Source: Candidatus Brennerbacteria bacterium (GTDB taxonomy: Bacteria > Patescibacteriota > Minisyncoccia > UBA6257 > GWB1-50-10). From it: DNA of 64,000 nucleotides. The notes beneath the pieces were generated by a model, which was not told the DNA's origin, ran no database searches, and saw only the letters and a list, made by a program, of their open reading frames with translations. This document shows positions 1 through 64,000 of the stretch, piece after piece (the first letter of the stretch is position 1; each line of letters begins with the position of its first letter). The stretch spans positions 327 to 64,326 of the forward strand of contig JACPEK010000003.1 in NCBI GenBank assembly GCA_016183535.1, in the 5' to 3' direction. Position numbers and translations under genes: made by a program.

Positions 1-1439
1 AAATGCGGCGCCATGAGCTGGAAAGCGATCGGCAATCCGCCAGCCGGCGAACCGCTCTCTCCGCCAACTGGCGAATTATACTTCTCAACCGGAATGGAGA
101 TCGCGGGGATGCCCGCGAGGTTTGCCGGGATGGTGAAAATGTCCGAGAGGTACATCTGGACAGGATCCTGCGTTTTCTCCCCGAACTTGAACGCAGGTGT
201 GGGCGTCGTGGGACCGAGTATTACATCCACCTCCTTGAAAGCGTTATCGAAATCGCGCGCGATGAGCGTACGCACCTTCTGCGCCTTCGCATAATAGGCA
301 TCATAGTAACCAGCCGAGAGCACGAACGTGCCGAGGAGAATACGCCGCTGTGCCTCCGCGCCAAAACCATACCCTCGCTGAAGTTCGTAGATGTCACGAA
401 GCGTCTTTGCCTCCTGCGCTTCGGGGATTCGCGCGTAGCGGACGCCGTCGAACCGCGCGAGATTCGCCGAAACCTCGGCGGGCATCACGAGGTAGTAGAC
501 CGAGAGCGCGTATTTCGTGTGGGGAAGCGATATTTCTTTAGTCTTGAATCCCAATTCCTCAAAGCGCGTGATGACGGTGTCCATCGCTTTTGTGACCTCT
601 GGCGCAAGCCCTTCGCCGAAATATTCCCTCGGTATACCGATGCATAACACTTTCTCATTTTTTAACTTGTCATCAGTAACTCGTAACTGGTCGCTCATAC
701 CTACCTGTCCGGCAGGCAGGCTCGTCGCATCCAAGGGGTCTCCGCCGTGGATCACGTTGAAAACCGCCTCGATATCCTCCACTGTTTTCCCGAAAGGTCC
801 GATCTGATCCAAGCTCGACGCCATGGCGATAAGTCCATGACGCGATACCGCCCCATAGGTAGGTTTCAACCCCACCACACCGCAGAACGCGGCGGGCTGG
901 CGGATCGAACCGCCGGTGTCTGATCCCAAAGCCACAAGCGCCATATCGGCCGCCACAGCGACCGCGGAACCGCCCGATGAACCGCCCGGGACGCGCGAAA
1001 TGTCGTGCGGATTCTTTGTCGGGCCAAACGCCGAGTTCTCCGTGGAAGAACCCATCGCGAACTCGTCTAAGTTTGTTTTCCCCATAATCACAGCGCCGGC
1101 ATCGCGCAATTTCTTCACCACCGTCGCGTCATAGCTCGCGGTATAGGACGCTAGGATCTTCGACCCCGCGGTGGTACGATGCCCCGCGACCAACATATTG
1201 TCTTTGAGCGCCACCGGCACACCGAGAAGAGGTTTTGGGTTGTTCCGTTCCCGAGCTTCTTCATCGACGCGAGCGGCCGCGGCGCACGCCTCTTCGCCGT
1301 ACGTTTCAAGATACGCGTGAAGTACTTCATCGCGCGCGCTAATGTTTGCGAGATACGTTTCGACCGCCTCGACCGCGGAGCACGCGCCGGCGCGGAGACC
1401 CTCGATATAGGTTTTAACCGTTATACTCTTGAAATCCAT
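1..1439 (-). CDS. gatA: Glutamyl-tRNA(Gln)/Asp-tRNA(Asn) amidotransferase subunit A (GatA), C-terminus truncated by window edge
   Basis: Minus-strand translation from ATG at 1439 gives MDFKSITVKTYIEGL... with the amidase signature GGSSGGSAVAVAA; runs to position 1 without a stop; lies immediately downstream of gatC. Confidence 0.85.
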   Translation of the reverse strand, partial: MDFKSITVKTYIEGLRAGACSAVEAVETYLANISARDEVLHAYLETYGEEACAAAARVDEEARERNNPKPLLGVPVALKDNMLVAGHRTTAGSKILASYTASYDATVVKKLRDAGAVIMGKTNLDEFAMGSSTENSAFGPTKNPHDISRVPGGSSGGSAVAVAADMALVALGSDTGGSIRQPAAFCGVVGLKPTYGAVSRHGLIAMASSLDQIGPFGKTVEDIEAVFNVIHGGDPLDATSLPAGQVGMSDQLRVTDDKLKNEKVLCIGIPREYFGEGLAPEVTKAMDTVITRFEELGFKTKEISLPHTKYALSVYYLVMPAEVSANLARFDGVRYARIPEAQEAKTLRDIYELQRGYGFGAEAQRRILLGTFVLSAGYYDAYYAKAQKVRTLIARDFDNAFKEVDVILGPTTPTPAFKFGEKTQDPVQMYLSDIFTIPANLAGIPAISIPVEKYNSPVGGESGSPAGGLPIAFQLMAPH

Positions 1440-1459
1440 AGAGAAAGATTTGTATTCTC

Positions 1460-1774
1460 CTATTCAAAAACAGGGGGCACCTTCAAAAATCCATTCTCGG
1501 ATTCGGGAAATGCCTCACGCGCTATATCGCCCGCAAGCGGTACGCCTCCGTCATTAGCCCGAATCGCATTCGTGAGTGTAGCGCTTCCCCTCGGCCGTAA
1601 CATATCCACGGGCGAGGCGGCCATAGGAAACACACCATCGGTCTTCACCTCGTTCAACTCCGCGACGTACGCGAGTATTTTTTCGAGGTCGTCTAAAAAT
1701 TTTTTCTCCTCGCCTTTCGCGAGCCGTATCCGCGAAAGCTCCGCAAGATTTTCGAGATTTTTTTCGGACAGCAT
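1460..1774 (-). CDS. gatC: Asp/Glu-tRNA amidotransferase subunit C (GatC)
   Basis: 104-aa ORF MLSEKNLENLAELSRIRL... typical GatC size and sequence; abuts ligA stop and precedes gatA. Confidence 0.8.
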   Translation of the reverse strand: MLSEKNLENLAELSRIRLAKGEEKKFLDDLEKILAYVAELNEVKTDGVFPMAASPVDMLRPRGSATLTNAIRANDGGVPLAGDIAREAFPESENGFLKVPPVFE

Positions 1775-3874
<2,100 letters not shown>

Positions 3875-4308
3875 TCAATAAGACTTGAGGAGAAAACTCG
3901 TCTCGAGCGCACGAATGGTGCGGCGGCCGGCATCTTTTCCGTTTGCCGATATCACCGCGATACCGTTCACATCCAAAGGATCGGGAATCACGAGACGGAT
4001 ATTTTCCGCGGTCGCGCCGTTTACCAACGAAGGCGCGGGCGCGGACGCCGTGCATGGATAGCTCGCGCACCCACTGGGGGTATGCTCAAAAAAATAGTAA
4101 TAGAGCGCGCGTTCGATGCCCGCATCGGCCGCAAAAATGGCGACGGTGGAATTCGCCGCGTCGTTCGACTGCTGAAGTTGATAGTACATGAGGAGTCCCG
4201 CCACCGCGGTCACGGTAAAAAGAATCCCTCCCATCATCACGACGATCAGGATGAGCGCCTGTCCCCCGCGGGGAAATGTATGAATGCCGGTGGAAATTAA
4301 AGACCGCA
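3875..4308 (-). CDS. PilX-like minor pilin / pilus assembly protein (N-terminal hydrophobic segment)
   Basis: ORF 3875..4447; best start MRSLISTGIHTFPRGGQALILIVVMMGGILF... (ATG at 4308) resembles a PilX N-terminal domain; last gene of the pseudopilin series. Confidence 0.45.
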
Positions 4309-4923
4309 TGCTCGAATAATGCTTTCGGGCGCTTTCGGCGCCTCCCGCGGCAAGACCCGCGAGCTCACGGTGGTCTGGAGTTTTGTTTCGCGATCCGCGA
4401 GCGCCGCGTTCCGCGGGCGTACCCCCATCGCGATGGTAATGCGCCACGGATTGCAGACATCATCGTTTGACAGGCCGTTTTGATTCTTCTGCGCCACCGT
4501 GAACGAAACGTACGCGATGGAGGTATTTTCGGCGGTGAGCGCGCGCGCGCCACCGCTCCCGCCCTGCCTTGTGAGTATTCCGCGAACGGCGTCATACGCA
4601 TACACGACCTTCTCCCCATCATGATTAGTAAACGCAACCGAGGAACCGGAGGTTCCGCAGGCGTTCCCCGGATTTTGCCCCTCACAGAAGCGGTATCCAG
4701 TCCTCATCTCCCGCGCCATCTGCTCCAGCACGCCTCCCGCATTGTTGTTCACCGCCATAAGTTCCGTGAGGAGACGTTGATCCCGCACCGCGTTCACAAA
4801 CACGCCCACCGCGATCGTGACGAGTATCGCAAACACCCCCATCGCCACCACGAGCTCAATAAGCGTGAATCCCCCACGTTGGCGATTGAAAATTGAAAAT
4901 TGAAAATTGAAAATGCTTCTCAT
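4297..4923 (-). CDS. Type IV prepilin-like pseudopilin (minor pilin) with class III signal peptide
   Basis: MRSIFNFQFSIFNRQRGG|FTLIELVVAMGVFAIL has the canonical G-FTLIE prepilin cleavage motif; the leader is encoded by a 4x heptanucleotide tandem repeat. Confidence 0.65.
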   Translation of the reverse strand: MRSIFNFQFSIFNRQRGGFTLIELVVAMGVFAILVTIAVGVFVNAVRDQRLLTELMAVNNNAGGVLEQMAREMRTGYRFCEGQNPGNACGTSGSSVAFTNHDGEKVVYAYDAVRGILTRQGGSGGARALTAENTSIAYVSFTVAQKNQNGLSNDDVCNPWRITIAMGVRPRNAALADRETKLQTTVSSRVLPREAPKAPESIIRACGL

Positions 4924-4924
4924 A

Positions 4925-5419
4925 TTAGCGCCTCCAGTTGAAGAAATGATCCTCGACATCAATCAATTCCACTTCTCCGCGTTCGTCCCACTCGACCGTC
5001 GCGCCGACTCTTACTTCACGCTCCGACGGGAACGCGATTGTAACGCGTCTCTTAAAAATAGTTTCGGCGCCCCCGCCCGCGAGGGCGTATAAGCCGCTTC
5101 CTTCGTTCAGGCGGAGCCGCGCGCCAGAAGCGGGAAACAACACCGCGCCAGCCACGGATCCATAATCGACCGTGAACGACCCTTCGGTGAGAAATTCCGT
5201 CCACTGACCGCTTCCCCGCTCCGCCACATTCGTATCAATGATGTTCTTTACCACCTCAATCCCCTCCGCGGCGAGTCCCGCCGCGATCGTGCGATTCATC
5301 ACGCCGCGGTTCAAGGCGAAAGAGCGAGTGAAAAGTGCCACAACCCCCAAGAGCCCCACCACCACGAGCCCGAGCGCCACCATGGATTCGGCGAGCGAAC
5401 TCCCCTCCCGATGATTCAT
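4925..5419 (-). CDS. Prepilin-type minor pilin (PilV/GspI-like, degenerate N-terminal motif)
   Basis: MNHREGSSLAESMVALGLVVVGLLGVVALF... has a hydrophobic pilin-like N-terminus; translationally coupled to neighbours. Confidence 0.5.
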   Translation of the reverse strand: MNHREGSSLAESMVALGLVVVGLLGVVALFTRSFALNRGVMNRTIAAGLAAEGIEVVKNIIDTNVAERGSGQWTEFLTEGSFTVDYGSVAGAVLFPASGARLRLNEGSGLYALAGGGAETIFKRRVTIAFPSEREVRVGATVEWDERGEVELIDVEDHFFNWRR

Positions 5420-5439
5420 ACGCCGATGTCGCGCGCCGT

Positions 5440-6006
5440 TCATTGTCGTGTGGTAACTTCGCCTCCCGCGCCGACCGCGACGGCGCTGGTTTTTTCGGTA
5501 CCGACAAGGCGCAGTGTTACTGTAATGCCCGGAGGATTCGTCACGAGATAGGGCGATTGGAAAAACACGTCGGGAGCCTCACTCCCCGCATCCGACACGA
5601 ACGACTCGAGCGCGACCCGATCGTTCAGCGTCACTTCTTCGATCAGCTCCCCCGCGCCGTCGTACCGCATGTTTTTCGTGGCGCAATCATCGTTTTGCGC
5701 GGGGAGATCTTCAAATAAAACGAGACGGTTTGGCTTCGTGAAGCGAACTCCGAAACCACAGGCCGCCGCGTTTCCTTTCATGATGTTCTTCTGTAGGGCG
5801 AAGGATCGCGCGCGATAGAGCACACCCGCCACCCGCGCCGTTTCCGCGGCGAGGACCACCTGGCTGTCGGTTGAACGATTATAAGAAAGCAGGAGTCCCG
5901 CAAGAAAGGCGGTGATGGCAGTTACCACAAGCACCTCAATGAGGGTAAATCCTGCGCTGTTTTTCACAAAACGGAGAAAATGGCGCCGGGCAAATCCGTC
6001 TTTCAT
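5440..6006 (-). CDS. Type IV pseudopilin (GspH/FimT-like)
   Basis: KNSAG|FTLIEVLVVTAITAFLAGLL prepilin N-terminal motif; 4-nt overlap with downstream gene. Confidence 0.65.
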   Translation of the reverse strand: MKDGFARRHFLRFVKNSAGFTLIEVLVVTAITAFLAGLLLSYNRSTDSQVVLAAETARVAGVLYRARSFALQKNIMKGNAAACGFGVRFTKPNRLVLFEDLPAQNDDCATKNMRYDGAGELIEEVTLNDRVALESFVSDAGSEAPDVFFQSPYLVTNPPGITVTLRLVGTEKTSAVAVGAGGEVTTRQ

Positions 6007-6042
6007 TGCGTCTATTATACCGCAGAGGCACGGTTTTTCGAA

Positions 6043-7062
6043 CTAAAAATTCAAGAGCTCGAAATACCACGAAAGAATCGGAAACCCAAGCGTAATGGTC
6101 GCTACAAATCCCAGTACGAGAAATGGTGCAAACGGCAGCTTGTCCCCTATTTTTTTTCTTCCAGTGGCCATGAGAAACCCCCCTCCCGCGCCGCCCGCGA
6201 TAAACGCAAACATGGCGGCAAGGGCGATGTCGGGAAATCCAAGAATAAATCCCGACGCGAGCGCAAGCTTTACATCGCCAAGCCCCATGGCGTTCCCGCG
6301 CGCAAGGAGACTCAAGAACCAGAAAAACATCCCGCCCGCGACGGCGCCTGCGAGATGCATAGCCAACGTTCCCTGAAGGAACGAGGGCGAAAAAAGAAGC
6401 GCGTAATGTTTCAGAAACGACGCGCGGAACGGAGGAAGCGCTCCGCCGTACGCGGCGAGAAGCGCCACAATCCCGACGCCGAGCGCGAGAAGCGCAACAT
6501 TCAACTCGTCGGGGACAAGGTAGTGCCGAATATCAATAACGACGATCGCGAGCCACGCGAGCGCCGCAAGATACCATAAGAAGAGAAAACCGTAGTACCA
6601 CCCGGGCGCCTCGAACGTCGCAATACCGCTCCACCAGCCGGCGGACCCGTACCACGCGCTAAAGAAAATTGGGATGCCGACCGCGAGCGCCGCGGCGGCA
6701 AGTTCGATCGCGGGGTACTGCCACGACAGGCGCGCGCCGCAGGAACGGCACCTCCCGCGTTGGAGCATAAAACTCACGAGCGGAATGAGCTCATACCATC
6801 GGAGTCTTGCGCGGCATTGCATACAATGCGAGCGCCTGCCCGCGCGGTCGGGAGATAAACCAAGCGAGATGCAGGAAAAAAAATTCCGCTCCGGAGAATA
6901 GCGAAGCGTGAGCGCATTCAAAAAACTGCCTGCGGCAAGACCAAAGAGGAAAAGTGAGGCGTAGAAGATGATGCTCATCGCGGTTAGTTGATTAGTTACG
7001 CTACGCTTTAGTTGATTAGTTTTCCCAAACTCACAGAGCGCGGAGCGAACGGAACTAATCAA
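6043..7062 (-). CDS. pilD: Prepilin peptidase PilD (A24 family)
   Basis: N-terminal zinc motif CMQCRARLRWYELIPLVSFMLQRGRCRSCGARL followed by a multi-TM peptidase body; true start may be the internal Met near 6978. Confidence 0.85.
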   Translation of the reverse strand: MISSVRSALCEFGKTNQLKRSVTNQLTAMSIIFYASLFLFGLAAGSFLNALTLRYSPERNFFSCISLGLSPDRAGRRSHCMQCRARLRWYELIPLVSFMLQRGRCRSCGARLSWQYPAIELAAAALAVGIPIFFSAWYGSAGWWSGIATFEAPGWYYGFLFLWYLAALAWLAIVVIDIRHYLVPDELNVALLALGVGIVALLAAYGGALPPFRASFLKHYALLFSPSFLQGTLAMHLAGAVAGGMFFWFLSLLARGNAMGLGDVKLALASGFILGFPDIALAAMFAFIAGGAGGGFLMATGRKKIGDKLPFAPFLVLGFVATITLGFPILSWYFELLNF

Positions 7063-7070
7063 CTATTTAA

Positions 7071-7535
7071 CTACGCGTAACTCTTCACGCAATACACCCT
7101 GTTCCCAATGTCGTCGCAGTTGCATCCCTCGCCGTAGTTTGAAATGCCGTTCCGGATATTTTCGTTCACATGACTCACGCCCGCCTGCCGCTCGCCCTCA
7201 AGACACACCCCGAGAAGATAGCTATTCGACGAGAGCCGTTGGTAGCCGTACTTCAATACACTCCCCGTAACCGCGTCGATGACGGGATCGTAGGGAGGCG
7301 CCTCAAGTGATTGATAGATGTCCGCAGGATAGCTCTGGTTCGCGGTGTAGTAAATCTCGAGCCGATTCTGTATCTGGCGAATATCCGAAATGCGACGCGT
7401 GTCGCGTGCATCGCGACGCACGTCGCCAAGTCCCACCAAAATGACGGAAGAAAGGACGCCGATGATGGCGACCACCACGAGCATTTCAACGAGCGTGAAT
7501 CCCCCGTTGCGCTGGCGTGCCATAAGAAAAATCAT
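7071..7535 (-). CDS. Type IV pilin (candidate major pilin, paralog 1)
   Basis: RNGG|FTLVEMLVVVAIIGVLSSVIL class III signal; 154 aa; Cys pair near the C-terminus. Confidence 0.8.
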   Translation of the reverse strand: MIFLMARQRNGGFTLVEMLVVVAIIGVLSSVILVGLGDVRRDARDTRRISDIRQIQNRLEIYYTANQSYPADIYQSLEAPPYDPVIDAVTGSVLKYGYQRLSSNSYLLGVCLEGERQAGVSHVNENIRNGISNYGEGCNCDDIGNRVYCVKSYA

Positions 7536-7540
7536 GCCCG

Positions 7541-7957
7541 TTAGGGAGTCACGCAGTAGATGTCCGCCGATGAACAGTTCATCGAGAGCGTGCAGGTGGA
7601 TGCGGTGGCGCCTCCGTTCGGTTTGTTGGCCGCATCTTCAAGATCGGTGCCAATCGTATAGGTCTGTCCCGAAGTGCAGTATGCATACCCGGGGTTCGTC
7701 TCGGTGCCGGTCGAGGGATCGCGCGGGAGCATGCTCGGCCACGGACTCAAGACGGGATAGCCTCCCACCGCATAGTTCGCCTCGAGATAGGTTTGTATCT
7801 GGCGCAAATCCGCCACGCGTTTCGTATCACGCGCCTTCTGCCGCGCACCGCCCACGCCGATCACCACCACCGAAGAAAGGAGTCCAATGATCGCCACCAC
7901 CACGAGCATTTCGATGAGGGTGAAACCACTTTGCTTATTTTTCATAGGAATTTTCAT
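7541..7957 (-). CDS. Type IV pilin (paralog 2)
   Basis: KQSG|FTLIEMLVVVAIIGLLSSVVV; 138 aa; shares an N-terminal ~45 aa near-identity with the adjacent pilin and diverges at the C-terminus. Confidence 0.8.
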   Translation of the reverse strand: MKIPMKNKQSGFTLIEMLVVVAIIGLLSSVVVIGVGGARQKARDTKRVADLRQIQTYLEANYAVGGYPVLSPWPSMLPRDPSTGTETNPGYAYCTSGQTYTIGTDLEDAANKPNGGATASTCTLSMNCSSADIYCVTP

Positions 7958-8055
7958 TAAAATTCACGAATAGTTCTGCGACCTTTCCATGTGCGGTAAT
8001 TGTAGCATATTCGTCAGAGTGTTATTCGTGAAATTCGCATTCCCGCTCGTGCCCC

Positions 8056-9261
8056 TTAAAATGATTTCGTGAGGTTGTAAAGCGGCAGAAGAATCGCGGC
8101 GAAGAGCCCCGCCACCATGAGCCCGATTACGACAAGAAGCGCGGGCTGGATGAGCTCGACGAGATTCGATACCGTATCGTCCACCTGCCGGTTATAGAAA
8201 GATGATACGCGCTCGAGCATAGTTTCGAGACGTCCGGTGGACTCCCCCACCGCAACGAGCTGGGCGACCAAGGGAGGAAAATAAGGCGCGCCTTTCAATG
8301 CCTGCGAGAGAAGCAAGCCCTTCCTGATCGCCTGCGCCACTTCATGGAGCACGTCTTCGTAGACGTAGTTCCCGATGGTGTGCGAGGAAATTTCGATCGC
8401 CTGCGGAATAGTGAGTCCCCCCTTAATGAGCACGCGCGCGGATTCCGCGAAACGCGCGATGTACACCTTCTGGAGGAGAGAGCCAACGAGCGGAAGCCGC
8501 AGACTCACCTCGTTCATCACCACGCGTCCCTCCGCGGTCTGGAGGTAATCGATCGCGAGCGCCGCGAGAATGCCGACCGCGATCAGAATCGCCCACCACC
8601 ACTCCGAAACGAGCGTCCCCGAGAAAAGCAGAATCTTCGTGAACGTCGGGAGTTCGACATTCACTTCAGTGAAAACGGGCGCGATCTGCGGGAGCACCAT
8701 AGTGACCATAATCACCACCACCACAATAAAAAGGCCGATCACGAACGCGGGATATACCAGCGCGTTTCGAAGTTTTCCGATGAGAATGGATTGTTTCTCG
8801 AGGTAGTCCGCGAGGAAGTCCAGTACTTCCGAAAGGCGGCCCGTCACTTCGGCGGATTTCACCATATTCACGTAAAATTCATTGAAGACGCCCGGGTGAC
8901 GCGAGAGCGCCTGCGAGAGGGAGAATCCTGATTCAATGTCCGAAGCGACCTCCGCGATAACCTCCTTCAAGACCGGCTTGGTTGCTTGTTCGTAGAGCGA
9001 CCGGAGGGAGTCGCCGATCGGCACCTGCGAGGCGATGAGGGTGGCAAACTGCCGCGTGAAGATCATGAGATCCGTCCCTTTCACTCGTTCGAAAAAATCA
9101 GTGATCCGCGTCCACCACCCCTGCTCCTTCATGGGTTCGAGAGAAAGCACATAGAGCTCGTGCGAAAGCAAAATGGCGACCGCCGCATCGCGTGAGGCCG
9201 CTTCGACGTTCCCCACCTGGAGCTCACCCTGTTTCGTTCGCGCTTTATAATTAAATTTCAT
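8056..9261 (-). CDS. pilC: Type IV pilus assembly platform protein PilC (GspF family)
   Basis: 401 aa with two GspF-type repeats and three TM segments; sits between pilT and the pilins. Confidence 0.85.
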   Translation of the reverse strand: MKFNYKARTKQGELQVGNVEAASRDAAVAILLSHELYVLSLEPMKEQGWWTRITDFFERVKGTDLMIFTRQFATLIASQVPIGDSLRSLYEQATKPVLKEVIAEVASDIESGFSLSQALSRHPGVFNEFYVNMVKSAEVTGRLSEVLDFLADYLEKQSILIGKLRNALVYPAFVIGLFIVVVVIMVTMVLPQIAPVFTEVNVELPTFTKILLFSGTLVSEWWWAILIAVGILAALAIDYLQTAEGRVVMNEVSLRLPLVGSLLQKVYIARFAESARVLIKGGLTIPQAIEISSHTIGNYVYEDVLHEVAQAIRKGLLLSQALKGAPYFPPLVAQLVAVGESTGRLETMLERVSSFYNRQVDDTVSNLVELIQPALLVVIGLMVAGLFAAILLPLYNLTKSF

Positions 9262-9284
9262 GTGAAGATAATAATAATTGGAAA

Positions 9285-10355
9285 TTAGGTTCTCTCGAGG
9301 AGTATCCTCAATTCCGCCGGGTTCAAAGAAAACGACTCCGCAGCTTCAAGCGAGATTTCTTTCCGCTTGATGAGATTCACGAGCGAGCGGTTTAAGGAAA
9401 TCATCCCCTCCTGCACGCTCGTTTCGATGACGAGATCAATCTGATAAATTTTCCGCTCGCGGATAAGATTCCGGATCGCCGAATTCGTGAGCATGATCTC
9501 CGCCGCCGGTATCCGGCCGCCGCCGATGCGCGGCACGAGCCGCTCGGAAATGATGCCGACCAAGGTCGAGGCGAGCTGGGACACCACCTGGCCTTGCTGT
9601 TCCGGCGGGAAACTGTCAATAATGCGGTCTATTGTTTGCGACGCGGAGTTCGTGTGGAGCGTGGAAAATACGAGATGTCCGGTTTCAGCGGCCGTCATCG
9701 CAGTCGCGATGGTCTCCGGATCACGCATCTCGCCGATCATGATAACGTCGGGATCCTGCCGCAAAACCGCGCGGAGCGCCTCGTGGAACGACACCGCGTC
9801 GCTCCCCACTTCACGCTGGGACACAATGCACCGATCTTGTGAAAAAAGATATTCGATAGGATCTTCGACGGTTATCACGTGTTCGGTGCGGGTGTGGTTC
9901 ACTTCATCAAGCATGGCGGCAAGGGTGGTTGATTTGCCGTGGCCGGCGGGACCCACGATAAGAACAAAACCTTGATGGAGCTTCACAAAATCGTGCAGGA
10001 GCGGAGGAAGGTTCAATTCGTCGACGGTGTGAATCTGCGCGGGGATAAGGCGGAGCGCCGCCGCCATGAAACCGCGCTGGAGATACACGTTCACGCGAAA
10101 CCGCGCTTTGTCCTCGTAGTTAAAGGAAAAGTCTATCTGCTTGATCTTCAAAAAACGTTCCTTCTGTTCAGGTGTGAGGAGTGCACTGATGAGCCCCTCG
10201 GCGTCTTCTTTCGTGAGAATGGGCTCGTTCATAAGCGGCACGAGTATGCTGTCCACGCGGAGTGTAGGCTTCCGCCCCACCGCGATATGGAGATCCGACG
10301 CCGCCTGCCGCGCCGTCACAAGGAGAAGTTCGTTTAATTTTTTTACGTAATCCAT
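9285..10355 (-). CDS. pilT: Twitching-motility retraction ATPase PilT
   Basis: 356 aa; Walker A GPAGHGKSTT; PilT-type N-terminal domain and Asp/His boxes. Confidence 0.88.
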   Translation of the reverse strand: MDYVKKLNELLLVTARQAASDLHIAVGRKPTLRVDSILVPLMNEPILTKEDAEGLISALLTPEQKERFLKIKQIDFSFNYEDKARFRVNVYLQRGFMAAALRLIPAQIHTVDELNLPPLLHDFVKLHQGFVLIVGPAGHGKSTTLAAMLDEVNHTRTEHVITVEDPIEYLFSQDRCIVSQREVGSDAVSFHEALRAVLRQDPDVIMIGEMRDPETIATAMTAAETGHLVFSTLHTNSASQTIDRIIDSFPPEQQGQVVSQLASTLVGIISERLVPRIGGGRIPAAEIMLTNSAIRNLIRERKIYQIDLVIETSVQEGMISLNRSLVNLIKRKEISLEAAESFSLNPAELRILLERT

Positions 10356-10363
10356 TTGATCCG

Positions 10364-12091
10364 CTACGCCGTCTCTTGTATCACTTCTTCAATCGACACC
10401 AGCCCCGCGAGCGCTTTCAACACGCCGTCCTGACGTAAGGTTACCATATCTTGCCGCCGCGCCTCATCCGCAAGTTTTCCCTCGGTGAACGGGCCCGTGA
10501 CGAGATCCGCAACCTCACGCGTCATTTGAAACAATTCAAAGAGCGCGACGCGCCCCACCACGCCTTTCCCCTTGCAGAGCGGACAGGTTTCTTTTGGCTC
10601 CGCCGCCCATACGGTGAAAGGAGTTTTTATTTTCGCACGCTCTTTTACTGTTTCCGGTAACTCCGCGAGCGTTTCTTCAATGATGCGTTCGATTTCTTTC
10701 GAGGGTTTCGTCTCGCGCCTGCATTGCGGGCACAGACGGAGCACGAGGCGCTGGGCCAGCATGAGATTCAAAGCCGAAGATAGCAGGAACGCCGGCACTT
10801 CAAGATCAATGAGCCGCGGGATAACCCCGATCGAGTTGTTGGTATGGATGGTGGAAAGCACCACGTGTCCCGTGAGCGCGGCGTTCACCGCAAGATTCGC
10901 CGTCTCCGCATCGCGGATCTCACCGACCATGATCACATCGGGATCTTGCCGGAGAATCTGGCGGAGTCCCGAGGCGAACGTGTAGCCGATCTCGGGCCGC
11001 ACCTGCGATTGGTTCATCCCTTCCATAAAATATTCGACGGGGTCTTCCAAGCTCACCGTGTTGACCGCTTCGCGGTTCAATTTTTGCATCATCCCGTAAA
11101 GCGTGGTGGTTTTTCCCGAGCCGGTGGGACCCGAAATAAGCACCATACCGTACGGCCGCGCGAGCGCGCGCTCCACGATCGGCAAATGGTACGCTTCGAG
11201 ACCGATCTGATCCAAACCTTTCATGCCAGTCGCGGGGTCGAGCACGCGAATCGCCACCTTTTCTCCGGTCGGCGTCGGAAACGTCGATACGCGATAATCA
11301 ATATCTCTTCCCTGCACGATGGTGCGGAACCGTCCGTCCTGCGGGATGCGAATCTCGTCGAGTTTGAGGCGCGCGAGTACCTTCACGCGCGATACGATCG
11401 GTTGGGCAAGCGCGGAAGGAAGCGAGCTTACCTCTTCGAGTTTTCCGTCGGTACGCATACGGATACGGAGCCGCGTGCGCTGTGGTTCGATATGGATGTC
11501 TGAAGCGCCTTCTTCGACTGCGTGCCGAAGCGTCGCCGCCACAATGGTGATGATGGGAGCGTCTTCGCCGGCGGTCGCCTCTTCAAGAAACACCACTTCA
11601 CTCCCGTCGCCAGGGAGTTTTCCAATTTCCTTCACCGCGGCCTCGACTTCACTCCGGTACGGCGCATAGCGGCGCCACGCGGCCCGGAGCGCGGAGGGGG
11701 TAACGAGATACACCCCGAGACTCATCCGCTCCCGCTTCGCGATGAAGCGAAGCGCTTCCTGCGCGCGGGGATCGTCGGGACGGAGCATGCCAACGACGAG
11801 CATCCCCTGTTCGCGCCCGATGGGTATCACCCGATAAGTGAGCGAGGTTTCCCGCGGGACTGTTTTGAAAAGATCTTCGGGGATGGCCGCAACCTCAACC
11901 GCCCGGTACGGAACCCCCATAAGCTCGGCTTTCACTTTTGCCACCGCTTCCTCCGAAACCTTCTTCCGTTCGTAGAGTAAATCTTCAAACGGCGCGCCGC
12001 CAAAACGCGTGGATTTTTCTATCTCCGCGCGTTCCTCCTCCGTCAGTATTTTTTGTGCGACGAGCGCATCGCCTAATGTTCGATCAGTCAT
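10364..12091 (-). CDS. pilB: Type IV pilus extension ATPase PilB (GspE family)
   Basis: T2SS-E N-terminal domain; Walker A GPTGSGKTTTLY; C-terminal tetracysteine CPQC...CPLCKG; the ORF-track start at 12214 is probably an artefact, and the Met at about 12091 fits the upstream gene stop. Confidence 0.88.
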   Translation of the reverse strand: MTDRTLGDALVAQKILTEEERAEIEKSTRFGGAPFEDLLYERKKVSEEAVAKVKAELMGVPYRAVEVAAIPEDLFKTVPRETSLTYRVIPIGREQGMLVVGMLRPDDPRAQEALRFIAKRERMSLGVYLVTPSALRAAWRRYAPYRSEVEAAVKEIGKLPGDGSEVVFLEEATAGEDAPIITIVAATLRHAVEEGASDIHIEPQRTRLRIRMRTDGKLEEVSSLPSALAQPIVSRVKVLARLKLDEIRIPQDGRFRTIVQGRDIDYRVSTFPTPTGEKVAIRVLDPATGMKGLDQIGLEAYHLPIVERALARPYGMVLISGPTGSGKTTTLYGMMQKLNREAVNTVSLEDPVEYFMEGMNQSQVRPEIGYTFASGLRQILRQDPDVIMVGEIRDAETANLAVNAALTGHVVLSTIHTNNSIGVIPRLIDLEVPAFLLSSALNLMLAQRLVLRLCPQCRRETKPSKEIERIIEETLAELPETVKERAKIKTPFTVWAAEPKETCPLCKGKGVVGRVALFELFQMTREVADLVTGPFTEGKLADEARRQDMVTLRQDGVLKALAGLVSIEEVIQETA

Positions 12092-12107
12092 GCCATTCCC
12101 TCTTGCC

Positions 12108-12395
12108 TTATGGCGCAAACGGATTCGCTTTCCCGGTGCGAGGCGCGGAGAGTGTTCCCGAAAAATCGCGGAGTCCCTGAAAGGACGGTGCATCCACCAC
12201 TTCGCGCGGATCAAACCGCACTTCGGAAATCACGCGGAGCCGCTCCAAATCCGCCGGCACCACCACGTCGATAAGCTCGGGCTGTTTGAAAAAGAGGTAG
12301 TAGGCGCCCGCGAACACCGCGATGAGTCCGATGCTCACCGAGAGCACGGTAATCCAGTTCGCTCCTTTCTTTTCTTCTTCGACGACGATCGCCAT
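12108..12395 (-). CDS. Small single-TM hypothetical protein in the PilP position
   Basis: 95-aa ORF with one N-terminal TM helix; positioned and translationally coupled between pilO and pilB. Confidence 0.4.
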   Translation of the reverse strand: MAIVVEEEKKGANWITVLSVSIGLIAVFAGAYYLFFKQPELIDVVVPADLERLRVISEVRFDPREVVDAPSFQGLRDFSGTLSAPRTGKANPFAP

Positions 12396-12397
12396 AA

Positions 12398-12964
12398 TTA
12401 TTCTTGATAGTACATCTCGACCTCAAGTTCGACCGCATCGCCCGATCCACCCGTGCCGCCTGGCACATAATGGAATGCTTTCACATTCGCTACGCGGACG
12501 CTCGTTTCGATGAGTTTCACAAACTGTTTCAGATTTTCATAGGAACCCTCCGCTTTAGCTTTCACCTCAAGCACGCGAAGCCGTTTTATCACCGAACCCG
12601 TTTCTTTTTTTGTCGCCGCGACGCTCGGCGTCGCGAAATCCAAACTCGTGATGATCGCTCCGGCGGCGCGCGCCACCGCTTCGATCTGTCGAAGCGCTTG
12701 AATCGCCGAAACGCCGTTCGGAATGGCGCGGCCCACCGTTTCCTCGAGCCGCGACGAGTTTTTGAATTCGGCGATAAGATTTTTTACCTGTGACACCGCT
12801 TGTTCCTGGTCGGCAAAGAGCGCGTCCTTTGACGCGAGGAGCGCGCGCGTATCCCCCACCACCGCCGCCTCGCCGCGAATAAGTCCCGCATACACACCAA
12901 GCGTCCCCGCGAGAAATGCGAGACCGGCAAGGATGGAGAGAATTCGTTTGGTGGAAATGCGCAT
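12398..12964 (-). CDS. pilO: Type IV pilus inner-membrane component PilO-like
   Basis: 188 aa; N-terminal TM, coiled coil and PilO-like C-terminal domain; position after pilN. Confidence 0.6.
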   Translation of the reverse strand: MRISTKRILSILAGLAFLAGTLGVYAGLIRGEAAVVGDTRALLASKDALFADQEQAVSQVKNLIAEFKNSSRLEETVGRAIPNGVSAIQALRQIEAVARAAGAIITSLDFATPSVAATKKETGSVIKRLRVLEVKAKAEGSYENLKQFVKLIETSVRVANVKAFHYVPGGTGGSGDAVELEVEMYYQE

Positions 12965-13099
12965 CTTTCTTAAAACTCTAATATCTAAACTCCAAACAAG
13001 TTCGAAACCCCAAGTTCAAATGTTTCAAGCGGTTTGGAATTTCGAATTTTAGTCATTGGAGTTTGTTTTGGATTTAGTGGTTAGGATTTGGAATTTTAC

Positions 13100-13690
13100 T
13101 TATAAGAGCGGGCGTGAGAAAAACGCATCCTTGAAAAACACGGTCACGCTGAACGACACGCCTCCTTCCACGCTCACGTCGCGCAGGAGCACCTCTTCCA
13201 CCTCCGGCGCGCTTTCGAACGCCGTAAATTGCTGTCCCGCGGCGTCGATTGATGGCGCGGCACCTTTCACGGTGAGCGCACGATCTTCCACCTGGAGTTC
13301 AGCCTCGGTGTAGCGGATTTCCGGAACCGTATAACGCTCAAGGAATACAAGCGTATTCCCGCCATAGGGATGCCGATCAAGCACGCCTTTCAAATTCACG
13401 ATCTGGGAATAGAAACTCACAAAGCGTTCCTGGTCGTCGGGTGAAATTTCTCCGGTAAGCGAGGCGAGCCGATCATCGACACTCGCAATGCGCCCTTCAA
13501 GGTACGCGGCATATCCGAATTTCAAACCGAAATAGACGAGAATGGAAAGCCCGAAGAGGGCTCCCGAGAACACGAGCAGGCGCCAGGGCCACCCTACCGG
13601 AAGATGCTCGGAAACAAACTGGTCGGCGCCCACGCTTGCCGGCGCGGAACCCATGCCGCCATTACCGTTCATGGAATTTAAATTTATCAT
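13100..13690 (-). CDS. pilN: Type IV pilus inner-membrane component PilN-like
   Basis: 196 aa; short cytoplasmic N-terminus, one TM and a periplasmic domain; 4-nt overlap with pilM. Confidence 0.6.
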   Translation of the reverse strand: MINLNSMNGNGGMGSAPASVGADQFVSEHLPVGWPWRLLVFSGALFGLSILVYFGLKFGYAAYLEGRIASVDDRLASLTGEISPDDQERFVSFYSQIVNLKGVLDRHPYGGNTLVFLERYTVPEIRYTEAELQVEDRALTVKGAAPSIDAAGQQFTAFESAPEVEEVLLRDVSVEGGVSFSVTVFFKDAFFSRPLL

Positions 13691-14817
13691 GTTGAAGAAT
13701 CGGGGTACGCCTTGAACGCGAGGCCGAGCGCGAGCGCCAGTTCGTGATTTAGTGTCCGCATCGCTGGCTCAAGCACCGGATCGTACCGCACTGCCGCAAA
13801 TGGTCGCGCCGGTTCATGTGGAATGCCGAACGCCTCGGCAAAATACCGCTCAATACCGAGAAGGTTAGCGCCCCCGCCGGTGAGCGTAAAACGCTCAAGG
13901 GAAACACCGAACGTTTTCTCATAGAGCGTTCTTACCCGCTGGCACTCTCGTATTATAACATCCAAAAAGGGAAGTAGTGAGGTGGACAACTCGTACTCTC
14001 CTTCGCGTACGAGAAGGCCGCGGCGGCGCTTCAACTCCTCCGCACGCGCTTCCGAGATGCCGAGCGCGTGGGCGAGGGCGCGCGTGAGCATGACTGCGCC
14101 GTAGTCCGCCTGGCCCAGCGCCTTCACGCGCCCGCCGTCCGTGATGGTCATACTCGCGGACTCGGCGCCGATATCCACAATCATCGTGCGGCGCGAAACT
14201 GCCCCGGAACGGCCGAGAGGCGCCGCGAGGGCGCGGGCGAGGGCAGTATGCTCGGCCTCAACCGACGAGAGAGATAACCCGACAGCGCGGAACAGTTCGC
14301 GGTAGGTCCGCACCAGTTCGTGAGGCACTGCCGTGAGGAGAATTCGTTGGAATTTTTTTCCCTCCGCGTTTTCATATTCGCCGACCCTTTCCCACTCAAG
14401 CGCCGTTTCTTCAACCGGCATGGGGATGAACGCTTTCGCTTGAAACGCGATGGATTGTTCCGTTTCTTCCTTGGTCATGAGCGGCATTTCAATAGGTACC
14501 GCAAATGACGCAAACGACGGCGCCGAGACGAACACGTGCTTCGCCGCCGGCTTCGTTTCGCGAAGCAATGCGCGGAGAAGCGGCAGGGCGTCGGATACCG
14601 AGAGTTTGAGGGAGCTTGATTGGATGAGCGCGTTCGGACGCCTGAAATACTCTCTCGTCGAGAGCATTCCATAATTCTGAAGAGTGATTGTGTCTCCCTT
14701 CCGCGCAAGCTCCACTAATTTTATCGAGACGGTCCCGATATCCACACCAAGCACGCGCCCGAAAGAGAAAAAATTCTTGATGTCGGTGAAAAAATCTTTG
14801 ATAAAGCGGAAATCCAT
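13687..14817 (-). CDS. pilM: Type IV pilus assembly ATPase-like protein PilM (actin fold)
   Basis: 376 aa; LGVDIGTVSIKLVEL phosphate-1 motif of the actin/HSP70 fold; first gene of the cluster. Confidence 0.85.
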   Translation of the reverse strand: MDFRFIKDFFTDIKNFFSFGRVLGVDIGTVSIKLVELARKGDTITLQNYGMLSTREYFRRPNALIQSSSLKLSVSDALPLLRALLRETKPAAKHVFVSAPSFASFAVPIEMPLMTKEETEQSIAFQAKAFIPMPVEETALEWERVGEYENAEGKKFQRILLTAVPHELVRTYRELFRAVGLSLSSVEAEHTALARALAAPLGRSGAVSRRTMIVDIGAESASMTITDGGRVKALGQADYGAVMLTRALAHALGISEARAEELKRRRGLLVREGEYELSTSLLPFLDVIIRECQRVRTLYEKTFGVSLERFTLTGGGANLLGIERYFAEAFGIPHEPARPFAAVRYDPVLEPAMRTLNHELALALGLAFKAYPDSST

Positions 14818-14843
14818 ATCTGTATTCTACTATATATAGTATC

Positions 14844-15587
14844 GTGGCGTCCCACCCCTTTATCCGCGCACTCCTCGACATCCTTTTCCCTCCGCTCTGC
14901 GTCGCCTGCGGCACACATCTCGCGGACGAGCGCGAAACGGTCTGCGCAAATTGTCTCGCGCGCATCCCCCGTTTCGGATGGCGCCTTTGCCCTGTCTGCG
15001 ATGCTCGTATCCCGGACGGGCAGATGGAAACCGTCGGAGAAACACCCGCATGTCACCCCGACGCGCGCTACACGCTTATCGCGGTCACTTCTTACGCCAC
15101 GCCCGAAACGCAAGCACTCGTGAAAGCATTGAAGTACGAGGGGATGCGCCGGGTCGCGCTCACACTCGCGCTCCTCACTGTCGTCGCGACGCGGGATACG
15201 CTCGGGCGGGCACCCATCGCCGGAGCACCATGGCGGATAGTGCCGGTTCCGCTCCACGCGAAACGCGAGCGTGAGCGCGGATTCAACCAAAGCGCACTCT
15301 TCGCGGAGGCACTCCAGCACCACGAGCCGTTCCGCAATGCTACCGTCATCCATGCGCTCCGGAGAACTCGACACACCGAAACGCAAACGGAAAAACCGGA
15401 TTACCATGCGCGTCGCGCCAATGTCGCGGGGTGCTTCGAAATTGCCGATACCGGTGCGATTCGCGGGAGTAACATTCTATTGATAGACGACGTCACAACC
15501 TCCGGCGCCACGCTTGAGGAAGCCGCACGCGTGTTAAAATCCGCCGGCGCGAAAAACATTATTGCCCTTGTCTTCGCGAGAGCCTAA
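14844..15587 (+). CDS. comFC: ComF family competence protein (ComFC) phosphoribosyltransferase
   Basis: N-terminal double zinc finger (CVACG...CANC...CPVCD) plus PRTase motif ILLIDDVTTSGATL; divergent from pilM. Confidence 0.85.
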   Translation: MASHPFIRALLDILFPPLCVACGTHLADERETVCANCLARIPRFGWRLCPVCDARIPDGQMETVGETPACHPDARYTLIAVTSYATPETQALVKALKYEGMRRVALTLALLTVVATRDTLGRAPIAGAPWRIVPVPLHAKRERERGFNQSALFAEALQHHEPFRNATVIHALRRTRHTETQTEKPDYHARRANVAGCFEIADTGAIRGSNILLIDDVTTSGATLEEAARVLKSAGAKNIIALVFARA

Positions 15588-15616
15588 GAAAACATTCGCG
15601 TCCGCATGCGTTGTTT

Positions 15617-15645
15617 TTGATGAACGAAGAAAAACGGTGTATTAT
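15617..15645 (+). promoter_or_regulatory. Sigma70-like promoter (TTGATG-17-TATTAT) upstream of the HExxH gene
   Basis: -35 at 15617-15622, 17-nt spacer, -10 at 15640-15645; AGAGGAGG RBS before the ATG at 15687. Confidence 0.5.
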
Positions 15646-15686
15646 TTTTTTGGAAAATTAAAAATAAGAAAATAGAGGAGGTTTTC

Positions 15687-16613
15687 ATGCTTAATAACGA
15701 TGGAGCGCCGCGGAAAGGCGTGATCCTCGAAGAGGCACAAAGCTTAAGGCGCAGAAAAGATCAAATTCGTTCCGATATCCGCGATCTCAAACTAAAACAC
15801 AAAAGTCTCAAAGAGCGGCACCAACCAGAAATCAACCAGCTCTCTGCGGAAGCCGATCGACTCGCGATACAATTCCGCGAGCGATATGAGGAAGCGAGCA
15901 ATGCATACGCCAATGATGAAAAAGCGCGCGCAAAAAGCCTTTCTATGGAAGGGCGCGCGGCACAAGACGCGTGCGAAGCGTTGAACCGCAAAGCAAAGCG
16001 GATGCGCGAGGAACTCGGCGGTATCTTGCGCGACATACAGGAAAAACGACGCGAGTCGGATTCGATACGGGAAAAACTCAACTCGTATGCGGCGATCCTC
16101 ATATCATGCAAACGGCCGCGACTCGAAGGATTCTCAAAAGAAAAGAACCTTGACCTTGCATTGGAAAAATTCCTCGACCGACTGCCGCAAACGGTTCTTC
16201 GAGAAATCGAGGAGGTGAGATTTATCTCCGAAATGCCGATTAGTAAAGAAGGTAATAGGAAACTAGGCGACGCCAATTGGAATCCAAAAACGAAGAAAGC
16301 TCATGTCCGGGTGTATCATCACGCGCCCGAACAAAACCATATCTTGGAAGAAACAATCGCGCACGAGATTGCCCATGAGATTTTCTTCAAATACATCACG
16401 TCTGAAGAAAAACGCGAATGGGAAAAGCTCTATCTTGCTACCGGCGATTGGTTTACTTCCAAAAGGGCTATACGAAGTCATGAGGAAGATTTTTGCGAAT
16501 GTTTCGCAAAATTTTTTCTTGACGCTTCCTTCCTTGAAAAAGGTGATTTTCGGAAGTATGCTTTCATTAAATTGATCACTAAACGACTAGAGGACCAATA
16601 TGAAAAAACTTAA
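15687..16613 (+). CDS. Hypothetical protein: long charged coiled-coil N-terminus plus C-terminal HExxH (HEIAHE) putative zinc-metallopeptidase-like domain
   Basis: 308 aa; TIAHEIAHEIFF motif; not recognisable as a known family; GC lower than neighbours. Confidence 0.5.
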   Translation: MLNNDGAPRKGVILEEAQSLRRRKDQIRSDIRDLKLKHKSLKERHQPEINQLSAEADRLAIQFRERYEEASNAYANDEKARAKSLSMEGRAAQDACEALNRKAKRMREELGGILRDIQEKRRESDSIREKLNSYAAILISCKRPRLEGFSKEKNLDLALEKFLDRLPQTVLREIEEVRFISEMPISKEGNRKLGDANWNPKTKKAHVRVYHHAPEQNHILEETIAHEIAHEIFFKYITSEEKREWEKLYLATGDWFTSKRAIRSHEEDFCECFAKFFLDASFLEKGDFRKYAFIKLITKRLEDQYEKT

Positions 16614-16920
16614 GCTTCTCGGAATTAAAAAGGGACTGTTTGATATCCGCATTAAGAAAACGGTAGCAATCATCTATGTGGAAAATGGACGCGTGGTGAT
16701 TGAGTCGAAGCTGTCTTCCCTCCTCGCGCTTCGGGATAGAATTCAAAAGATCGGAGACGAGGACGGATTCGTACTTTGGCATACGCGCGAATATGGGGAA
16801 CGGCCGCGCAAAATAAATGATCCCGACTTCCTCGAAGCTCTGGCAAGCGGCGACTTTCTTTACCGAGAATTCGACGGTTGGAGTATAGGCGCAACGAGAG
16901 ACCAAATCACGGAAGAATAA
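16600..16920 (+). CDS. Small hypothetical protein, translationally coupled partner of the HExxH protein
   Basis: 106 aa; ATG overlaps the upstream gene by 14 nt; followed by a strong terminator. Confidence 0.45.
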   Translation: MKKLKLLGIKKGLFDIRIKKTVAIIYVENGRVVIESKLSSLLALRDRIQKIGDEDGFVLWHTREYGERPRKINDPDFLEALASGDFLYREFDGWSIGATRDQITEE

Positions 16921-16924
16921 CACT

Positions 16925-16959
16925 CGGGACAACGAAAATGTTGTCCCGTTTTTATTTTT
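16925..16959. terminator. Rho-independent terminator (cgggacaac-gaaaat-gttgtcccg plus T-run); serves convergent genes
   Basis: Perfect 9-bp stem and 6-nt loop followed by TTTTTATTTTT. Confidence 0.8.
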
Positions 16960-16992
16960 GAGGCAACGATCCTCCTACGCGACGGTATAAAT

Positions 16993-19728
16993 TTACCTCG
17001 GCGTCTCTTCGAAGAACTGGCGCGAGGTGCCGACGTCGCGGCACTGATTGTTGTTCACGCACTGCGCCTCGGACGCGCGCCCGTTTTGAGCGGGTATCTT
17101 GTAGTTTTCTTTCTGCCCGCAAAAGCTGTTCTTGAGGCAGACGTTCACCTTCGCGGCTCCCTCCCGCACGGCACCCGCGGGGAGTGTTTTCCCCGCTCCT
17201 TCTTCGGCGGCATAGGGAGTACAATCGTTCGCGCTGTAGCACGCCCGCACGCGGTAGAGGTATGCCGTATCCGGCTCAAGTCCGATATCTTCCAATACGG
17301 AATTGTTGAGTTCAGAGCCTCCGCGCTGGAACTGTTTGAAATAAACCTCGAGTTTTTCTTTCTCGAGCGTCACGCCGTCCACCGGCGGATATTCGATGGC
17401 GGCGAACGCGGCGTTGAGCCACGTTTTTACGCGGCCCCACGCGCGCTCCGCAAATCCAAGAGTCGCGGCGGCGAATTCGCGCGCGCCGCCCACCGCCGTT
17501 TCGATTGTCTCACGCAGGTTCGCCGTAAATTTCCCGGCGGGTTCAAGTAACGTTCCCGTCTGCGTGAAGTACACGCGATACTCGAGCCACCCGCCTTGCT
17601 CGCCAACAAAGCCGGTGCCGGTTGTCGTGAGTCCCTCGGACGGCCGCCCCTGCGAACCCGACGAGTTGTCCCATTCTATTTTTTGAAACGCGGTGCCGGG
17701 GGACGGCGTACCGCCGACATAGGAAAATGTGAATCGCTGATCCGACCCTGTCGGATAGTCGGCGAGTTTAGTGAAAGGCACCGCCGTAACACCCGAAACG
17801 ACCGTAGTCCGTCCGGAATCAAGGAGCGAGAAATCAATGTTGCCGGAAGTTTCGACTCCGTTTACAAACGCCTTCACGCGCAGGGTTTCGTTCACAACCG
17901 AGGTCGGCGTGAAGAGCGCGCTCACGTCCGCGTTCGCGGTAAGCGTCCAGGCGCAAGTCGCGCTCGTCGAATTGTTGCACGGCCCGCTCGTCCACCGCGT
18001 GAAAGCGTATCCCGCGGCGGGTGTTGCGGTGAGCGTAACGGGAGTGGCGTATTCGAAGGAGCACGTCCGGCCGCTCGAACAATCTCCGCTTATTGTGCCG
18101 CCCGTGGGCGAAGCCACCGCCACTTCCGGATCCGTGGTCGCGTTCCCCGTTGCGGCGGCTTTCGAGGTGGTGCGTCCCCACGGTCCGTCGCGAAAACTCC
18201 GAACTGAAACCGCATACTCGGTACCCGCCTGAAGACCGGTGACGCTGAACGTAGAAACGAACGAGTACCCTTGGGTATTCGACGCCGCGCCATTCTTCGG
18301 CGCCTCGCAGGCGCCCGTGGCGCAGTTCCCCGCGCCCGGCGCGGGCGCGACCGTCACCGCGAAACCGTCTTCGCGCCGCGAGTAATCCCTCCACTGAATC
18401 GAGAGTTTATTGTTGTCCACCGTCACAAATCGCATATCGGACGGCGCGGCGGGCAGGGTCGAGGTACCAACATAGCCGATGTCGCCATATTTCCCGCACG
18501 CCTCGGCGGGTATGTCGTTCTGCCCCGCGGTCGGCGCTGCGCGCGTGTAGTCCGCCCTAATGAGCGAGCATCCGCGCGCGCGGTAATAGTAATCGGTGCC
18601 TTCGCGGAGGCCGTCATCAATTTTTTCGTACGAGGTTTTCGTCTTCGCCCAATCCGCGTCGTCCGCAAACGCGAAGGGACGCAGAGTAAACGACGGGTCG
18701 CACAGCGTGGTATTCACATATTTGCATTCCTGGCTGTTGTCCTTGCGATCGGCGAAGGGGTTGCTCGAGGTGCTCCGCTCGAACGCGTGGTAGTAGGGAC
18801 CCTTCAGTTGCTTTCGCGCCCCGTTCGCGTCCGCGTTCGTGAAGTTTTTCCATGAGAGTTTGATCTCGGTGTCACTCACGGTAACGACACCCGCCACATC
18901 GGTGGAGGGGAAGACGGGTTTCTCCGGCGTGAGCTTGATGCGCTGGAGCTCGAAAGTGTGGGGCTTCACCGCGTTATCCTTCCAGTTCACAAGGAGCGAG
19001 GAGGGCGAGAGCGCCCATGCGTAGAGCTTCGACGGCGTGTCGGGAGAAGTGGCGAGCGTTTTACAAGATACGTTGGGTGTACTCGTTGAAACATTCCCCA
19101 CCGTCCACGCAAGGAAATAGATATGCTCCTCGCCTTTTTCAAAATCGCCGCCGTCTTCGTACGAGCCACTGCCGGTCGGGAGAGGCGGCGGGGGCGCGAT
19201 CTTTTTATTGTCGCGGAAAAGTGTGAGCGTGTGCGGTTTCGTCACGTTCCCGTTCCAGTTGACGGTGAGTTTTGACTCGGTCGAAATACCGCACTTGAGA
19301 TAGTATTCCTCCGCAACGGCCGGCCCACCCTTCTCCGTTTTCACGATCACGATATTCGAATCCTCGGACATAATAGATACGTCGAGATTGCCCGTCTGTG
19401 TCTCCCCCGCCTTCGCAGTCTGGAGCTGGTACTTGTAAACGCCACTCTCGAACGGCTGGCCGCCGTTCGTGTCGAGGAATGATTTGTCGCCGGCAGTGCG
19501 GTCAAGATTTGGATTTAGAACCCTAGGCTCCGTTCCTGGTCCGCTGACTTTCCTTAACGTCTGCTGGCTATAGCCCTCGACATTCTGCCACTTCAGTTCG
19601 ATAACATTCTGATCCGGCTTGTAGCCACCGCTGAAATCTTTGGGCCAATTCGTCGCCGCGAACCCGCTCGCGGGAAAGATAAGGGAGAGAATCGCAAGGG
19701 CAGAGAACAAGGAGCTGACGCGTTTCAT
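16993..19728 (-). CDS. Large secreted surface protein with FN3-like repeats and a divergent InlB B-repeat module
   Basis: 911 aa; signal peptide MKRVSSLFSALAILSLIFPASGFA; repeated LSWKN/LSIQWRD FN3 signatures; segment ATPVTLTATPAAGYAFTRWTSGPC...CAWTLTANADVSALF matches the InlB-B-repeat pattern. Confidence 0.75.
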   Translation of the reverse strand: MKRVSSLFSALAILSLIFPASGFAATNWPKDFSGGYKPDQNVIELKWQNVEGYSQQTLRKVSGPGTEPRVLNPNLDRTAGDKSFLDTNGGQPFESGVYKYQLQTAKAGETQTGNLDVSIMSEDSNIVIVKTEKGGPAVAEEYYLKCGISTESKLTVNWNGNVTKPHTLTLFRDNKKIAPPPPLPTGSGSYEDGGDFEKGEEHIYFLAWTVGNVSTSTPNVSCKTLATSPDTPSKLYAWALSPSSLLVNWKDNAVKPHTFELQRIKLTPEKPVFPSTDVAGVVTVSDTEIKLSWKNFTNADANGARKQLKGPYYHAFERSTSSNPFADRKDNSQECKYVNTTLCDPSFTLRPFAFADDADWAKTKTSYEKIDDGLREGTDYYYRARGCSLIRADYTRAAPTAGQNDIPAEACGKYGDIGYVGTSTLPAAPSDMRFVTVDNNKLSIQWRDYSRREDGFAVTVAPAPGAGNCATGACEAPKNGAASNTQGYSFVSTFSVTGLQAGTEYAVSVRSFRDGPWGRTTSKAAATGNATTDPEVAVASPTGGTISGDCSSGRTCSFEYATPVTLTATPAAGYAFTRWTSGPCNNSTSATCAWTLTANADVSALFTPTSVVNETLRVKAFVNGVETSGNIDFSLLDSGRTTVVSGVTAVPFTKLADYPTGSDQRFTFSYVGGTPSPGTAFQKIEWDNSSGSQGRPSEGLTTTGTGFVGEQGGWLEYRVYFTQTGTLLEPAGKFTANLRETIETAVGGAREFAAATLGFAERAWGRVKTWLNAAFAAIEYPPVDGVTLEKEKLEVYFKQFQRGGSELNNSVLEDIGLEPDTAYLYRVRACYSANDCTPYAAEEGAGKTLPAGAVREGAAKVNVCLKNSFCGQKENYKIPAQNGRASEAQCVNNNQCRDVGTSRQFFEETPR

Positions 19729-19795
19729 TGTTTCAATTATATCAAATTGGCTTCCTTGCTTGCTTTTTGGTACTCCGCTTATCCACCCTTTTTCA

Positions 19796-19824
19796 TTGAC
19801 TTTTTCATAGTTTTCATGTATAAT
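19796..19824 (+). promoter_or_regulatory. Consensus sigma70 promoter TTGACT-17-TATAAT for the BNR/T9SS cargo gene
   Basis: -35 at 19796-19801, exact 17-nt spacer, -10 TATAAT at 19819-19824; AAAGGAGAT RBS at 19852-19860. Confidence 0.7.
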
Positions 19825-19865
19825 TGAGGGCAGAAATAATTAATAATCATTAAAGGAGATTAGCC

Positions 19866-21164
19866 ATGAAACGGATATGGATGTATCTAGCAATGGCGTT
19901 GGTCATTGCGACTGCGTCCATTCCGAATGCGGGATGGGCGCAGGCGGTGTCGGCGGACATCACCATCAGTCGAAACCTTCTGCCGGACAGTTTAAGAAAT
20001 TATATTTATTCTCTCTGGGTAGACGGGAACGGTGATATTTTCACGACGATGCCATGGAAGGCGTTGCTCCGTTCGACGGATGACGGGGTGACGTGGAAGC
20101 AGATCTTCAAGAGAGATTTTCTCTCTAATTTCGGGTTTGCGGTCATGCGCGATCAGAAAACCAATGCACTCCTCTTTGGAAACGGGGGGGGGTTGTACCG
20201 GTCAAGCGACGATGGCGCAAGCTGGACCTTTGTATGGGAAAAGGGAGCGGGATGTTTCCTTGTGAAGCCAGACGGCTCTATTCTCGCCGGCACCGGTAAA
20301 CATATCGGCCATTCCGAAGATGGAGGCGTGTCGTGGAAAACGGTACTCTACCGCGACGACCACTATTTCAACGTGGAAGCGCTCGCGATGAGTCCAAAGA
20401 CGGGTTCTCTCTTTGCGGGCACCGCGGACACTATCGGTTTGGGCGTGCTCCGCTCAACTGATGATGGCACAACGTGGCACCAGTCGAACAGCGGTCTTGG
20501 GGATCTTCATGTGTGGGCGCTCGCCACGGACAATAACGGAACCATTTACGCGGGGGTCGAGAGAAAAGGTCTTTACCGTTCCACTGACGATGGAGTCACG
20601 TGGGAGAAAGTACCAGGATTCAACGCTTCACCGAGAAACGCCATCGCAATTCTCGTGCTGAAGCCCGATCTTATCTGCGTCGGTTTTGGCTGGAAGGGTG
20701 GCGGCGATCCCGTGGGAAAGGGTGGCGGCTTCAAATATGACGGCAAGGCGTGGACGCAATTTATTGCGGACTCCATAGATGTAACCTCGTTCGCAGTGAA
20801 GGGCAAATCGCTCCTTGTCGGCTCGTTAGACGCTATCTACCGCGTGGACGGGGCGATCGATACGCCGGTGTCCGTGGAAGAGGAACCTGATGTAATCCCC
20901 TCCTCGTTCGTTCTGCATCAGAACTTCCCCAATCCCTTCAATCCGAGTACCACGATAACCTTCTCGCTTCCCGATCGAAGCCATGTACGCCTCGCGGTGT
21001 GGAACGTGATCGGCGAGGAAGTCGCAACGTTGGTCGAGGAAGAACGGTCGGCTGGGATCCATCGGATTGTTTGGAACGCCAAGGGTCTCCCGAGCGGTAT
21101 TTATCTATACCGGATGCAAACAGAAACATCAGTACAGGCAAAGCGGATGATGCTGCTGAAATGA
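19866..21164 (+). CDS. Secreted BNR/Asp-box repeat beta-propeller protein with T9SS-type C-terminal sorting domain
   Basis: Signal peptide; about six S-x-D-x-G-x-T-W Asp-box repeats (STDDGVTW, SSDDGASW, HSEDGGVSW...); C-terminal 80 aa NFPNPFNPSTTITFSLPDRSHVRLAVWN...GLPSGIYLYRM...KRMMLLK matches Por_Secre_tail. Confidence 0.85.
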   Translation: MKRIWMYLAMALVIATASIPNAGWAQAVSADITISRNLLPDSLRNYIYSLWVDGNGDIFTTMPWKALLRSTDDGVTWKQIFKRDFLSNFGFAVMRDQKTNALLFGNGGGLYRSSDDGASWTFVWEKGAGCFLVKPDGSILAGTGKHIGHSEDGGVSWKTVLYRDDHYFNVEALAMSPKTGSLFAGTADTIGLGVLRSTDDGTTWHQSNSGLGDLHVWALATDNNGTIYAGVERKGLYRSTDDGVTWEKVPGFNASPRNAIAILVLKPDLICVGFGWKGGGDPVGKGGGFKYDGKAWTQFIADSIDVTSFAVKGKSLLVGSLDAIYRVDGAIDTPVSVEEEPDVIPSSFVLHQNFPNPFNPSTTITFSLPDRSHVRLAVWNVIGEEVATLVEEERSAGIHRIVWNAKGLPSGIYLYRMQTETSVQAKRMMLLK

Positions 21165-21182
21165 TATTCAAAGGGCTTGATA

Positions 21183-21218
21183 CATAAGTATCAAGCCCTT
21201 TTGCTTTTCTAATTCGTT
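21183..21218 (+). terminator. Rho-independent terminator, copy 1 of a repeated hairpin (gggcttgatac...gtatcaagccc plus T-run)
   Basis: 11-bp perfect stem; near-identical copies at 28738 and 31540, each right after a CTD-encoding 3' end. Confidence 0.8.
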
Positions 21219-21312
21219 GGTTTCAAAGTAATAAGCCATATTATTAAATTTTACATTTCCCAAACTTCATGATAAAACATTCTTAGAATCTAAATAATTT
21301 AAGGAGAAAACA

Positions 21313-21819
21313 ATGAAACCATTACTGATTCTTATCTATGGTCCTAACGGCGCCGGTAAAACTACCCTAGCTAGAGCTCTTGCCACAAAATATCGCGGGC
21401 TTCAAATCCAGATCGATACATTCTCAAGTATGGCCCGAGGTAGGTTTTGGCATACACGCCAGAATAATAAAGACAAAATGGTGCTTGTGCTGGGAGTTTT
21501 GGATGCCGCAATGAAAAGTACGAGTCACCGGCGGTTTTTCCTTGAGGGGGTATTAATTTATCCATTTATGTTCAAACTACTCGAGGCCTGGTGTAAGAAA
21601 AATTTCGTGAAGTTTGTTCCAATTTATCTGACCGGAAATCTTGTTGATCTCGATTTCAGAATCAGACACCGGAAAATCTTGAAGAAAAATTGGAATGAGC
21701 ACCTCCCAGAATTTTTCGAGAACTTTCATTATAAGAAAGCTCGAAAAATATCTAGCTCAGGCAAGACATCTCAAGTTGTATTGAAAGAAATTCAAGCAGT
21801 AATTGGAGAAAGGGGGTAG
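21313..21819 (+). CDS. Small P-loop NTPase/kinase-like protein
   Basis: 168 aa; Walker A GPNGAGKTT near the N-terminus; low-GC; first gene of the island operon. Confidence 0.55.
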   Translation: MKPLLILIYGPNGAGKTTLARALATKYRGLQIQIDTFSSMARGRFWHTRQNNKDKMVLVLGVLDAAMKSTSHRRFFLEGVLIYPFMFKLLEAWCKKNFVKFVPIYLTGNLVDLDFRIRHRKILKKNWNEHLPEFFENFHYKKARKISSSGKTSQVVLKEIQAVIGERG

Positions 21820-21822
21820 GCC

Positions 21823-22257
21823 GTGGAATATTCTATGAGCATTCTTAAGCCAGATTGCATCGAGAGAAACATGGAGGGCACCGTGCGAAGAATGTTAACC
21901 GAACACGGCTTCCTCGTTCTCTTAGAAAAGAGGACTAGACTTTCGTTGGACGATGTATCGTTTATCTATGAGAGATGTGTCGGCGAAGATTTTTTTAAGG
22001 ATTTTGCGGCATTTCTCACGTCTGGCGACGTAGTCGTGTTGGTTCTTTCAAATCCTACGTCCAAAAACGTGATAAAAGATTTGAATAGCCTTGTTGGTCA
22101 TACTAATCCTCAGCTTGCAAAAGACTATACCATCAGAAAGCTTGGAGAAAGCGTTCGCCGGAACCTCGTCCACTCATCAGCAGATCCCCCATCTTTTTGG
22201 AGAGAAGCTTCACGGATGTTTTCTGAGAAGGAGATGTGCGATGCGGGTCTTGAATAA
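21823..22257 (+). CDS. Nucleoside diphosphate kinase-like protein (divergent)
   Basis: ILKPD near the N-terminus and NLVHSSAD (NDK His-active-site region NxxHxSD) near the C-terminus; possible alternative start ATG at 21835. Confidence 0.6.
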   Translation: MEYSMSILKPDCIERNMEGTVRRMLTEHGFLVLLEKRTRLSLDDVSFIYERCVGEDFFKDFAAFLTSGDVVVLVLSNPTSKNVIKDLNSLVGHTNPQLAKDYTIRKLGESVRRNLVHSSADPPSFWREASRMFSEKEMCDAGLE

Positions 22258-22291
22258 AAATTCTTGACCCGCTTTTGTTATAATTTTCCAT

Positions 22292-22570
22292 ATGGATCTA
22301 GAAAGATTTGAAAAAGATTTTCAGAAAAAGTTGAAAAGTTATCCGAAAGTGTGGGGTAAAGAGGAACGTATCCTTCACCTCGTGGAGGAGATTGGAGAAT
22401 TTGCTGAAATCACTCTCCAATATAACGGAAGGAAGGAGCCAAAAAGGAACCTTACTGATGTTAAAATTGCCCTTGCCGACGTTCTTGAAGATGTCCTCGC
22501 CCTTTCAGTCCTCTATGATTTAAAGTTTGAAAAGCTTCTAGAGGAGATTATTAATGAAAAAAATAACTAG
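22292..22570 (+). CDS. MazG-like all-alpha nucleoside triphosphate pyrophosphohydrolase (small)
   Basis: 92 aa; EEIGEFAE metal-binding EExxE motif typical of MazG-like NTP-PPases. Confidence 0.6.
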   Translation: MDLERFEKDFQKKLKSYPKVWGKEERILHLVEEIGEFAEITLQYNGRKEPKRNLTDVKIALADVLEDVLALSVLYDLKFEKLLEEIINEKNN

Positions 22571-23342
22571 AGCCACTTACGCTCTAACACTTACTGAAGC
22601 ATTGCGCCTTCTAAGGAAGGAAACGAGCGTTTTGAGAAATTTAGAGTTCATCGCGTTACTTGGTAGCGTAAAGATCAAAGAACACGTTCCGGGATATAGC
22701 GATTTGGATTTGCTTCTTATACTCAAATCTGACGCTAGTGGAGCTTTAGACGAAAAACTTCTTTTAGAGTTGCAAAAAATATGCGCAGATTTGTCGAAAA
22801 CTTATCGAATAAATATCTCGTTTTTGACTCATACAGAAAAAGAATTGGTCGAGTATGTCGACTACGAATATTTGAAACATTATTCATCGGGTAAATTGCT
22901 TTATGGGAAACCAGAATTATTTTCGAAACTTTTTAAAAGGATAATTTCTAGAAAGAAATCCTATGGTAAGAAGCTAGTGAGAGAAATGTTCAAAAGCATT
23001 GTCCATGCCCGCTTTAATCTTATAAGAAAGTTTGTATCTCTAAACAAATTCAATACTAGAAACTATCGGGATGGTTTACTGAAATTATTTATCGATAATT
23101 TGTTTGAAATAGCTGACTGGAGACTCATCGCCGATGAAATCTGGTGCGTTTCTAAAAAAGAAATTGTGAGTAGAATATTTTCGATCTCAAAAAGTCCACA
23201 CAGGGAAATATTGGAAAGCGCGTATAAATATCGCAGAGACTGGAATCATTTGGTTGTTTCCAGTAAACAAGCCAGATCTTTTTTTATTAGTGGGATTAAA
23301 TTTATCAATGACTGCGTTCGTGATCTAGAGAGACGAACATGA
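22554..23342 (+). CDS. Nucleotidyltransferase (Pol-beta superfamily minimal NTase) domain protein
   Basis: GS-x11-DLD motif (LLGSVKIKEHVPGYSDLDLLLIL) followed by a helical C-terminal domain; overlaps MazG by 17 nt and GT4 by 4 nt. Confidence 0.6.
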   Translation: MKKITRATYALTLTEALRLLRKETSVLRNLEFIALLGSVKIKEHVPGYSDLDLLLILKSDASGALDEKLLLELQKICADLSKTYRINISFLTHTEKELVEYVDYEYLKHYSSGKLLYGKPELFSKLFKRIISRKKSYGKKLVREMFKSIVHARFNLIRKFVSLNKFNTRNYRDGLLKLFIDNLFEIADWRLIADEIWCVSKKEIVSRIFSISKSPHREILESAYKYRRDWNHLVVSSKQARSFFISGIKFINDCVRDLERRT

Positions 23343-24442
23343 GAATTGTCTTTGTTTCAAGGTCGCTCCCATATCTTGGAGGGAGGGAGGTTATAGTGGA
23401 GCGATTAATGGAAAAATTAAAATATAGACATCATATTTTATTACTGACGCCGGATGCCGGACTGAAAAGAAGAGGCATTAAAGTCGTTAACATAAATAAA
23501 AACCTAAAAAGAATAGTTGGGGGGTTTAGGCCTGATATTATAAGTTGCCACACGTTTTATTTTTTTAACCTCGCATATAAGCTATCCCGCGCTCTAGATG
23601 TTCCCCTTATTACAACGTTCCATGGAATGTTTTTGAGACTTTATGGCAAAGATTATCGCTCAATAATCAGAAATATTTGTGAAAAAAGCTTCGTCGTTAC
23701 TGTGGTCTCTAGAAACTATAAGGAGGAGCTCATTCGCGCCCTACGAGTCAGCAGGGCAAAAATTTCTGTAATTAAGAATGGTATACCAAAAGGCGAGGTT
23801 TCTCGGATCAATAAAAATATTTTCAAGTTAAAAAATTATATTCCTTTGGACAAAACTCTCGTCGTTGTCCCAGCTCGAACCGATAAGATTAAAGGACTTG
23901 AGTATCTTATTGGAGTTGCAAAAAAAATAAAGAATGGGGGCTTTTTCTTTTTAGTGTGTTCTCCAATCGGACGCCATAACAATTGGGAGAAGTTATTTAT
24001 GAAAAAACTAGTAGAACTCGCCCCTCCTAAAGATGTAATTGACTTCAGAGAATATGCTCATTCAGATTTACAGAAGCTCTTTCACGTCTGCGATATCTGC
24101 CTTCTCCCCTCGCTGATGGAAGGCGTGTCGATTTCAATTCTTGAAGCAATGGAGAAAGGTTGCATTGTAATCACAACCAATGTTGGAGGAAGCCCAGAAG
24201 TCATAAAGAATGGAGTGAACGGATACTTAATTGAACCGAGAAATGTTAAGGAAATTGTGCATGCACTTGAAAGGTGTACTAAACTCACAAAGTTTACTAG
24301 AGAGAAAATAAAAAACAACGCGAGGAAAACTGTACAAACTAGATTTTCCGAGGAAAAGATGTTAAAATCCTACGAAGATTTATTCCTTAAAGTAATCAAG
24401 AGGCATGAAAATAAGCAACGACGCACAAGCGGTAGTTTATAA
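23339..24442 (+). CDS. Glycosyltransferase family 4 (GT-B, group 1)
   Basis: C-terminal EGVSISILEAMEKGCIVITTNVGGSPEVIKNGVNGYL matches the GT1/GT4 EX7E region. Confidence 0.75.
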   Translation: MRIVFVSRSLPYLGGREVIVERLMEKLKYRHHILLLTPDAGLKRRGIKVVNINKNLKRIVGGFRPDIISCHTFYFFNLAYKLSRALDVPLITTFHGMFLRLYGKDYRSIIRNICEKSFVVTVVSRNYKEELIRALRVSRAKISVIKNGIPKGEVSRINKNIFKLKNYIPLDKTLVVVPARTDKIKGLEYLIGVAKKIKNGGFFFLVCSPIGRHNNWEKLFMKKLVELAPPKDVIDFREYAHSDLQKLFHVCDICLLPSLMEGVSISILEAMEKGCIVITTNVGGSPEVIKNGVNGYLIEPRNVKEIVHALERCTKLTKFTREKIKNNARKTVQTRFSEEKMLKSYEDLFLKVIKRHENKQRRTSGSL

Positions 24443-24839
24443 GCAAGGAGATCAGGGGTTGTTGTTTCTTGTGTTGAAGCGTTTTGATCCGGATAAGAAT
24501 GAGACTCATTATCGACTGATAAAGGGAAGGATTAAAGAAAAAGAAGGTGAAACTTCCGAAGTAGCGGTTTTGAGAGAAATAAAGGAAGAAGCTGGACTTA
24601 CTAAGTTGAGAATCGTTTCAAAAATTCCTAGTTATTCTTATGAAGCGGGCGATGTCAGACATGAAGTAAGCGTCTTTCTAGTAGAAAACACTGCGGAAGA
24701 GTTGGTAAGTGTTGACTCCAGCGAAGAAGGTGCGTTTACCATAGAAGGCGCAACGTGGTTTAGGGTGGAGGATATAGCAACGAAGTTAAACTTCGAGGTA
24801 GAGCGAGCGGCGATTCGGGAGGGATTAAAGCTCGTTTAG
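24405..24839 (+). CDS. Nudix hydrolase
   Basis: Nudix box GRIKEKEGETSEVAVLREIKEEAGL (G-x5-E-x7-REVxEExGU); start overlaps GT4 by 38 nt. Confidence 0.7.
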   Translation: MKISNDAQAVVYKQGDQGLLFLVLKRFDPDKNETHYRLIKGRIKEKEGETSEVAVLREIKEEAGLTKLRIVSKIPSYSYEAGDVRHEVSVFLVENTAEELVSVDSSEEGAFTIEGATWFRVEDIATKLNFEVERAAIREGLKLV

Positions 24840-25859
24840 AATATTTTTAATGGCGTTTTCGCTCGACTGCGAGCGGAATAATTTCACATTCTTTAAGAAA
24901 TTTGGGTGAGAGTTTTCCTCGAATCTTCCCTCGAAATCTATAACAAAAACCCTCTTTAGTAAGCTACTTGCTATCTGTATCAAGCTTCCTTCCGCGCCAA
25001 CTGCGGTGTGACAACTTGCAAGCTCAATTAGTGTTTCTCGATAGCTTAGCCTATTCACAAAGTTTATAACCTTAGGGGAAACCCTGATGGCTCCATTCCC
25101 TTTTCCTAAGAGTGCAACGGCGTTCCTTCTTTTGTTGATTTTATGAACCAAACTCTCTGTTTTCTCAAAACTTTTTGAGGTATCTTCGACACCGGCGATT
25201 ACCCCGATCCTCTTGTGCTTCCTTTTTGAATATATCAACTCCTTTTCATTGGTGGAAAAAAATATTTTTGGCTCGTATTCGTAAAACTTAGTTCCAAGGT
25301 AATGTTCGGAAAGTTTTTGCCACGCTAAAGTATTTCCAAATTTACCAAAGATATCTCGCCACGCTTTAAGATCCCTATCAAACACGATCACTGCCGCTCT
25401 TAAAGAAAAAAGCATCAGCAACGTTTCTCTTAATGTATCTCTTCCAAGGCCAACAAGAATACAGTTCCCCCTTATAAATTGGAATCTACTTCGAAACGAC
25501 CAAATGTGAATCGAATCAATGTTGGGATTATTCTCTAGTATTTGCGCATGTCCTCGAGTAGTTAAAATAGAAACCCGATACCCATCCCTTTTCCAATTTT
25601 CAAAAAGACCTGTCTGGAAAAAAATATCCCCATATCCCTGCTTCAACGGTTCCACAAATAATATGTTCTTTATGCCTCGTAAATTACTCTTTTTGGGGAT
25701 AAACCATATGAACGCGGTGAGTATAATATCCCTTAATACAAAGAACAGCATGAAGATCAAAGCATAGAAAAACCCTTTCTTTTTCCTGATCTTATGGTAC
25801 TTTCTCCTGATCCTTTCCAGATACGTTATGTGCATATGTTCGGTAATATTATCCGACAT
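24825..25859 (-). CDS. Glycosyltransferase family 9-like (heptosyltransferase-like)
   Basis: 344 aa; N-terminal ILFVEPLKQGYGDIFFQTGLFENWKR...NNPNIDSI resembles GT9 ADP-heptose:LPS heptosyltransferases; low-GC. Confidence 0.55.
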   Translation of the reverse strand: MSDNITEHMHITYLERIRRKYHKIRKKKGFFYALIFMLFFVLRDIILTAFIWFIPKKSNLRGIKNILFVEPLKQGYGDIFFQTGLFENWKRDGYRVSILTTRGHAQILENNPNIDSIHIWSFRSRFQFIRGNCILVGLGRDTLRETLLMLFSLRAAVIVFDRDLKAWRDIFGKFGNTLAWQKLSEHYLGTKFYEYEPKIFFSTNEKELIYSKRKHKRIGVIAGVEDTSKSFEKTESLVHKINKRRNAVALLGKGNGAIRVSPKVINFVNRLSYRETLIELASCHTAVGAEGSLIQIASSLLKRVFVIDFEGRFEENSHPNFLKNVKLFRSQSSENAIKNILNEL

Positions 25860-25861
25860 GC

Positions 25862-26134
25862 ATGCTACTTACTCAACATGAATATTCGCAGAACTACCCG
25901 AACCCGTTCAATCCAACGACGACCATCGCCTTCTCGCTTCCCGACCGAAGCCATGTACGCCTCGCGGTGTACAATGCGCTCGGCGAGGAAGTCGCGGCCT
26001 TGGTGGACGAGGAAATCGCGGCCGGCACCCACAAGACCACGTGGGACGCCTCCGGACTCCCGAGCGGCATCTACTTTGTGCGAATGAATGCTCACACATT
26101 CACCGCCACGAAGAAGATGGTGTTACTGAAGTAG
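25862..26134 (+). pseudogene. Orphan T9SS C-terminal sorting domain fragment (5'-truncated cargo gene)
   Basis: 90-aa ORF is essentially only NYPNPFNPTTTIAFSLPDRSHVRLAVYN...GLPSGIYFVRM...KKMVLLK; high-GC, abutting a low-GC gene with a junction near 25885. Confidence 0.7.
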
Positions 26135-26144
26135 ATTTATTTAA

Positions 26145-26178
26145 AGAGCCGATTGCACATGCAATTGGCTCTTTTTTG
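26145..26178 (+). terminator. Rho-independent terminator after the orphan CTD fragment
   Basis: agagccgattgca / tgcaattggctct hairpin followed by TTTTTTG. Confidence 0.65.
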
Positions 26179-26196
26179 CGGGGCACTAATTTTTTA

Positions 26197-26916
26197 TTAT
26201 TCCTCTAAAAACCACCTTGCCGGCAATGGCCCACCGGATTTTTTATAGATATGCTTTACCAAACCAGAAAGAATCATTTTTTTAATCTCAATACTGCTCG
26301 CTTTATAAAAATGTTCAACTTGGTTAGAAAATTTTCTATCCGTTCTTTTTAAAATCTTCCGCATCTCGTTCGGTTGTCTTAAAAACTCTCCGCTTAACTT
26401 AAGGAACAATTCCACAATGTTGGTGATCAATAAATGGCTGTCGATGCCAAATGCCAAATAATCTTTGCCTTTAATGTCACGTTGAACCTCCCCCCAAAAA
26501 TCATCAATGGAGTATTTGTGCATTAAAACCTCTCCATTTTTATATTTAGCTTTTAACTTCAGATTGTCTCTAGCAACTATTTGGATTCTCTCTAAGCTCC
26601 GCCGTCTTTGAAAGAGAATCCTGCCGTGCGCCAGCATATGTGAGGTTATTCTTCTCAGGCCATTTCTATCCTCCTTAAGATATTTTTTAGCTTCCGCCCA
26701 TGTATTAAAAATAATGTCCACACGAACCCCGTTTTTGATAAAATTACTTCTGGAAAATTTACCACTTTGGCTCAAGAGGATATATATGTCAACGTCCGAA
26801 TATGTATCAAATTTATTTCTTGCCACAGATCCGAATAGTAAAATACCCAAGACATTTTTGTCCGGTTTATATTGATCTACTACTTCGCTGCAAATTTTTT
26901 GGATGAACTTCTCCAT
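26197..26916 (-). CDS. Nucleotidyltransferase domain protein (Pol-beta superfamily, paralogous class to 22554..23342)
   Basis: LFGSVARNKFDTYSDVDIYILL GS-x9-DVD NTase motif; 239 aa; low-GC. Confidence 0.65.
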   Translation of the reverse strand: MEKFIQKICSEVVDQYKPDKNVLGILLFGSVARNKFDTYSDVDIYILLSQSGKFSRSNFIKNGVRVDIIFNTWAEAKKYLKEDRNGLRRITSHMLAHGRILFQRRRSLERIQIVARDNLKLKAKYKNGEVLMHKYSIDDFWGEVQRDIKGKDYLAFGIDSHLLITNIVELFLKLSGEFLRQPNEMRKILKRTDRKFSNQVEHFYKASSIEIKKMILSGLVKHIYKKSGGPLPARWFLEE

Positions 26917-26978
26917 AAATAAAAATAGGGCTAAGGTAAGTATAAAACTTTTCCTTAGCCCCGCGAAGTCGTCACCCT

Positions 26979-27080
26979 CTAGTGGCAGTTGCTGGGGCTT
27001 TGACAGGTGCAGAACACCTTTAGCTTCGGCAGTGCCTTGACTTTGAGGATCGGCTGCTGTTTGAGCTTCGTCTTCTGCAT
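26979..27080 (-). CDS. Putative RiPP precursor peptide (33 aa, Lys-rich leader, C-terminal C-x-C-x6-C)
   Basis: GGAAAGGAGG RBS, then ATG 5 nt after the rSAM stop codon; MQKTKLKQQPILKVKALPKLKVFCTCQSPSNCH; same strand and immediately downstream of the rSAM/SPASM enzyme. Confidence 0.55.
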   Translation of the reverse strand: MQKTKLKQQPILKVKALPKLKVFCTCQSPSNCH

Positions 27081-27085
27081 AGCAT

Positions 27086-28525
27086 TCACCTCCTTTCCGT
27101 TGCAGGTTGGAGAAGTTCCGGCCCTGACGCCGTCGCTTCCCGCAGTTGTTCTCGAAGAATCTCGTGGGTCATACGGCGGTAGAAGTCGCACATTCGTTCG
27201 ATCTTGACGGTTTTCGTCGCCCGAGCGAACTCTTGCGTAATGTTGCAACCACCACCGCACTGCCCTTCGATCATGCACCCTTTACACATTTCCATTACTC
27301 CGGTGAGATGATCTCTCACAAAGCGATGATAGGCGGTGCCTGACGCATGAAACGACTGGATTTCCGAGAGACTCCCGAGTTGGGTCGTGCTGTAGCCACA
27401 TCCGTAGATGTTTCCGGACGGGCCTACGCACATGCTGTTGCCGCGGACTGCGCCGCAGAACGCGACACGGCTTTCGAGCGTTGATCCGTTAAGATTCTCG
27501 GCTGGCCGTGACCAGAAGCCGGGAACATCAACGCCTCGTGCCGCCGCGTAGCGCCGAATCCGCATCAGCTTTGCGACGACATCTTCAATCGGAATTTCCA
27601 CCATATCGACAACGTCGATATCAATCCTGACGTTCTTCATGCCGCGGGTTACTGCCCAGTCGACAATCGACTCGTCAAGTTCGTGAAAATTCTTTTCGGT
27701 GACTGTCACCGCGATGCCATCGAGTGGATACCCCGCTTGCGCCAACGCATCGAATCCACGCATTATTTGGGAGAATGTACCGCCCCCAGACTTCGTCAAG
27801 CGGACGTGATCATTTCCCTCGCGCAAGCCGTCGAGACTAGAAGCAATCTCGACGCGATGTTCTTTGAGAATCGCGGCGATATCTGGCGTAATGAGTGACG
27901 CGTTCGTGTTGATCGAGAAGTGAAACTCGAATTCCGAACCATAGGCGATACGGCAGTATTCAAACATCTGCTTGATGACTGGCCACGCCAACAGCGGTTC
28001 GCCTCCACCAAAGTTGATCTCGGCGACACGCTTTCCATGACCGCGAAGAATCTCGAGATACCGATCCACCGTTTCCTTGGCTGTGTCATACCGCATAAAC
28101 TTTTTGGGGTTGTTGATGCGGTCAGAAGTTTCCAAGTTGTTAAAGTGGATGCAATAGGTGCAACGGAAGTTGCACGCCTCACTCATGATGAGCTCGAGAT
28201 AATCAATCAGCGAACCGCTGATAATTTCCTTTTCCCCTTCTCGCATCCGCTCTTCGAGAAATGCTCGGTCATCGAAACCCTCTGGAACAAGGAAATGACA
28301 CTGCAAAAATTCCTCAATTGCTTCCCGATTTTCGTCGGTCAACTCATTGCCGACCTGTGAACGAACCGTTATCGGCTCGGAGAACGACTCAAGAAATTCG
28401 AGCGTCTCAACGGGAACAACTCTTGGGTATCCAAACAGTGAGTGCCAAATCACCGCAGAGTCGCCATCTAGAACGGCCTGCACGAACGGCGACTTCGTGT
28501 AAGCGACATTAAGGTTAAGTGCCAT
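27086..28525 (-). CDS. Radical SAM / SPASM-domain peptide-modifying enzyme
   Basis: CNFRCTYC (CxxxCxxC) radical-SAM cluster motif near residue 125; Cys-rich SPASM region CGAVRGNSMCVGPSGNIYGCGYS...CKGCMIEGQCGGGCN; about 100-aa N-terminal extension that could be an RRE-like domain. Confidence 0.8.
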   Translation of the reverse strand: MALNLNVAYTKSPFVQAVLDGDSAVIWHSLFGYPRVVPVETLEFLESFSEPITVRSQVGNELTDENREAIEEFLQCHFLVPEGFDDRAFLEERMREGEKEIISGSLIDYLELIMSEACNFRCTYCIHFNNLETSDRINNPKKFMRYDTAKETVDRYLEILRGHGKRVAEINFGGGEPLLAWPVIKQMFEYCRIAYGSEFEFHFSINTNASLITPDIAAILKEHRVEIASSLDGLREGNDHVRLTKSGGGTFSQIMRGFDALAQAGYPLDGIAVTVTEKNFHELDESIVDWAVTRGMKNVRIDIDVVDMVEIPIEDVVAKLMRIRRYAAARGVDVPGFWSRPAENLNGSTLESRVAFCGAVRGNSMCVGPSGNIYGCGYSTTQLGSLSEIQSFHASGTAYHRFVRDHLTGVMEMCKGCMIEGQCGGGCNITQEFARATKTVKIERMCDFYRRMTHEILREQLREATASGPELLQPATERR

Positions 28526-28648
28526 TGCAGGCTCCTTTCTTTGTTTTTTAAACGATTCAACAGATTTCTTTGTTATCTACAGAATGACAATTATTATAAT
28601 ACTTGTCAAATCGCATAATGTTTCTCCATTATCAAGATATCTTTACGG

Positions 28649-28727
28649 CATCTACTTCTATCGCTTGGAGACCGATTCGCCAGCTGGCGGATTCACGGCC
28701 GTAAAGAAGATGATCCTACTAAAGTAG
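28649..28727 (+). pseudogene. Remnant of a T9SS CTD 3' end (..GIYFYRLETDSPAGGFTAVKKMILLK*)
   Basis: In-frame match to the last about 25 aa of CTD copies, with an extra SPAGG coded by the palindrome CGCCAGCTGGCG; followed by terminator copy 2. Confidence 0.6.
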
Positions 28728-28737
28728 CTTTATTAAA

Positions 28738-28776
28738 GGGCTTGATACAAATGTATCAAGCCCTTTTGCGTTTTGT
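28738..28776 (+). terminator. Rho-independent terminator, repeat copy 2
   Basis: gggcttgatacaaatgtatcaagccc plus TTTTGCGTTTTG; near-identical to copies 1 and 3. Confidence 0.8.
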
Positions 28777-28801
28777 TTGGATGTAGTACTATGAAATCGA
28801 A

Positions 28802-28993
28802 ATGGCCACCGCAACTTTTCTCCAAAAGCTGAATACGGAATTGAAACGCATCGTTGCGCACGCGGTGCTTGATACCCTTACTGACCCCGATCTCGGCGCA
28901 GAACTCACCCTGCATGCCAAGCGACGTCTGCGCGCGGCCGCTCGCGGACGAAGCGTTGCCACGCTCGCGGAGATAAAAAAGAAACATTACTGA
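28802..28993 (+). CDS. Putative type II antitoxin (addiction-module component, TIGR02574-like) paired with the RelE/ParE toxin
   Basis: 63 aa; stop overlaps the toxin start (ATGA); position and size typical of an antitoxin. Confidence 0.5.
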   Translation: MATATFLQKLNTELKRIVAHAVLDTLTDPDLGAELTLHAKRRLRAAARGRSVATLAEIKKKHY

Positions 28994-29265
28994 TGGGCAG
29001 ATGGTCGCTCGGGTTCACGCGGAGTGCTGAGGAGGACCTCGCGCAATTGGATCGGCCGGTCCGTCGCCGCATTATCGACAAACTCGAATGGCTATCGGCA
29101 CACTTCGATGGAATTATCCCCTCGGCGCTACATGCGGAGTTCCGCGAGTTCTACAAACTTCGGGTGGGCGACTGGCGTGTCGTTTATAAAATCGAGTGGC
29201 GCAAATACTCCATCATGATTTGCTACATTGACCGCCGCGACCGGGTATACAAAAAAGGAAGGTAG
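28993..29265 (+). CDS. RelE/ParE family type II toxin
   Basis: 90 aa; YKLRVGDWRVVYKIE...IMICYIDRRDRVY matches the RelE/ParE core. Confidence 0.7.
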   Translation: MGRWSLGFTRSAEEDLAQLDRPVRRRIIDKLEWLSAHFDGIIPSALHAEFREFYKLRVGDWRVVYKIEWRKYSIMICYIDRRDRVYKKGR

Positions 29266-29267
29266 TT

Positions 29268-29597
29268 ATAGACACCGCTCTCAAACGGCTTGCCACCGTT
29301 CGTGTCGAGGAGGGTGACTTCTCGCCGCTTCCTACCCACTACTCACTGGGACAAAACTACCCGAACCCATTCAATCCCACGACCACGATCACCTTCTCAC
29401 TTCCCGACCGAAGCCACGTACGCCTCACGGTGTACAATGCGATTGGTCAGGAAGTCGTGAAGTTGGTTGACGAGGAGGTCTCCGCAGGCACCCACAAAAC
29501 AACGTGGGACGCCTCCGGCCTCCCGAGCGGCATCTATTTCTATCGTTTGGAAACGAAGCAATTCATCCAAACGAGGAAGACTATGTTCATGAAGTAG
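29268..29597 (+). pseudogene. 5'-truncated T9SS cargo gene fragment (linker plus complete CTD)
   Basis: Reading frame open from 29268 with no start codon; ..HYSLGQNYPNPFNPTTTITFSLPDRSHVRLTVYNAIGQEVVKLVDEEVSAGTHKTTWDASGLPSGIYFYRLETKQFIQTRKTMFMK*; followed by a hairpin terminator at 29611-29645. Confidence 0.65.
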
Positions 29598-29746
29598 ATT
29601 TATTGATTCGAAAGCCCTGTACAATACGCATGGGGCTTTTTGTGGCGCTGTTCGATAACTGTTGAAAAGCTTTGATTATGCGAGCACGGGCAAATCAGGG
29701 AATCAAGTAAAATGGAGGGTTATCGAACGGCCCCTTTTTGATTGAT

Positions 29747-29775
29747 TTGACAAACTGGCACCCGCACACTTTAAT
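29747..29775 (+). promoter_or_regulatory. Sigma70-like promoter TTGACA-17-TTTAAT upstream of the DUF397 gene
   Basis: -35 at 29747-29752, 17-nt spacer, -10 at 29770-29775; AAGGAGGTG RBS at about 29817. Confidence 0.45.
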
Positions 29776-29834
29776 GTAACTAGGTTATTTCCGAGAGGAA
29801 AATTTAAAATCTAGATAAGGAGGTGAGAAAGACG

Positions 29835-30065
29835 ATGGTTCAAGCTGATGACAAAAAAAAGCTCCGGCAAATCAAATTCAGGGATAGCGATTTTCACAAA
29901 GCTAGCGGTACCCTGATGAGGAGAATCTGCGTTATGGTCGCACATAAAAAAGGCGCCATAGCAGTGCGCGATTCAAAAGATGCATTGAAGAAAACGCTCA
30001 TTTTCAACGAAGCAGAATGGAGCGTTTTCATCAAGGGCGTCAAGGCCGGCGAGTTTGATATATAA
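29835..30065 (+). CDS. DUF397 domain protein
   Basis: CVMVAHKKGAIAVRDSKDALKKTLIFNEAEWSVFIKGVKAGEFD closely matches the DUF397 consensus (..VRDSKDP.GP.L.F...EW.AF...VKAGEFD); alternative GTG start at 29823. Confidence 0.7.
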   Translation: MVQADDKKKLRQIKFRDSDFHKASGTLMRRICVMVAHKKGAIAVRDSKDALKKTLIFNEAEWSVFIKGVKAGEFDI

Positions 30066-30147
30066 AGCGAACTCGTGAAAAGTAAGTCGAGAAGAGGGTA
30101 ATATAGTCTTGTTACCCTCTTTTTTATGTTAAAATTATTAAATATTC

Positions 30148-30903
30148 ATGGAAAAAAATCTAAAAATAAAACTTTCAAAAGAGTTTTCACTATACGGGAA
30201 ATTTAGTGGTTCTTTTAATCAGCCATTATTTATTATTGCACACGGGTTTTCGGGGAATATGGATGAAGAATTTTATCGTTTAGCTACTTATTGGTTTGGA
30301 AAGCATGGGTTTTCAACATTCCGGTTTAATTTTTATGGTCATCAAAAAGATGCTCGGCAGCTTATGAATTGTACTCTTAAAACACATAGCACTGACTTTG
30401 ACACAATTGTTCGTTATTTTAGAAAGCGTGGGGTGAGGAAAGTATTTGTTGTAGGACACAGTTTTGGTGGATTGGTAATTTTTTGTTCTCGCAATCAAGA
30501 TTTTGACGGTGCGGTGCTCTGGGATCCATCTTACAAAATTTCATTTACAAAGACGATGTTTGGTTTTCCGGGCGGGAAATATATAAAAGAGATAAATGGT
30601 TATCTTATGAAATGGGGGGTAAATTTGATTATTGGAAAAGTAATGGCAAAAGAAATTGATTCACTTCAATGGGATTCAATAGCAAAAAATTTTAAAGTGC
30701 CTTTTAAAATAATTCTTGCTGGAAAAGGTGCGCTTAAAGGCACAAAAAAATATCTAAATAATGCAAAGGTGGAGAAAGATTTGATGATTGTAGAAGGAGC
30801 AACACATTATTTTAATGATCGAGATGGGATGCAAGAGAAAGTTTTTAAATCTTCTGAAGAATGGTTTAGAAAATTTATAAAAATTCGTCGTCATTATAAT
30901 TAG
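30148..30903 (+). CDS. Alpha/beta-fold hydrolase (serine esterase-like)
   Basis: 251 aa; nucleophile elbow VVGHSFGG; low-GC. Confidence 0.65.
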   Translation: MEKNLKIKLSKEFSLYGKFSGSFNQPLFIIAHGFSGNMDEEFYRLATYWFGKHGFSTFRFNFYGHQKDARQLMNCTLKTHSTDFDTIVRYFRKRGVRKVFVVGHSFGGLVIFCSRNQDFDGAVLWDPSYKISFTKTMFGFPGGKYIKEINGYLMKWGVNLIIGKVMAKEIDSLQWDSIAKNFKVPFKIILAGKGALKGTKKYLNNAKVEKDLMIVEGATHYFNDRDGMQEKVFKSSEEWFRKFIKIRRHYN

Positions 30904-31065
30904 GTAATTAGGGAGTTTTGTAACCATATGGTAGTAAAATACCCATATGGCACAAGACGAAAGAATGTTTTCGGTTGCGCGGCCAACTTTTTGAGGGGGA
31001 GAAAGTGTATTTTCTGTGGGTCGTTCAAGGTATGCAAGACGAAGCGCGACTATGCGCGGCGCCGC

Positions 31066-31529
31066 CACAAGACCTGTGGAAAACTATATTCTACCGCGAC
31101 GACCACTACTTTAATGACGAGAAGGAATGGACGCAAATCGTCGCCGATACCGCCTACACAGTGAAGGGAGAGTCTCTTCTCGTTGGTACTTCAAGCGCCC
31201 TCTACCGCGTGGATGGGGCGATCGATACGCCGGTGTCGGTCGAGGAGGATCCTGGCATAATCCCCTTCTCGTTTGGGTTGTCGCAAAACTACCCGAACCC
31301 GTTCAATCCGAGTACCACGATCACCTTCTCACTTCCCGACCGAAGCCACGTACGCCTCACGGTGTACAATGCGATTGGTCAGGAAGTCGTGAAGTTGGTT
31401 GACGAGGAGGTCTCCGCAGGCACCCACAAAACAACGTGGGACGCCACTGGATTCCCGAGCGGCGTCTACTTCGCCCGCCTCGAAACCAAAAGTTTCGTCG
31501 CCACGAGGAAGATGATCCTACTAAAGTAG
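31066..31529 (+). pseudogene. Internally deleted paralog fragment of the BNR/T9SS cargo gene (C-terminal propeller piece, linker, CTD)
   Basis: ..LWKTIFYRDDHYFNDEKEWTQIVADTAYTVKGESLLVGTSSALYRVDGAIDTPVSVEEDPGIIPFSF..CTD aligns to residues about 165-175 and about 290-432 of the 19866..21164 product; no plausible N-terminus or signal peptide. Confidence 0.65.
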
Positions 31530-31539
31530 CTTTATCAAA

Positions 31540-31574
31540 GGGCTTGATACATTCGTATCAAGCCCTTTTGCGTT
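31540..31574 (+). terminator. Rho-independent terminator, repeat copy 3
   Basis: gggcttgatacattcgtatcaagccc plus TTTTGCGTT. Confidence 0.8.
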
Positions 31575-31593
31575 AGAATCGCCTCGTTTGATT

Positions 31594-31833
31594 TCATCTA
31601 TAAGTTTTCTCCGATCGCCTCTCCACCGCGAGAACAAATATTTTTTTATCGTCCAAAAGTCGGAAAATAACCCGAAGGTCTCCCGACCTCACGCGAAACA
31701 AGTCCTGCCGGCCCTTGAGCTTCTTTATGTCCAACCAAATAATTTTCCCCTCTTTCAGAGAGTTTAAAATCGTTGCTATTTTCTTTCTTTCTTTTTCCGA
31801 AAGCTTTTCAAGCTGTTTGGAAACGCGATCCAT
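31594..31833 (-). CDS. RelE/ParE family type II toxin
   Basis: 79 aa; LFRVRSGDLRVIFRLLDDKKIFVLAVERRSEKTYR RelE-fold core; 4 nt downstream of the antitoxin. Confidence 0.7.
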   Translation of the reverse strand: MDRVSKQLEKLSEKERKKIATILNSLKEGKIIWLDIKKLKGRQDLFRVRSGDLRVIFRLLDDKKIFVLAVERRSEKTYR

Positions 31834-31836
31834 ACC

Positions 31837-32049
31837 CTAAAGGCGGGAAAGTAAATCGTTTATATTCACTCCCCCTTTGCTTATTTTGGTGAAATCAATA
31901 ACCTCCTCCCAATGGTCGTCTTCGACTTGAGAAACGCGGAAGATCGGCTTGGAGCGACGCATCACCACAATGGGGATGCCTCTCCGCGCCGCCCGCGCGT
32001 ATTTTTCCAGATTCATCCTGAATTCCTTTAGACCAATGACGCTTTCCAT
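31837..32049 (-). CDS. Phd/YefM family type II antitoxin
   Basis: 70 aa; IGLKEFRMNLEKYARAARRGIPIVVMRRSKPIF matches the Phd/YefM N-terminal fold. Confidence 0.7.
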   Translation of the reverse strand: MESVIGLKEFRMNLEKYARAARRGIPIVVMRRSKPIFRVSQVEDDHWEEVIDFTKISKGGVNINDLLSRL

Positions 32050-32085
32050 GCTTTAAAAGATAATCTAAAGATAATCTAAAGTCAA

Positions 32086-32268
32086 GCAATATTCGAATCC
32101 TCGGACATAATAGATACGTCGAGGTCGGCTGTCTGCGTCTCCCCCGCCTTCGCAGTCTGGAGCTCATATTTATAGACACCACTCTCGAACGGCCGGCCGC
32201 CGTTCGTGTCGAAAAAAAATTTGTCACCGGCAGTGCGGTCAAGATTTGGATTTAAAACACCCCCCTAT
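32086..32268. repeat. About 180-bp relic copy (about 90% identical) of an internal segment of the large FN3 surface-protein gene (matches 19349-19533)
   Basis: Direct sequence comparison: aatcctcggacataatagatacgtcgag...cagtgcggtcaagatttggattta shared by both loci; the copy has no intact ORF context. Confidence 0.75.
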
Positions 32269-32283
32269 CCGAACCCACACAAA

Positions 32284-33303
32284 CTACCGGGCCGCGAGAG
32301 CGCGGACAACATGACGGAGGAGCATTGCCGCATACCCATACTCGTTGTCGTACCACGAGAGTATCTTCACTAAATCACCGTCCACCACTTTGGTGAACGA
32401 GAGATCCACAATCGCGCCGTAGGGTTCGCCGACGATATCGGACGACACGAGCTGTTCTTCCGACACCCCAAGAATTCCTTTCCACCGCGGCAACTTGGCG
32501 GCGCGCCGGAAAATGCTGTTTACCTCTTCCACGGAGGTTTTCCGTGTCGCGAGAAACGTGATATCGGCGAGGGAACCAGACACGACCGGTACCCGCATCG
32601 CGATACCGTCGAATTTCCCGGCAAGCGGCGGAAACGCGCGGGTCACCGCGATCGCCGCACCGGTCGTCGAGGGCGTGATATTCGCCGCCGCCGCCCGCCC
32701 GCGACGAAAATCTTTTCCTTTCACGGGGCCATCCACTAAATTCTGGGTGGCGGTGTAGCCATGAACCGTGTTCAGAACGGCTTTCCTGATGCCTGGCTTT
32801 TCCGCCATCACGGCAATGACCGGCGCGGCGGCGTTCGTGGTGCACGAACCGTTCGAAGTTAAAATCACTTTCTTCAACTCGCCCTCGTTCACCCCTACCA
32901 AAACCGTTTTCCCCTCGACGCCATCCTCGTCTTTCGCCGGCGCGGTAATAACCACGCGCTTCGCGCCTGCCGCGAGATGTTCTTTTGCTTTCTCGTACGA
33001 TTCAAAAACACCCGTCGCTTCCACCACGAGATCCACTTTCATTTTCTTCCATGGTAATTTCGCCGGATCTTTTTCCTGCAACAATTTGATCCGTTTCCCG
33101 GCGACCACAAGCACCCCTTGATTCGCTTTGACCTCGCGCGTATAACGGCCATAGACCGTGTCGTACCGCAAGAGGTAGGAAAGGTTCGCGGCGTCGCCGA
33201 GATCGTTGATCGCCACGATCTCAAACTCCTTCGCACCAAATCCGAGGCGAAAGAACAATCTCCCTATCCTCCCAAAACCGTTGATGGCGATCTTTTTCTT
33301 CAT
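32284..33303 (-). CDS. gap: Glyceraldehyde-3-phosphate dehydrogenase, type I
   Basis: INGFGRIGR NAD-binding motif and catalytic SNGSCTTN; start taken at MKKKIAINGFGRIGR (ATG at 33303), with a possibly spurious upstream extension to 33372. Confidence 0.9.
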   Translation of the reverse strand: MKKKIAINGFGRIGRLFFRLGFGAKEFEIVAINDLGDAANLSYLLRYDTVYGRYTREVKANQGVLVVAGKRIKLLQEKDPAKLPWKKMKVDLVVEATGVFESYEKAKEHLAAGAKRVVITAPAKDEDGVEGKTVLVGVNEGELKKVILTSNGSCTTNAAAPVIAVMAEKPGIRKAVLNTVHGYTATQNLVDGPVKGKDFRRGRAAAANITPSTTGAAIAVTRAFPPLAGKFDGIAMRVPVVSGSLADITFLATRKTSVEEVNSIFRRAAKLPRWKGILGVSEEQLVSSDIVGEPYGAIVDLSFTKVVDGDLVKILSWYDNEYGYAAMLLRHVVRALAAR

Positions 33304-33316
33304 ATCCTCTATTATA

Positions 33317-33874
33317 TTACCTTCCGCCGCGATATTGCGCACCCCACTCGTGAACCGTTTCCGAAATCTCATCGAAAGAAAGCAGGCGCGCGCCGCCGGC
33401 GATAAGCCGCCGCACCTTCACCACATCTCCCGCCTTGGCGCGGAGAAGCCTCGCGCGCCCCGCCGCAAGTTCGAGCACCTTGTCCACCGGCGCCGGCGGC
33501 ACATAATTTTTCAGATCGTGCTCGGACACGCCCGGTTCCGGCGGCACTCGTTCTTCCACCCCGACAATCTCGTTTCCGGAAATCCAGACGATATCAATCG
33601 GAAATGAAACTCCTTTCATCCAAAATGGATATCGCGCGGCTTCGTCGAAGAGAAAGAGCATCCCCTCGTTCACGCCCAGCCCGGCGCGGCCCGCAAGCCC
33701 TTTGGCGCGCGTGTCCGCGTCGCGCACGATATCCACCACGATAATCTGCTCATTGATCTTCACCTCGCCCTTGTTTTCAAGCGAGAAGAGTGATGAAAAA
33801 TAGGGCGCGCCGACGAGCGCGATGCCGAGTGCCATCCCAAAGAGCACCATGAAAAATTTTATGAGGGCCGACAT
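33317..33874 (-). CDS. DUF192 domain protein (COG1430-like) with N-terminal TM
   Basis: 185 aa; ..FPIDIVWISGNEIVGVE.. pattern consistent with DUF192. Confidence 0.5.
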   Translation of the reverse strand: MSALIKFFMVLFGMALGIALVGAPYFSSLFSLENKGEVKINEQIIVVDIVRDADTRAKGLAGRAGLGVNEGMLFLFDEAARYPFWMKGVSFPIDIVWISGNEIVGVEERVPPEPGVSEHDLKNYVPPAPVDKVLELAAGRARLLRAKAGDVVKVRRLIAGGARLLSFDEISETVHEWGAQYRGGR

Positions 33875-33902
33875 CCGCTTCTCTAGTATACCTCAAACGC
33901 CG

Positions 33903-35159
33903 TCAGGGTTCGTAACTTTGACCTTTTGGAATCTCCGCCCAGGAAATTTCGCTCGCCTTCGCGCCGTCCGGATCGTAAAGCATCACGGCGTTATTTACAT
34001 ATGCGAGCGTGTACGATTTCGGCCACACCACGTCCGCCGGCGGCGAACCCGCATAGTCGGGGTGCGCGAGGAGAAGGGAGCCTCCCGCGGAAATTGTTTT
34101 CCCTTCCAAGCGGCTCGCCGCGACGAGCGCCGACTCGGCGCCGGAGGACGATCTCTTTCTCACGCTCCAACCCGTAAGATCAGCCGTGCGCGATCCGGTG
34201 TTGTAAAGTTTTACGAAATCCCAGTTCGCGGCGCCGTCTTTTCCCGCCATCACCTCACTTATCACGATTGTGCCTTGCGCGGACGGCAGAGGCGTCGGCG
34301 CTTCTGAAGCGGTAGAGGTTGGAGTGTCAGTCGCCGCCGAAGAAGTCATAGTTGTTGCGGTGAGTGGGGGCGCGGGAACCACAGGAGGCGCCGAGTTCTC
34401 TGCCTTCGGTGTTCCGCCGACCTTAGATGACGTGTACCACCCGCGCGTCGCGAGGTTCCGCTCCATCGTGCGGCGCGCGGCGTTATTTCCTGCCGGCCAT
34501 CCGCCAGCTGGCGGAGGCAACGTCAAAACTTCATCCATCACCTCGCACTTTTCATCGAAGAGCCTAAGGCCTTCGTTCTCATTCTTCAAATTTCCCGCGT
34601 ACTGGAAATCCGCGCGCACCTTTCGGACGCTATCCGCATTTCTTGCAAGAAGCAGAAATTGGTTTGCGAGAATCGCCGCACCTTTCGGAAAGGTAAATTG
34701 TATCTGCTCGTCCTTATCCACCAAGCTCCGCCCTTCCATACTCGCCGCCATCTTTCCTATATTGGCAATTTCTATCCATTCATACTGCGCACCTTCTTCC
34801 GTGCCCATCCATGCGATTTCACTGATCAACACCGTGTCTCCCTTTGCTGTTTTGCCACTTTCATATTCACACGCCGTGGGATGATCGATATTCCCATTCG
34901 TGTTATTCGCGCCTTTCGTATTCCAAAGCGGAAATGTCTCTCCGCCAGCTGGCGGATTATTCTCACGTGCGCCTCCGAAAAGCGACGCGGTGATTGATGC
35001 GCCGCTCCCGCCAAAGCGCCCAAACGCATACGCGCCCCCTATCAATACAAACACCGCGGCAATCGCGGCCGCGCTCCACACGACCGACCTCCGCGTCGGA
35101 TCGTTTCGCTTTTCGTACGTTTCTACCTCCTTGTCAGAGATAAAAACTTCTTCCATCAC
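33903..35159 (-). CDS. Membrane-anchored protein with two lamin-tail-domain (LTD) repeats
   Basis: 418 aa; N-terminal TM; LISEIAWMGTEE..EWIEIANIG and VISEVMAGKDGAANWDFVKLYNTG..GWSV LTD signatures; contains two copies of the CCGCCAGCTGGCGG palindrome coding PPAGG. Confidence 0.6.
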   Translation of the reverse strand: MMEEVFISDKEVETYEKRNDPTRRSVVWSAAAIAAVFVLIGGAYAFGRFGGSGASITASLFGGARENNPPAGGETFPLWNTKGANNTNGNIDHPTACEYESGKTAKGDTVLISEIAWMGTEEGAQYEWIEIANIGKMAASMEGRSLVDKDEQIQFTFPKGAAILANQFLLLARNADSVRKVRADFQYAGNLKNENEGLRLFDEKCEVMDEVLTLPPPAGGWPAGNNAARRTMERNLATRGWYTSSKVGGTPKAENSAPPVVPAPPLTATTMTSSAATDTPTSTASEAPTPLPSAQGTIVISEVMAGKDGAANWDFVKLYNTGSRTADLTGWSVRKRSSSGAESALVAASRLEGKTISAGGSLLLAHPDYAGSPPADVVWPKSYTLAYVNNAVMLYDPDGAKASEISWAEIPKGQSYEP

Positions 35160-35166
35160 AAACTTA

Positions 35167-37776
35167 TTATAGGACTTTCTTCAAATACTGGCCCGTAAAA
35201 CTTTTTCCTTTCTTTGCGATGTCCTCGGGCGTCCCCACCGCGACCACCTCGCCGCCGCGCGCTCCTCCCTCCGGGCCGAGATCAATCACCCAATCAGCCG
35301 TTTTTATGACGTCAAGGTTGTGCTCGATTACCACCACCGTATTCCCCCGCTCCACCAAACGGTGGAGCACTTTCAATAATTGATCCACGTCGGCGAAGTG
35401 GAGTCCGGTCGTGGGCTCGTCCAAGAGATACAAAGTGTTGCGCGTGTCGCGCTTTCCAAGCTCTGCCGCGAGTTTAATGCGCTGGGCCTCGCCGCCCGAG
35501 AGTGTGGTTGCCGACTGCCCGAGTGTGATGTACCCCAGCCCCACTTCTTCCAAAATTTTCAACCGGTCATAGAGCCATGGGATATCATCAAAAAATCCAA
35601 CCGCTTCCTCCACCGTCATTTGGAGTACCTCGTAGATGTTCTTATTTTTATACTCCACCTCCAGAGTTTCGCGGTCGAAGCGCTTTCCCTTGCAGACGTC
35701 GCACGACACATAGACCGTCGGGAGAAAGTGCATCTCGATCGCAATCACGCCGTGCCCCTCGCAGTTCTCGCACCGTCCACCTTTCACATTAAAAGAAAAC
35801 CGGCCCGGCTTGTACCCCCGCACCCGGGCGTCTTCCGTCGCGGCAAAGAGGTCGCGGATGTAGGTCCATGCTCCCACATAGGTCGCGGGATTTGAGCGCG
35901 GCGTCCGCCCGATCGGCGATTGATCCACGTTCACAATACGATTCAAGTGTTCCGTCCCCGTCATCTTCTCATGCGCGCCCACCTTGTACGCCGCGCCGTT
36001 CCACTGGTTCGCCAAAGTCTTGTAGAGCACATCGTAGACGAGTGAGGATTTCCCCGATCCCGAAACACCGGTCACCGCCACGAAACGCCGGAGCGGTATC
36101 TCGATATTAATATCTTTCAGATTGTTCTCGCGCGCGCGGACGATGCGGAGATGCTCATGGTCCCTTGTGACCCGCCGGCGCGCCTTCGGCACCTCGATAA
36201 ACTTCTTTCCGCGCAGATAATCAAGAGTCGGCGAGTGGATTTTTTCGTTCGCGAGGAGCGGGGGTCCCGCTGTTTCAAAAACAGCGGGATTGCGCCCCGT
36301 AACTTCCCGCTTCGCGGATCGGGATGTGGGCGGAAACATTGGCCCTTCTTGAAGAATGTCCGGAATTGATCCTGCCGCTACCACATATCCCCCGTGAACC
36401 CCCGCGCCAGGTCCAATATCAACCAAATAGTCCGCGGTGCGGATCGTTTCCTCATCGTGCTCGACAACAAGAACAGAATTCCCGAGATCGCGAAGTTCGA
36501 GAAGTGTCGCGAGAAGTTTCGCGTTGTCCCGCTGGTGAAGTCCAATCGTGGGTTCATCGAGGACGTAGAGCGTGCCGGTGAGACGCGAACCGATTTGAGA
36601 CGCCAAGCGGATGCGCTGGGCCTCGCCGCCCGAGAGTGTTCCCGCCTTGCGATCAAGCGTGAGATACTCGAGCCCCACGTCCGCGAGAAAACGCAGACGA
36701 CTCCTTATCTCGCGAAGCGGCGCCTCAATAATGGTTTTTGAGGAATCGCTCTTTGCGCTCAGTGTTTTAAAAAATTTCTCGGCATCTTCCACCGCGAAGG
36801 CCGCAACGTGCGCGATATTCTTTTCCCCCACAAGCACATTCAGGGCCTCGGGTCGAAGTCGCCGTCCCTCGCACGCAGGACAAATTTTCTCTGAAAAGAG
36901 TGATTCAGTGCCAAGTCCGTTGCACGCCTCGCACGCTCCGTACGGACTGTTGAAGGAAAAGAGGCGCGGCTCAATTTCAGGAAACGAGAATCCGTCGTGG
37001 GGGCAGGTGAACTGCGCGGAGAGCGACGTTTCCTTATCAGTTACCACCGTCACGACGTGGCCGCCGTATTTCAAGGCGGTCTCGATCGCTTCGGAGAGCC
37101 GGAGCCGGTTATCTTTGTCGCTAAAATTTATCCGCGCGGGGATACGATCCACAAGAAGTTCGATAGTGTGTTGTTTATAACGCGAGAGCTCAATCCTTTC
37201 CCGAAGGGGAAGAAGCTTGCCGTCCACGCGCACCTCGGAAAACCCGGCGTTTAGAAAATCATAGAGGAGCTGGTAGTATTCCCCTTTCCGGCCGCGTACC
37301 ACCGGGGCAAGGATTACGATATTTTTATCGGACGTGTTTTCCTTCGCGAGTTGGACGACCACATCCACAATTTCCTCGTTCGTGAGCTTCTTTATCTCAC
37401 GCCCGCACTTCGGGCAGAACGGCGTTCCGGCGCGCGCGAAGAGTACCCGCAGGTAATCATAAATCTCGGTAATAGTCGCGACCGTCGAGCGCGGATTCGC
37501 GCTATGGCTCTTCTGATCAATCGCGATCGCGGGCGAGAGTCCTTCAATCTCGTCCACGTCCGGCTTGTCGAAGCGGCCCAAGAACTGGCGCGCGTAGGCG
37601 GAGAGCGACTCGATGTAGCGACGCTGACCCTCGGCAAAAATAGTGTCGAAGACAAGCGAAGACTTCCCCGAACCCGAAACGCCGGTGAAGACCACAAGCT
37701 TCCCGCGAGGGATCTCGAGCGAGATATTTTTCAAATTATGTTCACGAGCCCCGCGAATGACTATTTTTTCACGCAT
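35167..37776 (-). CDS. uvrA: Excinuclease ABC subunit A (UvrA)
   Basis: Starts [22 protein letters not shown] (ATG at 37776), so the ORF-track upstream extension to 38127 is probably not coding; two ABC ATPase modules ([10 protein letters not shown] x2) and zinc fingers. Confidence 0.92.
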
Positions 37777-37879
37777 ACCAGAAGTGTCCCTGAACCACGT
37801 TGTTGTTTTGAACGACATCAAGCCCAAGGTTTGATTCCTTAGGGTACACCGGCGAGGATACGCGCCCGCGGGCGGGGTG

Positions 37880-39850
37880 TCAATCGAAACGAAGCCGCCG
37901 GCGGAAAGCGAGATAAACAAAGAACAAGACCACCACCAGGACGAAAATCGCCGTCGCGTTGCCGTCATTCCCGATTGTGAGAAGATTTGCGAGGAGCAGT
38001 GCGGGTTCCGCGGGGCGCGCCTCCGCCACGATACGACCAAGAAATGTTTCGTCGGTAAGCGTATTGCCGCCCGCGGCGGTGAGCGCGAAACTTTCACTCC
38101 GACGCACGAGGAGTCCCTCGCCGTCATTCTTCATGCGGAAACGTGCCACGCCAAAAAGCTTATCGTTCGAGAATCCGCCCGGGTAGCCGGCGGTTTTCAC
38201 GAGTCCGCCTTCGGTAGAATCGTCCGCATCGAATCCTTCTCGCATCACCGGCACCCAACCAGAGCCATAGGTGAAGGAGATGAGTTCCGCCACATCGCGC
38301 GGAAAAACGAGCGATACCTGCGCGGTATAGGCCCGCGCCGAGCCGGGACGCGCCACGAGCACCACCTCCACAATCTCACCTTCCACCGTCCGCACCTCGC
38401 GAGGCGCAACCAATATCGAGGCTCCTCCACGCGGATCCGCCGCAAAAGTCGCGGAAAATATTTTTCCCTCCCGCGCGAGAAACGTGCGCGCATCCGCGCC
38501 GTCAACGATGAAATTTCTATCGAGATCACCCGCCACAATTGCGGCACGGCTCCCCCAGTTCACCATAAGCGTATTGAAATCGAGAATATCGAACGAAACG
38601 GGAGAAGAAGCCGCGGCGAAGCCCGTCGGCGAAATCGGCGAACGCGGCGTCTGCGGAGCGGGAGAGGGCAATTCGGCAAGCGGCGCAAAAACAGGAGAGG
38701 TTGCCGCCGCGGCTTCGAACACAATGGAATCCTGGGTGGAACCAATTGTCTCGTACGCTCCCGCGCCAAACCGCTCAAGGTCGCGCGCGAAATCACCGTA
38801 CACCATTTTCACTCCATTCCCCGGCGCAAGCTCCCACCCTAAGGAGGCCGCATACGGAACCCACACCGCATTCGCGAAATCATTTCCGTTCGCAAACCGC
38901 ATCCTTGTGGCGCGAGGCGCATAGACAGCGAGCGTTACCGTAGTCGTAGAGGTTTTCAAATCTCCGGCATTTATCACGAAGGAAATAGGCAAGCCACTCC
39001 CTCCGCTTCCACTTCCGGAACCGCCACTGGTTCCGCCGCCCGTACCGGTACCTCCCGTACCACCTCCGCCGGTGCCACCACCACCGCCGGTGCCGCCGCC
39101 GCCACCCGACGGCGCCGCGGTGACCGCCGAAACCGCGGCGATCGGCGATTCATTTCCCACCGTATCAAGCGCCTTCACGGCAAAATAATACGTAGTCGAA
39201 GGCGCAAGCCCCGCTACCGTCATGTTTTGCGAAGTGTTCGGAACGGGAAGTGGGGCGCCACCCACCGCGGTGGCGGACGAAAAATTCGCGCTTGTGATCG
39301 GGGAGAAGCTACGGCGTACGTCGTAGTTCGCGAGATCCACATCCGAAGGCGCAATCCACGAGAGGACGATAGCGTCCGCTCCCGCGACGGCGGCCATAAG
39401 ATTCGTTACGGCCCCGGGCGCGAAAATATCGGCGGGCGCAGTGCTCGATGATTCTGTGGTCGCGGAAACAGTCGCGAGTCCCGTCTCACCCACTGTCGTC
39501 ACGTACCGGTAACCAAAATAGTAGGTGGTGCCGTTCGCGAGCCCTGCCACCGTCACACTTTGGGAAACATTCGGTATCGGTGCGGGCATTCCGGCAACCG
39601 GTGTCGCGGAGTTCCACGACGATTCGCTCACGGGAGCGGTGGAAAAACGAAGATCGTGAGACGACACATCGCCGCGCGTGGTCCATGAAAGCGTGATTGA
39701 ATCTCCCGCGACCGACGCCGAGAGTGTTACCGGTTCGGCAACCTGCGCGCGCGCGAGGTGCGGCGCAAAGCCTACGTAAAAAACCGACGCGAGGAGTACG
39801 CCGGCGAACGCGAGCGCAACCATCCTGATGAAATTCTTTCCGTGCATCAT
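37880..39850 (-). CDS. Secreted FN3-repeat surface protein with Gly/Thr-rich linker and C-terminal hydrophobic anchor plus basic tail
   Basis: Signal peptide; two FN3-like modules (TTYYFGYRY, TTYYFAVKA); GGGGTGGGGGTGGGG low-complexity linker; C-terminus AIFVLVVVLFFVYLAFRRRLRFD. Confidence 0.65.
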   Translation of the reverse strand: MMHGKNFIRMVALAFAGVLLASVFYVGFAPHLARAQVAEPVTLSASVAGDSITLSWTTRGDVSSHDLRFSTAPVSESSWNSATPVAGMPAPIPNVSQSVTVAGLANGTTYYFGYRYVTTVGETGLATVSATTESSSTAPADIFAPGAVTNLMAAVAGADAIVLSWIAPSDVDLANYDVRRSFSPITSANFSSATAVGGAPLPVPNTSQNMTVAGLAPSTTYYFAVKALDTVGNESPIAAVSAVTAAPSGGGGGTGGGGGTGGGGTGGTGTGGGTSGGSGSGSGGSGLPISFVINAGDLKTSTTTVTLAVYAPRATRMRFANGNDFANAVWVPYAASLGWELAPGNGVKMVYGDFARDLERFGAGAYETIGSTQDSIVFEAAAATSPVFAPLAELPSPAPQTPRSPISPTGFAAASSPVSFDILDFNTLMVNWGSRAAIVAGDLDRNFIVDGADARTFLAREGKIFSATFAADPRGGASILVAPREVRTVEGEIVEVVLVARPGSARAYTAQVSLVFPRDVAELISFTYGSGWVPVMREGFDADDSTEGGLVKTAGYPGGFSNDKLFGVARFRMKNDGEGLLVRRSESFALTAAGGNTLTDETFLGRIVAEARPAEPALLLANLLTIGNDGNATAIFVLVVVLFFVYLAFRRRLRFD

Positions 39851-39938
39851 GGGAACTATACTATCCTATACTATCAAAAATGTCAAATTTATGTCATACA
39901 TAAAGAAAGAGCTGATACTTTGGTATCAGCTCTTCGAA

Positions 39939-41690
39939 TTATTTCACCAACATCATCTTCCTCGTTTGGAAGAATTGCTTCGTTTCCAAGCGAGAGAAGT
40001 AGATGCCGGAGGGGAGGCCGGAGGCATCCCACGTGGTTTTATAGGTGCCGGCCGAGACCTCCTCGTCAACTAACTTTGCAACTTCCTGACCAATCGCGTT
40101 GTACACCGTGAGACGTACATAGTTTCGTTCGGGGAGCGCAAACTCAATTGTGGTCGAGGGATTGAACGGGTTGGGGTAATTTTGCTTGAGGACAAATTCG
40201 GTTGGAACCGAATTGTCTTCAACCCCCGTCGCGACATCGAATGTCCGCGCGGTATCAACATTCGACGACGCCGATTCGTTTCCGTTCCGATCAGTAAGAC
40301 GCGCCTCGAACCAGTAGACGGTACCGGGCAAGAGACCTGAAATTTCTACCGAGGATACGCCGGGCGCCACTCCGACGGTCCGCGCCCAATACGTCAAAAA
40401 ATTCGACGATTTGCTCCACCGCACGGTGCCGGTCATCGCGTCGCTTGATGTGGGAATCGTAAACCTCACCTTTACCTGGGTCCGTGAAATCGCGGTGGCC
40501 ACCAAATCGGTAATCGCCTGCGGGGATGTCGCATCAGGATACGTCCGCGCCGTCATGGTGCCGGTGTAGACAGATGTGCCCCTTGTGTTGATTGAGCGCG
40601 CGCGTCCCGCGTAGACTGTTCCGGCACGCAAGCCGCTGAACACCGCTTCTCCCCTTCCTGAAAAGCCCGAAACGGGGACGATGATAGCGGCATAGCGGTC
40701 AAGAAAAACACTGCCTTCGGCAATTTGCACTTCGGTCTGGGTCGCCCCGCCGCCGTGCGCGAAGGTCGCGACAATCATTGACTCCGACGTGGCGGTGAAA
40801 GAGAAATCACGCGGAACTTCTGGAGTCCCGGTCGGTTCCGCAAGAGTGCGCGCGGTATCAGGAACCGAAAACGCGGATTGATTGCCCGCAGAATCCCGCG
40901 CCGCGGCACGCAGATAGTAGACGGTGCCCGGTGCAAGATTCAAAAACACGGCTCCCGCCGTGCCGCCCGGAGTTGCCGGCACTACCACTTGTTGTGCCGT
41001 GTCAGAAAACGCGGCGCTCATCCCCAATTGGAAGAGGATGCTCGCGGCATCAAGGTCGCTCGGCGCTTTTGCCTGCGCCTCGGCGGAAGCACTCGACACC
41101 GCGGTCAGTACCACATCCGTCGGAACCGCAGGAGCAGTGACATCAGCTCCCGTTTCACCGTCTTCGAGTACCACCCCGCCGGCGATCAGTTGATCGAAGA
41201 ATACCGCGAGCGTTCCCCGCTCGCTGGTCAGGTAGGAAAACCACAACACTACCTGATTCACCTCGCCCGCCACAGACGGAAATCGCAGAGTGTAGGTTTG
41301 ATAACCTCCGCTCGCGGACACCGTGTCGAGATTAGAGTTCACGACCGGCGCGCCATCCTTGAAAAAACTCGCCGCCACGCGCGCGCGGCGCGGAGCAATC
41401 CATAAAGGTACCCGCAGATCAATACTTATGCTTGCGGGCGCTTGCATGGACGCGATGCTCTTGATCACCACGAGGTACCGGCTCACGCCGTCTTTCGTGG
41501 TTGTCATCTGAACCCGCCACGCGCCGTTTCCCGCCGAGGCGGAGTCGGTACGGGCAAGCGCGTATCCATCAAGGAACGATGCGGTAATTACGGTCGGAAC
41601 CGGATAGACAGAATCCGCCACCGCGAATTTCTGCGGATAGCTCTCCCGCGCCAGAACGGCGAGGAGAAGCAACGGTAATAACCTCTTCAT
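39939..41690 (-). CDS. Secreted FN3-repeat protein with T9SS-type C-terminal sorting domain
   Basis: Start MKRLLPLLLLAVLA (ATG at 41690 with AGGAGGAAAAATG RBS); FN3 signatures; C-terminal NYPNPFNPSTTIEFALPERNYVRLTVYN..GLPSGIYFSRLETKQFFQTRKMMLVK. Confidence 0.8.
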   Translation of the reverse strand: MKRLLPLLLLAVLARESYPQKFAVADSVYPVPTVITASFLDGYALARTDSASAGNGAWRVQMTTTKDGVSRYLVVIKSIASMQAPASISIDLRVPLWIAPRRARVAASFFKDGAPVVNSNLDTVSASGGYQTYTLRFPSVAGEVNQVVLWFSYLTSERGTLAVFFDQLIAGGVVLEDGETGADVTAPAVPTDVVLTAVSSASAEAQAKAPSDLDAASILFQLGMSAAFSDTAQQVVVPATPGGTAGAVFLNLAPGTVYYLRAAARDSAGNQSAFSVPDTARTLAEPTGTPEVPRDFSFTATSESMIVATFAHGGGATQTEVQIAEGSVFLDRYAAIIVPVSGFSGRGEAVFSGLRAGTVYAGRARSINTRGTSVYTGTMTARTYPDATSPQAITDLVATAISRTQVKVRFTIPTSSDAMTGTVRWSKSSNFLTYWARTVGVAPGVSSVEISGLLPGTVYWFEARLTDRNGNESASSNVDTARTFDVATGVEDNSVPTEFVLKQNYPNPFNPSTTIEFALPERNYVRLTVYNAIGQEVAKLVDEEVSAGTYKTTWDASGLPSGIYFSRLETKQFFQTRKMMLVK

Positions 41691-41760
41691 TTTTCCTCCT
41701 TTTTGTTTTGTGAATGTTATAACTAGGCATGACCATGCCACATTTTGGCGAATCTTGTCA

Positions 41761-41792
41761 ACAAAAAGCTCCGCGCGAGGAAAGGCGCGGAG
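41761..41792 (-). terminator. Rho-independent terminator (ctccgcgc-gaggaaag-gcgcggag) downstream of the 276-aa hypothetical gene
   Basis: 8-bp GC stem; T-run CTTTTTGT on the minus strand. Confidence 0.7.
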
Positions 41793-41814
41793 CGAAAAAG
41801 AAAATGAAAAAGTT

Positions 41815-42645
41815 CTAACGAGAAACCGCAATTCCCATCCGAGAATAAGCATTGTCTCCCCAGCGGTATGAGACGTACACTTTGCCGCCATTTAGACAAA
41901 TCGCGACACGATAGCCATCGACGTCCACAGAAGAAGATCTCCCCCAACAACCATCCCAATATCCGAGGAATGGATGGTCGCGTCCGAGCACAACCTCGAG
42001 CGCGAGGGAAAATGCCCACGTAACCGCATTCATGATCTCGTAGCCGGGTAGAATCAACTTCATCTGCTCTTCGTACGATTTTCCGACTGATGCGGGAGTG
42101 GCTTCGCGCGGTATGAGTCGCCACCCAAGCGATGTCGTCTCAAGATGTCCGAACGTATCCGTGCCGTCCTCCGCCCACCGATACCACAAATTGTTCCTAT
42201 ACATGACATCAGGTATGGCGAGCGATAAATCAATTAGGTTAATGGGAAACTCGGGGCGGAGCAGGTGCGTCTCGCGACATTCCTCGAGTGTTTCCTCGGA
42301 ATAGGGAATGGTCGTGAGCGCATTGAAATCTCGCTCGGTCAGTTTGCGGTTCAGCGCCGCGAAAACTTCTTCGACCGAGCGGAAATTGGGACCCATGATG
42401 AGGCGGGCGATTTTCTGCGACGTCGGCTCGCCGTTTCCTCCCCGCGCCACAAACTCGACGGTTTTACGGAATAATCGTTCATTGTGGGCGAGCGCGGCCC
42501 AAAATTTCTTGCCGGCGCCGACCTTACGGCCGGTTACAATCGCCTCATGGATGACTCCCTCGTCTTTCCCGAAGATTCCCTCTTCATCTTCCCGGGAAAG
42601 ACTCGGGGAAATGGAACAGCCAGACGCGCCATGATGTTGGTTCAT
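41815..42645 (-). CDS. Hypothetical protein (no recognisable family)
   Basis: 276-aa ORF, high-GC, with its own terminator; between uvrB and the T9SS cargo gene. Confidence 0.45.
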   Translation of the reverse strand: MNQHHGASGCSISPSLSREDEEGIFGKDEGVIHEAIVTGRKVGAGKKFWAALAHNERLFRKTVEFVARGGNGEPTSQKIARLIMGPNFRSVEEVFAALNRKLTERDFNALTTIPYSEETLEECRETHLLRPEFPINLIDLSLAIPDVMYRNNLWYRWAEDGTDTFGHLETTSLGWRLIPREATPASVGKSYEEQMKLILPGYEIMNAVTWAFSLALEVVLGRDHPFLGYWDGCWGRSSSVDVDGYRVAICLNGGKVYVSYRWGDNAYSRMGIAVSR

Positions 42646-42713
42646 GACACACCCCTCTCTTTTTTTATGAAAGAACTGTTGATTTTATTTTAACAAAAAC
42701 AAACCGAACATCC

Positions 42714-44723
42714 CTACGGCGCGATGTGGGTATCTTTCCGGAGGGCGCGGAGTTCGTCCCGTAAGAGCGCGGCGAGCTCAAAATTGAGCTCTTCCGCCGC
42801 TTCCTTCATCGCCTGTTCTTTTTCCTTGACGAGCGCCGCGCGCGCCGCGCCGGATTTCGGCACCGGCTTCGCTTCGAGCGCGAGAATTTTCTCCGCGTCC
42901 GCCGGGAGAATATCGCGGATTTCCTTTTCCACCGACTTCGGGGTGATGTGGTGTGTTTTGTTGTAAGCAAGCTGAAGTTCCCGCCGCCGCGCGGTTTCAC
43001 TGATCGCGCGCTTCAAGGATCCCGTCTCCGCATCCGCGTAGAGAAGCACCTCCCCGCGAATATGCCGCGCGGCGCGCCCGATGGTCTGTACAAGCGAGGT
43101 TTCCGAACGAAGGAATCCCTCCTTGTCGGCATCGAGGATGGCGACTAAGGACACCTCGGGGAGATCGAGTCCCTCACGCAGAAGATTTACGCCTACCAGC
43201 ACGTCGTAGATCCCTTTCCGCAGGTTCGTGAGAATACGGATGCGATCCAAGGTTTTCACATCGCTATGCAAATAAGCAACCTTCGTCTTTTTCTCTTCGA
43301 GGTATGCCGCGAGATCCTCGGCCATTTTCTTTGTGAGCGTCGTAACGAGTACGCGCTCTTTTGCTTTCGCGCGTTCCTCGATGCGCGGGATAAGATCGGC
43401 GATTTGTCCGCGCGCGGGACGAAGCGTCACCTTCGGATCCACGAGGCCCGTCGGCCGGATAATTTGTTCAACCGTCTGCGCACTCATTTTCTTCTCGAAC
43501 GGCCCCGGCGTTGCAGAGGTGAAAATAACCTGCCCGATCCGTTTTTCAAATTCCTGGAATTTCAAGGGGCGATTGTCGGCGGCGGAAGGAAGGCGGAAAC
43601 CGTACTTGATTAAAGTTTTCTTTCGCGCCGCGTCGCCTTCGTACATGCCACCGATCTGCGGCACGGTGACATGGGATTCGTCGATGATGGTAATGAAGTC
43701 GGCCTGCCCGCCTGAATGCCCCTCGGGCTTTCGGCGGGGGAAATAATCGAGAAGCGTGTCGGGCGGCTCCCCCGCCGCGCGCCCCGAGAGATGCCGCGAA
43801 TAGTTTTCGATGCCGTGGCAGTAGCCCACCTCACGAATCATGGCAAGATCGAACTTTGTTCGGCGCTCCAGGCGTTCCGCTTCCAGAAGTTTTCCTTCTT
43901 TCTCAAATTTCTTGAGTTGGCTTTTCAACTCCTCCTTGATCGCTTTTATCGCGCGCTCCCTCTCTTCTTTCGGGGTAAGAAAATGCTTTGCGGGCGCCAT
44001 AATAACCTCCGCTACCTCCGGCGTCACCCCGGGCACAAATCCTTCCGCGGGTCGAATCTCGTACATTTTTTGAATCGCGCCGCGTTTCACTTCCAAGGCG
44101 TAGATCAGTTCGCGATCCGGCGGCATAATCTCCCACTGATCCCCGCGAATGCGGAAAGTGCCGCGCGTGAGATCCGAGTTGGTGCGCGTGTAATGAAGCT
44201 CGATGAGTTTCCGCGAGAATGTCGCGCGGTCGATCAGCGCACCGCGTTTCAAATGAAAGATATTTTCCGCGTAAACCTCCGGCGCGCCCAAGCCGTAGAT
44301 GCAGGAGACTGACGCCACCACGATCACGTCGCGCCGCGTGAGAAGCGCCGCGGTCGCCGCGTGGCGCAACCGGTCAATCTCCTCGTTGATCATCGCCTCC
44401 TTCCCGATGTAGGTGTCGGTAGTCGGCATATAGGCCTCCGGCTGGTAATAGTCGTAGTAAGAGACAAAATAGTGCACTGCGTTTTTCGGAAAAAGCGCGC
44501 GGAACTCGTTCGTAAGCTGGGCCGCGAGCGTTTTGTTGTGCGCGATGACAAGCGCGGGTTTCTGGGCCTGCGCAATCACGTGCGCCGCGGTGAAAGTTTT
44601 TCCGGATCCCGTCACGCCGAGGAGCGTCTGGTAGCGGTCGCCGCGCGCGAGTCCTCCCGCAAGTTCCTTGATCGCCTTCGGTTGGTCGCCCGCCGGATCG
44701 AATTTCGATGTGATTTCGAACAC
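42714..44723 (-). CDS. uvrB: Excinuclease ABC subunit B (UvrB)
   Basis: 669 aa; helicase motif I GVTGSGKTFT; beta-hairpin and C-terminal UvrC-interaction coiled coil. Confidence 0.92.
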   Translation of the reverse strand: MFEITSKFDPAGDQPKAIKELAGGLARGDRYQTLLGVTGSGKTFTAAHVIAQAQKPALVIAHNKTLAAQLTNEFRALFPKNAVHYFVSYYDYYQPEAYMPTTDTYIGKEAMINEEIDRLRHAATAALLTRRDVIVVASVSCIYGLGAPEVYAENIFHLKRGALIDRATFSRKLIELHYTRTNSDLTRGTFRIRGDQWEIMPPDRELIYALEVKRGAIQKMYEIRPAEGFVPGVTPEVAEVIMAPAKHFLTPKEERERAIKAIKEELKSQLKKFEKEGKLLEAERLERRTKFDLAMIREVGYCHGIENYSRHLSGRAAGEPPDTLLDYFPRRKPEGHSGGQADFITIIDESHVTVPQIGGMYEGDAARKKTLIKYGFRLPSAADNRPLKFQEFEKRIGQVIFTSATPGPFEKKMSAQTVEQIIRPTGLVDPKVTLRPARGQIADLIPRIEERAKAKERVLVTTLTKKMAEDLAAYLEEKKTKVAYLHSDVKTLDRIRILTNLRKGIYDVLVGVNLLREGLDLPEVSLVAILDADKEGFLRSETSLVQTIGRAARHIRGEVLLYADAETGSLKRAISETARRRELQLAYNKTHHITPKSVEKEIRDILPADAEKILALEAKPVPKSGAARAALVKEKEQAMKEAAEELNFELAALLRDELRALRKDTHIAP

Positions 44724-44737
44724 GCCCCTATCCTACC

Positions 44738-45688
44738 TCACCGCGAAGGGAGACGGTAGAGATCGGGATCAATGGTGCGAGCAAAGCAGGCGCGCCCCTC
44801 GGGATGAATCCAGCTCTCACCTTCTTCGTATGCATCGGAGTAGACGAACGGCTTTGGCGCGCGCGCGTTTCCGCCGTCTTCGCTGGCGCGCGCGAATACC
44901 GCACAAAGCTCGAACGACAGGTCGCCGGTTACGCGGTATTCGTAGGACACGCGCGTTTCCGGATCACGGGGAATCGTAACGCCGCGAATGCGATCCGTGA
45001 GCGTTTCAAAATTTTCGGGGAGCGCGGCTTTTCTCTGCCAATGATTGATAATTTCGCCCTGAATCATCTGAAGATCCTGGACCCTCTGGACATCCACGCG
45101 GCGGAAACGTTCCGCGGAGGGGCTCCCCGCGGAAGCAAATCCGGCAACTACGCCCACCGCAAGAACGAGAAGAATGCCGGAAACGGCGATTTTTGCGCCG
45201 CGTGTGACGGAACGCCCCGAGAGCGCCCAAAGATAGTACGCGCCGACCGCACCCGCAACAAAGGCAACCGCGGCGATTTTCAAAATAAACCTTGCGGTAA
45301 GCTCGCCTTCCAAGAAATGAGAGAGGAGCGACACAAGATCGGAAATGAGCGTCACCGCCACCGCAAAGAGGGTGAACGATACGAGCCACTTTCGCACCTT
45401 AAGCTCGCGCTTCTCCGGTATCGCCTCGTATTCCTTCCGCAGGAAGCGCGCCACGAAAACATAGACTGGAAACACGATCACGAAAGATGCGAGCGCCCAA
45501 CGCAAGGCATTCCGCGCGCCGTCAAACGCATAATATCCCCTTCCTTCCAAAATGTCGGGGAACCGGAGATTCACGAGTTGGAACGCGACCGTGAGAAACG
45601 CGGTTGCCGCGGCATAGAGCGCGACGAACGCGAGGAGATGAAGAAATACGTCGCGCGGGGCACTTCTTATTTTTTGGTTGATATCCAT
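44738..45688 (-). CDS. Polytopic membrane protein (hypothetical)
   Basis: 316 aa with about 6 predicted TM helices; 15 nt upstream of uvrB, so probably co-transcribed. Confidence 0.45.
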   Translation of the reverse strand: MDINQKIRSAPRDVFLHLLAFVALYAAATAFLTVAFQLVNLRFPDILEGRGYYAFDGARNALRWALASFVIVFPVYVFVARFLRKEYEAIPEKRELKVRKWLVSFTLFAVAVTLISDLVSLLSHFLEGELTARFILKIAAVAFVAGAVGAYYLWALSGRSVTRGAKIAVSGILLVLAVGVVAGFASAGSPSAERFRRVDVQRVQDLQMIQGEIINHWQRKAALPENFETLTDRIRGVTIPRDPETRVSYEYRVTGDLSFELCAVFARASEDGGNARAPKPFVYSDAYEEGESWIHPEGRACFARTIDPDLYRLPSR

Positions 45689-45798
45689 ATCGTGTAAAAA
45701 TTATCAATTACCGATTTTCAATTATCAATGAATTCTCAATTCCTCAATTTCCAACTGGTCATTGAAAATCAGAATTCATGCCTTCGGTATGTTTCATG

Positions 45799-46122
45799 CT
45801 AACGTACCTTCGCACCCGGCGTCACGCTCTTGCTTGGCGCAAGCAGTACCGGCCCCTCATCGCTCTCCACCGCGAGGAGCATACCGTTGCTTTCCATCCC
45901 CATGAGTTTCCGCGGTTCTAAATTCGCGACCACGACTATTTGCCGTCCCACAAGCGCCTCGGGCACGTACGCTATCGCGACCCCCGCCAAGACTTGACGA
46001 GGCGATTCTTCTCCAAGATCGACGGAGAGTTTCACCAACTTCTCCGACCCCTCAACCCGTTCCGCGGCGAGAACGTTCCCGATTTTAAGCTCGATTTTTT
46101 TAAAATCTTCTATGGAAATCAT
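45799..46122 (-). CDS. tRNA-binding domain protein (CsaA/Myf-like)
   Basis: IELKIGNVLAAERVEGSEKLVKLSVDLGEE..QIVVVANLEPRKLMGMESNGMLLA matches the OB-fold tRNA-binding (EMAP/CsaA) domain; start at MISIEDF (about 46122). Confidence 0.7.
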   Translation of the reverse strand: MISIEDFKKIELKIGNVLAAERVEGSEKLVKLSVDLGEESPRQVLAGVAIAYVPEALVGRQIVVVANLEPRKLMGMESNGMLLAVESDEGPVLLAPSKSVTPGAKVR

Positions 46123-46532
46123 GCCGCAGGAGCACCGAGGTCGGAATGGATTGAACACTTTCCCGTCGCGTATTTTCCCGGACCCGCAAACGCGATGCCC
46201 AAGGCCGCGAGGAGGAGCACGAGATCAAAATCATATCCTCCGAAGAAACCTCCTTTAAATTTCACGAGCGCGATCGCACCCACCATGACGATCGCGAGTA
46301 AGATGCCCGCGAGATCCGTAAAAACTCCGAGCGCGAGGGCGATGCCCGCGAGAAGCTCCGTCGCCGGAACAAGGTATGCAAAAAACGAGGGGAGGCCAAG
46401 GCCGGCAAAAAATGCCGCCGTGGCGCCGAGATTTCCGAACTTCATCCATCCCGCACCGATGAACACCGCCGCGAGCGCGAGACGAATCAATAAGAGTCCC
46501 GCGTCCACGTTCGTTTTCTTGATTATTCTCAT
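46119..46532 (-). CDS. DoxX family membrane protein
   Basis: Start MRIIKK (ATG at 46532); LLLIRLALAAVFIGAGWMKF DoxX signature; 4 TM. Confidence 0.65.
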   Translation of the reverse strand: MRIIKKTNVDAGLLLIRLALAAVFIGAGWMKFGNLGATAAFFAGLGLPSFFAYLVPATELLAGIALALGVFTDLAGILLAIVMVGAIALVKFKGGFFGGYDFDLVLLLAALGIAFAGPGKYATGKCSIHSDLGAPAA

Positions 46533-46636
46533 GCGACCATTATACCAAACCGTGAAACTATTCGTAACAACTCCACGGAGCCATTCTGCGTTTTCCGGCG
46601 ACACAGCCGGTTTTCATTCCGGGGCATAGCAACACC

Positions 46637-47875
46637 TTATTCATACCGCAACGCCTCGATGGGACTTTTCTTCGATGCGACGCGGGCGGGGTAGAGGCCG
46701 AAGACGAGCCCCACCGCCGCCGCAACGCCGATACCAAGAAACGCCGCGCCGACCGGAAACACAAATTCCCAATCCACCGCGAGCGTGCGGCCGAGGATAA
46801 GCGAGATGGCGAACGAGAAGAAGGCGCCGAGCGCCACGCCGACGAGGCCACCCGCGACCGTGAGAATCACCGCCTCAAGAAGAAACTGAAGCATAATGTC
46901 GGACCCTTTCGCTCCCACCGCCTTCCGGAGGCCGATCTCGCGCGTCCGCTCCGTCACCGACACCAGCATGATGTTCATAATGCCGACGCCGCCCACAATG
47001 AGCGAGATCGCCGCCACCGCGGCGAGGAAGAGCGTCAAGACGTCGGTGATGGTGGAAACGGTTTTCATGGCATCCGCCTGCGTCTCGAGGAAAAAATCGT
47101 CCTTCTCGGGATCCGTGATGTTATGCGAGGCACGGAGTGTGGTATTCACATCCTCGATGGTTTCCGCCACGTGATCCTCGGTGTCCGCCTCGATCACAAT
47201 ACGGTTGAAATATTTTATACCGAAGAGATACTGCTGGGCGGTCGTATACGGCACGATTACCGCGCTGTCGAAATTCAGGAAAAACGACTGACCCGTCGTT
47301 TCAAGCACTCCGACCACCCGGAAACTTTTTTCTTTTATCTTCACCCGCTTTCCAAGCGCCTCTTCATTCCCAAAAAGTTCCTCGACCACCTTCGACCCGA
47401 TCACCGCGGTGTCGGCGTACCCCCGCACCTCATCGTCGCTGAAAAGACGTCCCGTCTTCGGATGCACGTCGTATATCTCGCCGAACAACGGTGTCGCGCC
47501 GTAAATGGTGGGACGGTATGTTTCACTGCCATACGAGACGCTGTAGCTCCCGAAAACGATCGGCATGATCTTGCCGAGATGCGGCACATTGGTGGAGCGC
47601 GAGAGCGCATCGAGATCTTTCTGCTTCAGTGAATCGGTAAACGTGCTCAAGAAGTCCGACGGCCCCTTCGGTTCGCGCCCCGGCACGATCGCGATCACCT
47701 TCGCGCCGATCGATTGTACCTCGCCGAGAATAAGGGCCTGCGCGCCTTCGCCGAGGGACACAATGAGAATGATCGCGGTCACCCCGATCACGATGCCGAG
47801 CATGGTCAACGCCGATCGCGTGCGATGAGTGTTCAAGCCGCGAAGCGCCGAGGTGAATGCGCGCCGGATAAACAT
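46637..47875 (-). CDS. ABC transporter permease, MacB/FtsX family
   Basis: 412 aa; N-terminal TM, large periplasmic domain, C-terminal FtsX 3-TM bundle. Confidence 0.8.
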   Translation of the reverse strand: MFIRRAFTSALRGLNTHRTRSALTMLGIVIGVTAIILIVSLGEGAQALILGEVQSIGAKVIAIVPGREPKGPSDFLSTFTDSLKQKDLDALSRSTNVPHLGKIMPIVFGSYSVSYGSETYRPTIYGATPLFGEIYDVHPKTGRLFSDDEVRGYADTAVIGSKVVEELFGNEEALGKRVKIKEKSFRVVGVLETTGQSFFLNFDSAVIVPYTTAQQYLFGIKYFNRIVIEADTEDHVAETIEDVNTTLRASHNITDPEKDDFFLETQADAMKTVSTITDVLTLFLAAVAAISLIVGGVGIMNIMLVSVTERTREIGLRKAVGAKGSDIMLQFLLEAVILTVAGGLVGVALGAFFSFAISLILGRTLAVDWEFVFPVGAAFLGIGVAAAVGLVFGLYPARVASKKSPIEALRYE

Positions 47876-47883
47876 GGAATAGG

Positions 47884-48600
47884 TTATTTGATAAAATGAT
47901 CGCTCGTGCGGCGCGCCTTTACCTTTTCGTCGTTCGCAATTTCGCCGTCCATAAGATGGATGATGCGTTCGGCTTGTTCCGCGGTGTAGGTTTCATGCGT
48001 GATGAGCACGATGGTATGTCCGCGCGTCCGATTCAAATCCTCAAGGATCGCCATGACCGCCTTACCAGATTTTGAATCAAGATTTCCCGTCGGTTCATCC
48101 GCAAAAATAATCTCGGGGCGCAACACCAACGCCCGCGCGATCGCGACCCGCTGGCGCTCCCCTCCCGAAAGCTGGGAGGATTCGTGCGAAAGACGGTGCG
48201 AGAGTCCCACCGCTTCGATCGCCTCTTCTGCCATGCGATTCCACCGCTTCTCGGGAATCCCGGAGTAGAGAAGGGGGAGTTTCACATTCTCGAGCACATC
48301 CGTGCGCGGGAGTAAATTGAACGTCTGGAACACAAACCCCATTTTACGGTTCCGTACTTCGGCGAGTTCATGGTCGGTATATTCGTCAATGCCCCGGCCG
48401 TCGAAGCGATACGTGCCGCCCGTCGGGCGATCTAAAAATCCGAGAAGATGGAGTAGGGTTGATTTCCCCGACCCTGAAGGCCCCATAATGGCGACAAACT
48501 CACCCCTCCCGATATCAAACGAAACTCCCCGAAGTGCGGGGGTTGAAACACCGTCGTCCGCGTACGTTTTGGAAAGCTCGCGTACTTCGATGAGCGTCAT
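47884..48600 (-). CDS. ABC transporter ATP-binding protein (MacB/LolD-type)
   Basis: Walker A GPSGSGKST, signature LSGGERQRVAIARAL, Walker B IIFADEPTGNLD. Confidence 0.9.
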   Translation of the reverse strand: MTLIEVRELSKTYADDGVSTPALRGVSFDIGRGEFVAIMGPSGSGKSTLLHLLGFLDRPTGGTYRFDGRGIDEYTDHELAEVRNRKMGFVFQTFNLLPRTDVLENVKLPLLYSGIPEKRWNRMAEEAIEAVGLSHRLSHESSQLSGGERQRVAIARALVLRPEIIFADEPTGNLDSKSGKAVMAILEDLNRTRGHTIVLITHETYTAEQAERIIHLMDGEIANDEKVKARRTSDHFIK

Positions 48601-48609
48601 GTCGCGGAG

Positions 48610-50220
48610 TTATTCTCTCGGCGGCGTCGCCACGATGCGATCTCCTTCATCGAGTCCTCTCGTTATTTCCACCTCGCCGTTCGTGCCGCGCAACCCTATT
48701 GTTACCGCGCGCTCCGTAAGCGCGCCGCTCCGATCAGCCGCGTACGCCGCCCACCCTCCATTCCGCTCGCGGAGAGAGCGGAATGGAACCGCGACGACAT
48801 TCTCCCGCCGATCGGTTTCGATCTCAAGGTTCGCCGTCATGCCGGATTTCACGAGACTCTTTGCGTCGCGCACGTCTGTGACGCCCGAATTCGCAAAATG
48901 AAAAATAGTTTTGTAGGTCGCGACGCCTTCTATCACCGTTTCGGCCGGTTCCATGCGCGCCACGCGCACGGAAAAAATCTCATCGGGACCGTAGGCGTCA
49001 AACGTGACCGCGGCAAAGTCGCCCGCCGTCACTTTTCCCACGTCCACCTCGGGAATGTAGGCTTCGAGTTCGAGTGATTCCTCCGCGATCAAAGACACCA
49101 ATGTTTCGTTCGCCGCCACAATTTCTCCCACGTTCGCTTCCTGCTTCGTCACGAGCCCCGCGAAAGGCGCGGTGATGACGGTTTTCGCAAGCGCGGCGGA
49201 CGCGGCGTCGCGACGCGCTTCCACTTGAAGTAATTTTGCCTCGGCCGCGGCCAGTTCTTCCACAGTCGCTCCAGCCTTCGTGAGGGCGAGATCGGACTTT
49301 GATTTCGCCACCACCAATGCTTGCGCGGCGAGATTCTGCGTGGCACCCGACACGTTCGTGGTCGCCGTCGCCACATTCGCGCGTCCGGTGCCGATCGAGG
49401 TTTTATAGGTATCTGCGGTTGAAGCCGAAATCCCCACCGACGCGTTCACCGCGTCCAAGGCGCGCGCGAGAAAGTCGCGCGCGAGCGCAAGATAGATTTC
49501 AGAATCTGCGAGAAGCGTGCGGATCGCCGACGGCGTGCTTGACGCGCGCACCGCGCGAAGCTCCACGCTCCATGCAACGAGCTGTTTCCCCGCGCGGCGG
49601 CGGAGCTCCACTACATCCACCTGCGCCTGCGAGTCAGAAGCGGTGAACGTGAGCGTCGGGGTATCAGTGTCGTCGTTCGTGAAAAGTTGATCGGTTTTCG
49701 CGCGCACCGCGTCGTCGGCTTTCGCGTAGGCGTCTTCCACCGTAACAAGCGCGGCGGTGTAGTAGTTCGCAAAATCCTGTTCCGCTTTCGCAAGCTCGGC
49801 CTCTTTCACGGCGATTTCTTCCGGGCGCGCGCCGCGCCGAAGTTCTTCGAGGTTTGCGCGCTCCGTCGCCACCTGCGCCTCTGTTTCGCGGAGATCGGCG
49901 CGGAGATCGCTCGCGTCAAGCTCGAGGAGTGGGGCGCGGGCGGCCACGCGATCGCCGACTTTGACAAGCGTGCGGTTCACCTTCCCGCTTCGCTCAAACG
50001 CGAGATCAACATCCGACGCCGGCTTCACCCGCCCCGTCACCGAGACGGTTTCGACGATCGTCGCCCGTGCGACGGTAACTTCCTCCGGACGAATTTTGCT
50101 TTTCCCGAACGCAAACCACGCGACCGCGGCGGCTACCAAAAACGCCGCGAGTCCGATAAAAAGCCATTTTTTCCGCGCGCGGCGCGGAGCGTGCGCGTGC
50201 GGAGACGCTTGATGTGTCAT
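48610..50220 (-). CDS. Periplasmic adaptor / membrane fusion protein (HlyD/MacA family)
   Basis: Start MTHQASP (ATG at 50220); N-terminal TM, long coiled coil and beta-barrel/MPD domains; upstream of the ABC pair. Confidence 0.75.
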   Translation of the reverse strand: MTHQASPHAHAPRRARKKWLFIGLAAFLVAAAVAWFAFGKSKIRPEEVTVARATIVETVSVTGRVKPASDVDLAFERSGKVNRTLVKVGDRVAARAPLLELDASDLRADLRETEAQVATERANLEELRRGARPEEIAVKEAELAKAEQDFANYYTAALVTVEDAYAKADDAVRAKTDQLFTNDDTDTPTLTFTASDSQAQVDVVELRRRAGKQLVAWSVELRAVRASSTPSAIRTLLADSEIYLALARDFLARALDAVNASVGISASTADTYKTSIGTGRANVATATTNVSGATQNLAAQALVVAKSKSDLALTKAGATVEELAAAEAKLLQVEARRDAASAALAKTVITAPFAGLVTKQEANVGEIVAANETLVSLIAEESLELEAYIPEVDVGKVTAGDFAAVTFDAYGPDEIFSVRVARMEPAETVIEGVATYKTIFHFANSGVTDVRDAKSLVKSGMTANLEIETDRRENVVAVPFRSLRERNGGWAAYAADRSGALTERAVTIGLRGTNGEVEITRGLDEGDRIVATPPRE

Positions 50221-50321
50221 AAAAAAATCAGCCGGCGATCTCGACGTACCCCCAATATGCGACAAGCAGTCCCCCGACGACGAATGCCCAAAATTCGAGA
50301 TTCAGAAACATAGTGTCCTGA

Positions 50322-52493
50322 TTATACCGCGACCCGCGCGCGCCGCAAGAGAAGCGCGTTCACCGCGACAATCACCGTCGAGAGCGACATAAAAACCGCG
50401 GCGACGGCGGGCGCGAGAAGAATCCCCTGCGTCGCGAGCACGCCGGCCGCCAAAGGGAGCGCGACGATATTGTACCCCGTCGCCCACCATAAATTCTGCA
50501 CCATTTTCCGATAGGTCGCGCGGGAAAGTTCGATGATGTTCGGAATGTCGCGCGGATCGTTCCGGACAAGAATGATGCCGGCGGACTCCACCGCCACGTT
50601 CGTGCCCGCGCCGATCGCGATACCGAGGTCGGCTTGTGTCAGCGCCGGTGCATCGTTCACGCCATCCCCCACGAAGGCAACTTTCTTCCCCTGCGTCTGG
50701 AGCATTTTTACCTTCTCGGCCTTCTCGGCCGGCAAAACACGCGCGAAGACGGTCGCAATATTTAGCTCGCGTGCAACCCAGCGCGCCACCCCTTCGGTGT
50801 CTCCCGTCACCATCGCGACCTCGACATCTCCCGCGCGGAGCGCGGCAATCGCCGCCCGCGACTCGTCGCGGATCAAATCCGCGAGCGCGAAAGCGCCGAA
50901 AAGTTTGTTCTCGCGCACCGCGTAAATGACGGTTTTCCCCTTTTCCCCTTCTTCCGCCACGGACCTCCGGAGCGTATCCGGCACGGCCGCAACTCTACCC
51001 TCGAGAATTTTCTCGCCGCCGACCGCCACCATCACACCATTTACCTTCCCCTCTACGCCGCGTCCGGGAAGACGCGTGAAGTCGCGCACCTCCGGCACCG
51101 CGAGGTTTCTCCGCTTCGCCTCGCTCACGATCGCGCGGGATATGAAGTGCTCGGAGTGCGCATCCACCGCCGCGGCGAGTGCGAGAAGTTCATCCTCGTC
51201 TTTCGCCCCCGCGGGCCAGATTTCCGTAATGCCGTATTCGCCTTTCGTGAGCGTCCCCGTTTTGTCGAAAAGCACCACATCGATGTTGCGCGCCGCTTCG
51301 AGCGCGAGTCGCTGTTTCACTAAAAATCCCTGACGCGCGGCGATGGTGGTCGAAAGTGATGCGACCAAAGGCACCGCGAGTCCCAAAGCGTGCGGGCATG
51401 CGATCACGAGAACCGCGACGAGCCGCTCCACCGCAAACCCCGCGGGCGCGCCTGCGGCGAGCCACGAGGCAAGCGTAACGCCGCCGCCGCCGACCGCCAC
51501 GTACGTAAGGTAGAGCGCCGCGCGATCGGAGAGGAGCTGGAGGCGCGACTTCGAAGCCTGCGCTTCTCTCACTAGCCGCATCACGCCCGCGAGGAAGGTG
51601 TGGTTTCCCACCTTGGCGACCGAGATGCGGAGCGCGCCGTCTCCGTTCACCGTCCCCGCAATCACCGTGGCGCCCGCGATCTTCAATACCGGCGCCGATT
51701 CACCTGTCACCATAGATTCGTTCACCTCCGCGCGCCCCTCCTTCACCACGCCGTCCGCAGGAATACGCCCGCCGGGACGCACGAACACGAGATCGCCTTC
51801 CTTAAGTTCGGAAATTGGAACGATTTTAGTGTTGAGTTTTGAATCTCGGATTTGAGATTCGTCATTAATAATGATGACTTCCGCCGTGTCGGGAAGCAGT
51901 TTTGAGAGTTCCTTCAGGGCCGCCGATGCGCCTTTGACCGCCCGCATCTCGAGCCAGTGCCCGAGAAGCATGATGGTAACGAGGGTCGAGAGTTCCCACC
52001 AGAGCGGCGCACCGAGACCCGAGATCAGCGTGTAAACGCTCCAGAGATACGCCGCCGAAGTCGCGATCGCGATCAAGGTCATCATCCCGGGGAGCCGCGC
52101 GCGGAGCTCGCGCCACGCCGAGGAAAGAAACACCCACCCGCCGTAGAAGAAAATGAGCGAGGCGAGCGCGAAAGTGACGTACGGCGCGCCGGGAAAGGGG
52201 CCGGGCGTTACCTTGAGAAATGTCGCCGCGATGTCCGAGAAGAGTACGACCGGCACCGTAAGAACGGCGCTGATGACGAATTTCTTCAAAAAATCCTCCG
52301 TGTGATGCCCCGCATGCCGGTCGATATCTCCTTCATGCCCTGCATGTTCCGTGTGCACTTTCTTCTCGGGTATCAGGTCCATTCCGCACTCCGGACACCG
52401 TCCCGGTTGCGATTCGCGGACCGAGGGGTGCATCGGACAAGTGTAGTGAGCACTCCCTTTTTCCTCTGAACTTGCGTGATGATGGAAACACAT
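50322..52493 (-). CDS. Copper-translocating P1B-type ATPase (CopB-like, CPH motif, His-rich N-terminus)
   Basis: N-terminal YTCPMHP...CPECGMDL metal-binding module and His-rich HAGHEGDIDRHAGHH; TM CPH motif (ACPHALGLA); DKTGTLT phosphorylation site; GDGVNDAPAL hinge. Confidence 0.88.
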   Translation of the reverse strand: MCFHHHASSEEKGSAHYTCPMHPSVRESQPGRCPECGMDLIPEKKVHTEHAGHEGDIDRHAGHHTEDFLKKFVISAVLTVPVVLFSDIAATFLKVTPGPFPGAPYVTFALASLIFFYGGWVFLSSAWRELRARLPGMMTLIAIATSAAYLWSVYTLISGLGAPLWWELSTLVTIMLLGHWLEMRAVKGASAALKELSKLLPDTAEVIIINDESQIRDSKLNTKIVPISELKEGDLVFVRPGGRIPADGVVKEGRAEVNESMVTGESAPVLKIAGATVIAGTVNGDGALRISVAKVGNHTFLAGVMRLVREAQASKSRLQLLSDRAALYLTYVAVGGGGVTLASWLAAGAPAGFAVERLVAVLVIACPHALGLAVPLVASLSTTIAARQGFLVKQRLALEAARNIDVVLFDKTGTLTKGEYGITEIWPAGAKDEDELLALAAAVDAHSEHFISRAIVSEAKRRNLAVPEVRDFTRLPGRGVEGKVNGVMVAVGGEKILEGRVAAVPDTLRRSVAEEGEKGKTVIYAVRENKLFGAFALADLIRDESRAAIAALRAGDVEVAMVTGDTEGVARWVARELNIATVFARVLPAEKAEKVKMLQTQGKKVAFVGDGVNDAPALTQADLGIAIGAGTNVAVESAGIILVRNDPRDIPNIIELSRATYRKMVQNLWWATGYNIVALPLAAGVLATQGILLAPAVAAVFMSLSTVIVAVNALLLRRARVAV

Positions 52494-52496
52494 AAA

Positions 52497-52697
52497 TTAT
52501 TGATTCTTGTTATCGATGCGGAACGCGGTGTGGAGCCAGCACCATCCCGTGAAACTTTCTATGAGCGCGATCCACCCGACGACCGCAATAACGATGGCAA
52601 GCCATGGGGTCTCATACTGCGGCGCCCACGGCCCCAACCACCAAAACGCGAGTAAGAAGCGAAGAATACGGTCCAATTTTCCTAAGTTTTGATTCAT
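52497..52697 (-). CDS. DUF2892 (YgaP-like) small membrane protein
   Basis: 66 aa; LGKLDRILRFLLAFWWLGPW..LIESFTGWC matches DUF2892. Confidence 0.6.
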   Translation of the reverse strand: MNQNLGKLDRILRFLLAFWWLGPWAPQYETPWLAIVIAVVGWIALIESFTGWCWLHTAFRIDNKNQ

Positions 52698-52724
52698 AGT
52701 ATCGGCGTGATTTCCTTCGACCTT

Positions 52725-52994
52725 TTATTTCCTGCGCGAAAGCTTATAGATGGTGGCGAGTTCCCGCACCGCTTTCGCGCTTTCTCCTTTCTGTATCTGG
52801 TGAACGGCGTGCGTTTTCAGGTGGTTCTCCAGTATCACGTCCTCGAATGCCGAAAGCGCGGCTTTGACCGCAAGCGATTGGTGGATGATCTTCACGCAGT
52901 ACGTTCCTTTCTCCACCATGCGCCCTAATCCTTGTACCTGTCCCGCCGCTCTCCGGAGCCGTTTGATGGCGTTTGTTTTTATGTTCTGGTGCAT
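52725..52994 (-). CDS. csoR: CsoR/RcnR family metal-sensing transcriptional repressor
   Basis: RLRRAAGQVQGLGRMVEKGTYCVKIIHQSLAVKAALSAFEDVILENHLKTH has the DUF156 fold with Cys/His ligands. Confidence 0.8.
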   Translation of the reverse strand: MHQNIKTNAIKRLRRAAGQVQGLGRMVEKGTYCVKIIHQSLAVKAALSAFEDVILENHLKTHAVHQIQKGESAKAVRELATIYKLSRRK

Positions 52995-53014
52995 AAGAAT
53001 AATTGATAATCATA

Positions 53015-53776
53015 CTAAACCCCGCAACTCCCTCCTCCCCGCGACGGGAGTGGCTCCACCTCCGCAAGTACGCGCGCGTATCCTGTAGCGCTTGAGAAAT
53101 CCGCCCCAAGCGCAATTTTCGGATCGATGTCTTTGCGTGCCACGCCCCGTGCCTCGAAATATCGCCCGATGGCATCGTAGGTATCAGGGAACCATTCCGC
53201 ATTCATCGCGAGCGCCGCGCGGTACATTCCGCTTTCATCAACGCCCTGCGCGGCAAGGAGTTCCAAGAGGCCCAACATCGCCATACCGTGATTGCAATCA
53301 GGAAAGTAGGTCGAGTTTCCACAACACGGGCGGTAAATATTTTTTGAAACACGCTCCACCAGTTCCTGCTCACCTTCGGTGAGTGTCACGAACCGGTGCA
53401 TGGCATAGTGGTCCATCGCGCTCCCTTTCGCCAAGGTCCACCCACCTGTGGACGCAAAGTTCCCCGCACCGCCGTAGCGCACATCCATCATCGGTCCTTC
53501 GGTGAGTATCGGGTTCTCGTTCGCGAGACCGAACGCCCAGAGGACGTTGAGCTTTGTGCGGACGCCCGCGTCGAATTTCGTTGGATTTATGACACCCGTG
53601 GCGGTGAGTTCGCGTTCAAGCGCGTCGAAATCGATCGGGAGATCCTCTGTCGCCGCAAAAGAAGCGGGGGGTGGCATCGCGGGCGCGGAAGCGCCAAGTT
53701 GATAAACCCAGGCGAGCGCCACCAATAAAATCGAAAGCGCGACCGAAGCGGGCACGATCCATTTTCCTTGCACCAT
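53015..53776 (-). CDS. Hypothetical membrane-anchored protein with CC and C-x2-H motifs; first gene of the putative copper operon
   Basis: 253 aa; N-terminal TM; motifs RPCCGNS and DCNHG; immediately downstream of the CsoR-type operator. Confidence 0.45.
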   Translation of the reverse strand: MVQGKWIVPASVALSILLVALAWVYQLGASAPAMPPPASFAATEDLPIDFDALERELTATGVINPTKFDAGVRTKLNVLWAFGLANENPILTEGPMMDVRYGGAGNFASTGGWTLAKGSAMDHYAMHRFVTLTEGEQELVERVSKNIYRPCCGNSTYFPDCNHGMAMLGLLELLAAQGVDESGMYRAALAMNAEWFPDTYDAIGRYFEARGVARKDIDPKIALGADFSSATGYARVLAEVEPLPSRGGGSCGV

Positions 53777-53785
53777 GCCGTCATT

Positions 53786-53802
53786 ATACCCCTACGGGGT
53801 AT
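53786..53802. promoter_or_regulatory. CsoR-type operator-like palindrome ATACCCC-TAC-GGGGTAT
   Basis: Perfect 7-3-7 GC-rich inverted repeat 10 nt upstream of the 53776 start; resembles described CsoR operators (ATACCC-N-GGGTAT type). Confidence 0.6.
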
Positions 53803-53898
53803 ATCGTCAAGAAGATGCCATAGAACGAAAAATTGACGAAAAACAGAATCACTAGTACTAGTAGTATTAGTAAATTCCATTCATAACAAGGAGGAAGT

Positions 53899-54546
53899 AT
53901 GAAAGCGATGATAGTTGTCATCGCCTTTTTGGTAGTCTGCGCGATCCCTCTCTTCGCGCAAGAACATGAAGAAATGAGAGGAGGGATGGTAGAGTTCCGT
54001 GCCTATTTCGACTCGTCGGATGTTGCGACCTATGCGGTCGCTTACCTGCGGCGGCATTTCGTCGTCGACGAGGAGCGGATCAGTTGGTTTGTGTTCGCAC
54101 GCGCGAACAACAATCCCCGGCCCCCAAGCGCGCTCGTGGTCGGCCTCTCCTATGCCCCCTCGCGATCGTTCGGTATGGAAGCGGGCGGCGGCCTGAACGG
54201 CAACCCCCTCGACCACCATCCCTCGCACTACGTGCGGGGAAGATTATGGATCGGAAGGGATATGACGGGGTTCGGCACGGTCGATCTCTACTACTTCGAG
54301 TGCGCGATCGAGGCGTCGCGGCACATCGTAAACTGGGAAGCACGCCTCAAAATGCGGGTGCTCCCGTGGTTTGCCTGCGGGTTCTACGGCGAGCGCGCGA
54401 AAGGTTTCGGCCCCCGTATCGACATTCAACCGAAGGGAATCCCGCTCGCAATCTCCGTCGCGGCGCTCATCGCGCGGTGGGATACGGAAAAACCGATCCG
54501 CGCGAACGACGGAAATTTCGTCCTGTTCTCCCGCCTGAATTTATAA
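53899..54546 (+). CDS. Secreted hypothetical protein
   Basis: 215 aa; signal peptide MKAMIVVIAFLVVCAIPLFAQ; followed by a terminator. Confidence 0.45.
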   Translation: MKAMIVVIAFLVVCAIPLFAQEHEEMRGGMVEFRAYFDSSDVATYAVAYLRRHFVVDEERISWFVFARANNNPRPPSALVVGLSYAPSRSFGMEAGGGLNGNPLDHHPSHYVRGRLWIGRDMTGFGTVDLYYFECAIEASRHIVNWEARLKMRVLPWFACGFYGERAKGFGPRIDIQPKGIPLAISVAALIARWDTEKPIRANDGNFVLFSRLNL

Positions 54547-54554
54547 ATAGTCAC

Positions 54555-54591
54555 AAAAAAACCACGGACTCTTCGTCTGTGGTTTTTTATT
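54555..54591 (+). terminator. Rho-independent terminator for 53899..54546
   Basis: aaccacgga..tctgtggtt hairpin plus TTTTTTATT. Confidence 0.65.
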
Positions 54592-54603
54592 CCGCATACC
54601 GAC

Positions 54604-54630
54604 AAAAAAGGAGCGGTGGATACCGCTCCT
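54604..54630 (-). terminator. Rho-independent terminator for nrdJ (ggagcggt-ggat-accgctcc)
   Basis: Perfect 8-bp stem; on the minus strand followed by TTTTTTGTCGG. Confidence 0.75.
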
Positions 54631-54644
54631 TAAACTGGTTGGTT

Positions 54645-57308
54645 TTATCCGCAACCGGTATTGGAAAAGCATTGCGGACACGTGTAGCACGTGCCGGCCC
54701 TCTTCATGAGAGAGCCGCACTCAAGACAGGTTTTGCCGTCGTGTTCGCTCGCCTCTTCTGGCGAGAAGATTTTTACGGTGCCGTTTTCCAAAGGAGAATA
54801 TTCTTCCTCCTTTTTTATAACGCCGAGTTCTTCCTGATCCTCCTTGGAAAGGAAGTCCAACGCTAACCGCCGGAAAACGTAATCCACAATAGAGGTTGCC
54901 ATGTGGATATCCGGATCAAGCGGAGTGAAACCCGCCGGCTCAAAACGCTGGTTCATGAATTGCTTCACGAACGCCTTGAGCGGCGCGCCGTATTGGAGAC
55001 CAATCGACACCGCGATAGAAAAACACCGCGTCATGCCGTAGAGGGTCGAGCCGCCCTTTGCGATCTCGATGAACATTTCTCCGAGATCACCGTCTTCGTA
55101 TTTGCCGGGGGTGAGATATCCTTCCTGGCCCCCGATCTCGATTTTAATGTTCTCGGCCGGTCTCCGCCACGCAAGCCGACGACGTGCGGGTTTTGCCCCT
55201 TTCGATAGAGAAGATTTTTTGGTCGAAAGTACTTCCGTAACTTTCGACCCTTCTCGGTACAGCGCCACCGCTTTGAGGCCGAGTTCCCACGCTTTAAGGT
55301 AGGTTTTCTCGAAGTCCTCCACGGTCGCACTGTGAGGGAGGTTTACCGTCTTCGAGATCGCACCGGAGATGAAGGGTTGCGCGGCCGCCATCATTTTGAG
55401 GTGGCCCATATAATGAATAAAGCGTGTGCCTTTCTCCGGCTTGTACGAACAGTCGAACACGGGGAGATGTTCTTCCTTCAGTCCTGGCGCGCCTTCGACG
55501 GTACCGTTCTCGCGGAGATATTGCAGGATGGCCCCAATTTGGGTTTCAGAGTAACCGATTCGCTTGAGCGCCGGCTCAACTTGTTGATTCTCTATCGCGA
55601 GCTGGCCGCCGCCCACAAGGTTCTTATATTTTATGAGCGCAAGGTCCGGCTCGATGCCGGTCGTGTCGCACGCCATAAGAAACGAGATGGTGCCGGTCGG
55701 CGCAAGCACCGTTGCTTGCGTGTTGCGCACGCCATATCGCTCGGCAAGCTCGCACGTCTCGATCCACGCGCGTTCGGCTTCGTGGACTAACGCTTCGAAT
55801 CCCACACCGTTCAGCGTGAGACTATGCGCTTCCATACGGTGCATCTGGAGAACCTTTTGCATTGGTTCCTTATTCTCAAAAAACCCCTCGCAGGGGCCGA
55901 TGGCGGCGGCGATCTCCGCTGATTCGTGGTACGCCTCTGCCGTCATGAGTGCGGTGATAGCGCCTGTGAGCGTACGTGCCTCGTCGGAGTCGTACGGAAG
56001 CCCGAGCGCCATAAGAAGCGCGCCGAGGTTCGCGTAGCCGAGGCCGATTTCGCGGAACTTCCGGGCGTTCTCGGTTATTTTTTGTGTCGGATAACTCGAG
56101 AACCCGATGATGATCTCCTGTGCCAAGAAGGTGGCGTGAACCGCCTTCCGGAAAAATTCCACATCGATTGATCCGTCCTCTCGCAGAAATTTCAGAAGGT
56201 TCAAGGACGCGAGATTGCACGCGGAGTCATCAAGATGCATGTACTCACTGCAAGGATTCGAGCCATTAATGCGCCCGGAGTTGGGACAGGTGTGCCAGTC
56301 GTTGATAGTGGTATCAAACTGCATCCCCGGGTCGCCGGAAAACCATGCCGCGGCCGCTATTTCCCGAAGAATTTCTTTGGCGCTTACCGTTTCAAGCGTC
56401 TTACCGCTCGTGACGGCTTTAAGCGCCCACTCTTGATCGTGCACGACGGCTTCCATAAACTCGTTAGTCGCGCGAACCGCATTATTCGCGTTTTGATACG
56501 GCAAGGTGGTGTAGATGGAAAATAGTTTTCCATTAAGCGAGGTGTCAAACCCCGCTTCCGCGAGGACGCGCGCCATTTTTTCCATCTCCGCTTTACAACG
56601 GATGAAATCACGAATATCCGGATGGTCCACATTCATAGTGACCATCTTTGCCGCGCGGCGCGTGGCGCCGCCAGAGCGGATCACGTTCGCCACGGAATCC
56701 GCGCCATGCATGAAAGATACCGGACCCGATGCTATGCCGCCGCGCGACAGTTCTTCCTTCGAGGAGCGAATATTCGAAACGTTCGCTCCCGAACCAGAAC
56801 CTTGCTTAAAAATCATTCCTTCGGTTTCGTACCACTTGAGAATGGAACGCATATTGTCCTCGACCGAGAGAATGAAGCATGCAGAGCACTGCGGGGTGTC
56901 TTCGATGCCCACGTTAAACCATACGGGACTGTTGAAAGCCATGTACTGGTGGAGCGTGAGCCACACGATGTCGCGCTCAAAATTCTTGCGCGACTCTTCG
57001 CTGTCGAAGTATCCGAGCTCAAGTCCTTTCGTCGCGATGGTTCTTGCCACACGCTCAAGCATCTGTTTCACGGAGTGCTCCCGTGTGCCGCCGTCTGGAA
57101 CCCGGAAATACTTCGAGGCGGCGTTCCGGCGAGAGTCTTCACGCCAAATCTCCGGAACCTCCACGCGCTTTTGTTCAAAAACGACTTTTTTCCCATCTTT
57201 ATCCAAGATGGAAACGTCGCATAAGACCCATTGCAGGTCCTCGAACGGGTGCGTGGTGGGATTTCCGAAGAGCCTCTCCCATTGAATGCCTTTCTTTGTG
57301 GTTTCCAT
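54645..57308 (-). CDS. nrdJ: Class II (adenosylcobalamin-dependent) ribonucleotide reductase NrdJ
   Basis: Start METTKKGIQWERLFG (ATG at 57308, AAAGGAGG RBS); long monomeric RNR core; C-terminal zinc ribbon CLECGSLMKRAGTCYTCPQC. Confidence 0.88.
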   Translation of the reverse strand: METTKKGIQWERLFGNPTTHPFEDLQWVLCDVSILDKDGKKVVFEQKRVEVPEIWREDSRRNAASKYFRVPDGGTREHSVKQMLERVARTIATKGLELGYFDSEESRKNFERDIVWLTLHQYMAFNSPVWFNVGIEDTPQCSACFILSVEDNMRSILKWYETEGMIFKQGSGSGANVSNIRSSKEELSRGGIASGPVSFMHGADSVANVIRSGGATRRAAKMVTMNVDHPDIRDFIRCKAEMEKMARVLAEAGFDTSLNGKLFSIYTTLPYQNANNAVRATNEFMEAVVHDQEWALKAVTSGKTLETVSAKEILREIAAAAWFSGDPGMQFDTTINDWHTCPNSGRINGSNPCSEYMHLDDSACNLASLNLLKFLREDGSIDVEFFRKAVHATFLAQEIIIGFSSYPTQKITENARKFREIGLGYANLGALLMALGLPYDSDEARTLTGAITALMTAEAYHESAEIAAAIGPCEGFFENKEPMQKVLQMHRMEAHSLTLNGVGFEALVHEAERAWIETCELAERYGVRNTQATVLAPTGTISFLMACDTTGIEPDLALIKYKNLVGGGQLAIENQQVEPALKRIGYSETQIGAILQYLRENGTVEGAPGLKEEHLPVFDCSYKPEKGTRFIHYMGHLKMMAAAQPFISGAISKTVNLPHSATVEDFEKTYLKAWELGLKAVALYREGSKVTEVLSTKKSSLSKGAKPARRRLAWRRPAENIKIEIGGQEGYLTPGKYEDGDLGEMFIEIAKGGSTLYGMTRCFSIAVSIGLQYGAPLKAFVKQFMNQRFEPAGFTPLDPDIHMATSIVDYVFRRLALDFLSKEDQEELGVIKKEEEYSPLENGTVKIFSPEEASEHDGKTCLECGSLMKRAGTCYTCPQCFSNTGCG

Positions 57309-57478
57309 AGGAAACCTCCTTTCTCTTTTAGTGATTGTTAAATTACGTGGGTACACCCTATCGCCGCCCCCGATATACCGTCAACGGTGTATAACAAAAA
57401 ATTCCGCGACGTTTGGGCGCCACGGTCAACTTTTCTGGCCATCCGCGTTGATCCGCTTCTATTACCTCGCTATCCGCG

Positions 57479-57982
57479 TCAGTTCAGCGTTGCCATGCCG
57501 AACGGCACCGCGAACGCCCGACACCATACCCACACCTCGTCGTATTGCGTGGGGTCTATCCCCTCCGGAACCTCATAGTTCTGGCCCCCAACGTTCCCCT
57601 TCAGGGCTCCGAGGCGCGCCTCGACGGCATACGCGTCGTTTTTCCCGAAGTGGACAAAAAGGTCGGGTCCGTTTGTCATCCGAAAGTCGTTCTCGAACCG
57701 CACATAGTGCTTCTCCCCTATTTTCACCAAGGTTGCGGTACCTTCCGCGGAGTGCCCCGCAAGCGACACGAAAGTTCCCCGACGTATAACTTCGAGCGCC
57801 GGCGCTTGTGCTTGTTCCGATCCGCGCTGATCCGCGCCCTCTAATCCGCGTCCATCCATCTCTCTATATATATCACCCAACGATTCACTCACCTGAACGT
57901 CAATAAAGAGCGGCGCAATAAGCCAATACGCCGTACCGATCGCAACCGCGATACCGAGAGATATGAGAGCTTTCTTCAACAT
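57479..57982 (-). CDS. DM13 domain protein with N-terminal TM
   Basis: Start MLKKALISLGIAVAIG (ATG at 57982); C-terminal region ..GPDLFVHFGKNDAYAVEARLGALKGNVGGQNYEVP..YDEVWVWCRAF fits the DM13 pattern. Confidence 0.55.
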   Translation of the reverse strand: MLKKALISLGIAVAIGTAYWLIAPLFIDVQVSESLGDIYREMDGRGLEGADQRGSEQAQAPALEVIRRGTFVSLAGHSAEGTATLVKIGEKHYVRFENDFRMTNGPDLFVHFGKNDAYAVEARLGALKGNVGGQNYEVPEGIDPTQYDEVWVWCRAFAVPFGMATLN

Positions 57983-58029
57983 AGAAACAGTATAGCAAGA
58001 CCCGTGCGCGGCGCGCGGGCGGTGGTATA

Positions 58030-58326
58030 ATGGGGACGATGGAGAGAGAACGTGGCGAGTTTCTTCCGGCGATCGAAGAAAAACCGCCGGAAGAGGAAGC
58101 AAAAGATAAAAAAGAAGGTTTGGAAATCGACGCCGAGGGAACGATACGGACAACGGAACGATATCCGCTGAACGGAACGCTCCAGAACATCGTGCGCGGT
58201 TATTTCGAAACGCGCGGGTTTTCGATCGTCGAAATTTCTGACACGCACGTGAAAGTCGTAGCCCCCGACGGCAAGAGGATGGCGATCCCGAACAAAACCG
58301 CGGTCGAAACGGCGACCGCCCGCTAG
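58030..58326 (+). CDS. Small acidic hypothetical protein
   Basis: 98-aa ORF, no recognised family. Confidence 0.35.
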   Translation: MGTMERERGEFLPAIEEKPPEEEAKDKKEGLEIDAEGTIRTTERYPLNGTLQNIVRGYFETRGFSIVEISDTHVKVVAPDGKRMAIPNKTAVETATAR

Positions 58327-58380
58327 CGGACGGTGGTACGCGCGCGCTTATTTTTTTCCGTCCGTGCGGGGCGTGTGTGT

Positions 58381-59022
58381 TTATCGCAACACCACGCTTT
58401 GCGCCATGCGATCCACCACGCCGTCAAGATCAAACGATGACCGTTCATTCTCGCAGGCGGTGCGCTGCGGTTCGTCATAATGGTCGCATCTCACAGCCTG
58501 CAGACTAAACGTGAAGATGACCAACTTGTCGTTTTTCTCCGTGGCGTATACATATTGCGTGATAACGCTTCCTAGTCCCATATTGCTTTCCATCGTCACG
58601 CAATACGTGCGATCGTCCACCATCCGTTGTACCGTCCGGCCGGCCTGCGAATATTCGTCTCCAGTCGGTGTACAGATGAACGACTGAACAAGCGCGGCGG
58701 CTTTCGGTGGCCAGTCGATCGGAACGGTATATTGAGTTGTTAACGTTGTCGGATACGAGAAGGTGATGCCTTGTTTGTCGTCCGTGAATGATTTCCAAGC
58801 CGCATCGGCATTTTCACCTAAACAAGCAGTAAATTCACATTGAGGTCCGGAACGACCAACATACGAACCATCCGGACACTGTTTAACTTCCTGTGTGCAA
58901 AAAACCGGCGCGGGCGCCAAAACGGGATTTGAGCGGGCGGTGTAAAAAATCCCGCCGGCCAATATTGCGGCGAGCGCGATAAGAAAAATTTCCTTGTTTT
59001 TTGACCGGTCTTCCGAAGTCAT
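58381..59022 (-). CDS. Hypothetical membrane-anchored Cys-rich protein
   Basis: 213 aa; N-terminal TM; 8 Cys in the periplasmic part. Confidence 0.4.
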   Translation of the reverse strand: MTSEDRSKNKEIFLIALAAILAGGIFYTARSNPVLAPAPVFCTQEVKQCPDGSYVGRSGPQCEFTACLGENADAAWKSFTDDKQGITFSYPTTLTTQYTVPIDWPPKAAALVQSFICTPTGDEYSQAGRTVQRMVDDRTYCVTMESNMGLGSVITQYVYATEKNDKLVIFTFSLQAVRCDHYDEPQRTACENERSSFDLDGVVDRMAQSVVLR

Positions 59023-59069
59023 ACCTACGTCTATTATACGTCATTACACACAACCCTATGTCTCCTCGC

Positions 59070-59295
59070 GGAAAACTGCGCCGTCTTTCAATTTCACGAT
59101 GCGCTTGCTGAACCGCGCGAACTCCGCTTCGTGCGTCACCATCACAACGGTCTATCCGTGGCGGTTCAGCTCCGCAAATATTTCCATAATCTCAAGAGAA
59201 CGCTCCGAATCGAGACTCGCGGTTGGCTCGTCGGCGAAAATGATTTTCGGATTATGGACGATGGCGCGAGCAATTGAGACCCGTTGACCTGACCC
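59070..59295 (-). pseudogene. Relic of an ABC transporter ATP-binding protein (C-terminal about 75 codons with an in-frame TAG)
   Basis: Minus-strand frame reads QRVSIARAIVHNPKIIFADEPTASLDSERSLEIMEIFAELNRHG*TVVMVTHEAEFARFSKRIVKLKDGAVFREET; the 5' part is absent (abrupt switch to AT-rich DNA at about 59296). Confidence 0.6.
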
Positions 59296-59402
59296 CTATA
59301 TATTGAACACAAAGGTTGAAGTGAACATACCCTTGTGTCATAAAGAAAACATACAAAAGCCCATCGATTGATGGGCTTTAAGGTATGAAATCAGACATAC
59401 GA

Positions 59403-59954
59403 TCAAAAGAGCATAAGAACCAAGTAAAGAACGGCGCCTGCATATACGGCCGCGACAAGATCGTCGAGCATCACACCGAACACGTTCTTCATATTATCGA
59501 AGAACCTCGCGGGCGGAACCTTGACGATATCGAAAAGGCGAAACAAGGCAAAAGCGAGCCCTAAATTGAGCCAATGTGGGCGAACGCCCATAAGGATCAA
59601 TGGGTAGCACGTGACCAACATACCGAACATTTCATCTATCACGATCTGATTCTGGTCTCGAACCTTCGTTTTCCCTCGCCAGTCTGTTCTCGGGCCTAAA
59701 GCGAACTCAGCTCTCGGCACGCTCCAAAGACCGAGGAGAAAAATGGTTCCGACAGTAAGGTAGTACGGAACTACTACTCCTTGCGAAGCAACCACCAACA
59801 ACACATAACACAGCGGCACGCTGAACAGACTTCCGTAAGTCCCTGCCATACCGGTAAGAACTACTGGAGGTATGAGACCTGAATAAAACCAGGTCCCTAA
59901 TAGCACTGCGAGTCTATTTTTCATAGACAGCTCCTTAAAAGTTGAAGAAAGCAA
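59403..59954 (-). CDS. pgpA: Phosphatidylglycerophosphatase A (PgpA)
   Basis: WFYSGLIPPVVLTGMAGTYGSLFSVPL matches the PgpA GSG...PGT.GSL motif region; hairpin terminator at 59355-59379. Confidence 0.7.
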   Translation of the reverse strand: MLSSTFKELSMKNRLAVLLGTWFYSGLIPPVVLTGMAGTYGSLFSVPLCYVLLVVASQGVVVPYYLTVGTIFLLGLWSVPRAEFALGPRTDWRGKTKVRDQNQIVIDEMFGMLVTCYPLILMGVRPHWLNLGLAFALFRLFDIVKVPPARFFDNMKNVFGVMLDDLVAAVYAGAVLYLVLMLF

Positions 59955-60099
59955 CTAAAACGAAGGTACCACTTCACGATCCTGGTGTCTATAACGGAAG
60001 AGACGGATCCCGTAACCTATCTACGCCTTGGATTTGCTATCCCCCTCCCATTTGCTACCCTTATCTAAAGGTCACCACAATACATTTATCGATAAACAC

Positions 60100-60357
60100 A
60101 TGGCAGGAAAAGCGAATTCCGCGTTCATGAAGCCGATGCAGGTAGATGAAGTGCTTGCGGCAGTGGTCGGTGAGGGCCCGATGCCTCGCTCCGAGGTGGT
60201 AAAGAAGCTCTGGGAGTACATCAAGAAGCACAACCTCCAGGACCCCTCGAACAAGCGGAACATCAACGCCGACGCGAAGCTGAAGGAGGTGTTCGGCGGG
60301 AAGGCAACGGTCAACATGTTCGAGATGACCAAGTTGGTCTCGAACCACCTTTCCTAG
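60100..60357 (+). CDS. SWIB/MDM2 domain protein
   Basis: LAAVVGEGPMPRSEVVKKLWEYIKKHNLQDPSNKRNINADAKLKEVFGGKATVNMFEMTKLVSNHL is a near-consensus SWIB domain; start at MAGKANS (ATG at 60100). Confidence 0.8.
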   Translation: MAGKANSAFMKPMQVDEVLAAVVGEGPMPRSEVVKKLWEYIKKHNLQDPSNKRNINADAKLKEVFGGKATVNMFEMTKLVSNHLS

Positions 60358-60365
60358 CGAACAAC

Positions 60366-60398
60366 GTCTGGAAACAAAAACAGTCGCCTGAGGCGACT
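60366..60398. terminator. Bidirectional rho-independent terminator (aacagtcgcc-tgag-ggcgactgtt flanked by A/T runs)
   Basis: Perfect 10-bp stem, with AAAAA upstream and TTTTTTG downstream. Confidence 0.8.
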
Positions 60399-60411
60399 GT
60401 TTTTTGTTCGG

Positions 60412-60678
60412 TCACTTGTCTTTCTTCGGCGGCCCCCAATTCCAGTACGGTTTTTCTCCCTTCCAGTAACCGAAAGTGAATATAAGCGCGATCATGAGGA
60501 GAAAGCCCAAGAGTGCCGCGCCGGGAGCGTCATCGGTGTCTCCAATGTAAATACCAGCGATAAGAATGGTGATGCCGATGGCCACCACAAGCCAGCCCTG
60601 CCACCTCACCGGCACCCACCCCTGCCTGCCGGCAGGCAGGCCCAGCCCGTACCACCGCGCCTTAAACCAAAACCCCAA
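60412..60678 (-). CDS. Small membrane protein (2 TM)
   Basis: 88 aa; contains the 20-bp palindrome CCTGCCTGCCGGCAGGCAGG. Confidence 0.4.
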   Translation of the reverse strand: MGFWFKARWYGLGLPAGRQGWVPVRWQGWLVVAIGITILIAGIYIGDTDDAPGAALLGFLLMIALIFTFGYWKGEKPYWNWGPPKKDK

Positions 60679-60815
60679 CTTCGAGTTCAGTATGGGCGGG
60701 AGGCGACGCTCAAGAAAGCGGGGTGAACGTCTTTGTAGAATGGCCCATTCATAACTTAATTTTATAAAACGAAACCCCCTTGATTGAAGGGGGTTCGCCT
60801 GCGGTTGGCTCGGAA

Positions 60816-61640
60816 CTATATGGCATTCGTTCCCTTTCTCATTTTCCTTACCGCGAACAGAGCCGCCACAATAACGACCACGACGGCAGCGATGGTTCCT
60901 GCGGTCGTGAAAGACCCCGCTCCGCTCTGTTTCCCCAACACCTTGGCCAATATTGCCTTGTCGACGAGTCCCTGCACCGCCTGTTTCACCTTGAGCGGCT
61001 GGCCATTCGAAAGGCGCACGTTCGGCATATCGAGGATGAGACCATACGACGTCGTGTACTCACCGGTGAGCAGATCGATTTCACCGACGACGGGATCTTC
61101 CGGATCTATGGTGATCGTAATGGGACCCGTTTCGGCCTGTCCGTTCAAAATATCGAAAGACGGCAGCTTGATAGTCGACTGCGTAGCCGTGAAAGTGGCC
61201 TTGCGGGGAGCGTCCCAATCGTCGACCTTCAGGTCGGAGGTAAACTGTATGTCTTCGGGAAGCGTGACGCTTTGCACGCCGAACGCTTCACGCGCCGGAG
61301 ACAAGAAGGTCAAGCCGACCGTATTTGTCCGAGGATCTATCGCGCCGGTCGTCTGCAGAACGCCCGTGGACGGGATCTTCTTCACATCCACTTTTATGGT
61401 GCCCTTTTCATCGTTTTTAACGCTGTAAGAAACGGCGGCGCCGGCCTCGACGTGAAGTCTATAGATGGTCCCGTCTTTCTTGGTGATCTCGATATCCGCC
61501 GGTCCGGTGACGGTGATGCTCTCTTCGCTCTTGCTTTCAATCCCACCCACTACGGAGACGTTGGTACTTTGCGCAAACACGCCCTGGGCGGGGAATAAAA
61601 GCGCCGCGCAGAGGACAAAAACCATAAAACGAATTTTCAT
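60816..61640 (-). CDS. Secreted protein with C-terminal hydrophobic anchor plus basic tail
   Basis: Signal peptide MKIRFMVFVLCAALLFPAQGVFA; C-terminus TIAAVVVVIVAALFAVRKMRKGTNAI. Confidence 0.55.
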   Translation of the reverse strand: MKIRFMVFVLCAALLFPAQGVFAQSTNVSVVGGIESKSEESITVTGPADIEITKKDGTIYRLHVEAGAAVSYSVKNDEKGTIKVDVKKIPSTGVLQTTGAIDPRTNTVGLTFLSPAREAFGVQSVTLPEDIQFTSDLKVDDWDAPRKATFTATQSTIKLPSFDILNGQAETGPITITIDPEDPVVGEIDLLTGEYTTSYGLILDMPNVRLSNGQPLKVKQAVQGLVDKAILAKVLGKQSGAGSFTTAGTIAAVVVVIVAALFAVRKMRKGTNAI

Positions 61641-61840
61641 CGTATTATCATTTACTCTTTAACGTTCGACCTTTTATGCTCTCAACACTACTTTTGAAAG
61701 GTTTCCCATTCCCCGAGTCCGCGCATGACGCTGGAGTTCCTATTTATCTTCATCTTTTTCATTATATCATCCGCTTGCTCCCGAATTAAAACCTTCGCAA
61801 ACTTTTGAAATCATTTTGCCAAATCTGATACACAAATCCA

Positions 61841-61985
61841 AAAAGCGAAACCTGAAATGATGCGCCCCGCCACAATTTTTCTGGGGCAAAGGAGGCGGGG
61901 CGACGGTCTCGCCCGCGCGGAGGAGGGGTCTGGGGAGGAATCCGCGCGGGCTTCGGCTTTCTTTTTTGAAAAAATCGGCGGCTAC
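61841..61985 (+). repeat. Left copy of an about 145-bp inverted repeat bracketing the terminal low-GC cassette
   Basis: About 95% identical to the reverse complement of 63854-64000 (aaaagcgaaacctgaaatgatgcgccccgccacaatttttctggggcaaaggaggcggggcgacgg...); GC-rich with internal hairpins. Confidence 0.8.
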
Positions 61986-62551
61986 TGTGAAAGAATTGCT
62001 TCTAGGATAACTGGCAATTCTTTTACCTCATCACCTCCACTAAAGTGTCCTTTAGCGTGTTCCACTACAGTTTTCGCGCCAAGCCGTTCCTCAAAAAGTT
62101 TTTTGTTTTCCTGTGGTACAACATCGTCATTGTCAGAGAAAACCGCAAAAAACTTTTTGGCATGTTGCTTCACTTTGGCAAAATCAATCGGCGTTTCCAA
62201 CCACGGCTTGGCGATTTCTTTTTCTTCATCGGTTTTCAAGTTCATCAAAGTGAACCAGCCAGCCACAAAAGTCGCACCTCCAACTTTTTTGTCGGCGGGC
62301 AGACTTTCCAAATATCGAAGAATGGTTTGGCAACCGATACTATGCCCGACAAAATAAGTATTCTCATCAACTTCGCCGACAATTTTGGAAAGGTGCGAAA
62401 CCCATGCTTCAATTTTCGGCTCCGCCGATTCCGGCATAGCCGGAACATGAACTTGAAAACCTTTTTTCCCTAACTCGGTTTTGAGCCACGGAAACCAACC
62501 CTCATCGGGGTAGCCGTCCCAGCCGTGGATTATGAAAGCTCGTTTAGTCAT
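61982..62551 (-). CDS. Alpha/beta hydrolase, YdeN/RBBP9-like serine hydrolase
   Basis: 189 aa; FIIHGWDGYPDEGWFPWL and nucleophile motif VGHSIGC; low-GC. Confidence 0.65.
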   Translation of the reverse strand: MTKRAFIIHGWDGYPDEGWFPWLKTELGKKGFQVHVPAMPESAEPKIEAWVSHLSKIVGEVDENTYFVGHSIGCQTILRYLESLPADKKVGGATFVAGWFTLMNLKTDEEKEIAKPWLETPIDFAKVKQHAKKFFAVFSDNDDVVPQENKKLFEERLGAKTVVEHAKGHFSGGDEVKELPVILEAILSQ

Positions 62552-63009
62552 ATTTTTGAAAAATTACCATTTAGCATTATTGGCTTCATCCCCATAATTT
62601 CTTGCTTATAAGAAAGTTCAGAAGAAACGGAATTCAAAATATAAATCTTTTTCTTAAGATAAAATGCAACACCAATTTCAATCAAGGTATTTCCACCGAT
62701 ATATCCATCAATTCCTCTTTTTTCGTGATTGATAACTAAAATCCCGTCGCACCAATCAATCTTTTCATAATGATCATTGATTGCCCCCTCTTTCATATCC
62801 CAAATCTTGTGCTCTGCGGGGAAAGCGTCTATACCACCATTTTGTTCAATGTACTGACCAAAATAAACTTTTTTACCACCACCAAATTCTTGAGGCACCT
62901 CTAGGGCAAGTTCTGGTATTTTTACTTCATGCCCGTGTTTGACCAGTTCATCTCTGGCTGATTCCATTTCTTTATAAAACCCGATACTCCCGCAAATTGT
63001 TATTTTCAT
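62548..63009 (-). CDS. Rossmann-fold nucleoside 2-deoxyribosyltransferase-like protein (tentative)
   Basis: 153 aa; MKITICGSIGFY N-terminus and GGNTLIEIGVAF resemble the NDT/LOG-like fold; assignment tentative. Confidence 0.3.
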   Translation of the reverse strand: MKITICGSIGFYKEMESARDELVKHGHEVKIPELALEVPQEFGGGKKVYFGQYIEQNGGIDAFPAEHKIWDMKEGAINDHYEKIDWCDGILVINHEKRGIDGYIGGNTLIEIGVAFYLKKKIYILNSVSSELSYKQEIMGMKPIMLNGNFSKI

Positions 63010-63015
63010 ATAAAT

Positions 63016-63550
63016 TTAGTAATGCTCTGGATTAAGAAGGTGTATCAGGGCAGTTATGACTGCTTGCTTACTATAGCCCTTTCTATCTAGCCGTCCTTTC
63101 GTGAGAGCACCTATCATTCCTTCTCTTTCACCAATATTTTCATCGTGAGAAAACCCGGCTTCTTTCGCGGCTTCATCAATCTCATAATCTTTACTGAAAA
63201 CTAAATCAATCATTGCCTTCGGATACTCAAAAGCCGATGACCCTCCAAGGTGAAAATTTTTGCCGTCATAAATGGCACACATAGTAATATTCATATATCC
63301 ACTTTTTGTGTTTGGAACTTCTATAAGCCCACTCTCTAAATCCAAAAGAAAGGTCGCAGTCCTTGAAAGCATTTTTTGCTCTATTCATCGCACCTTGCAC
63401 AGTTTGCTCCATGCTTTTTGGCTGTTTATGTACTCCTGAATCAACTGCCATAGCAATAACTTCTGCCGAAGAAAATTCTGGAAAATCCGAAAGGGCTTCC
63501 TCTACTGCCTGTACCTTAGTTATATTTTTTGATCCAACATTTACTTTCAT
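63016..63550 (-). pseudogene. YjjX-family inosine/xanthosine triphosphatase gene split by a frameshift
   Basis: N-terminal ORF 63266..63550 (MKVNVGSKNITKVQAVEEALSDFPEFSSAEVIAMAVDSGVHKQPKSMEQTVQGAMNRAKNAF) and C-terminal ORF 63016..63372 (..EGMIGALTKGRLDRKGYSKQAVITALIHLLN) align to consecutive parts of YjjX-type NTPases but lie in different frames. Confidence 0.6.
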
Positions 63551-63557
63551 AAAAATT

Positions 63558-63776
63558 TTATTTAATCAAATCATCAATACTTATTCCTAATCCCTCGGCA
63601 ATCTTGGTTACGGTTTGGATTGACGGCTTCGTTATAACATTTGACTCAATCTTGGTAAGTGTTGTATAGGGAATATCGCATTTGCGAGCGAGTGCATCTT
63701 GTGTCAGCCCTTGCTTCATTCGCAATGCCTTTATTTTATCCCCTATTTCTTTTTCTTTACTTTGCTTGTTTTCCAT
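63558..63776 (-). CDS. XRE-family helix-turn-helix transcriptional regulator
   Basis: 72 aa; IKALRMKQGLTQDALARKCDIPYTTLTKIESN Cro/C1-type HTH. Confidence 0.8.
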   Translation of the reverse strand: MENKQSKEKEIGDKIKALRMKQGLTQDALARKCDIPYTTLTKIESNVITKPSIQTVTKIAEGLGISIDDLIK

Positions 63777-63853
63777 AGTATGATAGTATAAGTATGAGCG
63801 TTGAAACTAACCCTCACAACTATACTAACATGAATTTAATCTTTTCTCAATTT

Positions 63854-64000
63854 GTAGCCGCCGATTTTTTCAAAAAAGAAAGTCAAAGCCCGCGCGGATT
63901 CCTCCCCAGACCCCTCCTCCGCGCAGGCGAGTCCGTCGCCCCGCCTCCTTTGCCCCAGAAAAATTGTGGCGGGGCGCATCATTTCAGATTTCGCTTTTTG
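63854..64000 (-). repeat. Right (inverted) copy of the about 145-bp repeat; may extend beyond the window
   Basis: Reverse complement matches 61841-61985. Confidence 0.8.

Follow-up and report, generated by a model that had tools for sequence, protein, structure and literature searches.

The radical-SAM/SPASM enzyme gene encountered in the window, i.e., the whole 64,000-nucleotide stretch of Candidatus Brennerbacteria DNA that was analysed, probably belongs to a self-contained, horizontally mobile three-gene module for a new family of radical-SAM-modified RiPPs, with a toxic product and an immunity gene. The module comprises the enzyme gene, a gene encoding a short precursor peptide with Cys residues in its C-terminal part, and a third gene that encodes a two-domain nucleotidyltransferase (NTase), as in the window, or a GNAT. 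The original prediction considered the enzyme and the peptide as a candidate undescribed RiPP locus, and this description stands, because the enzyme scores below the cutoff of every curated NCBIfam and Pfam maturase family, an exact look-up found next to none of the peptides called in public annotation, and a literature search on CPR RiPPs, ranthipeptide and SPASM enzymes, and the core motif retrieved no description of the family.

Organization of the locus

The positions of the module, its functional elements, and its boundaries are listed in Table 1. The enzyme gene, the 5-nt gap, and the small ORF are arranged as described earlier: the enzyme ORF ends with GAA AGG AGG TGA, followed by 5 nt (ATGCT) and the ATG of the 33-amino acid ORF, which is translated as MQKTKLKQQPILKVKALPKLKVFCTCQSPSNCH. 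The relics of T9SS sorting domains that had been recognized as flanks are indeed present on either side of the unit, at positions 25862-26134 and 28584-28727.

Table 1. Features of the three-gene module and its surroundings (positions in the window).
Feature	Position	Strand	Basis
Radical-SAM/SPASM peptide maturase, 479 aa	27086..28525	-	ORF read; Pfam, NCBIfam, homologue and structure matches
N-terminal RRE-like (peptide-recognition) domain, residues 1-98	28232..28525	-	AF2 topology; TigE alignment
CX3CX2C radical-SAM cluster motif (C118, C122, C125)	28151..28174	-	Direct reading; invariant in 39 homologues
SPASM region, eight invariant Cys (C357, C366, C376, C414, C417, C423, C427, C446)	27188..27457	-	TIGR04085; 39-homologue alignment
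Shine-Dalgarno GGAAAGGAGG for the peptide, within the last codons of the enzyme gene	27089..27098	-	AGAAAGGAGGTGA conserved across loci
Precursor peptide gene, 33 aa, basic leader with L-P-K-[LR]-K-V-L motif	26979..27080	-	Conserved in ~100 loci; synonymous variation
Predicted core T-C-Q-S-P-S-N-C-H (family consensus T-C-[QRK]-x-P-S-N-C-x)	26982..27008	-	Gapless C-terminus-anchored alignment
Intrinsic terminator hairpin GGGGCUAAGG...CCUUAGCCC and U-run, between peptide and nucleotidyltransferase genes	26927..26962	-	RNA fold
Third gene: two-domain nucleotidyltransferase, ANT(4')/KNTase-like fold, 239 aa, proposed immunity enzyme	26197..26916	-	Pfam, AF2, Foldseek
Residual part of the conserved 5' leader and RBS of the module (AAAGAAAGGAGCCTGCA)	28526..28545	-	Upstream-region alignment
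Insertion boundary, outside the module: T9SS sorting-domain 3'-end relic and hairpin	28584..28772	+	Repeat families D1, D4, D5
Other boundary, outside the module: relic of T9SS sorting-domain coding segment	25862..26140	+	Read from sequence, repeat comparison

Homology to other loci, as detected by blastn, ends approximately 20 nt upstream of the ATG of the enzyme gene, and alignment of the upstream regions revealed that the rest of the 5' leader known from other loci is absent in the window copy. A pattern scan of the window detected no promoter-like site on the module strand upstream of the enzyme gene, and no known RNA family was found in the conserved 5' leader by comparison with Rfam. Downstream of the peptide gene, a hairpin followed by a T-run is present in nearly all loci, and a small hairpin extends across the peptide stop codon in 39% of the loci versus 9% of shuffled controls. 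The module in the window is located among ParE/RelE-type toxin-antitoxin pairs.

The enzyme resembles RRE-carrying peptide maturases

The enzyme is a member of the radical SAM superfamily, with a score of 76.6 bits for the Pfam profile PF04055 (Radical_SAM; cutoff 29.5, E=3e-21), and by sequence of the SPASM subfamily, with 31.7 bits for the domain model TIGR04085 (cutoff 27). The SPASM pattern is CX9-15GX4C ... CX2CX5CX3C ... C. The corresponding residues of the enzyme (C366-x9-C376 with G371; C414-x2-C417-x5-C423-x3-C427; C446) are invariant, and fit the predicted binding of two auxiliary 4Fe-4S clusters. An RRE is an N-terminal PqqD-like winged helix-turn-helix domain of three strands and three helices that binds the leader of a precursor peptide. 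Residues 1-98 of the enzyme were modeled by AF2 as strand-strand-strand(-strand)-helix-helix-helix (pLDDT 80-93), and residues 20 onward could be aligned by phmmer to the N-terminal region of TigE, which has been defined as the RRE of that enzyme (PMC10878394). The modeled N-terminus is RRE-like and putatively involved in leader binding; at the sequence level, neither Pfam nor NCBIfam had a match for the first 109 amino acids.

At least 387 homologues share 66-91% identity with the enzyme, and the protein searches retrieved sequence clusters by the hundreds, both for the enzyme and for each of its partner enzymes. The best profile and structure matches are RRE-carrying RiPP maturases, i.e., PapB, QhpD, nif11-type, CcpM, TigE, and CteB, and whole-length similarity points to the RiPP maturases TigE, CteB, and SuiB. 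Clustering with non-peptide enzymes was also checked and not observed, and anaerobic sulfatase-maturating enzymes (anSME) were found to match less well than the best of these maturases (TIGR03942, 101.4 bits versus a cutoff of 349). Substrates of anSME carry the motif C/S-x-P/A-x-R on a sulfatase, and anSME lack an N-terminal RRE, whereas no sulfatase is linked to this locus, the peptide does not contain CxPxR, and the enzyme has the N-terminal RRE-like domain; an anSME identity was rejected. The mycofactocin and PQQ families were among the weak NCBIfam matches. Analysis with PADLOC yielded only generic matches, to viperin (radical-SAM core) and minimal-NTase, and therefore the module was not filed as a known defence system.

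The best-matching profiles were those of PapB (freyrasin; E=3e-41) and QhpD (E=1e-30), which share with this system a radical-SAM core, a SPASM domain with two (here predicted) auxiliary clusters, and a Cys-containing peptide substrate. The enzyme is placed outside the PapB family (NF047865) by its score of 141.8 bits (cutoff 340), and scores 106.8 bits against a cutoff of 453 for QhpD. PapB precursors contain C-X3-D/E repeats, whereas the peptide described here has no repeats and no Asp or Glu in its core; in comparison to both systems there are only two Cys, the possible acceptors are Thr, Ser, or Asn instead of Asp or Glu, and the partner genes differ. CteB, the maturase of the SCIFF peptide thermocellin, has the same order of RRE, radical-SAM, and SPASM domains and also acts on a precursor with a Cys-bearing C-terminus (structure match 5wgg, E=6e-19; Foldseek 2e-9). 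Nevertheless, the enzyme is not a member of the SCIFF maturase family TIGR03974 (87.1 bits versus a cutoff of 425), SCIFF precursors contain six Cys in approximately 45 residues as compared to two invariant Cys in a peptide of 24-40 residues in this family, and the precursor gene of the present module lies downstream of the enzyme gene. In sactipeptides the Cys sulfur is linked to the alpha-carbon of the acceptor residue, and in ranthipeptides to its beta- or gamma-carbon. Because the cutoffs of PapB, SCIFF, and the other families are not reached, the initial assignment of the pair to the sactipeptide or ranthipeptide type is only a guess.

The closest solved relative of the enzyme is TigE (8vpo), which matches over the whole length including the RRE (E=1e-31; Foldseek 2e-23) and of which the product is cyclopropylglycine rather than a thioether; CteB is the other nearest solved structure. 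The cyclopropylglycine synthases TigE and TvgB possess a strictly conserved GYW motif, in which an essential Tyr serves as ligand of auxiliary cluster I (PMC10878394). In contrast, the enzyme family described here has an invariant GFW (residues 335-338), and its precursors lack the Val/Ile repeat of the TigE and TvgB precursors. A role as cyclopropylglycine synthase, as suggested by the best PDB match, was rejected because of the absence of the GYW motif.

The small ORF is a conserved coding gene

The small ORF proved to be strongly conserved in related loci. Of 31 genome loci, 28 carry it beside the radical-SAM homologue, as do almost all metagenome loci of which the sequence extends past the enzyme gene. 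Altogether, it adjoins enzyme homologues in approximately 100 independent loci, down to an enzyme identity of 40%. The 72-77 distinct DNA versions of the peptide gene contain synonymous codons at invariant residues, for example TGT (40) and TGC (31) for Cys-8 and all four codons for Pro-5, and all three stop codons are in use among the loci. The small ORF is a conserved coding gene, with a conservation that far exceeds chance. Moreover, the short precursor gene is co-conserved with the enzyme in these loci, including those with a changed gene order, as is characteristic of RiPP loci.

Precursors of the family are 24-40 residues in length, and their C-termini could be aligned without gaps, with C(-8), S(-4), N(-3), and C(-2) being invariant or nearly so. 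Three clustered Cys had been noted in the window peptide, of which only two are conserved, since position -10 is occupied by C, N, M, A, or K. Scans of the peptide with Pfam and NCBIfam gave no match.

The third gene and its retention after loss of the pathway

The original prediction placed the low-GC nucleotidyltransferase gene (approximately 36% GC, versus approximately 53% for the radical-SAM gene) among the flanks of the pair. Instead, it represents a conserved third component, since the peptide gene is followed by an ANT(4')-fold NTase and/or an AAC(6')/RimJ-like GNAT in 81 of the 87 enzyme loci with enough sequence; the NTase follows the peptide in at least 35 loci. An MFS pump takes this place in two loci, and one locus (L078) has the permuted order peptide-NTase-rSAM. 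The earlier observation that no exporter or protease is adjacent could be extended to approximately 90 loci, in which neither a protease nor a dedicated exporter is conserved, with the two MFS transporters in third position as a qualification.

The NTase of the window matches the Pfam families Polbeta and NTP_transf_2, and its AF2 model (pLDDT 91.9) has ANT(4')/KNTase (TM 0.63-0.67 over both domains), LinB, and ANT(6) as top Foldseek matches; the GNATs match AAC(6') and RimI/RimJ, with AAC(6') as best PDB matches. The likeness to resistance enzymes is restricted to the fold or superfamily level, as sequence identity to ANT(4')/KNTase, LinB, and AAC(6') amounts to 10-14%, and NCBIfam scores are far below the cutoffs, placing the NTase outside the respective families (ANT_4p_I equivalog, 18.2 versus 350; Lnu(H), 24.4 versus 540). 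The likely substrate of these enzymes is predicted to be a peptide instead of an aminoglycoside or lincosamide.

NTase and GNAT genes alternate even among loci with 85-90% identical enzymes, relic NTase halves are present behind inserted GNATs, and there is no covariation between peptide sequence and type of partner. In some loci a SAM methyltransferase gene is inserted, and in L024 the peptide gene is convergent. In the latter locus, a graspetide-type locus with ATP-grasp and SPASM genes adjoins the module. Graspetide loci with SPASM enzymes have been predicted as RiPP loci in CPR (Makarova et al., 2022, PMC8939145), and differ from the present module in enzyme clade and precursor, while the module contains no ATP-grasp ligase.

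The enzyme is almost never found without the third gene. Conversely, six of the nine third-gene look-ups on long contigs, a small sample that is biased to such contigs, concerned orphans that neighbour module relics (L114, L116, L121, L123, L125, and L129), all with intact catalytic motifs; in L114 the peptide and GNAT genes are retained and the enzyme gene is gone. As broken enzyme genes, only the clear truncations were used (L016, L030, L031, L084, L101/L102, and L121/L122), since tblastn reads through natural stop codons and the raw count is an overcount. The gene content of the loci, their conservation, and this pattern of gene loss are direct observations. An enzyme that is rarely encountered without the third gene, and a third gene that is often alone beside relics, follow a producer/immunity logic, and the nucleotidyltransferase is the third part of the unit, probably conferring immunity.

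Distribution and mobility

The module occurs mostly in CPR (Patescibacteria) and in a few other lineages. Between phylum-level lineages, copies of the module are 76-90% identical at the nucleotide level; their synonymous sites are not saturated, and the flanking sequences are unrelated. Approximately 13 of 58 loci have tRNA genes within approximately 500 nt of the module, and inverted repeats bracket the module in five loci (L001, L035, L041, L044, and L005). A further apparent inverted repeat, in L073, consists of two similar terminators and was discounted. As judged by these sequence comparisons, the three-gene unit is conserved and spreading horizontally. A close-pattern search for the enzyme on viral contigs detected no relatives, and thus there is no sign of a phage-borne module.

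Proposed function and alternative explanations

The mechanism that we infer for the module starts with the RRE-like domain, which would bind the basic leader, with its L-P-K-[LR]-K-V-L motif, of the 33-amino acid precursor. The radical-SAM core and the two auxiliary SPASM clusters would then abstract hydrogen from the C-terminal core T-C-x-x-P-S-N-C-x, leading to the formation of one or two intramolecular cross-links, for which thioethers between the two invariant Cys and carbons of the invariant Thr, Ser, or Asn are the most likely guess. The product would be toxic inside cells, and the third gene would protect the producer as well as cells in which only this gene is retained. Protection would involve covalent modification of the peptide, by O-nucleotidylation (ANT(4')-fold enzyme) or acetylation (AAC(6')/RimJ-like GNAT), and in a few loci MFS efflux instead. 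The terminator after the peptide gene would allow high expression of the peptide gene and low expression of the immunity gene, and the window copy may represent a complete module that was inserted as cargo in a mosaic island of a host with T9SS.

Microcin C operons encode interchangeable immunity enzymes (the GNAT MccE2, MccF, MccG, and MccH) and the MFS exporter MccC, and standalone immunity homologues are protective and occur in non-producers (PMC9239234). The module is similar in its presumed design, a compact operon for a ribosomal-peptide antibiotic with swappable immunity enzymes, directed at the toxic species within the cell, and an MFS protein as an alternative or addition, and differs in having a radical-SAM/SPASM maturase instead of the ThiF-like MccB, and a core that is not a C-terminal Asn. 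A more specific scenario is tentative: CPR/Patescibacteria and a few other lineages might trade an antibiotic cassette of which the cross-linked, highly cationic peptide acts intracellularly, perhaps on the translation machinery, and is neutralised by the ANT(4')- or AAC(6')-fold enzymes or by the MFS pump.

The tight linkage of the third gene on the same strand would also be seen if it encoded a tailoring enzyme instead of an immunity enzyme, with the GNAT acetylating or the NTase adenylylating the peptide during maturation, or, in a variant, with both activating Ser/Thr hydroxyls for elimination and subsequent addition of Cys. GNAT or methyltransferase tailoring genes are frequent in RiPP clusters, in agreement with the SAM methyltransferase in some loci, and in L078 the NTase gene is located between those of peptide and enzyme. 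However, tailoring enzymes are useless without the pathway, and yet intact orphan GNAT and NTase genes are found beside decayed enzyme and peptide genes. Moreover, acetyl and nucleotidyl groups would lead to different products, while the genes are freely swapped among near-identical enzyme-peptide pairs with an unchanged peptide, and the same position can be taken by an MFS pump, all of which renders tailoring unlikely.

Immunity could alternatively serve an intracellular addiction unit of the toxin-antitoxin type, in which no antibiotic is secreted and the modified peptide would be poisonous to its own cell without continuous neutralisation by the NTase or GNAT, which would stabilise the mobile element. 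This would agree with the lack of a conserved exporter or protease in approximately 90 loci, with the mobility of the module and its position among toxin-antitoxin pairs in the window, and with orphan antidotes, which would serve as anti-addiction genes. Nevertheless, two loci have an MFS efflux pump where the antidote would be, an indication that export is possible, and a 1.4-kb gene for an Fe-S enzyme is a costly toxin source for addiction alone, making this explanation quite improbable.

Instead of a toxin, the peptide might furthermore give rise to an intracellular cofactor or to a metal-binding or redox peptide, in analogy to mycofactocin or PQQ. Cofactors of this kind are known products of SPASM enzymes, and a very short, almost invariant, C-terminus-anchored core without an exporter would be in line with this, as would the weak NCBIfam matches to both families; but the distribution is patchy and transfer-driven, the enzyme is often decayed, neither a protease nor downstream cofactor-using enzymes are linked, and neither resistance-type nor orphan partners would make sense, so that a cofactor is very unlikely. 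Finally, it is hardly credible that the small ORF acts as a regulatory leader peptide controlling the NTase or GNAT gene by ribosome-dependent attenuation at the hairpin, with the radical-SAM gene as a mere neighbour: a short ORF, a hairpin terminator, and a resistance-like gene without its own Shine-Dalgarno do resemble erm/cat attenuators, as do the stop-codon hairpin and the peptide and GNAT genes without enzyme in L114, but the peptide tracks the enzyme rather than the third gene, is translationally coupled to it by the 5-nt gap and the Shine-Dalgarno within the enzyme gene, is convergent to the NTase gene in L024, is separated from the GNAT gene by a methyltransferase gene in several loci, is missing from three of the six orphan loci, and is present where an opposite-strand MFS gene comes next, while the enzyme has a putative peptide-recognition domain.

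Implications for CPR bacteria

CPR/Patescibacteria are generally portrayed as nearly devoid of secondary metabolism. If the proposed peptide antibiotic and immunity module is correct, a large RiPP family, concentrated in these bacteria and with peptide genes that are almost never called, has been missed by annotation, and new radical-SAM chemistry takes place on a core of eight or nine residues. The module may also point to a natural role in peptide immunity of enzymes with the ANT(4') and AAC(6') folds, in which case ribosomal peptides would be natural substrates of the folds of clinical aminoglycoside and lincosamide resistance enzymes. It offers a clonable three-gene system for asking how ultra-small episymbionts compete, and the pattern of producers and orphan immunity genes makes the ecological hypothesis testable in existing groundwater metagenomes and metatranscriptomes. 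If true, peptide warfare, with orphan immunity genes as "cheaters", would take place among the smallest known bacteria.

RESULTS

A radical-SAM/SPASM enzyme outside the curated families

The original prediction had paired a radical-SAM enzyme with a Cys-containing peptide as a candidate undescribed RiPP locus, and re-reading of the ORFs, the intergenic gap, the ribosome-binding site, and the Cys motifs found its coordinates and description of the pair to be correct. CX3CX2C spans C118-C125 of the enzyme, whose C-terminal third contains eight Cys. Radical_SAM was its sole Pfam match, while NCBIfam returned 61 weak matches headed by peptide maturases, in the order PapB, QhpD, and nif11-type, followed by anSME, HxsB, CcpM, and SCIFF; none of the 61 reached its family cutoff, all remaining far below (PapB, 141.8 bits; cutoff 340). 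The C-terminal 156 aa passed the SPASM domain model (31.7 bits; cutoff 27). The nearest solved structures by sequence were TigE (8vpo, E=1e-31, residue 20 to 458) and next CteB and anSME, and Foldseek comparison of the AlphaFold model with the PDB returned TigE, CteB, anSME, ChlB, and SuiB. This model, for which 39 homologues served as input, is of moderate overall confidence (pLDDT 67.6), and its cluster-binding loops are poorly defined, as is expected without cofactors. Residues 1-98 were modeled at pLDDT 80-93 as strands followed by three helices, an arrangement typical of the RiPP recognition element (RRE); this N-terminal domain was recognized by no Pfam or NCBIfam profile. The predicted architecture of RRE-like domain, radical-SAM core, and SPASM domain is typical of RiPP maturases, and the enzyme falls outside every curated family. 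Its homologues comprise at least 387 clusters at 66-91% identity, and 277 representatives at E<1e-30 form a continuum reaching approximately 30% identity.

TigE is a methyl-cyclopropylglycine synthase, of a family defined by a GYW motif in which Tyr ligates auxiliary cluster I (PMC10878394). Identity as such a synthase was rejected, because GYW is replaced by GFW, which is invariant across the enzyme family.

Features of the window and inverted repeats around the module in related loci
Feature	Locus	Position (nt)	Strand	Remarks
Radical-SAM/SPASM enzyme ORF	window	27086-28525	minus	479 aa; ends ...GAA AGG AGG TGA
Putative precursor peptide ORF	window	26979-27080	minus	33 aa, MQKTKLKQQPILKVKALPKLKVFCTCQSPSNCH; ATG 5 nt past enzyme stop
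Ribosome-binding site of peptide ORF	window	within enzyme's final codons	minus	GGAAAGGAGG
Nucleotidyltransferase (NTase), third gene	window	26197-26916	minus	239 aa
Island border, BNR/T9SS-sorting-domain gene	window	19866-21164		intact
Island border, GAPDH	window	32284-33372
Direct copies of last 252 nt of T9SS-sorting-domain gene	window	20919, 25889, 29352, 31284		67-87%, diverged
Island hairpin	window	21168, 28733, 31535		AAAGGGCTTGATACAnnnGTATCAAGCCCTTT
Further repeat	window	19352-19521, 32089-32258, 29261-29311
Toxin-antitoxin-like pair 1	window	28802-29265		small antitoxin-like ORF and ParE-family toxin 28993-29265 (Pfam ParE_toxin)
Toxin-antitoxin-like pair 2	window	31594-32049	minus	RelE/ParE-like ORF 31594-31833; upstream Phd-like ORF 31837-32049
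Inverted repeats	L001	5721-5930 and 8358-8567		210 nt, 97%
Inverted repeats	L035	1-418 and 2840-3257		418 nt
Inverted repeats	L041			114 nt
Inverted repeats	L044			109 nt
Inverted repeats	L005			35 nt

The peptide ORF is a conserved gene

Conservation of the small ORF in relatives was assessed in 31 genome loci and 80 metagenome loci. The peptide gene lies directly 3' of the enzyme gene in 28 of the 31 genome loci, the exceptions being two truncated loci and one (L024) with the peptide convergent beyond the next gene, and it was found in almost all metagenome loci having post-enzyme sequence, even at 40-43% enzyme identity. Aligned from the C-terminus, the peptides are gap-free, with C(-2) and N(-3) invariant, S(-4) replaced by T and C(-8) by Y in one locus each, and T(-9), P(-5), K(-13), P(-16), and L(-17) near-invariant. 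Of the three clustered Cys noted originally, the third (position -10) varies between C, N, M, A, and K. A distant clade ends in ...PSNCRH, ...PSNCHKS or ...PSNCSKS. Among 72 distinct DNA versions synonymous codons are freely used at the invariant residues, and all three stop codons occur, a signature of selection on the encoded protein. The small ORF is thus a genuine gene under conservation, essentially without public annotation: of 10 peptide sequences looked up among 15 billion proteins, one was present, nameless.

A terminator hairpin follows the peptide gene, as judged by folding in the window and by a hairpin with T-run in nearly all loci. A small hairpin (window 26970-26990 and equivalents) pairs the peptide's last two codons (TGC CAC) with GTGGCA a few nt past the stop. 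Its stem measures at least 5 bp in 39% of loci versus 9% of shuffled controls, with apparent compensatory pairs (GGC/GCC, CGC/GCG), and is weak in the window copy.

Interchangeable third genes

All-against-all clustering of neighboring ORFs revealed nothing conserved upstream of the module and two alternative families directly 3' of the peptide, either an NTase or a GNAT of approximately 160 aa, the latter at times preceded by a SAM methyltransferase. Among the 87 loci with more than 700 nt past the enzyme, 81 carried an NTase and/or GNAT on the same strand after the peptide (NTase only, 35; GNAT only, 37; combinations with GNAT and/or SAM methyltransferase, 9). Both types span the whole enzyme identity range and alternate even between 85-90% identical enzymes. 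In several loci the C-terminal half of an NTase remains behind a GNAT (in some cases with the methyltransferase), the record of a partner replacement. The genes of L078/L079 run peptide, NTase, enzyme, and in L061 and L074 the slot after the peptide is taken by an MFS transporter (394 aa) in convergent orientation. The original prediction had regarded the NTase as a flank of acquired cargo; acquisition stands, and the three-gene unit is itself the cargo.

The NTase family is small (220 clusters). Its confident AlphaFold model (pLDDT 91.9) resembles kanamycin/ANT(4') nucleotidyltransferases over both domains (TM 0.63-0.67), and then LinB, ANT(6), and HalB. The best solved relatives of the GNAT are AAC(6') and polyamine acetyltransferases, and public sources name it RimJ/RimL or AAC(6'). 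Neither reached a curated cutoff, and their likeness to resistance enzymes is at the level of fold or superfamily alone. The co-inherited unit shows a composition gap, with enzyme and peptide at approximately 50-53% GC (GC3 ~0.6) and the adjacent NTase or GNAT at 27-37%; the gap is present in the window copy and in most others, and it persists in hosts of 30-47% GC.

Horizontal spread of the module

Module copies of 76-90% nucleotide identity occur in Magasanikbacteria, Ryanbacteria, Portnoybacteria, Saccharibacteria, Peregrinibacteria, Azambacteria, and Uhrbacteria bins, and copies down to approximately 68% in bins labeled Omnitrophica, Anaerolineales, Gammaproteobacteria or Pseudonocardiaceae. 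Cross-lineage similarity is confined to the module, with unrelated flanks in every case; nucleotide identity follows amino-acid identity, and synonymous sites are unsaturated. Of 58 loci, about 13 have a tRNA gene, of differing identity, no more than approximately 500 nt from the module (including L001, L003/L033, L005, L011, L021/L055, L023, L028, L056, L063, L119, and L125), by rough estimate several-fold above chance.

Five loci carry inverted repeats around the module, with arms 97-100% identical within a locus, a common GC-rich hairpin core (GGGCAAAAAATTTCCTCCCC..CCATTTTTTGCCCGCTCGCC), and, in three of the five, arms that reach the contig ends exactly. The arms could be the terminal repeats of a mobile cassette, or they could border a segment able to invert. 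No inverted repeats surround the module in the window copy. In L001 the right arm abuts a tRNA-like gene containing a group I intron.

A conserved 5' leader precedes the enzyme start by approximately 40-90 nt in L002, L003, L006, L007, and L018. It comprises a promoter-like TTGCAT-N17-TATAAT, a hairpin (GAAACTCAYRGTGAGTTTC; compensatory variant in L006), and a box (AGTACATTCACAAC) before the ribosome-binding site, and had no Rfam match. The window copy has lost the usual leader: homology extends for approximately 20 nt ahead of the ATG, and the ribosome-binding site is the sole element left.

In the window the module lies in a mosaic-GC island (21200-32300; 30-57% GC), which the direct copies and the hairpin divide into segments, with other low-GC cargo and toxin-antitoxin pairs aboard. 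A single hotspot that took up one insertion after another would give such a pattern; no integrase was seen. Although NCBI labels the source contig Candidatus Brennerbacteria, its backbone in the window is 52-62% GC, and several of the encoded proteins end in T9SS sorting domains; either the contig may have been binned wrongly, or its host may not be a typical CPR bacterium.

Orphan third genes

Third-gene homologues on long contigs, a small sample with a long-contig bias, comprised three intact modules (P0339, P0389, P0484) and six orphans, each beside recognizable module wreckage. L114 retained the peptide and an intact GNAT and had its enzyme deleted; in L116 and L123 the terminator hairpin alone remained of the upstream module before the GNAT; L121 kept enzyme fragments, L125 the peptide's last 12 codons followed by an intact NTase, and L129 a degenerate peptide relic. 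In L084 the enzyme is cut at residue 247, and a GNAT follows 65 nt further on. The orphan NTases keep all invariant catalytic residues. The enzyme almost never occurs without a third gene, whereas the third gene often stands alone.

At the deletion junction of L114 (~4880-4925) the inverted-repeat core (..GCGGACAAAAAATGGAGG) is joined to the enzyme's final codons (GGAGGTGA), which suggests recombination between the similar stretches AAATGGAGG and AAAGGAGG. The orphan NTase locus L129 also carries a Por_Secre_tail gene.

DISCUSSION

The domain architecture, three-gene co-conservation, peptide coding signature, post-peptide terminator, and gene-loss pattern are shown by these analyses. We propose that the basic leader, with its motif L-P-K-[LR]-K-V-L, is recognized by the RRE-like domain, that the radical-SAM/SPASM core introduces cross-links into the C-terminal T-C-x-x-P-S-N-C-x, and that the product would be toxic within cells and neutralized through modification or efflux. 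The likeliest chemistry is the formation of thioethers from the two invariant Cys, since the nearest profile families PapB, QhpD, and SCIFF form them; because the closest structure, TigE, makes a cyclopropane, we consider this an evenly poised guess.

Self-protection rather than maturation is the role that we favor for the third gene, because enzyme and third gene occur asymmetrically, three classical modes of resistance (O-nucleotidylation, N-acetylation, and efflux) replace one another freely, and the peptide shows no covariation with partner type. Given how few the orphans are, and the long-contig bias of their sampling, we put the chances of this role at roughly balanced. Microcin C operons offer a precedent, with interchangeable immunity enzymes (MccE2 GNAT, MccF, MccG, MccH), an MFS exporter, and standalone relatives of the immunity genes by which non-producers are protected (PMC9239234). 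An addiction module acting solely within the cell agrees with most of the data and is kept as a variant; no conserved protease or dedicated exporter was found among the module loci. The orphans and the free swapping of partners weaken the case for the third gene as a tailoring enzyme, and a cofactor precursor is at odds both with a patchy, transfer-driven distribution and with partners of resistance type. Against the peptide as a regulatory leader of a resistance gene stand the loci in which it is convergent to the third gene or set apart from it, and the orphans without peptide.

The kind of system is already known, namely a radical-SAM/SPASM RiPP with cognate precursor and self-protection. 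The family is new, as no curated cutoff was reached, the peptides are unannotated, and no published description was found in the literature outside paywalls. RiPP loci of another type, graspetides, were predicted earlier in CPR bacteria (PMC8939145), and CPR genomes hold clusters of RiPP-like modules: L112, an Azambacteria contig, contains further radical-SAM/SPASM genes (1299-2645, 7640-9230) beside Cys-rich small ORFs (...STCSACQVACYSDPCQADPTCDFD, ...GGCPSCCTCLCPST), and L024 an ATP-grasp plus SPASM locus (1091-4870) with its own small ORF. Judged from sequence, the family appears large, cleanly bounded, and open to experiment, with a putative immunity arrangement that would be unusual, in organisms generally credited with little secondary metabolism.

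Follow-up and report, generated by a model that had tools for sequence, protein, structure and literature searches.

PE-1, a 16-nt palindrome recurring in frame in a Brennerbacteria genome and across bacterial phyla, may be an ultra-small hairpin insertion element

Does a short GC-rich palindrome that recurs in frame within unrelated genes of a 64-kb stretch of DNA (hereafter the window) reflect chance, codon usage, a conserved peptide or an inserted DNA element? The repeat, proposed in a preliminary description made without database searches, is real: the exact 14-mer CCGCCAGCTGGCGG was found at 34501-34514 and 34942-34955, i.e. 2 occurrences against 0.00 expected from 100 dinucleotide shuffles. 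Tolerating up to 2 mismatches, 7 matches were recovered in the window, both gatA copies described below among them, against a shuffle mean of 0.33 and a maximum of 3. The preliminary description had counted an exact 15-mer three times, which held only in part, since two copies are exact and the third site (28677-28690, TCGCCAGCTGGCGG) carries one mismatch to the 14-mer. Its coordinates were off by 3-5 nt and its unit of 14 nt proved wrong. The real unit is the 16-nt perfect palindrome TCCGCCAGCTGGCGGA, which we call PE-1, and the window contains 2 exact copies, 1 TT-variant and 2 decayed copies, the latter in gatA. The three good copies are all read as P/S-P-A-G-G, as had been claimed; beyond the window this frame is a strong bias (PPAGG in 25 of 30 long ORFs) and not a rule, the PGA_cap gene of the related assembly L002 being read through PE-1 as RQLA. 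PAGG occurs only 3 times in the window genes, each time inside a PE-1 element. It is written there with rare codons (CCA 12%, GCT 7% in window genes), the probability of CCA GCT GGC GGA given PAGG being about 0.0007. The recurrence of PE-1 in the window is thus due neither to chance, whose expectation is about zero, nor to codon usage.

The two exact copies (TCCGCCAGCTGGCGGA) lie in a single gene (33903..35156, minus strand) encoding a membrane-anchored protein with two lamin-tail domains (Pfam LTD, E = 2.6e-29), orthologs of which were found in Brennerbacteria/Jorgensenbacteria-like Patescibacteria. PAGG-like motifs of the IPAGGF type are native to LTD domains. The copy at 34500..34515 (site 2) is read on the minus strand as (L)PPPAGG(W), and the copy at 34941..34956 (site 1, in the N-terminal linker) is read on the same strand as NNPPAGGE. 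At site 2 the protein gains 4 residues, 11 of 12 close orthologs exhibiting PK----WPAG, and PE-1 is common only to the window and P0002/L002. At site 1 about 4-5 residues are gained, which are absent in every aligned ortholog (11-12 aligned). In the AF2 model, site 2 is predicted to fall in a loop between strands 206-211 and 229-233, and site 1 in a disordered linker (residues 50-91, pLDDT <50). These loop and linker positions support the reading of both copies as insertion elements. The window and L002 have the site 2 copy in common although they are not sister sequences, and the probability that its five 4-fold sites stayed unchanged under drift is about 0.02; the LTD tree is too star-like to separate one insertion at site 2 from two.

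The TT-variant TTCGCCAGCTGGCGGA (28676..28691) is read on the plus strand as DSPAGGF. Its host (28640..28727, plus strand) is the relic of a truncated Por_Secre_tail (T9SS-type) sorting-domain tail, YGIYFYRLETDSPAGGFTAVKKMILLK ending at a stop, then a shared terminator-like hairpin. The conserved anchors are separated by 30 nt in this relic and by 18 nt in the other copies, i.e. +12 nt or +4 aa, and alignment with five full tails gives ETD[SPAG]GF against ETKQF/ETKSF. The extra SPAGG noticed in the preliminary description therefore held as an insertion. The gatA gene (1..1457, minus strand) runs off the window start and carries near its 3' end two decayed copies, located at 36..51 (plus TCCGCCAGCCGGCGAA, sense TTCGCCGGCTGGCGGA, read as GSPAGGL) and 60..75 (plus TCCGCCAACTGGCGAA, sense TTCGCCAGTTGGCGGA, read as NSPVGGE), where positions 33-66 had been given before. 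In the second of them the loop CAGCTG has become CAGTTG, the most frequent decay variant elsewhere and a change that deamination of m5C could explain. Compared with the solved GatA structures of Aquifex, S. aureus and P. aeruginosa, the protein exhibits a 13-aa extra segment, SPVGGESGSPAGG, ahead of the conserved LP[IV]G.Q strand (LPIAFQ here), to which the copy at 36..51 belongs as a part of the extra residues, and the earlier proposal of an insertion in GatA held as well. The window genes also include a pilin and a prepilin peptidase. In the inter-domain linker of the latter, TCCACCAGCCGGCGGA (6630..6645, SAGWW frame) is a possible decayed PE-1 of uncertain status, having two mismatches and possibly a chance origin. 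On balance, we lean towards the view that the LTD gene and gatA each received PE-1 twice and the sorting-domain relic once, the insertions in gatA being old and decayed.

Wherever orthologs allowed a comparison, the coding copy proved to be an insertion in a loop or linker, with a net gain of 12 nt (+4 aa) at the sites where the comparison is clean. This was the case at 6 of 9 coding sites, the ambiguous ones being LTD site 1, an N-terminal site of L002 and CysRS when compared with solved structures. Among the relatives, net gains of 12 nt were observed in PGA_cap and at the LTD C-terminus; in other lineages, MetK and TsaD exhibit exactly 4 more residues than their homologs. The same holds for CysRS against its close homologs, about 114 of the 120 homologs lacking the insertion. 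In Saccharibacteria CysRS the identical 16-mer is found at one codon boundary in three non-sister lineages with different flanking codons. These lineages share 66-71% mutual identity, their common ancestor spans all 120 homologs, and their nearest neighbours, including P0124 at 81% identity, do not possess the 16-mer. A fourth CysRS lineage carries the related palindrome TCCGCTGGCCAGCGGA at the same T^GGA. PE-1 arises de novo within otherwise conserved sequence, and its recurrence takes two forms, with several sites occupied in one genome and one site occupied in lineages that are not sisters. The LTD, MetK, TsaD and CysRS alignments, in which orthologs lack the residues, support the earlier proposal of an inserted DNA element as opposed to a conserved peptide.

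In the PAGG frame, the junction was reconstructed as xxT^GGA, the 12 nt CCGCCAGCTGGC being added 5' of the Gly codon; equivalently, the 16-mer can be read as standing in place of about 4 nt. Non-coding before/after pairs gave net changes of +8, +8 and +13, and since these differ from the coding sites, the +12 rule may partly reflect selection for the reading frame. Neither a target-site duplication nor terminal inverted repeats beyond the hairpin were detected. Flanking repeats of at least 7 nt accompany 15-20% of PE-1 copies against 7-10% of control positions, those copies lying in tandem repeats.

Structurally, PE-1 is made of a 6-bp stem, TCCGCC/GGCGGA, and a 4-nt loop, canonically AGCT, which yields a perfect palindrome. 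Over 100 distinct copies, the flanks are not complementary past 16 nt and no conserved flank is seen. The ends of PE-type hairpins in unbiased sequence are always TC/GA, TT/GA or TC/AA. Variants retain the stem and alter the loop (AGCC, AGTT, GGCT, AGTC or ACGT), and the two palindromic alternatives, AGCT and ACGT, occur at homologous phage sites. The question had been raised whether the motif, which contains CAGCTG, matches a restriction or methylation site. CAGCTG is not the conserved feature: the kept stem and changing loop point to a hairpin rather than a restriction site, and the PvuII (CAGCTG) and AluI (AGCT) sites were both rejected on that ground. All 3 CAGCTG sites of the window fall within PE-1 and the rest of the sequence has none, where 7.5 would be expected; since avoidance extends to many 6-nt palindromes here, this deficit, though real, is not decisive. 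A second palindromic family, PE-2 (20 nt), is represented by CCTGCCTGCCGGCAGGCAGG at 60621..60640, in an 88-aa ORF with the minus-strand reading GLPAGRQG. PE-2 behaves similarly to PE-1: further copies lie at 8 unrelated loci of low GC content, among the unbiased CPR sequences and in 35 stretches of viral DNA.

A scan of the genome collection, performed without a clean control palindrome, recovered PE-1 in at least 120 stretches, 77 of them below 50% GC. The majority belong to low-GC Patescibacteria, Bacteroidota, Cloacimonadota or Elusimicrobiota, many members of which carry the identical 16-mer in housekeeping genes, RNase P RNA or tmRNA. The preliminary idea of lineage-specific insertions therefore failed for the element. 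In the low-GC loci, 89 perfect PE-1 were counted against about 3 copies of two one-mismatch neighbours that the search pattern also allowed. Among all 4096 six-bp stems, TCCGCC/GGCGGA came 2nd in 1.06 Mb of related genomes sampled without bias, where none of 300 control palindromes of matched composition was found. The frequency is thus far above expectation both in the window shuffles and in this sample, a check on which the earlier proposal could have failed. The density is nevertheless low, about 1 per 20-100 kb. In structured RNAs the sites are helices P3/P12 of RNase P RNA, tmRNA, tRNA-derived fragments and hairpin tips, and PE-1 is enriched near tRNA genes (P = 0.016). In Rfam the hairpin itself belongs to no family, the matches being those of the host RNAs only. 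Copies were present in the independent assemblies L001, L002 and L003 and in the isolate genome L068; a cultured isolate, Mucilaginibacter flavidus RT5R15, carries PE-1.

In the viral collection the totals are not enriched (55 stretches for PE-1 against 45 and 91 for two controls). Enrichment is restricted to the low-GC bins, with 10 against 2 and 1. The first control, TCCGCCACGTGGCGGA, turned out to be a related phage-group family that shares the stem, has ACGT as its loop and is read as PPRGG, and hence is not a clean control. No presence/absence polymorphism was found between near-identical strains, and ongoing mobility of PE-1 is inferred from phylogenetic scatter only. We found no description of PE-1 in the literature: matches to the motif string were lacZ/pUC primers containing CGCCAGCTGGCGTAAT, and keyword matches concerned fungal mitochondrial GC palindromes only.

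The reading that we favour, by a modest margin, is that PE-1 is a discrete ultra-small hairpin insertion element which enters (A)T^GGA-like sites and is kept where it is tolerated, mostly in the PPAGG frame. Its mobilising machinery is unidentified and the following steps are inferred. A trans-acting enzyme recognising the hairpin would produce the copies, by a REP/RAYT or HUH-type logic; the target would be exposed single-stranded or hairpin-prone DNA sharing 3-4 nt of microhomology with the ends of PE-1; and selection would leave the harmless copies, namely PPAGG in surface loops or linkers, dispensable RNA helix tips and terminator-like hairpins. The sole candidate partner seen is a small YhbQ-type GIY-YIG nuclease, near few copies only: the only three fetched loci with such a gene have it 7-121 nt from PE-1, and a fourth, truncated, gene is found in L071. 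No GIY-YIG gene was retrieved in the window or its relatives, and no transposase, nuclease or methyltransferase was detected with Pfam among the island and other window genes. Within the 8-64 kb available per genome, no gene family recurs beside PE-1 copies, and RAYT/TnpA(Y1) was not found near them. An ABC transporter is a recurrent neighbour (6 Bacteroidota and other loci) but was rejected as a partner, its presence probably corresponding to synteny with the RNase P RNA gene.

Among the alternatives, the one that survives best, and which remains possible, is that PE-1 is a functional nucleic-acid motif (a site for a conserved dimeric protein, an uptake-type signal of naturally competent CPR bacteria or a stabilising RNA hairpin) whose identity is kept by selection or molecular drive and whose spread is due to conversion and not to transposition, in the manner suggested for HIP1 or DUS/USS. 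In its favour, the 16-mer shows no change even where synonymous sites have reached saturation, decayed copies are few, PE-1 forms RNase P RNA helices P3/P12 and the stems of terminator-like hairpins, and all 5 of the TT variants retain a G-U wobble when read on the sense strand. Competence-type machinery is also plausible given the pilin and prepilin peptidase of the window. Against it, PE-1 is always gained through an increase in length and never by substitution, and homologous patch transfer is unlikely since the sequences around the three CysRS copies diverge after only a few nucleotides. It is difficult to believe that CPR, Bacteroidota, Cloacimonadota and phages have a single uptake or binding specificity in common, the density is 10- to 100-fold below that of DUS/USS or HIP1, and the gatA copies decayed without consequence.

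We consider it unlikely that PE-1 is the scar or boundary of a larger mobile element (a GIY-YIG cassette with tRNA-fragment repeats, or an unassembled insertion sequence) left by excision, abortive homing or break repair. This explanation draws on the proximity to PE-1 of all three GIY-YIG ORFs in the fetched loci, one of which, in L077, lies between two tRNA-Asn 5' fragments with PE-1 in the D-loop of each, and on the non-coding before/after pairs, which resemble the 3-8 nt replacements expected of repair. However, about 95% of the copies have no GIY-YIG gene nearby, and neither the window nor its relatives possess one. Half-sites exceed controls only about 2-fold and most of them are full copies that have decayed, so that no split ends around larger inserts are seen, and 16/16 identity everywhere is not expected of scars. 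Even less likely is local template-switch or snap-back synthesis at short quasi-palindromes (CCNGG or P-G codon pairs), convergent through context. Perfect spacer-less palindromes are the signature of this process, the AGCT and ACGT loops at homologous phage sites are both palindromic, and the T and GGA ends may derive from the target; but the inner 10-12 nt are identical amid unrelated flanks and phyla, which local templating cannot give, and that the flanks offer no template for the inserted bases is already largely shown. Finally, chance, codon usage, a conserved PAGG peptide or an assembly or library artefact, for which the native IPAGGF of LTD domains and the predominance of metagenome assemblies could be invoked, are all but excluded by the zero expectation in shuffles, the rare codons, the absence of the residues from orthologs, the copies in independent assemblies and an isolate genome, a frame bias, decayed copies and orthologous sharing that cannot be artefacts, and the fact that a bare 16-nt artefact would break every ORF.

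A bolder version of the insertion-element reading would make PE-1 and PE-2 undescribed 'nano-elements', the smallest mobile DNA known, in which a 12-nt payload completes a 16-nt hairpin. They would be moved site-specifically at (A)T^GGA-like targets by a horizontally spread trans-acting enzyme. Active in Patescibacteria, in the FCB group and in the phages of both, they would have given PPAGG loops to housekeeping enzymes time and again and remodelled helices in RNase P RNA, tmRNA and tRNA genes. For this extended version the balance tips slightly the other way. If the insertion-element reading is true, essential enzymes would repeatedly receive 4-residue loop insertions of defined sequence from a 12-16 nt hairpin, which would also replace helices in the RNase P RNA and tmRNA of very distant bacteria. 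Some of the many small insertions noted in CPR proteins and RNAs would thereby gain a concrete mechanism, and a cross-phylum marker of an unknown DNA-handling activity would become available. Its presence in the cultured M. flavidus RT5R15 makes PE-1 directly testable. For annotation, PPAGG, RQLA and SASWR peptides, odd tRNA fragments and short P3/P12 helices would become recognisable as element-derived.

Known systems offer partial parallels. Rickettsia palindromic elements (RPE) are reported (Ogata et al. 2000) and are also palindromic repeats inserted in frame in unrelated protein and RNA genes, at surface loops, without encoding a transposase. However, they are about 100-150 bp long, form an imperfect long hairpin, are restricted to Rickettsia and are divergent, whereas the 16 nt of PE-1 contribute 4 aa and do not vary between phyla. 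RPE membership is therefore met for in-frame insertion only, and not for length or for Rickettsia restriction and sequence similarity, the unit ending at 16 nt. A 16-nt unit leaves no scope for homology with RPE, and the hosts of PE-1 are Patescibacteria, Bacteroidota and others. PARCEL elements of Mollicutes are likewise in-frame palindromic coding repeats, but of about 100-150 nt, encoding amphipathic segments and found in other taxa. The resemblance to RPE or PARCEL noted in the preliminary description thus holds as an analogy only, those elements being about ten times longer.

The mobile GC clusters and double-hairpin elements of fungal mitochondria and the Neurospora PstI palindromes (reviewed e.g. 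in PMC8811140) resemble PE-1 in behaviour. They are short GC-rich palindromes of AT-rich genomes, found in intergenic regions, in variable loops of rRNA, in frame in var1 and sometimes beside mobile endonuclease genes. They differ by their size (30-60 bp), organellar location, class-specific sequence and, for several classes, target duplication, whereas PE-1 is smaller, bacterial and without duplication; only the placement of a GC-rich palindrome is matched, and host, size and duplication are not. REP/REPIN sequences are hairpins mobilised by RAYT (HUH) proteins. As with PE-1, the copies are numerous and dispersed; the stem sequence is what identifies the hairpin, and an enzyme acts on it in trans, a logic that is only inferred for PE-1. 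They are, in contrast, imperfect palindromes of 20-40 nt with a GTAG-type tail, extragenic, species-specific and co-occurring with a RAYT gene, none of which was seen for PE-1; neither the GTAG-tailed imperfect palindrome nor the extragenic location is met, PE-1 copies lying in ORFs and RNA genes. MITE membership was rejected for lack of a consistent flanking direct repeat.

The very small dispersed repeats of heterocystous cyanobacteria (Elhai et al. 2008) and HIP1 resemble PE-1 as 8-27 nt repeats within genes and RNase P RNA helix P12, of unknown mechanism. Unlike PE-1 they are lineage-restricted, and HIP1 arises by point substitution at about 1 per kb, against a +12 nt insertion and 1 per 20-100 kb for PE-1, which excludes HIP1 membership. 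DUS/USS membership was also rejected, on distribution and density alone, the PE-1 motif being cross-phylum and of low density where DUS/USS are species- or family-specific, occur about once per kb and are enriched through uptake bias. We are inclined, without being certain, to regard PE-1 as an undescribed ultra-small mobile element that stands apart from RPE, PARCEL, REP and MITE.

The preliminary description had claimed, from the sequence alone, that a perfect 14-bp palindrome recurs in the window. This claim held, the unit being 16 nt long rather than a 14-mer. The 14-mer CCGCCAGCTGGCGG has 2 exact matches (34501-34514 and 34942-34955), with 0 expected from dinucleotide-preserving shuffles, and 7 matches when up to 2 mismatches are allowed, versus a mean of 0.33 in the shuffles. 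In context, the full unit is the 16-nt perfect palindrome TCCGCCAGCTGGCGGA, hereafter PE-1, with stem TCCGCC/GGCGGA and canonical loop AGCT. The predicted fold is a stem of 6 bp capped by a loop of 4 nt (-5.9 kcal/mol as ssDNA, -10.2 kcal/mol as RNA). Both exact copies lie in the gene of a lamin-tail-domain (LTD) protein (33903-35156, minus strand), at 34941-34956 (site 1) and 34500-34515 (site 2). A close variant with TT was located at 28676-28691 in a sorting-domain relic, two decayed copies at 36-51 and 60-75 in gatA (1-1457, minus strand) and a doubtful copy at 6630-6645. The window genome belongs to the Patescibacteria (CPR), the nearest relatives of its LTD protein being Brennerbacteria/Jorgensenbacteria-like. 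The finding in the window is real, and what is seen here is one local instance of a far wider, apparently undescribed phenomenon.

The tetrapeptide PAGG occurs 3 times in the window genes, always within a PE-1 element. As CCA and GCT are rare codons in this genome (12% of Pro and 7% of Ala codons, respectively), the probability of PAGG being written CCA GCT GGC GGA is ~0.0007 under window codon usage. When 24 LTD proteins are aligned, site 2 (LPPPAGGWPAG) adds 4 residues relative to the PK----WPAG of 11 of the 12 close orthologs, and site 1 falls in a variable linker where its residues are absent from every ortholog. An AlphaFold2 model predicts site 1 to be within a disordered linker (residues 50-91) and site 2 to be an inter-strand loop with a local dip in confidence. 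In the sorting-domain relic, the anchors are separated by 30 nt versus 18 nt in five intact tails (ETD[SPAG]GF versus ETKQF/ETKSF). The GatA segment SPVGGESGSPAGG precedes the conserved LP[IV]G.Q strand, and nothing equivalent to it is present in GatA proteins of solved structure.

The relic (~28640-28727, plus strand) is a truncated Por_Secre_tail (T9SS-type) sequence, additional to five full copies of ~250 nt of Por_Secre_tail-coding DNA with 67-87% identity (20919-21170, 25889-26140, 29352-29603, 31284-31535 and, on the minus strand, 39940-40184). Such sorting domains are unusual in Patescibacteria; one of the related organisms (L004) also has one. A 32-nt terminator-like hairpin, AAAGGGCTTGATAC....GTATCAAGCCCTTT, is present in 3 copies of 91-97% identity (21170-21201, 28735-28766 and 31537-31568), in each case just 3' of the point where a sorting-domain tail reaches its stop codon. 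The region 19800-32300 is a low-GC island (43-45% GC versus 55-57%) bracketed by a 170-nt direct repeat of 89% identity (19352-19521 and 32089-32258). Relatives L002-L004 show a GAPDH to PGA_cap gene order that the island breaks up. It carries Por_Secre_tail proteins, a radical-SAM protein, nucleotidyltransferases, NDK and a glycosyltransferase.

For comparison with the window, contigs were fetched for three related organisms (L002, L003 and L004/L005). In L002, the position orthologous to LTD site 2 is occupied by an exact PE-1, a decayed copy lies close to the LTD N-terminus, and the PGA_cap gene has a second exact copy, read in a different frame (AAVRQLADAQ versus AA----ELAQ, +12 nt). In L003, the TT-variant lies near the LTD C-terminus (AENSPAGGGTW versus AEI----NGAW, +12 nt). 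PE-1 was not found in the L004/L005 contigs. The L002 and L003 comparisons thus show identical DNA at differing positions across lineages, with a net gain of 12 nt each time. The earlier claim that the PAGG segments are inserted relative to orthologs held for the LTD protein, the sorting-domain relic and GatA. The PAGG frame, described earlier for three places in the window, is not a requirement, given the L002 PGA_cap copy. The window and L002 LTD genes are not sisters in a star-like tree, and since their identity at 4-fold degenerate sites is only 45-48%, the probability that all five such sites inside PE-1 stayed identical by drift is ~0.02.

A scan for TYCGCCAGCTGGCGGA over one genome per prokaryotic species returned at least 120 stretches. 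Of 120 loci, 77 were below 50% GC, and these contained 89 perfect PE-1 copies. The pattern also admitted two one-mismatch neighbours of the palindrome, which served as an internal control and occurred ~3 times in the same low-GC loci. Matches in high-GC loci probably reflect chance in coding DNA. Carriers span many Patescibacteria classes, Bacteroidota (including the isolate genome Mucilaginibacter flavidus RT5R15), Cloacimonadota, Elusimicrobiota and others; PE-1 is not lineage-specific.

In long ORFs (250 aa or more) of the low-GC loci, 30 copies were read as PPAGG (25), RQLA (3) or SASWR (2). The insertion amounts to exactly 4 residues in MetK (RKN[PPAG]GL versus RKDG/RKTG) and in TsaD (PMLN[PPAG]GKNY versus PMLD----DDSY). 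Further hosts, identified from N-terminal sequence only, are PNPase, RecJ and glutamate dehydrogenase. CysRS is also a host, and 120 homologs were compared after a search with a Saccharibacteria CysRS as query. The loop length is uniform (WKFSxP----xEKRDMEW) in ~114 of them, and PPAG is found at the same place in three lineages (P0121-123, P0129 and P0161) with 66-71% mutual identity. In nucleotide sequence, each of the three carries the exact 16-mer, which follows an xAT codon and finishes with the Gly codon GGA; the codons on either side show numerous differences between the lineages, both synonymous and non-synonymous. The nearest neighbours of each lineage are without the insertion, and the common ancestor spans all 120 sequences; in P0124, which at 81% identity is the closest relative of the query, the site is empty (AGC CCT GCA GGT). 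In P0146, a fourth lineage, this T^GGA junction is occupied by another perfect palindrome, TCCGCTGGCCAGCGGA. The simplest account would be that 12 nt (CCGCCAGCTGGC) were inserted repeatedly, each time 5' of a GGA codon that was already there, which fits the conserved Gly in MetK (N-G) and CysRS (P/A-G); selection would afterwards leave only insertions in a permissive loop.

Stable-RNA genes are also occupied. In RNase P RNA, PE-1 forms helix P12 in Hanamia (Bacteroidota), both P3 and P12, as identical 16-nt hairpins, in a Cyclobacteriaceae MAG (L090:4274-4680), and another hairpin in Roseivirgaceae (Bacteroidota). One copy lies within a Spechtbacterales tmRNA, and 4 of 16 copies are within 150 nt of tRNA genes versus 1.06 expected (P = 0.016). 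Partial tRNA duplicates contain some of the copies, GGTAGA[GCAACTGC]CTTTT becoming GGTAGA[PE-1]CTTTT in L071 and CTACC[ATT]GAGCT becoming CTACC[PE-1]GAGCT in L077. A repeat family of M. flavidus exists with and without the element (GGAACGA[PE-1]CTACG versus GGAACGA[AGCAACCT]CTACG). Many intergenic copies sit at the tip of longer hairpins or terminator-like stems. Flanking direct repeats of 7 nt or more accompany ~15-20% of copies versus 7-10% of control positions.

In two Bacteroidota MAGs, PE-1 belongs to longer tandem or dispersed repeat units, of ~57 nt at L010:3240-3310 and of ~404 nt at L024:4975-8000, where six copies each crown an ATCCTT/AAGGAT stem. A-rich tandem repeats of 6-8 nt directly border PE-1, or the second palindrome PE-2 described below, on both sides in seven loci (L026, L043, L046, L064, L101, L106 and L123); (ATTGAAA)x3 in a pilin-like gene of the window (4885-4905) resembles them.

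As an unbiased sample, we used 80 loci from metagenomes in which LTD relatives are encoded, together 965 kb with a mean GC of 39%. Exact PE-1 was not found in it, and 4 one-mismatch and 6 two-mismatch copies were; none of 300 composition-matched control palindromes had a match. The stem TCCGCC/GGCGGA is intact in 8 of these 10 near-copies, which differ only at the central bases (loops AGCC, AGTT, GGCT, AGTC and TGAT). In a census of all 4096 possible 6-bp stems with a 4-nt loop over 1.06 Mb, CCTGCC ranked 1st and TCCGCC 2nd, ahead of A/T-only stems. PE-type hairpin ends in this sample were always TC/GA, TT/GA or TC/AA, and over 100 distinct PE-1 copies flank complementarity stops at 16 nt. From the stem rank, the few types of end and the non-complementary flanks, PE-1 is therefore a sharply bounded, stem-defined unit. 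The unbiased CPR sample (L352-L431) also contains 5 occurrences of a third GC-rich hairpin, TCCGGC-CTGC-GCCGGA, whose stem is present 6 times in 2 loci.

PE-2, the 20-nt palindrome CCTGCCTGCCGGCAGGCAGG, was found in 8 unrelated low-GC loci and, in the window, at 60621-60640, where it is read GLPAGRQG (in-frame LPAGRQ) in a small ORF. A viral collection yielded 42 copies in 35 stretches; the 16-mers run against it matched no more than 45-91 stretches, though chance predicts a 20-mer to be ~256-fold rarer. Phage tRNA genes contain some of the copies, in the D-loop or the variable loop. A subfamily common to five loci, CCTGCCTACCGGCAGGCAGG, shows one G-T-compatible (wobble) change. PE-2 is a second sharply bounded palindrome family. 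The tRNA positions comprise a D-loop (L348), variable loops (L318 and L341) and a site beside a tRNA-like D-arm sequence (L025:4045). The first control palindrome chosen, TCCGCCACGTGGCGGA, proved to be a relative of PE-1 with the same stem and an ACGT loop; it is mostly read PPRGG and lies in phages, and related phages (L135, L138, L173 and L179) have PE-1 at the homologous sites. It occurs several times per contig in a phage group of ~50% GC (L181-L225), often extended to ATAAC...GTTAT.

PE-1 is a discrete unit gained by insertion, with a net gain of 12 nt in coding DNA. Its junction is of the (A)T^GGA type, the same site is hit in non-sister lineages, its sequence is identical across phyla, and copies are retained preferentially in one frame and in loops or at the ends of helices. 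From the excess of copies in stable-RNA genes and at hairpin tips we infer that a trans-acting, hairpin-specific enzyme would insert PE-1 into exposed single-stranded or hairpin-prone DNA. The sole candidate partner, a small YhbQ-type GIY-YIG nuclease, is inferred from proximity and remains tentative: the only three GIY-YIG genes in the fetched loci are all 7-121 nt from a PE-1 copy, one of them (L077) being flanked on both sides by PE-1-bearing tRNA fragments. About 95% of the PE-1 copies in the fetched loci are without such a neighbour, and no GIY-YIG nuclease gene was found in the window. These genes lie beside tRNA genes (L077:2180-2560, L071:3986-4120 and L068:3812-4117), bordered by partial tRNA 5' copies or 'GTCATTGCGAGGAACGA...' repeats bearing PE-1, and their loci might be mobile cassettes, which they resemble.

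A 16-for-4 replacement guided by microhomology at the ends is possible, and is as compatible with the data as a 12-nt insertion. The main rival to the favoured reading of an inserted element is that PE-1 is a functional motif, maintained by selection or molecular drive. This would account for the perfect conservation of PE-1, but not for why the length gain is consistent, the flanks differ, the density is low and the sequence is identical across phyla. Homologous patch transfer between CysRS lineages is unlikely because the immediate flanks differ. The suggestion that the palindrome matches a restriction or methylation site (CAGCTG) is not supported, since variants retain the stem and lose CAGCTG. 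Chance, codon usage and a conserved peptide as the source of PE-1 are ruled out by the shuffles, the rare codons and the orthologs without the residues.

CAGCTG itself has 3 sites in the window versus 7.5 expected, all inside PE-1, and the commonest decay of the element is to CAGTTG/CAACTG, which would be consistent with damage from cytosine methylation. Several other 6-nt palindromes are strongly avoided in the window (for instance GGGCCC, 2 versus 16.5 expected; GTCGAC, 7 versus 23.3 expected).

No description of the PE-1 motif was found in the searchable literature, and there is a substantial prospect that its mobilisation mechanism is new. PE-1 behaves like the Rickettsia RPEs, mitochondrial GC clusters and double-hairpin elements, cyanobacterial small dispersed repeats and REP/RAYT, but fails the defining feature of each, be it length, host range, flanking signatures, extragenic location or target duplication. 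In-frame palindromic insertion elements are known; a micro-unit of this kind shared across phyla is apparently undescribed.
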